In this document: positions 1 through 54,382 of the stretch, piece by piece
How positions within the stretch are numbered: the stretch's first letter is position 1
How the letters are laid out: each line of letters opens with the position of its first letter
Assembly (NCBI GenBank): GCA_032718475.1
Contig: JAUCBJ010003563.1
Span: 1-54,382, forward strand
Direction: 5' to 3'
Origin: Nemertoderma westbladi
Lineage: Eukaryota; Animalia; Xenacoelomorpha
Length of the DNA: 54,382 nucleotides
Notes under the pieces: generated by a model
The model's input: the letters and a program-made list of their open reading frames with translations, nothing else
Told to the model about the DNA's origin: nothing
Databases searched by the model: none
Position numbers and translations under genes: made by a program

Positions 1-159
1 TGGGAGCCCACCCGCACCCACGCTGCCATTACTTGGGAGCCCACCCGCACCCACGCTGCCATTACTTGGGAGCCCACCCGCACCCACGCTGCCATTACTT
101 GGGAGCCCACCCGCACCCACGCTGCCATTACTTGGGAGCCCACCCGCACCCACGCTGCC
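1..159. repeat. 33-bp tandem repeat (TGGGAGCCCACCCGCACCCACGCTGCCATTACT), ~4.8 copies, truncated by window start
   Basis: Identical 33-bp units read directly from position 1. Confidence 0.95.
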
Positions 160-1160
160 TTCACTCGATACACGTAAATCACTTCGAATTCCATTCCGCC
201 AGCATATAGTTGAGAGTCCATGCTGTCATCACCTGGGATTCCATTACGTCATCTCTTCATCAGTTTTTCCCAGTGCGAGTGAGACCTACTGTCACATCAA
301 AATGAACTTGACTTCTCATCACCTCATTAATATAATTCATTCATTTTCGCTGGAGAATTCTCCAGATCTGTCGCGATAAATGTTGTTTTTCAATTCCAAT
401 TTTATCATTTCAGGCTCTTTGTTATGAGTACTTTTTATCCCTCGATGATTTTTTTCCTTTTAGATTAATTCATTGATAGTTATTGAGTAATGGCCTACCA
501 TTCAACCTGGAACATTCAGCGACAGCACCGGATATTAGCAATTTACTTCTTTTTGTAAAATGTTCTACGATATTCGAAAGCCACTCGAGTTTTACATTCA
601 TTCCACCCAACATTGTCGATAACATCATGGTGGTAGATTGTAATTGCGACTCAGGGAGGATAAGTTGATTTAATTTAATTTAATTTTGATTAATTTAATT
701 TAATTGTATAAAGAATCAATTGTTGTCATAGTTTATCCCAAACTCAGGATATTAACCTGCTTTACTATAACATTCTAGTACATATTGGTGCAAACAGAAT
801 TGTTATATTGAAACCTAAGCAAAAACTACTTTACTTTAATATATCTCATATCTTATGTTAAGCAAATTCAAATTAAATGGCTTGGTATTAATTTGGGTAG
901 ATAATAGGTAGGTAAACACTAACAAAAAACATGGTTTCAGTTTTAAATGTAATTTTAAAGTTAGTTTCAAGGTGAAAAATAAAATCTGTTCTGAACGCAG
1001 TTAGAACTACCAAATTCATCAATGATAAGGCTACTTTTCAAGTGAAAGATCCTAACCTTTATGATCATAACCTGGCTTCTCACGTTTTTTAAGCGTAACC
1101 TGCCATGCCCCTTTATCCCTGGAAACTGACCTTTTTATACTTTGCCTAATGTTTGCAGCT

Positions 1161-1503
1161 GGTGTGTGCAGTCAACTGGTTAGGTGTTATATTGGTGCAG
1201 TTGGTTGTGGTGTGTGCAGTCAACTGGTTAGGTGTTATATTGGTGCAGTTGGTTGTGGTGTGTGCAGTCAACTGGTTAGGTCTTATATTGGTGCAGTTGG
1301 TTGTGGTGTGTGCAGTCAACTGGTTAGGTCTTATATTGGTGCAGTTGGTTGTGGTGTGTGCAGTCAACTGGTTAGGTGTTATATTGGTGCAGTTGGTTGT
1401 GGTGTGTGCAGTCAACTGGTTAGGTGTTATATTGGTGCAGTTGGTTCTGGTGTGTGCAGTCAACTGGTTAGGTGTTATATCATATGCAGTTGGTTCTGGT
1501 GTA
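1161..1503. repeat. 48-bp minisatellite (GGTGTGTGCAGTCAACTGGTTAGGTGTTATATTGGTGCAGTTGGTTGT), ~7 copies
   Basis: Direct periodicity; it explains the three overlapping repetitive ORFs at 1146-1512. Confidence 0.95.
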
Positions 1504-1601
1504 TATAGCTAACTAGTTAGTTATCAAGGTGTAGTTTTGGTGTTTAACTAACTAACTAGCTGGTTATTTTGGTTATTCTGGTTATATGTTATTTTATATA
1601 C

Positions 1602-1858
1602 AGATAGGGGGGGGGGGGGGGGGGGGGGGGAACTGGACGCAATAAAAATGCATCCCTCTCCAGGGGAAATTCGACGCAAATAACAGCTGATTATTCTCAA
1701 AAATACAACTGTAACCTGTTCTATTGTGTTTAGTTTATTGTTTTGGTTAAAATAACGTGCCACTGTAACCTGCTCCTTTCCCTGAATTGTGAATTTAACA
1801 TTGAGGCGGGATATTAATTCGCCAAGGCGGGTTTTGCGTCCAGTTTCCCCCCCTGTCT
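1602..1858. mobile_element. MITE / non-autonomous DNA transposon with poly-G-containing TIRs
   Basis: Left end AGATAG(G)nAACTGGACGCAA is the near reverse complement of right end TTGCGTCCAGTTTCCCCCCCTGTCT; a second close copy lies at 54168-54382. Confidence 0.8.
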
Positions 1859-1994
1859 CTTTATATAAGGTGTATCTTATCTGTAGGAATGTGAGACGTG
1901 CAATCTCTTCAAGAATATTTAAGTGTAGCGCATTTTTTTGCGATTCAATGCATTTCAAATTTATAATCCAAAGTTCTTGGTAAAAAAACTACCA

Positions 1995-2261
1995 ATGAAC
2001 ACTACAATATAATGGTTAGGCCCTATTTAGTTTAGTTTGATAATAAATGGAGAAACAGGAGTAAAAAGTGGACTCTTTTGATATTTAACCCTATAATAAT
2101 AATAATGAGTTTCAGTTTTTACATTTTGTTCTTCCATATTAAACATTTTTTGACGTTTAATGGAACGTTACAGTGATGTTTGCGACCGCTTTTACTCCTG
2201 TTTCTTTATTTATTCTCAAGCTAAAATAAATAGGGCCTAACAATCATGTGGTAGTGTTCAT
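1995..2261. mobile_element. Foldback MITE with ~75-bp imperfect terminal inverted repeats
   Basis: ATGAACACTAC..GTTAGGCCCTATTTA..GAAACAGGAGTAAAA is mirrored by TTTTACTCCTGTTTC..TAAATAGGGCCTAAC..GTAGTGTTCAT. Confidence 0.75.
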
Positions 2262-3639
2262 AACAACCGATTAAAATAGAGTTGGTTGCAGAAGTTAAGA
2301 TTTATTTTTAATTATTGTGACTTTGTGAATTATTGTGATTAATCTAAAATTTACTATTCTTCTAAGATTTTCGACCGACATTAAAAGATTACCTAGTTAT
2401 AAAGTTATTCATTGTTATTTATTACATGAAAAATTGCCAACCATAAGAATACATGGATTGAAGCCAAGACCAACAATGAAATATTGTTCTTATTTTATGG
2501 CATTTACCTTCAAATTAAATTGGTTTGATAATGAAACAGCTGACTTCGTAAAGACCATTATACTGCTGTACACACACCTGCTATTTTTATATAAATCAGT
2601 CAGCACCTCAATTCGCTGAATTTCTGGTATTTATGCCAGTTGGTAACTATTAGACATACCGTCACCTCACAGCGGCTGTGGTAACGTCTACCGTTACTAT
2701 ACTACATGTTACATCAAAAACAAAATCCTTTTATCCCCTATAATAATAATAAATCTCGCCCGCCCACGCATACTCGTCAAATAATTCATCGTAGGATTAA
2801 CTGGAAAAAAGTTTTCCATGTAATAATTATATATTTCATTTTACTTTTTTTGCCCGGGAAAAAGTATAATACTTGCAATCCTACGTGTTTCTTTTTTACA
2901 TTTTTTCACACCCAAATCCAGATTTTCCGGTATAATAATGTGGACAAAAAACACCAATTTAAGAATAAAGTAAGGCCTACTAACTATATTACTCGCAATA
3001 ATATGTTACAATCATTCAACTTCCATCAATTAGTACAGTTTTATGCTACTGTATTTATATATCCATATATAGTTATATAATTTTATTTAGGTTAGCCTTT
3101 ATATTTTTTTTACAGTATATTAAATTTTGCTTAAATTATAATATTTATTAATTAATTAGCGCTTCTCTGGTTATATTCCATTCGGTTTCTACAGAAACCT
3201 CTATTATAAATTAATTATACGGACGTTGTTATATTCATTAAAGCGCAATGTGTTTTGAAAATACCGCTTTCACTATATTATGTTACACTAATTATTTATC
3301 CTTTAACTTTTATGCTATTACAGTAATAGCATGAAATTTAATTATTAACAAAGCTGTCTTTTGGTCGGTTTGTTTAAACGTGGTGACTTTTTAGGCAACT
3401 TGATCAGCACCTAGCAACCTTATTTTGAGAAACTTAGCTTTGTTCGCAGTATAATTGCGGCAACTCTATTACTACAGCGTTATTCGCTAAGTTGTTGACA
3501 AAGTTCCATGTGTAAACCGGTCTTTACTGCCATTTTTCTTAGAATAGTTCTACATTTTATTTGGCAGATGAATTAAGCCCATACCATCCATATTATGAAT
3601 ATGAATTGTGCAAAATTCAATTTTTATATTTTTTAAACC

Positions 3640-3850
3640 TAGCAAGATTCAGCTTGAACGGATTAAATCCAAAGAATTGTGAGGACGTTTGGACACGTAG
3701 CCCTCTAGCGGGGGACTATTAAACTGGTGGTGTCTAAAAGTATAAAAAAAATCCCACCTTTTGCTTTTTTGATGTCTACAAATTTTCATCTCGACAGCTT
3801 TAAATCCGACAAAATTACACCATGTCATGAAATAACCTGCAGCGGATGCA
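3640..3850 (-). mobile_element. Fragment of the interspersed repeat family seen at 38491-39488, inverted
   Basis: AGATTCAGCTTGAACGGATTAAA..GCCCTCTAGCGGG matches the reverse complement of CCCGCTAGAGGGC..TTTAATCCGTTTAAGCTGAAACT at ~38760-38840. Confidence 0.6.
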
Positions 3851-4069
3851 AATACATGCAACTTTCAAATGCCCATATATCAGATTCCCCAAACGAATTC
3901 AAATACATTTACAGATTTGGAATCCCAGCACATTACTACTACTGACGCAAAATACAGTATATCGATGGAGACACCCTTTCTAGTGGCTAAGCTAACAATG
4001 AAACCAAAAATAATAATTCTGGCTAACAATCCCCATAACAGATTTGTGGGGCCTCTAAATAAGGAAGAG

Positions 4070-4181
4070 CCAATAGCTGATTGGGTGAACTAATTGGTGA
4101 CGTGTTCCCTTGTTGAATGGTTGGTACACGGGTTTACATAGGCATGTTCCAACACGCTGAATGGGGAAGCCCTATATAAAA
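4070..4181 (+). promoter_or_regulatory. Candidate Pol II promoter (3x CCAAT/ATTGG, TGACGT, TATA box)
   Basis: CCAAT 4070-4074, ATTGG 4080-4084 and 4093-4097, TGACGT 4098-4103, TATATAAAA 4173-4181; about 1 kb upstream of the ZCCHC24-like ATG. Confidence 0.35.
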
Positions 4182-4708
4182 TAGTGTTAATGTTTGTTTG
4201 TTTTGATTTTATTATTGTGGTAATAATAATAAGTTTATTTAGATTCATAAAATTAATAACGGTATTAGACTTCCCATTTGGGATTAAATGCAATGCAGCC
4301 CCGTTTAGTATATACTGTAAAGCCTACTATACTTCAACAATAATTCAATAAGTGTCTTGTAGCTTAAGGTTTATAATGGTTGTAGTTTTGTTGGTTTGCG
4401 ACTTTTACACTAAAAAATATAAGCATATTATTATGTGATGCACATTCCGGTATCTTTAAACTTTAACTATAAAACAACAAAAACTCTCAAACACTAAAGT
4501 CTGATGTCATTGAATTTGTAAAAATTAGTCTGTTTAGATTAGAATCTTTAGCGTCCGGACTTCTGTACATCGCAGCAGATGTTATGGCCAATTACGCTAC
4601 GCCGAAAATCGACAGCCGACAACGATAACTGACGTTAAAACGTTTGAATAACGTTTATTGTTTTGGTTAGAATAACCTTCCACTCTAACCTTAACCTGTT
4701 CCTTTCCA

Positions 4709-5057
4709 CCATTGACTCATTGACCGGACCCTCTAAATACCGTATTGAAGCTTTATATTTGATTTTATTTTACTTTGTGTATTTTTGATGGGACCCTTAT
4801 TACCTCAACTTTGTGACCGAACCCATTAAATTCTATCTTTATCTTTTTATAAACTGTTTTAATATGTGGTGAGTACAAAAAAACAAAACAAAGACCCAAT
4901 TAAGTAACCTTCATAATCTTGTAACATGTGTTAACTTTCGTTTTTTGTTTTGGTTCCCCCAACACGCCTCTGTAAGCTGCTCCTTTACTAACCTGCTCCT
5001 TTAAATGGCAATGGGTCCGGTCAATGGGTCCAGTCAATTGAGCAATGGGTCCGGTCA
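4709..5057. mobile_element. MITE with ATTGACCGGACCC / GGGTCCGGTCAAT inverted termini
   Basis: Inverted 13-mers at 4719-4731 and 5013-5025, the right motif reiterated to 5057; the internal 4890-5015 segment recurs at ~34890-35030. Confidence 0.65.
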
Positions 5058-5193
5058 GTAGCCTTTGCCTAGTCTCTATTCTTTACGCCGCATGTAGCCG
5101 AAACTTTTGAGTGTATCTCAGCTATTACGCCTTTTACGTTTACAGGTAATAAATATTGTCATTATTTTTTATATTTTGTAAACCGGTACCTGA

Positions 5194-6639
<1,446 letters not shown>

Positions 6640-7863
6640 AATGCCACGGAAGACCGGAAGTTGTCCCCAATATATCGGGACTCATTTATACGTAGTTTTC
6701 TTCCTGAATAAAATGATTGCGAATTCTATGTACGAGGAACCGTAGTTGTGACCTCGAATTGAACATTTCTGTATTTTAATGTTTTTAATAAATAAATAAT
6801 GTATATAGTTTTAATTGTTTTTATACTGTGTAGCCTAAATTGTTTTAATTTTAGACATTTTACATTATGCTTGTGCAATATATGCCCATTTAAAAAGATT
6901 TTACTTCTAAATATTTTTATGCAATACACCAGTGCAATATCTTTATTAAACTGGAATAATGTCTCAATATATTCTTATTATAAAGATCAATTTAAATATC
7001 ATTCTACCAAGCTTTTTCATTATTACATCATACAGTAGGTACATGTACGTATCAACGTAGGGTTTATAGAAAAAGAAAAAGAATTATTTTGTACAAATTG
7101 AAAGACTACGAAGTCATACAAGTGTTATACAAGTCATTTCATTGGTATTTACTAAACCCGTTGTCAGGGAAACTGTTAAAATTTGTGCCACAAAAACGAC
7201 CAAAAGTATAATTTAATATCGATAACACGCGCATCCCGCATGGATTTTGAATGTAAATAGTTTTGCAGTTTAAACCGTAAAATATTTCAAATAATTAATA
7301 TACCTGTAAGGTATTAATTATTGATCAAGTGGGCAAGATACGTAGATCTTTTAATAAAATAATTTCCATATTTTCTCCACAATAAAACCGTAACTGCAAC
7401 AAAAAAAGTAGGCCTAGTCTTATTATATAATCCTATTCTTGTTGTTACTCATATTGGTAGCGCAATAGTTAGTAGTCTCATTATTATAATGGTAAAAAAA
7501 TTTAATTTAAGTTTTTTTAAACTTTCAGTTTTCAAACTACATGTTGGATAGGAATCCATCCATCGTTGTGTATATTACAGTATTTTTGAAAAGTATGTTC
7601 TATCAAATGTTTGTTTAATTGTGTCTGGAGGTTTACTTTTGGAGTGGAGATCCGCCACTGAGTTTTCCAATATCGACTCACTTATAGAATCTTTACGGTT
7701 TATTGTAGATAATTAATTTAATTAACTCCATCAATTTATTGTAAAACATCATTATAATTCATTGTCATTGTTCATTGTGGACAAGAAATTACTTAAAAAG
7801 ATTCAATATAACGGACATTAAAACTTGGCGCTAACAGTTCTTTGTTACACGGTTATTGTTTTG

Positions 7864-7984
7864 GTTGCCAAACAACCGTAATAATCTAAGGCAACTCGAA
7901 ACCCAAGCCAACAACAATGAGTGAGCCAAATCAATCGAACTAGCATTGTATGCAATAATGACAGGGAGTGGTTTCCATGGCCAC
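7864..7984 (+). promoter_or_regulatory. Candidate RFX X-box promoter of the dynein gene
   Basis: GTTTCCATGGCCAC (7971-7984) is one mismatch from the X-box GTTTCCATGGCAAC; GTTGCCAAACAAC at 7864; further X-box-like words at 7160-7173 and 9015-9028. RFX control of ciliary genes is established. Confidence 0.5.
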
Positions 7985-8148
7985 GAAATATACAACAACC
8001 TAGAATTTACTGAGGAAATTAATCGAACATTGTGTCGCTTCTCTGTGCGGGTAGCTAGTAGTTTAATTGTAATTAATAAGCTGCCGCCGGTAACTACGTG
8101 GTATTTGTCGGTTGTGGTTGATATCCTGCTGGAAAATCGTCTTTCGAG

Positions 8149-9060
8149 GTAAAAATAAATTATTTTTATTTTGGTTACACCACCGTTTTAGATACGTGTA
8201 ATAATTTTATTTATAATGCAGCTTACAATGATTTCTATTTTTTCCCTATTCGACTATTATTAAAGTGATACGGGTTATACAGTTACAGGAGCTTATATAG
8301 GGAAGGCAAGAAAGAGATGTACCACACCTTGAGGTGTACCATATCTAACATAAGTCTATTATGCCAATTATTGTCGAGTCACACAGTACACTACTTACAT
8401 TATAAAGCAACATGAAATATTTGAAAAAGGTAGTATTTTTATAAATATAATCAGAAAATTTTTTTTTTTTGATAGTAGTCATGTCAGACCACTTGCTTGT
8501 GCAAACGTACACAGAAATACATAATTTTCTTGCTCTGGAACTCATTCTGAACTACTGTATAAAATTAGCATCGACCACGCTAATGGTTATTCTTCAACGT
8601 GAAGAAATATATCATATTTCCATCTTACACTCTAGGCCTATAATATGTTACCTAATATAAAAAAACTTAAAATTTAAGTTTAAATTTTTTTTTTATTTTA
8701 TTTATATACCGGTATTATATTTATTTTAAAAATAGCTAGTGTTTTAAAAAAATACTAGCTACCGTAAAAAGTATTATTTTGAATCAATGTAGATTACATT
8801 CTAGAACAATATATGAAAATCAAAAGAGCTCTTGCTAGTGTTAAAAAAAATACTGGGAGTTGATGTGCGCAGTAGTACAGCAGTGATACGGACATGCTTT
8901 ATGAAAATATTGATGCCGATGGTGGCACAATGCTACTGGGTTTAGTAAACTGGTACGGAGACACTGGGATTACCAAATTGGTACAAGGAGGCAGTGTTTA
9001 GTAAGTTGATTATTGTTGTCATAGTTACCTAACATACAAATTTTTATATAATTATTTTAG
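8149..9060 (+). other. Probable 5'-UTR intron of the dynein gene (alternative donor at 9001)
   Basis: Donor GAG/GTAAAA at 8149, second donor GTAAGT at 9001, branch-like CCTAAC at 9028, acceptor TTATTTTAG ending 9060, 48 nt before the ATG; composition becomes GC-richer after 9060. Confidence 0.5.
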
Positions 9061-9108
9061 TGATCACGATTACTTGCGTTATCGGCGAAACGAAAGGCGC
9101 AGAGCAAA

Positions 9109-12100
9109 ATGGGGTCCGAAGCGCCAGTGGACGCACGAGTGGATTTCATGTCGGAATATACTCTGAAATCTCTGAAAGTAAAACCGGACAAATGGGCTAA
9201 ACTTATCAACGTGGAGGAAAATCGGATAATGATCCAGGACTTTCTGGATAAGGGCCAGCAACCGGCACTGGTGCTCGTAGCAAACAGCGCTGGTATGCTA
9301 ACGTGCGGTTACGAGTGGCCGTCCCAGCCCAAAACCAAGGCCGTTTATTTCATCAAGAGGTCTCCGAAAGATCCAATCCCCAAGGACAGCTACCGCAGCG
9401 CCTTGACCTACGGTGACCTTAGTTACATGCCTCTGGATCAATTGGCGGCTGTGGTTGACGAAGTCTTGGTTCCGCTGCTCTCCAACGACAATAACCACGA
9501 ACAATGGCCGGCCGTCGTCTCGCAGGACGTACTTCGCCACGTTCACAATCTAAAATCCAATGTTTTTGTCGTCTCTGGGAAAGTGAAAGGGAAGACTTTA
9601 CTGCCCCTGCCGGTTGGAAGTGAGAAAGTCGAGGAATGCAGGGTCGATGACGAGAAAGGGGATTTTGAGAGGAATATAATACACGCGATCGAATCCGTTG
9701 TCATTGAATGGAGTCACCAGATACACGATGTCCTTAAGAAAGATTCATCACAGCCACTACTCGATGGCCTAAATCCAACGCCTTTTTACGAACTTGAGTT
9801 CTGGAAGTCGAAATCGACCAATCTAGAATGTATCTACGACCAGCTGAGAGATCCAAAAGTTCGTAAAATGGCGGAACTACTAGAGAAGTCTGATAGTAGT
9901 TACTTCCAAGCGTTTAGAAACATATTTCGCGAGGTCATAGCTGCACTTACCGAAGCCCAAGATATCAATTTACATTTGAAACCTCTGCAGCGGCATTTAG
10001 AGGACCTTGAGCAAGCTGATTACGCTGAGATTATCCAATTCATTGAACCTCTGATGCACGTTATGGGTTTGATCTGGGGAAGTTCGAAGTATTACTGTTC
10101 GGCTCCGAGAATTATTGTATTGCTGCAAGAAGTCTGTAATCAACTGATAGAATTAACCCGCAACAGTCTGGATCCTCATGAAATCTTGAAAGGGGAAGTC
10201 GAAGAATGCATCGAAAGGGTTGACCATGCTCTCAAGGTTATTGATGCATTCAGAGACCAGTACAACCAAAAGAAGGACAATATATCCCAATATTTCCGTG
10301 ATGGAAATCCCGTCTACGAATGGGACTTCCATGACATGCTTGTTTTTGCGCGGATGGACGGTTTCAGAAATAGACTTCGAATTATTCGGGAACTGTTCGA
10401 GACGAATATCGAATTTATGAAGTTGGAGAAAGTAGAATTGGGTGGTTTAAAAGGAAAAATGTTAAGCGCTCAGGTTGTACAAATATTTGAGGAATTTCAG
10501 GAATATTTCAAAATATTTACAGACCAGAACTATGACACTTTAGATCCTACTAATACCGAGTTTATGAACGATTACTTTAAGTTCAAAACACATGTTGATG
10601 ACTTGGACCGAAGGCTGGCATCCATAGCATGTTTGGGATTTGATGATTGTTCAAATAGTGAGACAGTATTCAAGATGATCAATGTGTTTGGTACCTTGCT
10701 AGAACGACCTCTTATAAAAGTAGACTTTGTCAACAAATTTCCGCTCTTAATCGACATGTTTTGCAAAGATCTTGATAATGCCAAAGTCATTTACGACAAG
10801 CAGATGAAAGATAGACAAGAGAATTACGCACCTGTTCACAAAAACTTGCCTTGGGTTAGTGGGCAACTGAAGTGGTCCCGCGAATTAAAAGAACGTATTT
10901 CAATACCGTATGAAGGATTTAACCACGTCCACCACCCCTATGAAGAATCACAAGAAGCCAAAGATATGGTAGTCAAATATGATGAGATGATTGCACTTCT
11001 AGACAATTATGAGGTCTTAGTCTACAATGAATGGACGCAAAGTGTTACCGAAAAGAGTAACTACAATTTAGACCAACCCTTGATTACAAGAAACAATGAA
11101 ACCAATTTGATAAGCGTTAATTTTGATCCTCAACTTGTATCTGTTTTGCGTGAAGTTAAATATTTGAAGATTCTGGAATATGAAGACATTCCAGGCAGTG
11201 CTAATGATATGTTTGAAAAAAATACAACATACGTTAAATTTGTTGACAATCTTAGTCTTACTGTTGGATGGTACAATAAGACTCGTACAACTGCAATTGA
11301 AGTCGAGTTACCTTTAATTGAAGAGCAACTACAAAATATTGACACTCAATTACAGAAAGCCGAGTCACAGTTGAACTGGAAAAATGATAGCGCATGGGAA
11401 TACATTCAGCAAACGAGTGACATGGTTCAGGATCTTGAAAGTCGTTTACAGAAATCCAAAAACAATGTAGAAAAGATGCAGACAATAATGGCGGAATGGT
11501 GTAAAGTTCCATTGTTTGAAAGAAAGGAGGGTAAAAATGAGACAGTGCTGAATCTCGATGATCGGGAGGATCGATTGGCTAAGAGATACGGCGATATCAA
11601 AACCGATGCCGAGAATATTCATAAAATAGTCCAAGAGAACCTTGAACTTTTCAAAGCGGATGGTAGTTCCGAAATGTGGAAAAACTATCTGGACTACCTC
11701 GATGAAATGGTTATTGATGGGCTGTTCAAGTGCCTTGAAAGCTCATTGAACTATTTACTCGAAAATACAGATTCAAAGACTGTAATTGCATCATTATTTT
11801 TAAGTAAATTAGAACTGCAAATGCCAGAAATGGTTTTTGTGCCTGGGTTAGAACTTGGAGACATTCTTGGCCTATACGAAATCATCGAAGGTGTGCTCCT
11901 AGATATTTATAAAATTAGTACCTTAGTACCTAGGATTGCCAAGCATAGAGAGAATGAGGACTATAAAGCTGACATGGAAGACATGTTAGATCTGTCAGAC
12001 ATGAAGCAGGAACTGATGGAAAGAGTTCAAAACGCAATGGCAAAGGCAATTGAGTATCGCAACACGTTTGAGCAATATGCATATTTGTGGGTAGATGATC

Positions 12101-15100
12101 GGCAAGAATTTATGCGGCAGTTCCTGCTGTATGGACATGTGTTAACCGCAGAAGAAATTGAAGCGAATGCTGAGGAAGGTGTGCCGGAGACACCTCCTAC
12201 ACTCGATAAATATAAAGAACAAATAGATGTCTATGAAACATTATACACCGAAGTAGAAGCAATCGACGGAACAAATGTGATGGATCAATGGCTACGAATT
12301 GATGCTCGACCATTTCGTCAAGCCTTATTGAATGTAATAAAACGATGGAGTTTGATGTTTAAACAACACCTTGTTGACCACATAACTAACAGCCTTGCAG
12401 ATCTTGAGGCGTTTATCAAGGTTTCTAATGCTGGTCTAAGTAAACCAGTTCATGAGGGCGAGTATAATGAGTTAGTGGAATGCATGGCCCATCTAATGGC
12501 TGTCAAGGAAAGACAAGCTGCAACTGATGAAATGTTTGAACCATTAAAACAGACTATAGAGCTTTTAAAGACATATGGCCAGGAGATGTCGGACCATGTA
12601 CACACCCAATTGCAGGAGCTGCCTGAACAATGGGCAAATAACAAAAAGATTGCAGTAACATGCAAACAGGCAGTGGCTCCACTCCAAGCCAATGAGGTTG
12701 CAATTGTTAGAAGGAAATGTGCTTCCTATGATGTAAAACAGCATGAGTTAAGGGAGAGATTCCGACAGGAAGCGCCTTTAAGATATTCCACAGCACATCC
12801 ATATGCAATGCTAGATAAAGAGCATCTCATTATCAGGGATATGGAAATAGAAATGTCCGCATTACAAGAATCAGCAAATTTATTTGAAGTTAATGTTCCA
12901 GAATATAAGCAACTGAAGCAATGCCGAAAAGAAGTTGTTTTGCTTAAAAGGCTTTGGGATATGGTTAATTTGGTTAATTCATCACTTGATGAGTGGAAAA
13001 CAACATTATGGGCGGAAATAAATGTAGAATTTATGGAAATGGAGTGTAAGAAGTTCGCAAAAGATATTCGTCTATTGGATAAAGAGATGAGAGCATGGGA
13101 TACCTATTCTGGTGTAGAAAATTCCGTTAAAAATATGTTGACATCACTGCGAGCTGTCAGTGACTTGCAAAATCCTGCAATAAGGGAAAGGCATTGGCAA
13201 CAGTTAATGCAGGCTACTCAAGTGAAATTTGTAATGGATGACACTACAACTTTAGCTGATTTACTGGCTTTGAATCTACATGAATATGAGGATGAAGTTA
13301 GAAATATTGTTGACAAAGCTGTGAAAGAGAGTGGTATGGAAAAGGTTCTTGGAGAACTTGATAATACTTGGGTAAACTTAGAATTTGAGTATGAGGAACA
13401 CCCTAGAACTCAAATTCAGTTATTAAAGGTTAGTGAAGAATTAATAGAGACTTTAGAAGACAATCAAGTCCAACTACAGAATATGATGACTTCGAAATAC
13501 ATTGCTCATTTCCTGGACCAAGTAAGTTATTGGCAAGGAAAGTTGTCAATGGCTGATCAAGTGATAGGAATTTGGATGGAAGTCCAACGAACCTGGAACC
13601 ACTTGGAATCAATCTTCATTGGTTCTGATGACATAAGGAAACAGTTGCCTGAAGACTCAAAACGGTTTGATAGTGTTGATACTGATTTTAAGGAGTTAGT
13701 TGATGGGATGAGTAAAACGCCAAATGTTGTGGAAGGTACAAATAAAGGAGGGCTCTATGAGAAGCTGGAGAATTTGCAAGGCCAACTCGTACTATGTGAA
13801 AAAGCTCTTGCCGAATATTTAGAAACAAAGCGTCTCGCATTCCCACGATTCTACTTTATTTCCCCCGCAGATCTACTTGACATTCTATCACAAGGCAACA
13901 GTCCAAGATTAGTCGCAAAACATCTGGCGAAATTGTTTGATAATATGGGCGATTTGGAATTCACCACAAAGGATTCTAAGACAGCCAAAGGGATGTTTTC
14001 AAAGGAAAAAGAATATGTAGCATTTGATAAAACCTGTGAGTGCACAGGTCCGGTTGAAAACTGGCTAAATTCTGTTCAAGATTCGATGAGATCAACTGTC
14101 AGACACTGGATGACTGATGCGGTCATTTCATATGAGGAGAAACCAAGAGAACAATGGTTGTTCGATTTTTGTGCTCAGGTTGCATTAACCACAACCCAGA
14201 TATGGTGGACAACTGAAGTTAATATAGCATTTGGCCGATTGGAGGAAGGGTATGAGAATTCAATGAAAGATTACAACAAAAAGCAAGTCACTCAACTAAC
14301 TCATTTAATTAATCTGCTACTTGGAAACCTAACTAAAGGTGATCGGCAGAAAATTATGACGATTTGCACAATCGATGTCCATGCTAGAGATGTCATTGCT
14401 AAATTAATCACGTTGAAGGTTGATAACAGTCAGGCTTTTACTTGGTTATCACAATTGAGACACCGATGGGACGATGAGGAGAAACATTGTTATGCCAATA
14501 TTTGCGATGCTTGTTTCAAATATAGTTATGAGTACTTAGGTAACACACCACGTCTGGTTATTACACCACTCACTGACAGATGTTACATTACACTGACTCA
14601 AGCACTTCATCTAACTATGAGTGGAGCGCCAGCTGGTCCAGCTGGAACAGGTAAAACTGAAACCACAAAGGATTTGGGCAGAGCTTTGGCAATTATGGTC
14701 TATGTATTCAATTGCTCGGACCAAATGGATTACAAGAGTTGTGGTAACATCTACAAGGGTCTCAGTCAGACCGGTGCTTGGGGGTGTTTCGACGAGTTTA
14801 ACCGAATATCCGTGGAGGTCTTGTCTGTCATAGCTGTTCAGGTGAAATCTATTCAAGATGCGATTCGTGACAAAAAGTCGATATTTAATTTCCAGGGTGA
14901 AACAATTTCACTAGTTCCAACAGTTGGTATATTCATAACCATGAACCCAGGTTACGCTGGGAGAGCCGAACTCCCAGAGAATCTAAAGGCATTGTTTAGA
15001 CCATGTGCTATGGTTGTACCTGACTTTGAATTAATTTGCGAAATTATGTTGGTGGCAGAGGCATTTTTTGAAGCTAGGCTATTAGCTAGAAAGTTTATCA

Positions 15101-18100
15101 CACTATATACATTATGCAGAGAGTTGTTAAGTAAACAAGACCATTATGATTGGGGTTTGCGAGCTATAAAATCTGTATTAGTGGTTGCCGGGGCTTTGAA
15201 ACGTAGTGACCCAACAAGACCCGAAGACCAGGTTCTTATGAGAGCCCTCCGAGATTTTAATGTTCCCAAAATTGTCACAGAAGATATGGCGATTTTCATG
15301 GGTTTAATAGGTGATCTATTTCCAGCCTTGGATGTACCGAGAAAGAGGAATCCTGATCTTGAAAAACAAATAAAACAAACAGTATTAGATAATAAATTAC
15401 AGCCGGAAGATAACTTTATACTGAAAATAGTTCAGTTGGAGGAATTACTAGAAGTACGTCACTCCGTTTTTGTTCTCGGCAATGCAGGAACAGGAAAATC
15501 CCAAGTAATTAAATCCCTACACAACACCTATAAAGCACAGAAGAAGAAAGCAATTATGCAGGATATTAACCCTAAAGCAATTGTTGCTGATGAACTATTC
15601 GGTTGCATTAATCCGGCCACTAGAGAATGGAAAGACGGCGTATTCTCCATAGCGATGAGAGATTTGGCCAATCTTACACACGATGGTCCAAAGTGGATTG
15701 TTTTGGATGGTGATATTGATCCCATGTGGATTGAGTCCCTAAATACTGTAATGGATGACAATAAAGTATTAACACTGGCTAGCAATGAACGTATTGCTCT
15801 TTCTAACAGCATGAGATTACTTTTTGAAATTGGTCACTTAAAAACAGCAACACCTGCGACAGTATCTCGTGCCGGCATTCTATTTCTTAACCCTCAAGAC
15901 TTGGGGTGGAATCCGGTTGTACAGAGTTGGATAGATGCCAGAGAGGTTCAATCAGAGAAAGCTAATCTTACCATTTTATTTGATAAGTATGTCCCCCCAG
16001 CCCTAGATTGCCTAAAATTCAGGTTCAAAAAAATTACACCAATATCTGAATCTTCACATATTATGATGCTGTTGTATTTACTCAATGTTCTGCTAACTCC
16101 AGAAAATACACCACCTGATTGCCCCAAAGAACTATACGAACTTTATTTTGCCTTTGCTTGTGTGTGGGCCTTTGGGTCGACAATGTTTCAAGATCAACTC
16201 GTCGATTACCGAGTGGAATTCTCCAAATGGTGGACAAATGAATTTAAAACGATAAAATTCCCCTCACAGGGGACAGTATTTGATTATTTCATCGACACTG
16301 AAAATAAGAAACTGGAACCATGGACAAAAATAATTGACCCATTTGAACACGATCCTGATATCCCACTATCTGCGCTTTTAGTGAATACAGCTGAGACAAC
16401 ACGAGTTAGGTACTTCATGGACCTTCTCATGAAAGAACGTCGGCCAGTTATGCTCGTTGGTAGCGCAGGTTCAGGTAAGACTATGGTTATCAATGACAAA
16501 CTCCAATCTCTAAATCCTGATGAATATGTTATTCAAAATGTGCCCTTCAACTTCTACACAACAAGTGCCATGTTGCAAGGGGTACTGGAGAAAAAATTAG
16601 AGAAAAAAGCTGGTCGCAATTATGGACCCCCTGGTGCAAAGAAAATGGTGTATTTTATTGATGATATGAACATGCCAGAGGTTGATACATATTTTACAGT
16701 TCAGCCACATACACTGCTGCGTCAGCACATGGATTACAGTCATTGGTACGACCGTCAAAAACTCACCATCAAAGATATTCACAATGTTCAATATGTGTCT
16801 TGCATGAATCCCACGGCAGGTAGTTTCACCATCAATTCAAGACTTCAACGCCATTTCTCAGTGTTTGCTGTGAGTTTTCCAGGACAGGATGCCCTTTATA
16901 CTATATACAGCAGCATACTCTCAGGTCATTTCACTGTGAACAATTTCCCACCACACATAATCAAGGCAACACCGAATATCACAAACGCTGTGTTGGGAAT
17001 GCACCAGAAAATAGCATCAACTTTCCTTCCCACCGCTATCAAATTTCACTATATTTTTAATCTGAGAGACTTAACAAACGTATTTCAGGGATTCCTTTTC
17101 TCATCGCCTGAGTGCATAAAAACGCCAATGGACATCGGCCGAATTTGGCTCCATGAAATGGATCGTGTTTACTGTGATAAACTAGTGGATGAAGCTGATG
17201 GAGAGTTGTACAACAAACTTCGGATGGAACAGGGCAAGAAATACTTTGAGGACTTAAATGAGGATGAATTGTTTGCGAAGCCTTTAATTTATACACATTT
17301 CGCAACAGGTATAGGGGAACCGAAATATATGCCCATTGTAGCCTGGAAAGACCTTCTTAAACTATTGCAAGATGCCCTAGACAGTTATAATGAATTGAAC
17401 GCCGTTATGAATCTCGTGCTGTTTGAGGATGCTATGAGTCACATATGCCGCATAAACAGGATTATCGAATCCCCAAGAGGCAATGCTTTGCTTGTTGGCG
17501 TTGGGGGTTCAGGGAAACAATCTCTCTCGAGGTTAAGTGCCTACATTAGTAGTTTGGAACCGTTCCAAATTGTTCTGCGAAAAGGATATATGCTTGCAGA
17601 CTTGCGAATAGATCTTGCTGCTCTTTACCAGAAAGCTGGTGTAAAGAATCTTGGCATTGTTTTCCTTATGACTGACGCACAGGTTGCCGATGAAGGATTC
17701 TTAGTTTTAATCAATGACTTGCTGGCATCAGGAGAAATTCCCGATCTGTTTTCAGATGATGAAACACAAAATATAATAGGAGCTATGCGACCAGAAGTAA
17801 AATCAATTGGACTCCCTGATACCATTGAGAACTGCTGGCGATTTTTCATCGATAGAGTGAGACGCAACCTGAAGGTGGTACTTTGCTTTTCGCCCGTTGG
17901 ATCCACGTTGAGAGTGCGTGCAAGGAAATTTCCTGCTGTAGTAAACTGTTCGCAAATAGACATGTTCCACGAGTGGCCCCAAGAGGCGCTAATCAGTGTA
18001 AGCCGTCGGTTCTTGGCTGATTTAGATCTATTGGAAGACGATGTGAAAAATTCCGTATCGGATTTCATGTCATATGTCCATACCAGCGTTAATGAAATGA

Positions 18101-21100
18101 GTAAAACTTACTTACAAAATGAAAAAAGATACAATTACACAACCCCGAAGAGCTTCTTAGAACAAATCGCTCTTTACAGAAACCTTCTTGGCACGAAACA
18201 TAAAGAGTTGATTGCAAAAATGGAACGGTTAGAAAATGGGTTACAGAAACTGGAAAGCACCGCATCACAAGTGGATGATCTCAAAGAAAAGCTTGCAGCA
18301 CAAGAAATCGAGCTTGGGCAAAAGAATGAAGATGCTGATAAATTAATTCAAGTTGTTGGTAGAGAAACTGAAATTGTTTCCAAGGAAAAGGGAATTGCCG
18401 ATGAAGAGGAAGCTAAGGTTCAGGTGATTACCGAAGATGTTGGCGTAAAAGCAAAGGCATGTGAAGAAGATCTTGCGAAGGCTGAACCTGCCTTAAGGGC
18501 GGCACAGGAAGCTTTGAACACACTAAACAAAGGTAACTTGACGGAGTTGAAGTCGTTTGGTAGTCCGCCACCTGCAGTAGTTAATGTTGTTGCAGGTGTG
18601 ATGGTATTAATTTTGGGAGGTACTTCCGGGAAAGTCCCTAAAGATAGGAGCTGGAAAGCTGGTAAGGTTATGATGGGAAAGGTTGACGATTTTCTCAACA
18701 GTCTTATTTATTATGATAAAGAGCACATTCACGATAATGCAGTTAAAGCAATGAAGCCTTATGTTAGTGATCCAGAATTTGATCCTGAGTTTATTCGTAG
18801 TAAATCGTTGGCTGCAGCTGGGTTGTGTTCGTGGGCGATTAACATCATTAAGTTTTATGAGGTTTACTGTTTCGTAGAGCCCAAGCGATTGTCTCTGGAA
18901 GCTGCCAATGCCGAGCTCAATGCTGCTCAAGATAAGCTGGCAAAGATCAAAGAAAAAATTTCTGAATTAGACGAAAGTTTAGGGAAACTGACAGCTGAGT
19001 TTGAGCATGCCACTTCAGAAAAGTTGAAGTGCCAACAGCAAGCTGATGCAACTGCCCTAACAATTAACTTGGCTAACCGTCTTGTTGGTGGTTTGGCATC
19101 TGAAAAGGTAAGATGGGGAGAATCCGTAAGAATGTTTAAGGAACAAGCAATAACACTACCCGGTGACATTTTAACTATTACAGCTTTTGTTTCGTACGTC
19201 GGTTGCTTCACTAAAACGTATCGAACAGAGTTGACTGATAATAATTGGACGCCGTTCCTCAAGGCCCAGGCCGTTCAAATTCCCCGCACACCCAATCTAG
19301 ATCCCCTTACAATGTTGACTGATGGTGCATCTATAGCAACGTGGAACAACGAAGGTCTTCCAAATGACCGAATGTCCATTGAAAATGCAACAATCCTTGT
19401 CAATGCCGAAAGGTGGCCACTTATTATAGACCCCCAACTCCAAGGTATCAAATGGATGAAAACAAGGTATGGGGATGCATTAAAACTTGTGCGACTGGGT
19501 CAACGAGGTTATTTAGATGTTGTTGAAAGAGCAATTTCTAATGGAGATGTTGTACTTTTTGAAAATATTGGAGAAAACGTTGACCCTGTTCTTGACCCCC
19601 TTCTTGGCCGGAACACCATAAAAAAGGGTACGGCAATCAAGATGGGTGACAAGGAAGTTGAGTATAACAAAGATTTCAGATTAATTTTGCACACCAAATT
19701 GGCCAATCCCCATTACAAACCCGAAATGCAGGCTCAGACTACATTGATAAACTTTACAGTAACAATTGATGGTCTTGAAGATCAATTACTGGCCGAAGTA
19801 GTTAAATCAGAGAGACCAGATTTAGAAGAGTTAAAGGTGCAACTCACACTGCAGCAAAACCAGTTTAAGATAACATTGAAGGAGTTGGAAGACAGTCTGT
19901 TAGCACGATTGTCAGCCGCTGGGGGCAATTTCTTGGGAGACACGGAATTAGTTGAGAATCTTGAAACAACAAAGAAAACCGCTCAGGAAATAGAAGAAAA
20001 GGTGAAATTAGCTGAAGTAACAGAAGTGGAAATCAATGAAGCAAGAGAGCACTATCGGCCTGCAGGGGCCCGGGGCTCTTTACTCTACTTTATTCTCAAC
20101 GATCTTAACAAAATAAACCCACTCTACCAATTTTCTCTAAAGGCATTCAACGTTGTATTTAATGTTGCCTTTGAAAGAGCCGAACAATCGGAGGAAGTTA
20201 AGGTCAGAATCATCAATCTTATAGACTCCATCACCTACAGTGTATTTAACTACACTAGTAGAGGTCTCTTTGAAAAAGATAAACTTATATTTTCTACACA
20301 GTGTGTATTCCAGATTTTACTTCATAGTAAAGAGATTGCGAAGCCGGAACTTGATTTCCTATTGCGATTTCCTGCAAAGGCTGATATGACGTCACCCGTG
20401 GATTTCTTGGCCAATCATAGTTGGGGTGCTATAAAAGCATTGTCTGACATGGAGGAGTTTAATAATCTGGATAGAGATATTGAGGGTTCAGCTAAACGAT
20501 GGAAAAAATTCGTTGAATCAGAAACTCCGGAAAATGAAAAATTCCCCCAAGAGTGGAAGAACAAGACGAGTTTGCAGAAGTTGTGCATAATGCGATGTTT
20601 GAGACCAGATCGGATGACCTACGCATGTACAGGTTTTGTAGAAGAAAAATTAGGGAGCAAATATGTTGAAGCTCGTTCAATAGAATTTGCCACATCGTTT
20701 GATGAGTCGGGACCTGCGACTCCTATGTTTTTTACGCTCTCGCCAGGTGTCGATCCTCTCAAAGATGTTGAAGCACATGGCAAGAAACTAGGGTTTACTT
20801 TGGATTCTGGGAAATTCCACAATGTATCGTTGGGTCAAGGTCAAGAAATAGTGGCGGAAAACAGCCTGGACCGTGCTTCACAAGAAGGTCACTGGGTCAT
20901 TCTGCAGAATGTGCATTTAGTTGCAAAGTGGCTGCCAATATTGGAGAAAAAGTTGGAGCAATACTCGGAGGGTTCGCATGACGATTACAGGGTGTTTATA
21001 AGTGCAGAGCCGGCCCCAACACCAGAATCACATATAATTCCACAGGGAATCTTGGAAAACGCCATTAAAATAACAAACGAACCACCAACAGGAATGAAAC

Positions 21101-22491
21101 CGAACATCAGAAAAAGTATGGACAACTTCAATCAAGACACCATGGAAATGTGCGCTAAAGAGGCCGAATTCAAAACCATATGGTTTGCCCTCAATTACTT
21201 CCATGCCGTTATATTGGAACGGAGAAAGTTTGGAGCTCAAGGTTGGAACAGGTCTTACCCATTCAACGACGGTGATCTTACAATCAGCGTCAACGTTCTC
21301 TACAATTACCTCGAAAATAACAACAAAGTCCCGTGGGAGGATCTCAGGTACCTATTCGGTGAGATTATGTACGGAGGGCACATCACAGACGACTGGGACA
21401 GGAGGTTGTGTCGCACTTATCTGGAGGAGTACATCAACCCGGAACTCGTCGACGGAGAGTTGGCTCTCGCCCCGGGATTCCTCACCCCGCCGAATTCCGA
21501 TTTCAACGGATACCACACGTACGTGCTCGAGAACATGCCGGCGGAGTCGCCCAATCTCTACGGAATGCATCCGAATGCGGAGATAAACTTCCTCACGCAG
21601 ACTTCGGATGCGATGTTCCATACGGTACTGGAGATGCAGCCGAGGGACACTGGTGGAGGAGCTGGTGGTGTAGTCAGCAAGGATGAGAAGGTCAAACAGA
21701 TACTCGACGATATCATGGAGCGCCTACCCGAGGAGTTTAATATGGTCGAGATCATGGGTAAAGTCGAAGATAAGACGCCATACGTGGTGGTAGCCTTCCA
21801 GGAGTGCGACCGAATGAATACACTAACCAATGAAATGAAACGAACACTGAAGGAGTTAGACCTAGGACTGAAAGGCGAGTTGACGATAACATCCGATATG
21901 GAGGATTTATCGAACTCGTTGTACCTCGACGTGATCCCGGAGGTGTGGAACCGACGCGCCTACCCGTCGACCAGCGGTCTCAGTATCTGGTTCGCGGATC
22001 TCCAGCAAAGGATCAAAGAGTTAGAGAATTGGACCACGGATCTCAGCATGCCTAATACCATGTGGTTGGGCGGCCTCTTCAACCCGCAGTCCTTCCTCAC
22101 CGCCATTATGCAGTCGTTGGCTCGTAAGAACGAGTGGCCGCTGGATAAGATGGCTCTATCGTGTGACGTCACCAAAAAGAATCGCGAGGATTTTGGGTCT
22201 CCCCCGCGAGAGGGCGCCTACGTCTTCGGGTTGTTTATGGAGGGCGCGAGATGGGACATACAGACTGGGGTTATCAGCGAATCGAAACTGAAAGAATTAA
22301 CACCTGCGATGCCTATAATATTCGTAAAAGCACTTCCATTAGATAAGTTGGAGACGCGTAACATGTACGGCTGTCCGGTCTACAAGACGAAGATAAGAGG
22401 ACCGACATTTGTCTGGACATTTAATCTGAAGACGAAGGAGAAAGCGAGTAAATGGATTGTTGCCGGAGTAGCCTTGTTGCTAAGCGTTTAA
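9109..22491 (+). CDS. DNAH9/DNAH17: Axonemal dynein heavy chain, outer-arm beta type (DNAH9/11/17 clade, 'dynein beta chain, ciliary'), 4460 aa, single coding exon
   Basis: Uninterrupted ORF with P-loops GPAGTGKT (14635), GNAGTGKS (15478), GSAGSGKT (16459) and GVGGSGKQS (17497); motifs YEYLGNTPRLVITPLTDRC, WGCFDEFNRI, LSKQDHYDWGLR, NPHYKPE; stalk coiled coils; C-terminal CPVYKT..GVALLL. The exact paralog cannot be resolved without a tree. Confidence 0.97.
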   Translation: MGSEAPVDARVDFMSEYTLKSLKVKPDKWAKLINVEENRIMIQDFLDKGQQPALVLVANSAGMLTCGYEWPSQPKTKAVYFIKRSPKDPIPKDSYRSALTYGDLSYMPLDQLAAVVDEVLVPLLSNDNNHEQWPAVVSQDVLRHVHNLKSNVFVVSGKVKGKTLLPLPVGSEKVEECRVDDEKGDFERNIIHAIESVVIEWSHQIHDVLKKDSSQPLLDGLNPTPFYELEFWKSKSTNLECIYDQLRDPKVRKMAELLEKSDSSYFQAFRNIFREVIAALTEAQDINLHLKPLQRHLEDLEQADYAEIIQFIEPLMHVMGLIWGSSKYYCSAPRIIVLLQEVCNQLIELTRNSLDPHEILKGEVEECIERVDHALKVIDAFRDQYNQKKDNISQYFRDGNPVYEWDFHDMLVFARMDGFRNRLRIIRELFETNIEFMKLEKVELGGLKGKMLSAQVVQIFEEFQEYFKIFTDQNYDTLDPTNTEFMNDYFKFKTHVDDLDRRLASIACLGFDDCSNSETVFKMINVFGTLLERPLIKVDFVNKFPLLIDMFCKDLDNAKVIYDKQMKDRQENYAPVHKNLPWVSGQLKWSRELKERISIPYEGFNHVHHPYEESQEAKDMVVKYDEMIALLDNYEVLVYNEWTQSVTEKSNYNLDQPLITRNNETNLISVNFDPQLVSVLREVKYLKILEYEDIPGSANDMFEKNTTYVKFVDNLSLTVGWYNKTRTTAIEVELPLIEEQLQNIDTQLQKAESQLNWKNDSAWEYIQQTSDMVQDLESRLQKSKNNVEKMQTIMAEWCKVPLFERKEGKNETVLNLDDREDRLAKRYGDIKTDAENIHKIVQENLELFKADGSSEMWKNYLDYLDEMVIDGLFKCLESSLNYLLENTDSKTVIASLFLSKLELQMPEMVFVPGLELGDILGLYEIIEGVLLDIYKISTLVPRIAKHRENEDYKADMEDMLDLSDMKQELMERVQNAMAKAIEYRNTFEQYAYLWVDDRQEFMRQFLLYGHVLTAEEIEANAEEGVPETPPTLDKYKEQIDVYETLYTEVEAIDGTNVMDQWLRIDARPFRQALLNVIKRWSLMFKQHLVDHITNSLADLEAFIKVSNAGLSKPVHEGEYNELVECMAHLMAVKERQAATDEMFEPLKQTIELLKTYGQEMSDHVHTQLQELPEQWANNKKIAVTCKQAVAPLQANEVAIVRRKCASYDVKQHELRERFRQEAPLRYSTAHPYAMLDKEHLIIRDMEIEMSALQESANLFEVNVPEYKQLKQCRKEVVLLKRLWDMVNLVNSSLDEWKTTLWAEINVEFMEMECKKFAKDIRLLDKEMRAWDTYSGVENSVKNMLTSLRAVSDLQNPAIRERHWQQLMQATQVKFVMDDTTTLADLLALNLHEYEDEVRNIVDKAVKESGMEKVLGELDNTWVNLEFEYEEHPRTQIQLLKVSEELIETLEDNQVQLQNMMTSKYIAHFLDQVSYWQGKLSMADQVIGIWMEVQRTWNHLESIFIGSDDIRKQLPEDSKRFDSVDTDFKELVDGMSKTPNVVEGTNKGGLYEKLENLQGQLVLCEKALAEYLETKRLAFPRFYFISPADLLDILSQGNSPRLVAKHLAKLFDNMGDLEFTTKDSKTAKGMFSKEKEYVAFDKTCECTGPVENWLNSVQDSMRSTVRHWMTDAVISYEEKPREQWLFDFCAQVALTTTQIWWTTEVNIAFGRLEEGYENSMKDYNKKQVTQLTHLINLLLGNLTKGDRQKIMTICTIDVHARDVIAKLITLKVDNSQAFTWLSQLRHRWDDEEKHCYANICDACFKYSYEYLGNTPRLVITPLTDRCYITLTQALHLTMSGAPAGPAGTGKTETTKDLGRALAIMVYVFNCSDQMDYKSCGNIYKGLSQTGAWGCFDEFNRISVEVLSVIAVQVKSIQDAIRDKKSIFNFQGETISLVPTVGIFITMNPGYAGRAELPENLKALFRPCAMVVPDFELICEIMLVAEAFFEARLLARKFITLYTLCRELLSKQDHYDWGLRAIKSVLVVAGALKRSDPTRPEDQVLMRALRDFNVPKIVTEDMAIFMGLIGDLFPALDVPRKRNPDLEKQIKQTVLDNKLQPEDNFILKIVQLEELLEVRHSVFVLGNAGTGKSQVIKSLHNTYKAQKKKAIMQDINPKAIVADELFGCINPATREWKDGVFSIAMRDLANLTHDGPKWIVLDGDIDPMWIESLNTVMDDNKVLTLASNERIALSNSMRLLFEIGHLKTATPATVSRAGILFLNPQDLGWNPVVQSWIDAREVQSEKANLTILFDKYVPPALDCLKFRFKKITPISESSHIMMLLYLLNVLLTPENTPPDCPKELYELYFAFACVWAFGSTMFQDQLVDYRVEFSKWWTNEFKTIKFPSQGTVFDYFIDTENKKLEPWTKIIDPFEHDPDIPLSALLVNTAETTRVRYFMDLLMKERRPVMLVGSAGSGKTMVINDKLQSLNPDEYVIQNVPFNFYTTSAMLQGVLEKKLEKKAGRNYGPPGAKKMVYFIDDMNMPEVDTYFTVQPHTLLRQHMDYSHWYDRQKLTIKDIHNVQYVSCMNPTAGSFTINSRLQRHFSVFAVSFPGQDALYTIYSSILSGHFTVNNFPPHIIKATPNITNAVLGMHQKIASTFLPTAIKFHYIFNLRDLTNVFQGFLFSSPECIKTPMDIGRIWLHEMDRVYCDKLVDEADGELYNKLRMEQGKKYFEDLNEDELFAKPLIYTHFATGIGEPKYMPIVAWKDLLKLLQDALDSYNELNAVMNLVLFEDAMSHICRINRIIESPRGNALLVGVGGSGKQSLSRLSAYISSLEPFQIVLRKGYMLADLRIDLAALYQKAGVKNLGIVFLMTDAQVADEGFLVLINDLLASGEIPDLFSDDETQNIIGAMRPEVKSIGLPDTIENCWRFFIDRVRRNLKVVLCFSPVGSTLRVRARKFPAVVNCSQIDMFHEWPQEALISVSRRFLADLDLLEDDVKNSVSDFMSYVHTSVNEMSKTYLQNEKRYNYTTPKSFLEQIALYRNLLGTKHKELIAKMERLENGLQKLESTASQVDDLKEKLAAQEIELGQKNEDADKLIQVVGRETEIVSKEKGIADEEEAKVQVITEDVGVKAKACEEDLAKAEPALRAAQEALNTLNKGNLTELKSFGSPPPAVVNVVAGVMVLILGGTSGKVPKDRSWKAGKVMMGKVDDFLNSLIYYDKEHIHDNAVKAMKPYVSDPEFDPEFIRSKSLAAAGLCSWAINIIKFYEVYCFVEPKRLSLEAANAELNAAQDKLAKIKEKISELDESLGKLTAEFEHATSEKLKCQQQADATALTINLANRLVGGLASEKVRWGESVRMFKEQAITLPGDILTITAFVSYVGCFTKTYRTELTDNNWTPFLKAQAVQIPRTPNLDPLTMLTDGASIATWNNEGLPNDRMSIENATILVNAERWPLIIDPQLQGIKWMKTRYGDALKLVRLGQRGYLDVVERAISNGDVVLFENIGENVDPVLDPLLGRNTIKKGTAIKMGDKEVEYNKDFRLILHTKLANPHYKPEMQAQTTLINFTVTIDGLEDQLLAEVVKSERPDLEELKVQLTLQQNQFKITLKELEDSLLARLSAAGGNFLGDTELVENLETTKKTAQEIEEKVKLAEVTEVEINEAREHYRPAGARGSLLYFILNDLNKINPLYQFSLKAFNVVFNVAFERAEQSEEVKVRIINLIDSITYSVFNYTSRGLFEKDKLIFSTQCVFQILLHSKEIAKPELDFLLRFPAKADMTSPVDFLANHSWGAIKALSDMEEFNNLDRDIEGSAKRWKKFVESETPENEKFPQEWKNKTSLQKLCIMRCLRPDRMTYACTGFVEEKLGSKYVEARSIEFATSFDESGPATPMFFTLSPGVDPLKDVEAHGKKLGFTLDSGKFHNVSLGQGQEIVAENSLDRASQEGHWVILQNVHLVAKWLPILEKKLEQYSEGSHDDYRVFISAEPAPTPESHIIPQGILENAIKITNEPPTGMKPNIRKSMDNFNQDTMEMCAKEAEFKTIWFALNYFHAVILERRKFGAQGWNRSYPFNDGDLTISVNVLYNYLENNNKVPWEDLRYLFGEIMYGGHITDDWDRRLCRTYLEEYINPELVDGELALAPGFLTPPNSDFNGYHTYVLENMPAESPNLYGMHPNAEINFLTQTSDAMFHTVLEMQPRDTGGGAGGVVSKDEKVKQILDDIMERLPEEFNMVEIMGKVEDKTPYVVVAFQECDRMNTLTNEMKRTLKELDLGLKGELTITSDMEDLSNSLYLDVIPEVWNRRAYPSTSGLSIWFADLQQRIKELENWTTDLSMPNTMWLGGLFNPQSFLTAIMQSLARKNEWPLDKMALSCDVTKKNREDFGSPPREGAYVFGLFMEGARWDIQTGVISESKLKELTPAMPIIFVKALPLDKLETRNMYGCPVYKTKIRGPTFVWTFNLKTKEKASKWIVAGVALLLSV

Positions 22492-22501
22492 AACAATCAA
22501 C

Positions 22502-22517
22502 AATAAACTCTAATAAA
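22502..22517 (+). terminator. Tandem AATAAA polyadenylation signals of the dynein gene
   Basis: AATAAA at 22502 and 22512, followed by a T-rich tract at ~22550-22580. Confidence 0.5.
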
Positions 22518-23156
22518 AGTATCAACAGTAATCTATTGAAAGACGCAAACTGTTTTTTATATATTTTTTATTGTTTTTTAGTTGGTAATTATTAATTGCT
22601 TAGAATAATTTGGTTTTCAGCACTTTTTACTTATATATTTGTTAACTTGTAAAAATGTAATTTAGAAATAATACAGTTTAAAAAATAATTGAAACTTAAT
22701 TATTCAATTTATGGGAGTTATTATTTTGGAATTTTACAAAAACACTAATCAGTTCTACGAAAATTCTTTGGTTCGGATCCAAACACTTTTTTGAGTTTTC
22801 ATCTCAAGAGATACTAGCAAAAATGTGTTGCTAGCTCTACAAAAATAAACCGTTAATGAACACGCAAGACAATATATAACACTAAAAAAATTTAAATTCA
22901 TTATAGAACGTCCGCTGCAGAATGTTGTATTCCTATTAACTACAGATTTATGTGACTTGGTATTGGTAGTTTTTCGATATCAGTAGAGAGCTATGATGAT
23001 GGGCCGAGATCAGAAATACGTAATCTGACAATCGACTTTTTTTAAACGAGTAAACTTAAAAAGAAATTAAAAAAAAACGATTTAAAATGTAATTGACCGT
23101 TGTGTAATTATTATTAATTTCATAAAGTTAAAGACAAAACCCCCCCAACAGACCCC

Positions 23157-23364
23157 CTAATGTAACCAAGCCAAGAGACTAGTCCCATTCTCTGTTGGAA
23201 GTGGACAGAGATCGAATGGATTTGGCTGAGGTTTTCCGCTGCACAATCTTACTCCTGGATGGCGCAAACAGCGCTGTGGTTTAGGTTTGCAACAACTGGG
23301 TCTCTCGTTCTCGCTATCCCCTGTCCCAAGAAGTTTTGTATCCGGGATATCTTGGAAATTGAAC
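23157..23364 (-). CDS. Speedy/RINGO-like gene, terminal coding exon (RFNFQDIPD..LLAWLH*)
   Basis: Acceptor TTGCTTCAG; phase 2 matches the previous exon; open to TAG at 23159-23157. Confidence 0.65.
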
Positions 23365-26300
23365 CTGAAGCAAATTAAAATAATAATAATTAAAACTAAA
23401 ATAATACATTGTTTATGTAAAAACTATGTGAAATTGTTACTATTTCGCTCAAATATACACAAAATCGGGAAAAAATGTTTCTCTATTTTACCTAGGGAAA
23501 AAAGGTAACCCATAGGATAGCGTTGATATTACTTTTTTTCTCGGCGAATAAAGTAAAATAAAATATTTTTGGTGCTGAATTTCTCAAACTTTATTACATA
23601 TGTTTAAAAAACATTGAAGTAGAAAAGGTTTGCACGTAATTTGAGCAAAATTCGTTCACAAACTTAAAAGTTATTGCAACTATACTGCCGTCAGAAGGTA
23701 TAGAACACCCTATCTCTATCTGGGCAAATCTTGGGTGCTCTTTCTCGTGGTGTTGTCCGTTTTACTGCATCTCCACCAGTTACAGGTCTCAACATCGTGA
23801 AAAATACTATATGCTATATACTACTATGTATATTACAGTAATACGTATTTGGATATTAAATAATGTTCTGGAACATTCCTAAGGAGTAATATAGAGGTAC
23901 AATAAGAAATTAACCACCATAATAGCACATTCAAACAGGGCGACTAAGAGAAACAGGACGACTATTAGAATGAACGAACAGGGAGTTGTTAACCGGAAAT
24001 GGTGATGGGCCAGGTTTGCTTGGAGGTATGTCGGAAGTAGATGGAGTGGGTGGACAGGGGATGTCGGAGGTAGATGGAGTGGGTGGACAGGGGATGTCGG
24101 AAGTAGATGGAGTGGGTGGACAGGGGATGTCGGAGGTAGATGGAGTGGGTGGACAGGGGATGTCGGAAGTAGATGGAATGGGTGGACAGGGGATGTCGGA
24201 AGTAGATGGAGTGGGTGGACAGGAGATGTCGGAGGTAGATGGAGTGGGTGGACAGGGGATGTCGGAGGTAGATGGAGTGGGTGGACAGGGGATGTCGGAA
24301 GTAGATGGAGTGGGTGGACAGGGGATGTCGGAGGTAGATGGAGTGGGTGGACAGGGGATGTCGGAGGTAGATGGAGTGGGTGGACAGGGGATGTCGGAGG
24401 TAGATGGAGTGGGTGGACAGGGGATGTCGGAGGTAGATGGAGTGGGTGGACAGGGGATGTCGGAGGTAGATGGAGTGGGTGGACAGGGGATGTCGGAGGT
24501 AGATGGAGTGGGTGGACAGGGGATGTCGAGAGGTAGATGGAGTGGGTGGACAGGGGATGTCGGAGGTAGATGGAGTGGGTGGACAGGGAGTATGTCGTAG
24601 GTAGATGGAGTGGGTGGACAGGGGATGTCGGAGGTAGATGGAGTGGGTGGACAGGGGATGTCGGAGGTAGATGGAGTGGGTGGACAGGAGATGTCGGAGG
24701 TAGATGGAGTGGGTGGACAGGGAGATGTCTGAGGTAGATGGAGTGGGTGGACAGGGGATGTCGGAGGTAGATGGAGTGGGTGGACAGGGATGTCGGAGGT
24801 AGATGGAGTGGGTGGACAGGGGATGTCGGAGGTAGATGGAGTGGGTGGACAGGGGATGTCGGAGGTAGATGGAGTGGGTGGACAGGGGATGTCGGAGGTA
24901 GATGGAGTGGGTGGACAGGGGATGTCGGAGGTAGATGGAGTGGGTGGACAGGGGATGTCGGAGGTAGATGGAGTGGGTGGACAGGGGATGTCGGAGGTAG
25001 ATGGAGTGGGTGGACAGGGGATGTCGGAGGTAGATGGAGTGGGTGGACAGGGGATGTCGGAGGTAGATGGAGTGGGTGGACAGGGGATGTCGGAGGTAGA
25101 TGGAGTGGGTGGACAGGGGATGTCGGAGGTAGATGGAGTGGGTGGACAGGGGATGTCGGAGGTAGATGGAGTGGGTGGACGGGGATGTCGGAGGTAGATG
25201 GAGTGGGTGGACAGGGGATGTCGGAGGTAGATGGAGTGGGTGGACAGGGGATGTCGGAGGTAGATGGAGTGGGTGGACAGGGGATGTCGGAGGTAGATGG
25301 AGTGGGTGGACAGGGGATGTCGGAGGTAGATGGAGTGGGTGGACAGGGGATGTCGGAGGTAGATGGAGTGGGTGGACAGGGGATGTCGGAGGTAGATGGA
25401 GTGGGTGGACAGGGGATGTCGGAGGTAGATGGAGTGGGTGGACAGGGGATGTCGGAGGTAGATGGAGTGGGTGGACAGGGGATGTCGGAGGTAGATGGAG
25501 TGGGTGGACAGGGGATGTCGGAGGTAGATGGAGTGGGTGGACAGGGGATGTCGGAGGTAGATGGAGTGGGTGGACAGGGGATGTCGGAGGTAGATGGAGT
25601 GGGTGGACAGGGGATGTCGGAGGCAGATGGAGTGGGTGGACAGGGGATGTCGGAGGTAGATGGAGTGGGTGGACAGGGGATGTCGGAGGTAGATGGAGTG
25701 GGTGGACAGGGGATGTCGGAGGTAGATGGAGTGGGTGGACAGGGGATGTCGGAGGTAGATGGAGTGGGTGGACAGGGGATGTCGGAGGTAGATGGAGTGG
25801 GTGGACAGGGGATGTCGGAGGTAGATGGAGTGGGTGGACAGGGGATGTCGGAGGTAGATGGAGTGGGTGGACAGGGGATGTCGGAGGTAGATGTGAGTGG
25901 GTGGACAGGGGATGTCGGAGGTAGATGGAGTGGGTGGACAGGGGATGTCGGAGGTAGATGGAGTGGGTGGACAGGGGATGTCGGAGGTAGATGGAGTGGG
26001 TGGACAGGAGATGTCGGAGGTAGATGGAGTGGGTGGACAGGGAGTATGTCTGAGGTAGTTGGAGTGGGTGGACAGGGGATATCGGAGGTAGATGGAGTGG
26101 GTGGACAGAGGATGTCGGAGGTAGATGGAGTGGGTGGACAGGGGATGTCGGAGGTAGATGGAGTGGGTGGACAGGGGATGTCGGAGGTAGATGGAGTGGG
26201 TGGACAGGGGATGTCGGAGGTAGATGGAGTGGGTGGACAGGGGATGTCGGAGGTAGATGGAGTGGGTGGACAGGGGATGTCGGAGGTAGATGGAGTGGGT

Positions 26301-29300
26301 GGACAGGGGATGTCGGAGGTAGATGGAGTGGGTGGACAGGGGATGTCGGAGGTAGATGGAGTGGGTGGACAGGGGATGTCGGAGGTAGATGGAGTGGGTG
26401 GACAGGGGATGTCGGAGGTAGATGGAGTGGGTGGACAGGGGATGTCGGAGGTAGATGGAGTGGGTGGACAGGGGATGTCGGAGGTAGATGGCAGTGGGTG
26501 GACGGGGATGTCGGAGGTAGATGGAGTGGGTGGACAGGGGATGTCGGAGGTAGATGGAGTGGGTGGACAGGGGATGTCGGAGGTAGATGGAGTGGGTGGA
26601 CAGGGGATGTCGGAGGTAGATGGAGTGGGTGGACAGGGGATGTCGGAGGTAGATGGAGTGGGTGGACAGGGGATGTCGGAGGTAGATGGAGTGGGTGGAC
26701 AGGGGATGTCGGAGGTAGATTGGAGTGGGTGGACAGGGGAAGTCGGAGGTAGATGGAGTGGGTGGACAGGGGATGTCGGAGGCAGATGGAGTGGGTGGAC
26801 AGGGGATGTCGGAGGTAGATGGAGTGGGTGGACAGGGGATGTCGGAGGTAGATGGAGTGGGTGGACAGGGGATGTCGGAGGTAGATTGGAGTGGGTGGAC
26901 AGGGGATGTCGGAGGTAGATGGAGTGGGTGGACAGGGGATGTCGGAGGTAGATGGAGTGGGTGGACAGGGGATGTCGGAGGTAGATGTGAGTGGGTGGAC
27001 AGGGGATGTCGGAGGTAGATGGAGTGGGTGGACAGGGGATGTCGGAGGTAGATGGAGTGGGTGGACAGGGGATGTCGGAGGTAGATGGAGTGGGTGGACA
27101 GGGGATGTCGGAGGTAGATGGAGTGGGTGGACAGGGGATGTCGGAGGTAGATGGAGTGGGTGGACAGGGGATGTCGGAAGTAGATGGAGTGGGTGGACAG
27201 GGGATGTCGGAGGTAGATGGAGTGGGTGGACAGGGGATGTCGGAGGTAGATGGAGTGGGTGGACAGGGGATGTCGGAGGTAGATGGAGTGGGTGGACAGG
27301 GGATGTCGGAGGTAGATGGAGTGGGTGGACAGGGATGTCGGAGGTAGATGGAGTGGGTGGACAGGGGATGTCGGAGGTAGATGGAGTTGGTGGACAGGGG
27401 ATGTCGGAGGTTGATGGAGTGGGTGGACGGGGGATGTCTGAGGTAGATGGAGTTGGTGGACAGGGGATGTCGGGGGTAGATGGAGTGGGTGGACAGGGGA
27501 TGTCGGAAGTAGATGGAGTGGATGGACAGGGGATGTTAATATTAACATTAACATAAGTTAACATTAATTTGTTCTAGAATAAATATTTAAACAGCAATTT
27601 TTAACAATATACCATAATCCTGGATATTCACAAAATGAAAATACCGGCAATATATTAATTAATAACGTCGTACAAATAATGTTCCATTTAAATATTTATT
27701 CCACGTATAACGTGGGACATATTTTCAATATGCTCTTGAGTCTTATTAACCTCGCTACGCTCGTTAAATAAAATATCTCGAGTAGTGAAAATAATGTTCT
27801 ACATTATTTACCATCAATGCAATAAATTATGATTATTTAATAGACAATTTTTTATCACTTGTGGTCAATGTGCGCCACTACCTTCGTTTACCAGGAAAGG
27901 AAAGGAATAGGTTACAATGGCAGCCTGTACTAACCGCAAACTGAATATTGAATACAAAGTTCGTTAACCCTATCCATACCGGGGGGGGGGGGGGGGGACT
28001 TTTGGTGACGCACTTTATTTGATTGCTTGGTTCAAAGCCAAACCACATTTATTGCAAGTGAAATTCCGTTAATTTTCCTAAAATTTATTATTCTTTATCT
28101 TAAAACAAAAATTAATTTTCATATTATTATTTATGACCATGAAAATGACACGTAAACTGACCTGTCTCTGAAACTGTCATATTATTGCTGAACTATTGTA
28201 GGAGGGAAATTTAAAAATCATATTGCTGAACTATTGTAGGAGGGAAATTTAAAAATCAATCAATTTAATATCAATTTAAAATCAATTTAAACATAATTAT
28301 AGTATATAAATATTATATTTGAGCATTAGTGTGTGGCATATTTTAATAGAGGAATAAATTTTGTATCTAAAACTTTTTACTTTAAAGTAATATCATCACA
28401 CCACACAAAGTTATATGCTTCCAAACTTTACGTCCCCAAAAGTCCCCCCCCCCCCCCCCGGTAGTTTGAGCGTCTAAAGTACCCCGGTATGGATAGGGTG
28501 TTATCGCTTATTAAGGGGCATCTTTACCTGCTGTTAGTAAACGTCACTTCAGTGATGTCGTTAGGACTGGAATCATCACAGAAAGCGTCTGCGATTAGAG
28601 TTCTGTCGAATATTTCACGGGAACTTCTGCCACACATGCGTATGAACATGTTGCTACCGGTATCCGATCCCGTGATTGTCGTTCTGGAAACGGCGTTACT
28701 AGCACCTACGGGAAATAAACAAACAACTGAATATATTTTGGGAAAACAATTTTTGAATAAGATGATATTAGTTTCAAATATTCCGTTCCGTTTGGATAAG
28801 TAAGTTTTACTATTTACATTCTTGTAAGTAGTCGAGTGTACAGTACTTATGTAGCGAGTTACTGCTATTCTATGCTATAGAAAATATAAACAAGGAAGGG
28901 GGGGGGGGTGAATTCACACAAATCCCTTCTCAGCGAATTAATATCTCGACTCAATGTTAAATTTTCAATTAAAGGGAAAGGAGTAGTTTACAGTGGCATG
29001 TTATTCTAACCAAAACAATAAACGTAAGTTATTCCGGAAGAATTGATTCTAAATAAATTTTTCCTTGCAGCGTTTATGTAGATATCACCAAAGCGCTGAT
29101 AAGTTGCACAATCTAACAAAATAATTACAATATTAATTTATAAACCTTCTCTAATAATTACATTTATTAATAAATATGAATGTCTAACCGACTTTAATGG
29201 ACTTATCATCCTCTGTTGCTAAAATCTTTTCCGCGTCGTTCAAAGTTGGAGTAACAAAATCTATTTGGTTCAATGAGATTTCCATTGGGGAAACGATACA

Positions 29301-32300
29301 AGAAGACCAATACGACTGGCGCTTAGAATTTATTAGCATCCTCTTGAAATCTATGAAAATGAAAATATTAAAATGTAATTTTTTCAATAAATTACCGCTT
29401 TTGGAGTAACTGAAATACGGAAAACGGAATCCCTTGCCTAGCACTTGTCAAACCCGTAAGGCGCAAGGGCTTTTGTTAAAAATTTATATAAAAGATAAAT
29501 TATCGCAAAAACGTGCCCTCAAACATGATGGAAAAACAAGTTCCATCCAATGAGGCCAGTTTAATTACTTTAATGCAATGACCCCAACACTATGTGACAA
29601 TGTCTTTCTGTCTAATGCCCTAAATGTGAGTGCTAATCGCCCTAAAATCGCAACATAAATCTCGAGAGACGAAAGGGAGAAATTCGAAATTAATTGCTAC
29701 AACACAAGTGTGACACTTATAGCTAAACTATTATTGTTATTTTGGGTGAACGAGAAGCGACACTTATACAATACAGTCTATCTGGTGACACAGTGAATCG
29801 TGAAAAAAAACATTTAAAATATGGTGTGTAGCCCATAATGCTGACCTTTTTTCGTCGATAAATCTTTCATAACTCTCGGATTGAGCGGGATCTTCGACTT
29901 GCACTTTGGGCAAACTGAGTGCGTTTTAGAACTCGCGGCCCCACCGTGTACAGTGTCTCTATGACGTTGCCATAGGTGATGGTGTGGATACAGTGACACG
30001 ACATCAACGCACTGGGAGACCGTTACCACGCCCTGGTGCGATATTTCGGTAAACAGTTCAAATCGTTCTTTAAGAAAAATCTTTACTGCCTCTTTCTTTA
30101 CCTAATAAATGGTAACAATCACAGGTTTGGTGGGACTTCGTACAGCGTGAAGTGCAATCATTCTCACTATTTCTCCTCGAAGGCCTTAATTTATGCATCG
30201 TTGTAAAATATACTATTGATAGAGGCTACATAATATGTAACAAGTTCAGTTTCTATTTCAATTTAATTCAAAGAAATTAAAAACAAGAAATTAAGCGAGA
30301 ATCAAACAGGGCCACAAAATAATTTTTACTTTTCCTTTGCCTTTTCTTTAAGAAAAATATGTTTCCAATTTAAAATTAATTTAACATCGGCAAATAACAT
30401 AATTAACGCAGCTGGTAAAAGTTCTGCAATGTTAACGAATTAATAAATTCACTTTGAAGGTGTACAATTATTATAATGAGCTTACTGTAGTCTTAGCAAC
30501 TAATACTGAAACAGAGACAAACAAGAAGCGTCCACTAACTAACACAGTATAGTATAGTAGTACCGGTCCGTCGTACACCTACCTGTTTGGGAAGATTTCG
30601 TATAACAAAGTTGAGCAACCACGACCTGCTGTGACTGCAGTCTTCCTCGATCTCATGGAAGAGAAACAGGGCCTTGGCCACCTCCAAGTAGGTGTACTCG
30701 CGACCTTGGTGCGCGTGACGCGAGCGCTCAAAGTAAAGGAACACAGCAGCCAAACCAACCCAATCAACTATGCTAACGAAATGTAAATTCTGATTATATT
30801 ATTCCGAATGAATGTATCTGGTTTCATTGGGAACCAGATGACTTGCAATGCCAGTCAACACAAATATGGCTCCCTTTCAAACTGCATTGCATTACTATAC
30901 TGTATGTGTGTGTAGGCCTATGCTATAATGTTTTGTGTAAAAAAAATTGTACAGTAATTATTCCTTTACACCCATTGCTGGGAACAACTACTACAGTAGG
31001 CCTACAGCGCAGTAAGGCTTATCTATTACAAAATCGGGTGATGTAAATTTTTCTTCCATAGGCTATTTTTATTGAAAGCAAAAAGAAGTGTACATTATGC
31101 TATTTCAGATGAGTTCCATCCCAAATTCTCTAATAAAGTTACATAAACCATGTCATTATCTAACAGTTTACACAACTGAATTTGATCATATTTACTGTAG
31201 CTTCATTAATATCCTATGCTATGGTTGACCCTATTGTTGGTTTAACAATTGACTCACTAACCGACAACATCGATCTCGACCGACCAATTTCCCCAACTCT
31301 GGGTGGTTGAACGACGCCAAGTAGGATTTCAGCCGACACAGTTGGCCCTCGGGACCCCTTCGTAGAAAGTCTGGAACCTTCCTCGTACCACTTGGTAACC
31401 ATTCTGGAATTCAATAGCAAGTTATAGATCCAAATGACTTCCACATTGAAGGTTTTGTTTAATTTAATTTAATTAATAATAATTTGATAATTTCCTACAT
31501 ATTAATTAAATAATTATTAATAAACAAGCCACGTAATGCCACTAATAAGAGATGATATACAGCATAAGTAAATGTGTACACTGTACCGTACATATCATAA
31601 TCGTGATAGAAGTGATAAAAACAGACAGAATGTAACTTTCTGAGAGAACTCGTAAATAAAATTTCCTGAAATTTTGCTGGTAGCTGTATCAACCATTCGT
31701 ACAAGAGCATGACCAAAAAAAATTAAAAATTTCAAAAAAATTTTTGTTTACGGCAATTTTTGTAAACAATCCCCGGTTTTTGACCAAAAATCGAAATTTC
31801 AACAACTGTTTTCTTAATAACTTTAAAAGAAAGCATCCAACCAACAAAACTAACAATATTCTAGTTCGTTGTGAACATTTCCTGAAAATTTCATGAGATT
31901 TCATACAGTTAGTTCCTCAGAAAACTGTACCTTTGTGTCTAAAAAATACAAAAAATTACTTTTCGAGAAAAAGGCATTCAAAGTTTTCAAAGCTTCCCGC
32001 CATTTTTTATAAAAAACGAGGGATTATTCAAACTGGTTGTAAAAAATAAATAACTACACCACCTGCCTAAAAATTCCGATATACAGTACTGTAGGGGTTT
32101 TCCTGGTCTGTGATTTCTTTCTGATGTCAGTTTTTGAGTTTGACCTAATCTAGACTGTATGTCGGCCGGTCTGTCTGTCTGTCTGTCAGTTTTGACAGAC
32201 TTTTCAGACAGACATTTGGGCACCTTAGGCTTATCCTATGCCTATAAAAACCCGAATTCTGTAATCTTCGAAAAATTTTGATCTTAAATAATCTAAAAAC

Positions 32301-35300
32301 AAATTTTCAAAAATATTTTTCTACCCTACAACCTCAATAATTTTTGAAAGGGTGGGATTTAAGGGCCCCCTCTTGACCAATGAGTCGAACTGAACTTTCG
32401 CTGCATTCCAATAAGATGACAATCAATAATTTAATTGTCAGAACGACCCTAAAAATTATAAGCGATAATAATACTGTAGGCCTACTATAAACCGTTTACA
32501 AACCCTTTGATATCGATCTTGGAATGAAATTGATATTCTCAGTTCCAGGAAATCCAATGCCCACTGTTTTATTCATTTTGTGTTACTGATAGCTGCATCT
32601 TGAGCCCTCCCAATTGCACCACGTGAGTGACGTTACCTGAGTTCCAATAAATTAATTTATCTTCATTTTCTATGAAAATCTCAAAGACGATTAAACGTAC
32701 TGTATATTACCGGTAGAGCGCCCACGTTGCACCTTCCGGTACAATTATAGGTTGGCTTAGAACATCTTGTTTACTTCAATAAAAAATTATAAAATTATTT
32801 TTATCTGAAAGATTCACTTTTTATCATTACAATTTGTAATAAACAGTGCAAAAAAGAACTGCTTTGTTGAGGACTCACTATTGTTACTATCACTAAATTA
32901 ATGACATAAAGTCTTTCTATCACTAATTTAGTTTAGTGATGCAACATTTTAAGGCAGTCGGCAGAACGCAGGAGCTGTGATATTAATTACTGAGATCGAC
33001 CCGGCAGTAATATAATTTTTTTTCTAATTTCAATCCTTTAAAATGTCTTAAAAAGTTGATCTGATATATTAACAGGTTATGGGTTTTTCTTGTAAAATTC
33101 GCTGAATTCCATATACAGAAGAACATAATGGAAATGTTATATTTCTGAGTTTTTTCGTTTGAACACAATATTTAGAAATTTCGTTATTATTTCCAATATA
33201 ATTTATAAATCGTATAAACGTAAGTAGTACTGTACGTAAATTGCTATAAAACCAGTTAGTAAAAAAGAAGTGTGGCGTGTGGGCAGACCTTACGGAATAT
33301 TGAGGGTAAACCTACTTTCTAACGATATATTGGTACCGGTATTTATTAGACTAGCTACGATCGTTAACTCATGCGTGCAACGTCTCCCATCGTTTCTTTG
33401 TTTCTCCTAAATGTTTCCTTGGTAACAAATTATCTAAATATATAATTATCACGTAATACATTGTTTTAATTTAAACACAATGGAGATGGCCACATTCCTA
33501 TAACTTAGGCCGCGTTCACAATACCGAGTCACAGTCAAAGTCAAAAGACAAAATCAAACGAAAATAAATATAGCTAGCAATAATAATAATAATACATATA
33601 ATTCTTATATAATATAATATATAAGGGCATTCTAGAAAAAATTAAACTTCATGTGATTTGTTTTACATTTTGACTTTTAACTTTGACATTGACTCGGTAG
33701 TGTGAACGCGGGCTAACGTTGGTAACACGCGGTACTTATATCAAGATAAATCGATGGGTTATAGAGGCAATAGACAGTCCATGGACTAATTGTTAAAATA
33801 ATTGACTGTTGTAATGGATGGAATAAATAGGGAGACATTTATTAGAATAAAGTGTGTCCATAAATTATTATTGTTCCAATCGTACTGAAGATTTTCTCCG
33901 TCTTCAGTAAATCCCGATTTGTATCTATAAATAGATACGAAACTGGTTGATTTTGGTTTATAAGTAAGCCCTAATACATATTATGGTCGTTCGAAATACA
34001 AAATATTCTAGAAAGTCTAATAAATATAGGCCCGGTTTCTCAAAACTCACTTAACTTAAATTGGGCACTTAAACTAAGTGTTTTGTTACTAAGTGTCCCC
34101 TTAAATTTATTTGCAGTTTCCCAAAAGTTAAATGGCCATTTAAAGTTTCACATTTAAGGGAGAAAAAAGTAACCCTGGGAGGTACCTTATTAGTCCATTT
34201 AAGTCTTAAAGTAAATAAAAAAAAATGCAGTTTGCTTTGTAGCGGTAATGTTATGGTATTTGTTCCGGTAGTTATAAATAGGCATTGACGAAAATTGAGA
34301 GTAAACAACATCAAACTCAATCAACTACAAGTCAGACCGTGGCGCACATTAACCGTAAGTGAAACTAGTGATCTTCAGAGCAAATTGACTGCAAGTGAAA
34401 TAACGTATAGTTTATTGTTTTGGTTAGAAAACACCGTCACTGTAACCTGCTCCTTTCCCTTAATGTTTTTAATTAAATTAAATTACATTTTCAAACCCAC
34501 TAAAATTTATTTTGAGTTTGCGGTCATTTTGCGCCATTGACTCCTAAATACAAGTATATAACGATAAACTGAATTTTATTGAGTTCTACTGAGCCACTAC
34601 AGAGCATTTTATATGGTCTGTAAAATATTGGAAAGATATCCGTAGATCCGTATTAGATCCGTAAGTTTTTTTACTCGCTATTATTAAGCAGATTTTGGCA
34701 TAATTATGATGTCCTAGAACATCCCGCGGTGAAAATATATATATATTTCATGGTAGCTATTATTCTTGGTCTAGCTAGCTAAAATTATATTACTGAACTA
34801 GTGGGGAGGAGTACCGGTACGGAACTACAGTTAGTGGGCGGGCGGAATTAAGCAACCAGTAGGCCTACTCAGACGGGTGAGTATAGAACAAAGACCCAAT
34901 TATAAAGACTTGCATAATCTTGTAACATGTGTTAACTTTCGTTTATTGTTTTGGTTCCACAACACGCCTCTGCAACCTGCTCCTTTACTAACCTGCCTTT
35001 TAACCTAACCTTTTAAATGGCAATGGGACCTAGCGCTCTTTGGAACCTAACGCCGCGACTTTACCTCTTTGTTTTGTACAGAACGGGCACTAAAGACTTG
35101 TCTGTTTGTTGTTTGTACTCACACGTGCTCAGACGTAATAAAAATTAATTAAATTGATCTTACATTCACATATGAACATATTTAACTAATTGAACTGTTA
35201 GCTACCGGTAACTATATACTGAACTAAACTTTCAGTTTAGGATAAATTTCACAGGTTAAATTATTACAGTGGCCATTTAGATAAGTGCTCGTTATCTTAT

Positions 35301-37845
35301 TATGAGAAACAACACTTAACCCTTTGCTGCTCGAATTATTTTTACTGGTTTAAAAAAAATTTTTTAGGTTAGATAAACTGAAAACAGTCTAAAAGAACAC
35401 ATTAATGCCAAAAAAATTATTTTTTTTAATATTTGAATATTTTTAATGAATGTTGTTGAGGAACAACAATGAGCATTAATGGTAGCAATAATATTTGTTA
35501 TAATAGTATCAGATTCATCTTCCCCACTATCATTACTATCTGGTATGACAAATGAATACACCTTATCTTTGTTCTGGTACCGAACTACTACTACTAGGAT
35601 CGGCATGCTGTATTGGAGCTGCCTTTTTCAGAAAGCTTTGCCGGCTTGTCGACAAAATTTCGCCGCCACAACTCCCTATATCCCATGTCATTTGCTAGAT
35701 CATCCGCATCTTCAAAGCCAGTGTCCTTCAAGATGCGTCTCAAGAAAGTTATGGGCTTTCTACCATGCTTATTCACTCAATGAGGCCTTCAAAACAAAAG
35801 ATTATGCACTGGCTGCTTCTCACGGCGAAAGCAATGTCCAGCAAAGCGGAGGCGGCTTTGTTCTAGTGTCAAGCTTGGGGGAACCAATGAGAGGCACCTC
35901 CAATGTTTTATAGTGTCTGGTTGGAGATGTGTGCATTGTACTTGACACAGTGAACTACTACTACTACGATCGGCATGCTGCATTGCAGCTGCATTATATA
36001 TGTATTACATATATTTTAAGAATGCTGTGCCGGCTTGTCGATAAAATTGCGCCGCAACAACTCCCTATCACCCATGACATTTGATAGATCATCTGCATGT
36101 TCAAGGCCAGTGTCCTTTAGGATGCTTCTCAAGAAAGTCATGGGCTGTCCACCATGCTTATTTGCTCCATGAGAGCGCCAAAGCACAAGGTTATGCACTG
36201 GCTGGCCATTACGGCGAAAGCAATGTCCTGCAAAGCGGAGGCGGTTCCGTTCAAGTGTCAAGCTAGTGAAGATTAATGGAACACCTCCAATGCTGTATAG
36301 AGTTTGGGTTGGAGATGTGTTCATTGTACTTGACAGAGTGAACTCTGCGCAGCATTCTTGTGAAAGTGCCTGTGAAAGTGTGAAATAAAAACTAATAACA
36401 GTGTAATTATAGCTTTCTTAAATGGGCAATGTTGTTGTGGGACAACAATCTTTAAAACACTACTCACTTGGTTAAAATTTATTAAAAATCGATTGGAGCA
36501 TTCGAAAACCACCTTAGACATGTTTTCCTATCTACTCAATTTTTTTGGAACGGAAAAATTAAAGGGAATTTTAACATAGTGAATGAAAACCATTGGTAAC
36601 TGGGCAAGGCTGTGTCTAAAATGAATAATTTTTGGTATAAGGGTCAATCGATAACTGAAGATTGTTTTAGAAACTTTTTTTTGGGATATAGTTATAACTA
36701 TATTATGTATTTAGTAGCATAAAATTATTACTATTACTAAAAAAACTACTCTTCGAACAAACATTATTTATATAACTAGTTATTTCGTATTTATAATTAG
36801 GATATAGTGTTGAATAAAAGTATTGGTCAAAAAATTTTGATATTGATTATTTCCAATTTTATTTCCAAATTGATTAATGGCGAATTCATTTTTTCCGCTT
36901 CATTTGCGAATAGAGTTGGATCATCCCAAGTCCAGTTTAAATTACTTAACAAATTTATTCATTTTTTAATATTTTTTCCAAAAAATTCGCATTTTTCACA
37001 TTTCGAAGATAATAAAATGAGATAGGATCAAACCAGACCAATGCTGTTCAAGACACCAAGCTTGTGATTACTGTGTCCAAATTTCATCAAAAAATATTAA
37101 AAATTGACAGAAGAGTAGCATTTTAATTTCGTAGAAATGAAAAAATCACATTCCGAGATACAGTAATTGCCTTTAAAGTTTGAACCTTCCCGCGCAAAAA
37201 CTGTCCGTTGGTCTGTCAATATATATTTAGCAACGAGAAAGCACAAACTCATGATAAGATTTTTGCTATGGGGGTTTTCCTGGTCGTTCATTTCATTTCT
37301 GAAGTCAGTTATCACTTTTAATGAAATCTGTATGTCTGTCTGTCGGTCTTTCTGACTATCCGACTATATGTCTGTCACATATATAAGAAAAAGGCACACA
37401 ATCTAGCTAAAAATTTAGCTATAGGGGTTTTCCTGGTCGCAGAAATCATTTCGTGTGTCAATTTTAAAAATTGATGCCTTCTACATTGTCTGTTTGGCTG
37501 TCAGACTGTCGGTTATATTTTGACAGACAGACTGACAGGCATATAGACAGAACCGATACAGGGCATTTTTTAGACAGATAGTATACTTTTTATTGACGGA
37601 CAGACATACTGACAGACAAACAGACAGTAAAACGGACAGACAGCCATATCTCGAGAAGTAAAACAGATCTTTGCTTAACGGTTTTCAAATTTTGTTACAT
37701 TTTGGAATCTTCTAGCAAAGGAATGAAATCAATATACAATTTGGGAAAATTTGGCCAACCAAACTGTTCCTGTCCAAATTTTGTAATATCGTGTGAGTTA
37801 CACACCAACATTGAAATCGAAACTCATCCAAATCAAACTCTCCAT
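23157..37845 (-). CDS. SPDY: Speedy/RINGO family non-cyclin CDK activator, divergent, multi-exon (~391 aa in this model)
   Basis: Manual splicing with GT-AG sites and matching phases: 37845-37806 (uncertain; alternative first exon 32576-32504), 31403-31262, 30772-30583, 30101-29846, 29350-29189, 28705-28528, 23364-23157. The translation GRDRCCRIVDWVGLAAVFLYFERS..EYTYLEVAKALFLFHEIEED..FLKERFELF..VVTVSQCVDVVSLYPHHHLWQRHRDTVHGGA follows the Spy1 box pattern (D.CC.I.DKYLLAM.F.YF.R..ALYLAN.MEED..FL..RD.L....VS...CEEVM...P.H..W.R.R...H.GA). Confidence 0.8.
24027..27536. repeat. G-rich 33-bp minisatellite (ATGTCGGAGGTAGATGGAGTGGGTGGACAGGGG), ~106 copies, in the last Speedy intron
   Basis: Highly homogeneous units with scattered 1-2 nt indels. 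Confidence 0.97.
27968..28498. mobile_element. piggyBac-like MITE
   Basis: TTAA-CCCTATCCATACCGGGG ... CCCCGGTATGGATAGGG; inner inverted pair (G)nACTTTT / AAAAGT(C)n; right TTAA degenerate; internal ~38-bp tandem duplication near 28180-28260. Confidence 0.7.
28528..28705 (-). CDS. Speedy/RINGO-like gene, internal exon (GASNAVSRTT..EVTFTNS)
   Basis: Acceptor TTTCCCGTAG, donor AG/GTAAAG, phase 1 to 2, open frame. Confidence 0.7.
28897..29025 (-). mobile_element. Partial inverted copy of the 1602-1858 MITE family
   Basis: GCGAATTAATATCTCGACTCAATGTTAAAT..GGGAAAGGAG..TTACAGTGGCA..AACCAAAACAATAAAC matches the reverse complement of 1733-1822. Confidence 0.65.
29189..29350 (-). CDS. Speedy/RINGO-like gene, internal exon (DFKRMLINSKRQSYW..DDKSIKV)
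   Basis: Acceptor TTTTCATAG, donor G/GTTAGA, phase 1 to 1, open frame. Confidence 0.7.
29846..30101 (-). CDS. Speedy/RINGO-like gene, exon with the C-terminal half of the Spy1 box
   Basis: VKKEAVKIFLKERFELFTEISHQGVVTVSQCVDVVSLYPHHHLWQRHRDTVHGGA..CPKC; acceptor TTTATTAG, donor AAG/GTCAGC. Confidence 0.88.
30583..30772 (-). CDS. Speedy/RINGO-like gene, exon with the core Spy1 box
   Basis: IVDWVGLAAVFLYFERSRHAHQGREYTYLEVAKALFLFHEIEEDCSHSRSWLLNFVIRNLPKQ; acceptor TTTCGTTAG, donor CAG/GTAGGT. Confidence 0.88.
31262..31403 (-). CDS. Speedy/RINGO-like gene, exon entering the Spy1 box
   Basis: WLPSGTRKVPDFLRRGPEGQLCRLKSYLASFNHPELGKLVGRDRCC; acceptor AATTCCAG, donor CG/GTTAGT, phase 1 to 2. Confidence 0.8.
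31600..32370. mobile_element. Degenerate HINE/DINE-like interspersed repeat with (GTCT)n microsatellite
   Basis: TAGGGGTTTTCCTGGTC followed by GTCTGTCTGTCTGTC, shared with 37270-37640; boundaries approximate. Confidence 0.45.
33508..33713. mobile_element. PIF/Harbinger-like MITE
   Basis: GGCCGCGTTCACAATACCGAGTCACAGTCAAAGT / ACTTTGACATTGACTCGGTAGTGTGAACGCGGGC inverted termini, flanked by TTA and TAA. Confidence 0.75.
35582..36344 (-). mobile_element. Two head-to-tail 3' fragments of an RTE-like LINE (35582-35956, 35952-36344)
   Basis: RLRFAGHCFRR..VHNL..W..HG..P.TF...IL.DTG....L...M.DRELWR pattern typical of the RTE-clade ORF C-terminus; (TAG)n tails; in-frame TGA stops in the left copy. Confidence 0.8.
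36960..37790. mobile_element. Degenerate HINE/DINE-like interspersed repeat
   Basis: Two GGGGTTTTCCTGGTCG sub-repeats (37271, 37424), GTCT/AGAC microsatellites, CCAAATTTCATCAAAA motif; boundaries approximate. Confidence 0.45.
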
Positions 37846-38034
37846 CTGTATAAGTAGAACGTTGATCAGTAATACAGTACGAAGGGCGGCAAAGTGGAAT
37901 AGATCTAATAAAATAATAAAAGGAAGAGATATGCCTTTATCCTTTGCTGCTATTCCAACCACAAGAAGGAACTTCGATCGAGTTACATATCGACTCAACT
38001 CTTCTATTAACTTTATCGTATATGCGCACATTAC

Positions 38035-38166
38035 TGGCGGGTATGAATGAGTTTATGGTGTTAGGCGCAGCCGTTACCAACTCAAGTTTGGCTTATTAAT
38101 AAAACTACCATCGATTAGCCACACAGAGCGAACGAACGTATGTCGTTAAAAACTCAGACGCATTGG
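38035..38166 (-). promoter_or_regulatory. Candidate promoter of the Speedy-like gene (E2F-like, MYB-like and CCAAT words)
   Basis: TGGCGGG 38035-38041, CCGTTA 38071-38076, ATTGG 38162-38166 in a locally CpG-rich patch, upstream of a donor at 37986 and an acceptor at 37846. Confidence 0.3.
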
Positions 38167-38490
38167 TAATGTTATTCAATGAGTTGCCTCTTTGTTTTCA
38201 TATTATTAGGAATAATTCTAGAGAGTACTCAAAGTCAAAATACAGTAGAACTACAATTAACTTAATAAATTCCGTTTGCTCATTTATTCTGGTTCATTTT
38301 AGTACTTATTGTATCTAAAACTTCGACTACAGTATGTTTAAAATGTTTCATTCAAAAACACAATTTCCGTTTCGGAATGAACTCCTTGTCACTTAAGTTT
38401 CAGATTACCGAATTTCAGATAGTCAGCCCTCGTGTATTGAATTTTCCTTAAAACCTCCTAATACTAACTATCCTTGCGAAAATTCAATAT

Positions 38491-38568
38491 GTGGGGCGAG
38501 CCACGAAGTTGGCGGAGCCTTAGCGAATTGACACTGTTAGGGGGTGGGTCAATTTATGCAAATAGTTG

Positions 38569-38600
<32 letters not shown>

Positions 38601-39488
38601 GTCGTCGTCGTCGTCGTTGTCGTCGTCGTCGTCGTTACGATTTTGACATGCTAATAACTTTGTCGGATTTAAAGCTGCCAAGTTGAAAATTTGTAGGTAT
38701 CAATATGAGCTAAAGTTGAGATTTTTGAGAGACTTTCAGACACCATCAGTACAATGGTCTCCCGCTAGAGGGCCACATGTCTAAACATTAAATGCCCTCC
38801 CATTTCTTTGCTTTTAATCCGTTTAAGCTGAAACTTGGCAGATATGTATTAGACCATTAGCTGTGACTTTCAAAGGAGGCGAATCCATCTGCAGTTCTCC
38901 AGTCTGCCGCTAGAGGGCCAAAGGTCTGAAAGTGAAATCGTTGTCGTCGTTATGATATTGACATGCTTATAACTTTGTCGAATTTAAAGCTGCCAAGTTG
39001 AAAATTTGTTTTGTTGAAAATCAGTTCAACAGTCACCCGCTATAGGACTACTTTATGCCTGAAAGTGAATAGATTCTCCCGTCTCATTGATTTTAATCAG
39101 TTTAAGCTGAATCTTGCCATATATTCTGGACCACATGCTGCGTCTTTGTGGGGGGGGGGGGGGGGGGGGGGGGAGATTTAATCGGTCTGCCGCTATACGA
39201 CGAAATTTCTGAAAGTGAGATCCGTCTCTCATTTCGTTATCCGTTATTCAAGATGAAACTTGGCCGATGTACGTATGTACTATTCATCCATAGGCTGTGT
39301 CTTTGTGGGGCTGGAGACCCTAATCCATCTTCAGTTCTCACTATACCGCTAGAGTCAGAAATGTCTGAATAGAAATGAAAGAGCTAAAAAGTGATTAGGC
39401 GAAATCTGCTTAAAATTTGCTAATAGAGTAATACTTTCGAATTAGTACTTAAATTAAATTTAAGTCACGTGCTGCGCGAAGGCCCCAC
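38491..39488. mobile_element. HINE/DINE-like non-autonomous element with (GTC)n microsatellite and internal sub-repeats
   Basis: Short inverted ends GTGGGGC / GCCCCAC; (GTC)n at 38568-38635; recurring CCGCTAGAG..TCTGAAAGTGA..TTTAAGCTGAAACTTGGC subunits. Confidence 0.55.
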
Positions 39489-40151
39489 TTCGTGTAAGTC
39501 TGTATGTATGTAGGCCTATGGAATACTTTCAGTCAGCTGTCAGTTTCGCAAAACTGAACAACTACTGCAAAACATCAAATACTGTAGGCCTATGTAGACT
39601 ACTAATTTATATTTTAATTGTACTAGGCCTACTGATTGGATGTCTGAATTGTTTATCGGTTACTAATACTGAAATCATTCACTGTTATTGTATGAACCGT
39701 TGCTGTTGTTTTCCTACCTAATTCATTCGAATTTTTTCCAAAAAATGATCAGTGATCAGTGACGATGATCATTTTTGTCCTAATCCTCCATTGAAATACG
39801 TTAATTATCACTAAAGGGTATAAGGCACTAAAAATATAATAGAGTAACCTGTTCAATTGAATTTTGTTTAATATTTTGGTTGTACGTGCCACTGTAACCT
39901 GATCCTTTCCCTTATTTAGTGATAATTAATATATTTTAAATATTATTAATATATTTTAGTGATGATTAATACATTTAGTGTAAACTGAATATTTTAATGA
40001 TTTTCCTTTTAATGTTTAGTGAAAATTATTATATTTAGTAGGTCGTTAAAATAATGCGAAAATTATTATATTTAGTAGGTCGTTAAAATAATGCATGTAT
40101 TAAAGATCATTGCTTAAGAGTAAAATAGTACTTCAGTGTGGCGTAAATTAC

Positions 40152-40400
40152 GGATGGCAGGTGGTCTAAAACAATCGGCAATCGGAACCATTTATTACAA
40201 GGTATAAATATCAAAATTGTCTAGTGGTGGTCTAGTGGTGACATTCCTGGTTCTATCCCTAGAGGGAGCAGCACTATTTGGGCAAGGTGTTTTAAATGCT
40301 GCAGCCCAGCCCAACCCTGGCTTTCATCCTTCAGTGGTCGATAAATGGGAACCAAGGCAACTTGAGAAACAGATTGGAAGGGTTTACTGTGGAAGATCAC
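40152..40400 (+). mobile_element. tRNA-derived SINE with Nin/Deu-like central domain
   Basis: A-box-like GGATGGCAGGTGGTCTAA (40153) and TGGTCTAGTGG (40228), B-box-like GGTTCTATCCC (40249), TTGGGCAAG, and CCAACCCTGGCTTTCATCCTTCAGTGGTCGATAAATGGGAACC (40311-40353) resembling the Nin core. Confidence 0.65.
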
Positions 40401-42916
40401 CCATGGTGGTAAACAGGCATTCCTGCGGAAGATCACCCATGGTGGTAAACAGGCATTCCTGCGGAAGATCAGCCATGGTGGTAAACAGGCATTCCTGCGG
40501 AAGATCACCCATGGTGGTAAACAGGCATTCCTGCGGAAGATCACCCATGGTGGTAAACAGGCATTCCTGCGGAAGATCACCCATGGTGGTAAACAGGCAT
40601 TCCTGCGGAAGATCACCCATGGTGGTGAACAGGCATTCCTTTAGGAAACAGAGTGGGAAGGGTTTACTGTGGAAGATCACCCATGGTGGTGAACAGGCAT
40701 TCCTGCGGAAGATCAGCCATGGTGGTAAACAGGCATTCCTGCGGAAGATCACCCATGGTGGTGAACAGGCATTCCTGCGGAAGATCACCCATGGTAGTAA
40801 ACAGGCATTCCTGCGGAAGATCACCCATGGTGGTAAACAGGTATTCCTGTGGAAGATCACCCATGGTGGTAAACAGGCATTCCTGCGGAAGATCACCCAT
40901 GGTGGTAAACAGGCATTCCTGCGGAAGATCAGTGAGATTACCCATGGTGGTAAACAGGCATTCCTGCGGAAGATCAGTAAGATCACCCATGGTGCTAAAC
41001 AGGCATTCCTGCGGAAGATCAGCCATGGTGGTAAACAGGCATTCCTGCGGAAGATCACCCATGGTGGTGAACAGGCATTCCTGCGGAAGATCACCCATGG
41101 TGGTAAACAGGTATTCCTGTGGAAGATCACCCATGGTTGTAAACAGGCATTCCTGCGGAAGATCACCCATGGTGGTAAACAGGCATTCCTGCGGAAGATC
41201 AGTAAGATTACCCATGGTGGTAAACAGGCATTCCTGCGGAAGATCACCCATGGTGGTAAACAGGCATTCCTGCGGAAGATCAGTGAGATTACCCATGGTG
41301 GTAAACAGGCATTCCTGCGGAAGATCAGTGAGATTACCCATGGTGGTAAACAGGCATTCCTGCGGAAGATCACCCATGGTGGTAAATCGGCATTCCTGCG
41401 GAAGATCACCCATGGTGGTAAACGGGCATTCCTGCGGAAGATCACCCATGGTGGTAAACAGGCATTCCTGTGGAAGATCAGTAAGATTACCCATGGTAGT
41501 AAACAGGCGTTCCTGCGGAAGATCACCCATGGTGGTAAACAGGCATTCCTGCGGAAGATCACCCATGGTGGTAAACAGGCATTCCTGCGGAAGATCACCC
41601 ATGGTGGTAAACAGGCATTCCTGCGGAAGATCACCCATGGTGGTAAACAGGCATTCCTGCGGAAGATCACCCATGGTGGTAAACAGGCATTCCTGCGGAA
41701 GATCACCCGTGGTGGTAAACAGGCATTCCTGCGGAAGATCACCCATGGTGGTAAACAGGCATTCCTGCGGAAGATCACCCATGGTGGTGAACAGGCATTC
41801 CTTTAGGAAACAGAGTGGGAAGGGTTTACTGTGGAAGATCACCCATGGTGGTGAACAGGCATTCCTGCGGAAGATCAGTAAGATCACCCATGGTGGTAAA
41901 CAGGCATTCCTGCGGAAGATCACCCATGGTGGTAAACAGGCATTCCTGCAGAAGATCACCCATGGTGGTGAACAGGCATTCCTTTAGGAAACAGAGTGGA
42001 AGGGTTTAATGTGGTAGATCACCCATGGTGGTGAAAAGGCATACCTTTAGGAAACAGAGTGGAAAGGGTTTACTGTGGAAGATCACCCATGGTGGTGAAC
42101 AAGCATTCCTTTAGGAAACAGAGTGGAAAGGGTTTACTGTGGAAGATCACCCATCATGGTGGTGAACAGGCATTCCTGCGGAAGATCAGTAAGATCACCC
42201 ATGGTGGTAAACAGGCATTCCTGCGGAAGATCACCCATGGTGGTAAACAGGCATTCCTGCGGAAGATCACCCATGGTGGTGAACAGGCATACCTTTAGGA
42301 AACAGAGTGGAAAGGGTTTACTGTGGAAGATCACCCATGGTGGTGAACAGGCATTCCTTTAGGAAACAGAGTGGAAGGGTTTACTGTGGAAGATCACCCA
42401 TGGTGGTTAACAGGCATTCCTTAAGGAAACAGAGTGGACGGGTTTACTGTGGAAGATCACCCAAGGTGGTGAACAGGCATTCCTTAGGGAAACAGAGCGG
42501 AAGAGTTTACTGTGGAAGATCACCCATGGTGTTGAACAGGCATTCCTTTAGGAAACAGAGTGGAAGGATTTACTGTGGAAGATCACCCATGGTGGTTAAC
42601 AGGCATTCCTTTAGGAAACAGAGTGGAAAGGTTTACTGTGGAAGATCACCAATGGTGGTGAACAGGCATTCCTTTAGGAAACAGAGTGGAAGGGTTTACT
42701 GTGGAAGATCACCCATGGTGGTGAACAGGCATTCCTTTAGGAAAAAGAGTGGAAGGATTTACTGTGGAAGATCACCCATGGTGGTTAACAGGCATTCCTT
42801 TAGGAAACAGAGTGGAAAGGTTTACTGTGGAAGATCACCCAAGGTGGTGAACAGGCATTCCTTAGGGAAGCAGAGTGGAAGGGTTTACTGTGGAAGATGG
42901 TGGTGAACAGGCATTC
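40366..42916. repeat. Compound minisatellite: 36-bp unit (GGAAGATCACCCATGGTGGTAAACAGGCATTCCTGC) with 45-bp and 63/64-bp variants
   Basis: Direct periodicity; 36-mers dominate to ~41950 and 63-mers dominate from ~42300. Confidence 0.97.
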
Positions 42917-43139
42917 ATTAGCTTAACTAGCCTAAAATATTCTCCCATTCAAATATCAAAATATCATCTTTGTCGACTAAATAGTGATTATTATGTAGTT
43001 CACTCCTACTGAATATTAACTCTAATTAAATCATAAAAAGTACAAATAGCAAAAACTTATTCGGTCTATCTATATATTATATCGGATTATCTTATTATGG
43101 CCAACCAACAAACTTGAATACGAGACGAGACGAGACTGC

Positions 43140-43635
43140 ATACGTACCAAGTTTGGTTTAATTTCGATAGACCTACTTATTTCGGTCTAGTTATTTTTAT
43201 CTAAAGTCTGAAACCGGCGGTACCGACGGACAGACTGTCTGATTTTTGACCAAACTTCAGAATCTTTCTAAACGTGCTTTGAGGGACCAAATGTTTACCA
43301 AGTTTGGTTTAATTTCATCAATGATTGACCGAATTATATTCTTTACTTTCAAGAATTAATTAAAAAACATGCAAAATAAAAGTTTCCGCGGGTAGGATTC
43401 GAACCTAGGCGGGAGGATTAAATTGGAATTGAAAATTTCAGCTCTGGAAAATGAGGCGTTCCCGAGAAATTTAACATTTTCTTAAAACATTTAATCAGTC
43501 GTGTCTGACGTCAGACTGAAAGATTTTTCACCAAACTGAACAATCTTTCTAAAACTTCCCTCTTCTACTTACCTACTACGTTTGGTTCAATTCCGAGTTC
43601 CCGATGCCGAGAAATTATTTATTATTATTATTATT
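43140..43635. mobile_element. Degenerate interspersed repeat with internal sub-repeats and a reverse B-box fragment
   Basis: Repeated CCAAGTTTGGTTTAATTTC and CCAAACT..AATCTTTCTAAA; GGATTCGAACC at ~43395; (TTA)n at ~43620. Confidence 0.4.
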
Positions 43636-43677
43636 AATTATATATATTTATATATATAATTATAAATTATTTATTAT

Positions 43678-46600
43678 TTCCATGTTAATCAGAAGGCTTG
43701 CCCCTTACTTCCATAATAATCACATGGCTCGCCCCTTATTTACATGTTAATCACATTATACTTTCCCCTTATTTCCATGTTAGTCACATGGCTCGCCCCT
43801 TATTTACATGGTAATCACATGACTCGCCCCTTATTTCCATGTTAATCACATGACTCGCCCCTTATTTACATGTTAATCACATAACTCGCCCCTTATTTCA
43901 ATGTTAATCACATGACTCGCCCCTTATTTACATGGTAATCACATGACTCGCCCCTTATTTCCATGTTAGTCACATGGCTCGCCCCTTATTTACATGGTAA
44001 TCACATGGCTCGCCCCTTATTTCTATGTTAATCACATGGCTCGCCCCTTATTTACATGGTAATTACATGGCTCGCCCCTTATTTCCATGTTAATAACATG
44101 GCTCGCCCCTTATTTCCATGTTAATAACATGGCTCGCCCCTTATTTCCATGTTAATAACATGGCTCGCCCCTTATTTCCATGTTAATAACATGACTCGCC
44201 CCTTATTTCCATGTTAATAACATGGCTCGCCCCTTATTTCCATGTTAATAACATGACTCGCCCCTTATTTACATGTTAATCACATGACTCGCCCCTTATT
44301 TCCATGTTAGTCACATGTCTCGCAACTTATTTACATGGTAATCACATGGCTCGCCCCTTATTTCTATGTTAATCACATGGCTCGCCCCTTATTTACATGG
44401 TAATAACATGGCTCGCCCCTTATTTCCATGTTAATAACATGGCTCGCCCCTTATTTCCATGTTAATAACATGGCTCGCCCCTTATTTCCATGTTAATAAC
44501 ATGGCTCGCCCCTTATTTCCATGTTAATAACATGACTCGCCCCTTATTTCCATGTTAATAACATGGCTCGCCCCTTATTTCCATGTTAATAACATGGCTC
44601 GCCCCTTATTTCTATGTTAATCACATGACTCGCCCCTTATTTCCATGTTAGTCACATGTCTCGCAACTTATTTACATGGTAATCACATGGCTCGCCCCTT
44701 ATTTCTATGTTAATCACATGGCTCGCCCCTTATTTACATGGTAATTACATGGCTCGCCCCTTATTTCCATGTTAATAACATGGCTCGCCCCTTATTTCCA
44801 TGTTAATAACATGGCTCGCCCCTTATTTCCATGTTAATAACATGACTCGCCCCTTATTTCCATGTTAATAACATGGCTCGCCCCTTATTTCTATGTTAAT
44901 CACATGACTCGCCCCTTATTTCCATGTTAGTCACATGTCTCGCAACTTATTTACATGGTAATTACATGGCTCGCCCCTTATTTCTATGTTAATCACATGG
45001 CTCGCCCCTTATTTACATGGTAATTACATGGCTCGCCCCTTATTTCCATGTTAATAACATGGCTCGCCCCTTATTTCTATGTTAATCACATGACTCGCCC
45101 CTTATTTCCATGTTAGTCACATGTCTCGCAACTTATTTACATGGTAATTACATGGCTCGCCCCTTATTTCTATGTTAATCACATGGCTCGCCCCTTATTT
45201 ACATGGTAATTACATGGCTCGCCCCTTATTTCCATGTTAATAACATGGCTCGCCCCTTATTTCCATGTTAGTCACATGGCTCGCCCCTTATTTCTATGTT
45301 AATCACATGGCTCGCCCCTTATTTACATGGTAATTACATGGCTCGCCCCTTATTTCCATGTTAATAACATGGCTCGCCCCTTATTTCCATGTTAATAACA
45401 TGGCTCGCCCCTTATTTCCATGTTAATAACATGACTCGCCCCTTATTTCCATGTTAATAACATGGCTCGCCCCTTATTTCCATGTTAATAACATGACTCG
45501 CCCCTTATTTCCATGTTAATCACATGACTCGCCCCTTATTTCCATGTTAGTCACATGTCTCGCAACTTATTTACATGGTAATAACATGACTCGCCCCTTA
45601 TTTACATGTTAATCACATGACTCGCCCCTTATTTCCATGTTAGTCACATGTCTCGCAACTTATTTACATGGTAATTACATGGCTCGCCCCTTATTTCCAT
45701 GTTAATAACATGACTCGCCCCTTATTTCCATGTTAGTCACATGGCTCGCCCCTTATTTACATGGTAATCACATGGCTCGCCCCTTATTTCCATGTTAGTC
45801 ACATGTCTCGCAACTTATTTACATGTTAATCACATGACTCGCCCCTTATTTCCATGTTAGTCACATGTCTCGCAACTTATTTACATGGTAATTACATGGC
45901 TCGCCCCTTATTTCCATGTTAATAACATGACTCGCCCCTTATTTCCATGTTAGTCACATGGCTCGCCCCTTATTTACATGGTAATCACATGACTCGCCCC
46001 TTATTTCCATGTTAGTCACATGGCTCGCCCCTTATTTACATGGTAATTACATGGCTCGCCCCTTATTTCTATGTTAATCACATGACTCGCCCCTTATTTC
46101 CATGTTAGTCACATGGCTCGCCCCTTATTTACATGGTAATCACATGGCTCGCCCCTTATTTCTATGTTAATCACATGGCTCGCCCCTTATTTACATGGTA
46201 ATTACATGGCTCGCCCCTTATTTCCATGTTAATAACATGGCTCGCCCCTTATTTCCATGTTAATAACATGGCTCGCCCCTTATTTACATGTTAATCACAT
46301 GACTCGCCCCTTATTTACATGTTAATCACATGACTCGCCCCTTATTTACATGTTAATCACATGACTCGCCCCTTATTTCCATGTTAGTCACATGTCTCGC
46401 AACTTATTTACATGGTAATTACATGGCTCGCCCCTTATTTCTATGTTAATCACATGACTCGCCCCTTATTTCCATGTTAGTCACATGGCTCGCCCATTAT
46501 TTACATGGTAATCACATGGCTCGCCCCTTATTTCTATGTTAATCACATGGCTCGCCCCTTATTTACATGGTAATTACATGGCTCGCCCCTTATTTCCATG

Positions 46601-49600
46601 TTAATAACATGGCTCGCCCCTTATTTCCATGTTAATCACATGGCTCGCCCCTTATTTACATGGTAATTACATGGCTCGCCCCTTATTTCCATGTTAATAA
46701 CATGGCTCGCCCCTTATTTCCATGTTAATAACATGACTCGCCCCTTATTTACATGTTAATCACATGACTCGCCCCTTATTTCCATGTTAGTCACATGTCT
46801 CGCAACTTATTTACATGGTAATTACATGGCTCGCCCCTTATTTCTATGTTAATCACATGGCTCGCCCCTTAATTCCATGTTAATAACATGACTCGCCCCT
46901 TATTTCCATGTTAATAACATGGCTCGCCCCTTATTTCCATGTTAATAACATGACTCGCCCCTTATTTCTATGTTAATCACATGACTCGCCCCTTATTTCC
47001 ATGTTAATAACATGACTCGCCCCTTATTTCTATGTTAATAACATGGCTCGCCCCTTATTTCCATGTTAATAACATGACTCGCCCCTTATTTCTATGTTAA
47101 TCACATGGCTCGCCCCTTATTTACATGGTAATTACATGGCTCGCCCCTTATTTACTATGTTAATCACATGACTCGCCCCTTATTTCCATGTTAGTCACAT
47201 GTCTCGCAACTTATTTACATGGTAATAACATGACTCGCCCCTTATTTACATGTTAATCACATGACTCGCCCCTTATTTCCATGTTAGTCACATGTCTCGC
47301 AACTTATTTACATGGTAATAACATGACTCGCCCCTTATTTACATGTTAATCACATGACTCGCCCCTTATTTCCATGTTAGTCACATGTCTCGCAACTTAT
47401 TTACATGGTAATTACATGGCTCGCCCCTTATTTCTATGTTAGTCACATGTCTCGCCCCTTATTTACATGGTAATTACATGGCTCGCCCCTTATTTCTATG
47501 TTAATCACATGACTCGCCCCTTATTTCCATGTTAGTCACATGGCTCGCCCCTTATTTACATGGTAATCACATGGCTCGCCCCTTATTTCTATGTTAATCA
47601 CATGGCTCGCCCCTTATTTACATGGTAATTACATGGCTCGCCCCTTATTTCCATGTTAATAACATGGCTCGCCCCTTATTTCCATGTTAATAACATGGCT
47701 CGCCCCTTATTTACATGTTAATCACATGACTCGCCCCTTATTTACATGTTAATCACATGACTCGCCCCTTATTTACATGTTAATCACATGACTCGCCCCT
47801 TATTTACATGGTAATCACATGACTCGCCCCTTATTTCTATGTTAATCACATGGCTCGCCCCTTATTTACATGGTAATTACATGGCTCGCCCCTTATTTCC
47901 ATGTTAATAACATGGCTCGCCCCTTATTTCCATGTTAATCACATGGCTCGCCCCTTATTTACATGGTAATTACATGGCTCGCCCCTTATTTCCATGTTAA
48001 TAACATGGCTCGCCCCTTATTTCCATGTTAATAACATGACTCGCCCCTTATTTCCATGTTAATAACATGGCTCGCCCCTTATTTCCATGTTAATAACATG
48101 ACTCGCCCCTTATTTACATGTTAATCACATGACTCGCCCCTTATTTCCATGTTAGTCACATGTCTCGCAACTTATTTACATGGTAATTACATGGCTCGCC
48201 CCTTATTTCTATGTTAATCACATGGCTCGCCCCTTATTTCCATGTTAATAACATGACTCGCCCCTTATTTCCATGTTAATAACATGGCTCGCCCCTTATT
48301 TCCATGTTAATAACATGACTCGCCCCTTATTTCTATGTTAATCACATGACTCGCCCCTTATTTCAATGTTAATCACATGACTCGCCCCTTATTTCTATGT
48401 TAATCACATGACTCGCCCCTTATTTCCATGTTAGTCACATGTCTCGCAACTTATTTACATGGTAATCACATGGCTCGCCCCTTATTTCTATGTTAATCAC
48501 ATGGCTCGCCCCTTATTTACATGGTAATTACATGGCTCGCCCCTTATTTCCATGTTAATAACATGGCTCGCCCCTTATTTCCATGTTAATAACATGGCTC
48601 GCCCCTTATTTCCATGTTAATAACATGACTCGCCCCTTATTTCCATGTTAATAACATGGCTCGCCCCTTATTTCCATGTTAATAACATGACTCGCCCCTT
48701 ATTTCCATGTTAATAACATGACTCGCCCCTTATTTACATGTTAATCACATGACTCGCCCCTTATTTCCATGTTAGTCACATGTCTCGCAACTTATTTACA
48801 TGGTAATTACATGGCTCGCCCCTTATTTCCATGTTAATAACATGGCTCGCCCCTTATTTCCATGTTAATAACATGGCTCGCCCCTTATTTCCATGTTAAT
48901 AACATGACTCGCCCCTTATTTCCATGTTAATAACATGGCTCGCCCCTAATTTCCATGTTAATAACATGGCTCGCCCCTTATTTCCATGTTAATAACATGG
49001 CTCGCCCCTTATTTCCATGTTAATAACATGACTCGCCCCTTATTTCCATGTTAATAACATGGCTCGCCCCTTATTTCCATGTTAGTCACATGTCTCGCAA
49101 CTTATTTACATGGTAATCACATGGCTCGCCCCTTATTTCTATGTTAATCACATGGCTCGCCCCTTATTTACATGGTAATTACATGGCTCGCCCCTTATTT
49201 CCATGTTAATAACATGGCTCGCCCCTTATTTCCATGTTAATAACATGGCTCGCCCCTTATTTCCATGTTAATAACATGACTCGCCCCTTATTTCCATGTT
49301 AATAACATGGCTCGCCCCTTATTTCCATGTTAATAACATGACTCGCCCCTTATTTACATGTTAATCACATGACTCGCCCCTTATTTCCATGTTAGTCACA
49401 TGTCTCGCAACTTATTTACATGGTAATAACATGACTCGCCCCTTATTTCCATGTTAGTCACATGTCTCGCAACTTATTTACATGGTAATAACATGACTCG
49501 CCCCTTATTTCCATGTTAATCACATGACTCGCCCCTTATTTCCATGTTAGTCACATGTCTCGCAACTTATTTACATGGTAATTACATGGCTCGCCCCTTA

Positions 49601-52600
49601 TTTCCATGTTAATAACATGGCTCGCCCCTTATTTCCATGTTAATAACATGACTCGCCCCTTATTTCCATGTTAATAACATGGCTCGCCCCTAATTTCCAT
49701 GTTAATAACATGACTCGCCCCTTATTTACATGTTAATCACATGACTCGCCCCTTATTTCCATGTTAGTCACATGTCTCGCAACTTATTTACATGGTAATT
49801 ACATGGCTCGCCCCTTATTTCCATGTTAATAACATGGCTCGCCCCTTATTTCCATGTTAATAACATGACTCGCCCCTTATTTACATGTTAATCACATGAC
49901 TCGCCCCTTATTTCCATGTTAGTCACATGTCTCGCAACTTATTTACATGGTAATTACATGGCTCGCCCCTTATTTCCATGTTAATAACATGGCTCGCCCC
50001 TTATTTCCATGTTAATAACATGACTCGCCCCTTATTTCCATGTTAATAACATGGCTCGCCCCTAATTTCCATGTTAATAACATGACTCGCCCCTTATTTA
50101 CATGTTAATCACATGACTCGCCCCTTATTTCCATGTTAGTCACATGTCTCGCAACTTATTTACATGGTAATAACATGACTCGCCCCTTATTTACATGTTA
50201 ATCACATGACTCGCCCCTTATTTCCATGTTAGTCACATGTCTCGCAACTTATTTACATGGTAATTACATGACTCGCCCCTTATTTCTATGTTAGTCACAT
50301 GACTCGCCCCTTATTTCCATGTTAGTCACATGTCTCGCAACTTATTTACATGGTAATTACATGGCTCGCCCCTTATTTCCATGTTAGTCACATGTCTCGC
50401 AACTTATTTACATGGTAATAACATGACTCGCCCCTTATTTACATGTTAATCACATGACTCGCCCCTTATTTCCATGTTAGTCACATGTCTCGCAACTTAT
50501 TTACATGGTAATTACATGGCTCGCCCCTTATTTCCATGTTAGTCACATGTCTCGCAACTTATTTACATGGTAATAACATGACTCGCCCCTTATTTACATG
50601 TTAATCACATGACTCGCCCCTTATTTCCATGTTAGTCACATGTCTCGCAACTTATTTACATGGTAATTACATGACTCGCCCCTTATTTCTATGTTAGTCA
50701 CATGTCTCGCCCCTTATTTACATGGTAATTACATGGCTCGCCCCTTATTTCTATGTTAATCACATGATCGCCCCTTATTTCCATGTTAGTCACATGTCTC
50801 GCAACTTATTTACATGGTAATAACATGACTCGCCCCTTATTTACATGTTAATCACATGACTCGCCCCTTATTTCCATGTTAGTCACATGTCTCGCAACTT
50901 ATTTACATGGTAATTACATGACTCGCCCCTTATTTCTATGTTAATCACATGACTCGCCCCTTATTTACATGGTAATTACATGACTCGCCCCTTATTTCTA
51001 TGTTAGTCACATGTCTCGCCCCTTATTTACATGGTAATTACATGGCTCGCCCCTTATTTCTATGTTAATCACATGGCTCGCCCCTTATTTACATGGTAAT
51101 TACATGGCTCGCCCCTTATTTCTATGTTAATCACATGATCGCCCCTTATTTCCATGTTAGTCACATGTCTCGCAACTTATTTACATGGTAATAACATGAC
51201 TCGCCCCTTATTTACATGTTAATCACATGACTCGCCCCTTATTTCCATGTTAGTCACATGTCTCGCAACTTATTTACATGGTAATAACATGACTCGCCCC
51301 TTATTTACATGTTAATCACATGGCTCGCCCCTTATTTACATGTTAATCACATGGCTCGCCCCTTATTTACATGTTAATCACATGACTCGCCCCTTATTTC
51401 CATGTTAGTCACATGTCTCGCCCCTTATTTACATGGTAATTACATGGCTCGCCCCTTATTTCTATGTTAATCACATGGCTCGCCCCTTATTTACATGGTA
51501 ATTACATGGCTCGCCCCTTATTTCTATGTTAATCACATGATCGCCCCTTATTTCCATGTTAGTCACATGTCTCGCAACTTATTTACATGGTAATAACATG
51601 ACTCGCCCCTTATTTACATGTTAATCACATGACTCGCCCCTTATTTCCATGTTAGTCACATGTCTCGCAACTTATTTACATGGTAATAACATGACTCGCC
51701 CCTTATTTACATGTTAATCACATGGCTCGCCCCTTATTTACATGTTAATCACATGGCTCGCCCCTTATTTACATGTTAATCACATGACTCGCCCCTTATT
51801 TCCATGTTAGTCACATGGCTCGCCCCTTATTTCCATGTTAATAACATGACTCGCCCCTTATTTCTATGTTAATCACATGACTCGCCCCTTATTTCCATGT
51901 TAGTCACATGTCTCGCAACTTATTTACATGGTAATAACATGACTCGCCCCTTATTTACATGTTAATCACATGACTCGCCCCTTATTTCCATGTTAGTCAC
52001 ATGTCTCGCAACTTATTTACATGGTAATAACATGACTCGCCCCTTATTTACATGTTAATCACATGACTCGCCCCTTATTTCCATGTTAGTCACATGGCTC
52101 GCCCCTTATTTACATGTTAATCACATGACTCGCCCCTTATTTCCATGTTAGTCACATGTCTCGCCCCTTATTTCTATGTTAGTCACATGTCTCGCAACTT
52201 ATTTACATGGTAATAACATGACTCGCCCCTTATTTACATGTTAATCACATGACTCGCCCCTTATTTCCATGTTAGTCACATGGCTCGCCCCTTATTTCTA
52301 TGTTAATCACATGATCGCCCCTTATTTCCATGTTAGTCACATGTCTCGCAACTTATTTACATGGTAATTACATGGCTCGCCCCTTATTTCCATGTTAATA
52401 ACATGACTCGCCCCTTATTTACATGTTAATCACATGACTCGCCCCTTATTTCCATGTTAGTCACATGGCTCGCCCCTTATTTACATGGTAATTACATGGC
52501 TCGCCCCTTATTTCTATGTTAGTCACATGTCTCGCCCCTTATTTACATGGTAATTACATGACTCGCCCCTTATTTCCATGTTAATAACATGGCTCGCCCC

Positions 52601-52851
52601 TTATTTCCATGTTAATAACATGGCTCGCCCCTTATTTCTATGTTAATCACATGGCTCGCCCCTTATTTCTATGTTAATCACATGATCGCCCCTTATTTCC
52701 ATGTTAGTCACATGACTCGCCCCTTATTTCCATGTTAGTCACATGTCTCGCAACTTATTTACATGGTAATTACATGGCTCGCCCCTTATTTCTATGTTAA
52801 TCACATGACTCGCCCCTTATTTCCATGTTAGTCACATGGCTCGCCCCTTAT
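43678..52851. repeat. 31-bp satellite (ACATGGCTCGCCCCTTATTTCCATGTTAATA), ~295 copies
   Basis: Continuous ~9.2-kb array; variation mostly confined to a few positions; no ORFs in the track. Confidence 0.98.
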
Positions 52852-53389
52852 ATAATTATCTGGCTTTTACTATTCAGTAGTAATAGCATTCTAATCGATC
52901 ACACAATTAAATGTGAGCCATCCGTATAAACGAACTAGGGTTTTATATCTACTCGTAACTTTCTCCATTAAAATGTTTCACAATAATCCGTAAATTAATT
53001 GGTTATCGATCGGTGTAACGTTGATTGTTTATAGCTACATGACCCAGGATCGAAACGGTAACCCGCACACTTGAATAATTAAAATTACAAACCAAACCGA
53101 TATCAAAGAGAAAGCGAGTTATTTATAATCTTTTTTAAAGAAATAATATCGGCTTGTACTGTATGTACGCATGAACCAATTATACCTAGAGTGCTCTAAG
53201 AATGGTGCACGTTCTGATACGGTCAAAAGTGTTACATCGGCTATATGGTTCACATTTATAATTTGGTATAATTATCTAATATCAATTTTAACTATTAATT
53301 ACCTAATTTACCCGCCACTTATAAGACTGTTATGAGGGCGCCACACTAACTCCCAAGGCTGAACCATAATAACTAATCAACATTTTTTC

Positions 53390-53600
53390 CCCAACAAACA
53401 GAGGCCACACACATTCCTATTGAACAGCTGGGTTTGCTTAAGCACTAATGTTTAAAATGTAATGTCTTGCTTAGGGGCACAACATCGCAAAATGTATACT
53501 TCCTTTAGTAGGATTTGAACCTGGGCCACCAAACCTTACTTTAGCCAAACCTTAAACCAAATCTTAAACCAAACCTTACGCGCAGTACCCACGCGGTCAC
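53390..53600 (-). mobile_element. CORE-type tRNA SINE, degenerate
   Basis: GTCTTGCTTAGGGGCACAAC (CORE-like CTTGCCCAAGGG), ACAGCTGGGT, and reverse B-box GGATTTGAACC at ~53511. Confidence 0.6.
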
Positions 53601-54167
53601 TGAGACATAAATATATCATGTTTTGAATTTGACACGTCTCGAAATTTACTTGCTAACTCGAGACCGTGCAGATCATAAATCTATGCCAGTTAAGTTAAGA
53701 ATATAATAGGACTGGCACAAGTAGGAGCATAACTTATAGCTTATTCATTGCCGGTTCTATTGGCAATCCGAGGTGAGGTTGTGTCAATACCGTAGCATCA
53801 GCCACGGTATGGTTGTCTGTGCTCGGCCCCGACATAATTTACATAGCTGAAAATCCCTCATGAAAATTGACCACGATGAAAATCTGACAGGCGGTAAATA
53901 CCATATCTATAAAATCAATCAAATTTTATGTTAGTATACCTTTCCTATCTCTTGCGGTTGTGTCTGCAACTATAATATTGTTGGGTTCGGTGTGTGCTTG
54001 TGTTTGTTTGAAGATTTCTAAAACTAACACCTAAGGGACGAACAATGATATGCCACACCCGAGCGCAATAGGTTATAATCGCCCCTCAGAGAATTCATGT
54101 AGTTTATATCATTGTATATCTGTCTCGCCAACAATGTAAAGAATGATAATGATACAATCGTATATAC

Positions 54168-54382
54168 AGATACGGGGGGGGGGGGGGGGGGGGGGACTGG
54201 ACGCAATAAAAATCCATCCCTCTCCAGGGAAATTGGACGCAAATAACAGCTCATTACTCTCAAAAATAAAACTGGAACCTGTTCTATTGTATTTAGTTTA
54301 TTGTTTTGGTTAAAATAACGTGCCACTGTAACATGCTCCTTCCCCTAAATTGAGAATTGAACATTGAGGCGGGATATTAATT
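54168..54382. mobile_element. Second copy of the 1602-1858 MITE, truncated by window end
   Basis: Collinear, close match to 1602-1818 including the (G)nACTGGACGCAA terminus. Confidence 0.85.

Follow-up and report, generated by a model that had tools for sequence, protein, structure and literature searches.

Here, analysis of a 54,382-nucleotide stretch of Nemertoderma westbladi DNA (assembly GCA_032718475.1, contig JAUCBJ010003563.1; hereafter the window) revealed a dynein beta gene that is genomic and transcribed and consists of two exons, the second of which carries the entire coding sequence (CDS). We consider it probable that recombination with reverse-transcribed copies of its own mRNA stripped this gene, block by block and at its original locus, of some 70–80 coding introns, within a genome-wide process.

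A two-exon outer-arm dynein gene

The open reading frame spans positions 9109–22491 of the forward strand and runs from an ATG start to a TAA end through 4,460 amino acids without an internal stop; a stop-free frame of 4,460 codons has a chance probability of about 1e-131 at the composition of the window. The exon structure was derived from contigs of an RNA-like run (X4), which was classed as RNA solely by its spliced joint and its A tail, as no run carries an RNA label. In X4, a non-coding 5′UTR exon (8102–8148, forward strand, where 8102 is the first base of the contig and not a mapped transcription start) is followed directly by position 9061. The 912-nt GT..AG intron that is thereby skipped (8149–9060, forward strand) lies in the 5′UTR, is the sole intron seen in the gene, and is present unspliced in runs X1 and X2. 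Exon 2 (9061–22688, forward strand) comprises the remaining 5′UTR, the whole CDS, and the 3′UTR up to the A-tail site, where 17 A's close the X4 contig at 22688. The skipping of 8149–9060 together with this tail therefore defines a two-exon gene with a second exon of about 13.6 kb. The A tail could instead reflect oligo-dT priming on a short A-rich genomic stretch; a genomic A tract 3′ of 22688 was looked for in the window and was not found. The 3′ contig of X4 lacks one base at 18631 and two at 19034, which are probably contig errors. X1 and X2 are DNA-like runs from two studies, one of which may be the source of the assembly itself, and both carry the frame and its flanks without an inserted intron (X1 contigs at 6720–18542 and 18601–22656; X2 contigs at 8184–15464, 15475–21272, and 21304–23313). 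The breaks of each run are bridged by the other. The earlier note had held that the frame could be an artefact if genomic sequence failed to cross its junctions with the flanks; both runs cross both flanks, but the whole gene lies on no single listed contig.

The predicted protein possesses a complete domain set from DHC_N1 through Dynein_C (Pfam), including DHC_N2, the stalk, and the C-terminal domain, with the P-loops of AAA1 (14635–14658), AAA2 (15478–15501), AAA3 (16459–16482), and AAA4 (17497–17520) all encoded on the forward strand. The frame, the Pfam domains, and the X1/X2 contigs thus agree with the earlier description of a 13,383-nt CDS free of stops and introns, with four P-loops and both termini; the accompanying description as an intronless gene holds for the CDS but not for the gene, which keeps its 5′UTR intron. 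The top matches among solved structures were DNAH17 (6,803 bits) and DNAH9 (6,629 bits), with other vertebrate-named classes at 2,532 bits or less, and the top database matches were animal proteins annotated as 'dynein beta chain, ciliary', the best reaching 61% over the first 700 residues. The protein is 66–72% identical to 37 beta chains of other animals. In a FastTree phylogeny of 38 beta chains (37 of 120 database matches plus the window protein, and beta chains exclusively), the protein grouped with that of the acoel Convolutriloba with a support of 0.999, as would be likely for a xenacoelomorph-type worm, although long-branch attraction is possible; COX1, when used for lineage placement, gave a best match of 58% and was uninformative. 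Judged from its sequence, the protein is an ordinary DNAH9/11/17-type outer-arm beta heavy chain. Members of this family use ATP to slide the microtubules of the axoneme in cilia and sperm, and the axonemal outer arm is the predicted site of the protein, its function being assigned from family knowledge. In domain order and length it resembles human DNAH9, DNAH17, and DNAH11, which, in the accessible portions of the sources, have 69, 81, and 82 exons, respectively (PMC7896388, PMC9186109, PMC11389119), compared with two here and the CDS in one. A weak X-box-like site lies about 130 nt 5′ of exon 1 (7971–7984, forward strand; one mismatch to the RFX consensus). As proof of a retained ciliary promoter it was rejected, since the window holds six matches, at least six occurred in 9 of 100 shuffles, and controls have it too.

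No other outer-arm beta dynein gene was found in the assembly, which may be incomplete (9,163 contigs, about 400 Mb, with contig ends truncating some genes). A motor-domain search for a second beta-type copy returned 29 matches on 19 contigs, none of them beta-like, with the highest identity (65%) confined to short exons. A tail-domain search of the assembly for an intron-bearing parent returned matches of 21–28% identity only, and the nearest full-length paralogs are about 33–34% identical to the window protein. Among the 40 variants listed (119 further ones lie beyond these), 22 were coding, of which 20 were silent, with a pN/pS of about 0.02 for this set, supporting purifying selection on the intronless CDS. 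Of the two alternatives offered earlier, purifying selection or a very recent origin, the former is thus borne out and the latter is not, as no parent was found. The protein carries five private indels in 4,460 residues, which is within the 0–8 of 36 orthologs, whereas the acoel protein has 18. Set against the roughly 70–80 expected intron sites, these five indels suggest, indirectly, that intron loss was precise. In nearly all of the 19 giant frames measured, GC3 and CpG were high at the 3′ end, often high at the 5′ end too, and low in mid-gene, which we infer to reflect long-standing gene-body methylation; the intronless state of the beta gene would, on that reading, be old.

Giant frames and surviving introns across the genome

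The same architecture recurs in most dyneins and in many of the other large genes examined, and the earlier possibility of an exceptional retrogene is not supported. Stop-free frames of 2,446–5,139 amino acids were identified on 12 of 19 dynein contigs; three more have frames of 1,397–1,440 amino acids (two meet a contig end and one a frame break), and 4 of the 19 are intron-rich. Other families were scored as unbroken where the domain lay within one stop-free frame. All of these tallies, that of the dyneins among them, are per contig with haplotype duplicates included, and are tilted toward unbroken genes by the search ranking. By this measure, the domain was unbroken on 10 of 13 PI3/4-kinase contigs (six with frames of 2,344–3,922 amino acids), 10 of 12 strong HECT contigs (43 weak rows being dropped), 11–12 of 20 SNF2 contigs, 5 of 5 MutS contigs, 13 of 28 kinesin contigs, 3 of 5 MCM contigs, 37 of 55 SLC6 contigs (82 of 140 candidates scored), 2–3 of 18 myosin contigs (65 of 78 candidates scored), and 0 of 8 Wnt contigs. 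Among Cys-loop receptors, about 75 of 144 matches were unbroken, and ion channels were mixed. Frames of 1,727–4,142 amino acids encode mTOR, ATR, SMG1, DNA-PKcs, TRRAP, a HECT ligase (4,142 amino acids), a MyTH4 myosin, an IP3 receptor, and a calcium channel. A further frame, on C4408, is presumably ATM by its N-terminal motif, and a Pfam search at 1e-12 on the part supplied gave no match; the names HUWE1, DNAH10, and DNAH2 are likewise tentative in this genome.

Contamination cannot account for the mix of gene types, because intronless and intron-bearing genes coexist on single contigs (the window, C7236, C6916, and C7209), and a contaminant origin of the intron-rich genes was accordingly rejected. 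In the window itself, the neighboring Speedy gene, correctly cited earlier as evidence of spliceosomal introns, has, within 29817–30798 on the reverse strand, two exons with Pfam Spy1 matches on both frames, separated by an intron. A contig of more than 447 kb (C1846), with chaperonin and COX1 genes stop-free in the standard code, is probably bacterial DNA in the assembly.

Several further observations were made among the giant frames. Large sets of unbroken genes encode Cys-loop receptors, transporters of the SLC6 type, and ion channels with frames of 1,200–1,600 amino acids, often several to a contig. C1889 and C3876 carry two unbroken genes, 75% identical, that we take from their motifs to be cytoplasmic-dynein-1-like. 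C2009, C1259, and C1605 hold highly divergent dynein-like frames (5,139, 3,339, and 2,779 amino acids) at 20–25% identity to the rest. An otherwise unbroken inner-arm-type dynein has one frame change (C1707:11393-11456), either an assembly error or a broken allele. A DNAH10-like giant gene has a single in-frame TGA about three-quarters along its length (C8700:22386-22388), on which X1, X2, and the RNA-like X4 agree, while X3, from a sample shared with X2, has TGG; the likely cause is either a nonsense allele that segregates and continues to be transcribed, or readthrough. A nonsense allele in an exon without downstream junctions would evade junction-dependent decay.

Two genes that keep introns, C7236 and C2074, are of DNAH5 type. 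In C7236, a single 9.1-kb exon corresponds to human DNAH5 residues ~1292–4342, for which the exon numbering of the PMC11874857 supplement implies about 50 introns in the human gene, and it is followed at the 3′ end of the gene by five GT-AG introns. One of these five coincides with the human boundary c.13338+5, and three lie off the human boundaries compared. In the part found of C2074, there are six GT-AG introns of 3.5–10.7 kb, all within a stretch that is intronless in C7236 and C1025; one, at human G2021, coincides with c.6061+1, three of its neighbors appear to agree with human boundaries, and two lie off the boundaries compared. We likewise take c.5882, c.6249, c.6444, and c.13491 to be human DNAH5 boundaries. 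As splice variants, these four were not found in the PMC11874857 supplement, where c.6249 is entered solely as a missense change in exon 37. One intron position is common to C2074 and its paralog C2054. Another dynein, C540, keeps three introns, two of them at the 3′ end, and one or two introns survive in each of three CCT genes. By these comparisons of sequence, we read the introns as lost rather than absent from the start, and the survivors as old. C7236 and C540 were likely changed in place, because a poly(A)-primed retrocopy cannot retain downstream introns, and the same is likely for the half-converted genes in general. The C7236 block beside five survivors indicates that adjacent introns were lost together, in one round or in several. 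As a possible role of the surviving introns, the hosting of snoRNAs was rejected, since 12 sources gave no Rfam match at the gathering score, a threshold that divergent snoRNAs could escape.

The introns that persist are often swollen, the longest measured among intron-bearing genes reaching 16.7 kb. In the dyneins that bear introns, many of these are filled by tandem arrays, and in three cases the repeated unit comprises an exon edge and splice site (46 bp × 12.5 at C7236:20449-21026, 49 bp × 115 at C2074:71565-77184, and 86 bp × 14 at C2054:16865-18068); further dynein introns carry arrays of 100–490 copies. Part of a myosin exon is also present in about 12 tandem 102-bp copies (C9136:136316-137704). 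A first-look search returned 21,633 reverse transcriptase candidates, of which 148 of the 150 scored are without stops. Tentatively, we propose that the genome holds two kinds of gene, stripped ones with exons of up to 15 kb and ones with introns swollen by tandem repeats, some of which derive from the gene's own splice junctions. Swelling would then turn introns into a burden that increases with their number and would favor cDNA-converted alleles, first in the longest and most intron-rich genes (dyneins and PIKKs, for example), in which case introns would have been lost in answer to repeat load and not to genome compaction; that intron load favors stripped alleles is offered as a hypothesis.

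Routes of intron loss

In the mechanism that we favor, retroelement reverse transcriptases would copy the mRNA of a gene, and the cDNA would then serve as template for recombination at the gene's own locus, through several rounds of block conversion rather than from one 13-kb transcript. Most dyneins and PIKK-size genes would have gone through the same conversion, genome-wide, and the 5′UTR intron of the beta gene would be its 5′ survivor. A single reverse transcript of more than 13 kb, earlier thought to be needed, is unnecessary because partly converted genes exist. Block loss, few scars, the 5′UTR survivor, and many intact reverse transcriptases all speak for cDNA recombination, which the earlier note had already named and which the half-converted genes also support as the likeliest route. 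Against it, two of the three survivors in C540 and those of C7236 lie at the 3′ end, opposite to the prediction for poly(A)-primed copies; the window gene conforms to a 3′-biased loss, whereas C7236 and C540 retain 3′ introns. The expected germline bias is similarly mixed. Housekeeping families are mostly unbroken and Wnt genes never, but unbroken genes are also numerous among Cys-loop receptors and SLC6 transporters, where family expansions may have multiplied few loss events, and CCT and MCM genes retain some introns. Moreover, precise loss is also expected where selection has purged imprecise deletions, as set out in the accessible portion of PMC7738191, and the window gene, taken by itself, would fit an old retrocopy that took the place of its parent as well as a conversion in place.

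Such a retro-replacement, in which a copy of the full-length mRNA would have integrated at another site and acquired a promoter and a 5′UTR intron while the intron-rich parent was lost, repeatedly across many genes, is the foremost alternative, although we consider it unlikely. It would account for an intronless coding exon accompanied only by a 5′UTR intron, reverse transcriptase is abundant, and one unbroken SLC6 gene (C7209:52825-54273) has a retrocopy-like placement, on the opposite strand within the bounds of a CCT-family gene that is rich in introns. Poly(A)-primed retrocopies nevertheless cannot have normal introns downstream of a giant exon, as C7236 and C540 do, the 3′ end of the window gene is without a genomic A tract (old copies do lose such tracts), and many independent full-length insertions of 7–15 kb would be required, with the parent lost each time. 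Loss intron by intron over a long branch, by genomic deletion, by the repair of breaks, or by direct RNA-templated repair, and filtered by selection, is likewise improbable in our assessment. The 3′-end survivors that are at odds with simple oligo-A priming would fit it, as would the one or two scattered survivors in CCT genes, and time would have been ample, with no close relative of the lineage among the database matches. However, independent losses are unlikely to produce a 50-intron block beside a tail of normal density or the all-or-none split within families (six introns in C2074, none in C7236 and C1025), and junction indels are few.

It is very unlikely that the gene is a recent retrogene and that the fragmented assembly simply lacks its intron-rich parent. 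Some genes are indeed cut by contig ends among the 9,163 contigs, and only five MCM contigs were found; yet the motor-domain and tail searches, which realized the proposed search for an intron-containing parent, contained no parent exon and no second beta-type copy, variation is silent-biased, the mid-gene dip in CpG and GC3 is common to other giant exons, and the RNA-like contigs match the window copy. An assembly artefact or cDNA contamination, for which one could cite the lack of a single spanning contig and a run that may be the assembly's source, can be set aside, since contigs of two studies cross both flanks with the 5′UTR intron unspliced and three DNA-like runs each carry another giant dynein gene on contigs of 15 kb.

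Known systems and the window's neighbors

Adjacent co-loss, scarless junctions, 5′ survivors, and an abundance of housekeeping genes are the predictions for reverse transcriptase-mediated loss in the accessible portion of PMC3652778, and the present genome likewise displays adjacent co-loss, few junction scars, a 5′ survivor in the window gene, and loss that is common in housekeeping genes. It departs from these predictions in the 3′-end survivors of two dyneins and in its many unbroken neural-type genes, and from the rodent examples tabulated there, with few introns per gene, in a scale of tens per gene and exons of 7–15 kb. The closest animal precedent is the mite Aculops lycopersici (32.5 Mb, nearly transposon-free, 84% intronless), for which the available text of PMC7738191 proposes cDNA recombination, with deletion and retro-replacement also possible. 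As in Aculops, precise loss here is genome-wide with 5′ survivors; in contrast, this genome of about 400 Mb is rich in reverse transcriptases, has retained intron-rich genes whose introns reach 10 kb and more, and is not streamlined in the Aculops manner (small, few transposons, short non-coding DNA).

In the portions available of PMC10565955, PMC9911081, and PMC11521371, acoelomorph genomes are large and repetitive with a mean of 3.3–6.4 exons per gene (3.2 introns per gene in Symsagittifera) and longer exons in some genes, nine excretory genes being covered, while Xenoturbella has an ordinary structure with a mean of 8.5 exons. Because acoelomorphs have few exons per gene and Xenoturbella is ordinary, the loss may extend lineage-wide. 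Giant exons or a two-class architecture were not found in those portions, nor was the term 'intron loss' in those of PMC10565955 or PMC11521371. In a metagenome scan for intron-bearing animal orthologs, the best 80 loci were 55–68% identical and all unbroken over the query, so that they gave no guide to ancestral intron positions. Within the open-access literature, neither an axonemal dynein gene without introns in an animal nor 10–15 kb exons across a large animal genome was found to be reported. The protein family, the loss process, and, from the text available, genome-wide loss in Aculops are therefore known; loss on this scale in a genome of about 400 Mb with swollen introns was not found in that literature. 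Massive intron loss in animals is usually linked to tiny streamlined genomes, and here it occurs in a large repetitive one, in an animal able to express a 13.6-kb exon encoding an ordinary globular enzyme. As one family splits into stripped, half-stripped, and intact genes, routes of intron loss would, given related genomes or tissue RNA, become testable within a single genome by block size, positional bias, germline bias, and gene length.

Elsewhere in the window, a forward-strand frame at 5209–6639 combines zf-CCHC and 3CxxC matches and is presumably ZCCHC24-like; its coding part includes a 30-bp proline-rich tandem repeat, and 3CxxC is matched over 44 of 45 positions and may extend into another exon. 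Satellite arrays occupy 24028–27536 (33 bp, 106 copies), 40387–42898 (36/63 bp, 54/15 copies), and 43674–52851 (31 bp, 296 copies), and the 33-bp array, just beyond the 3′ part of the Speedy gene, is open in several frames.
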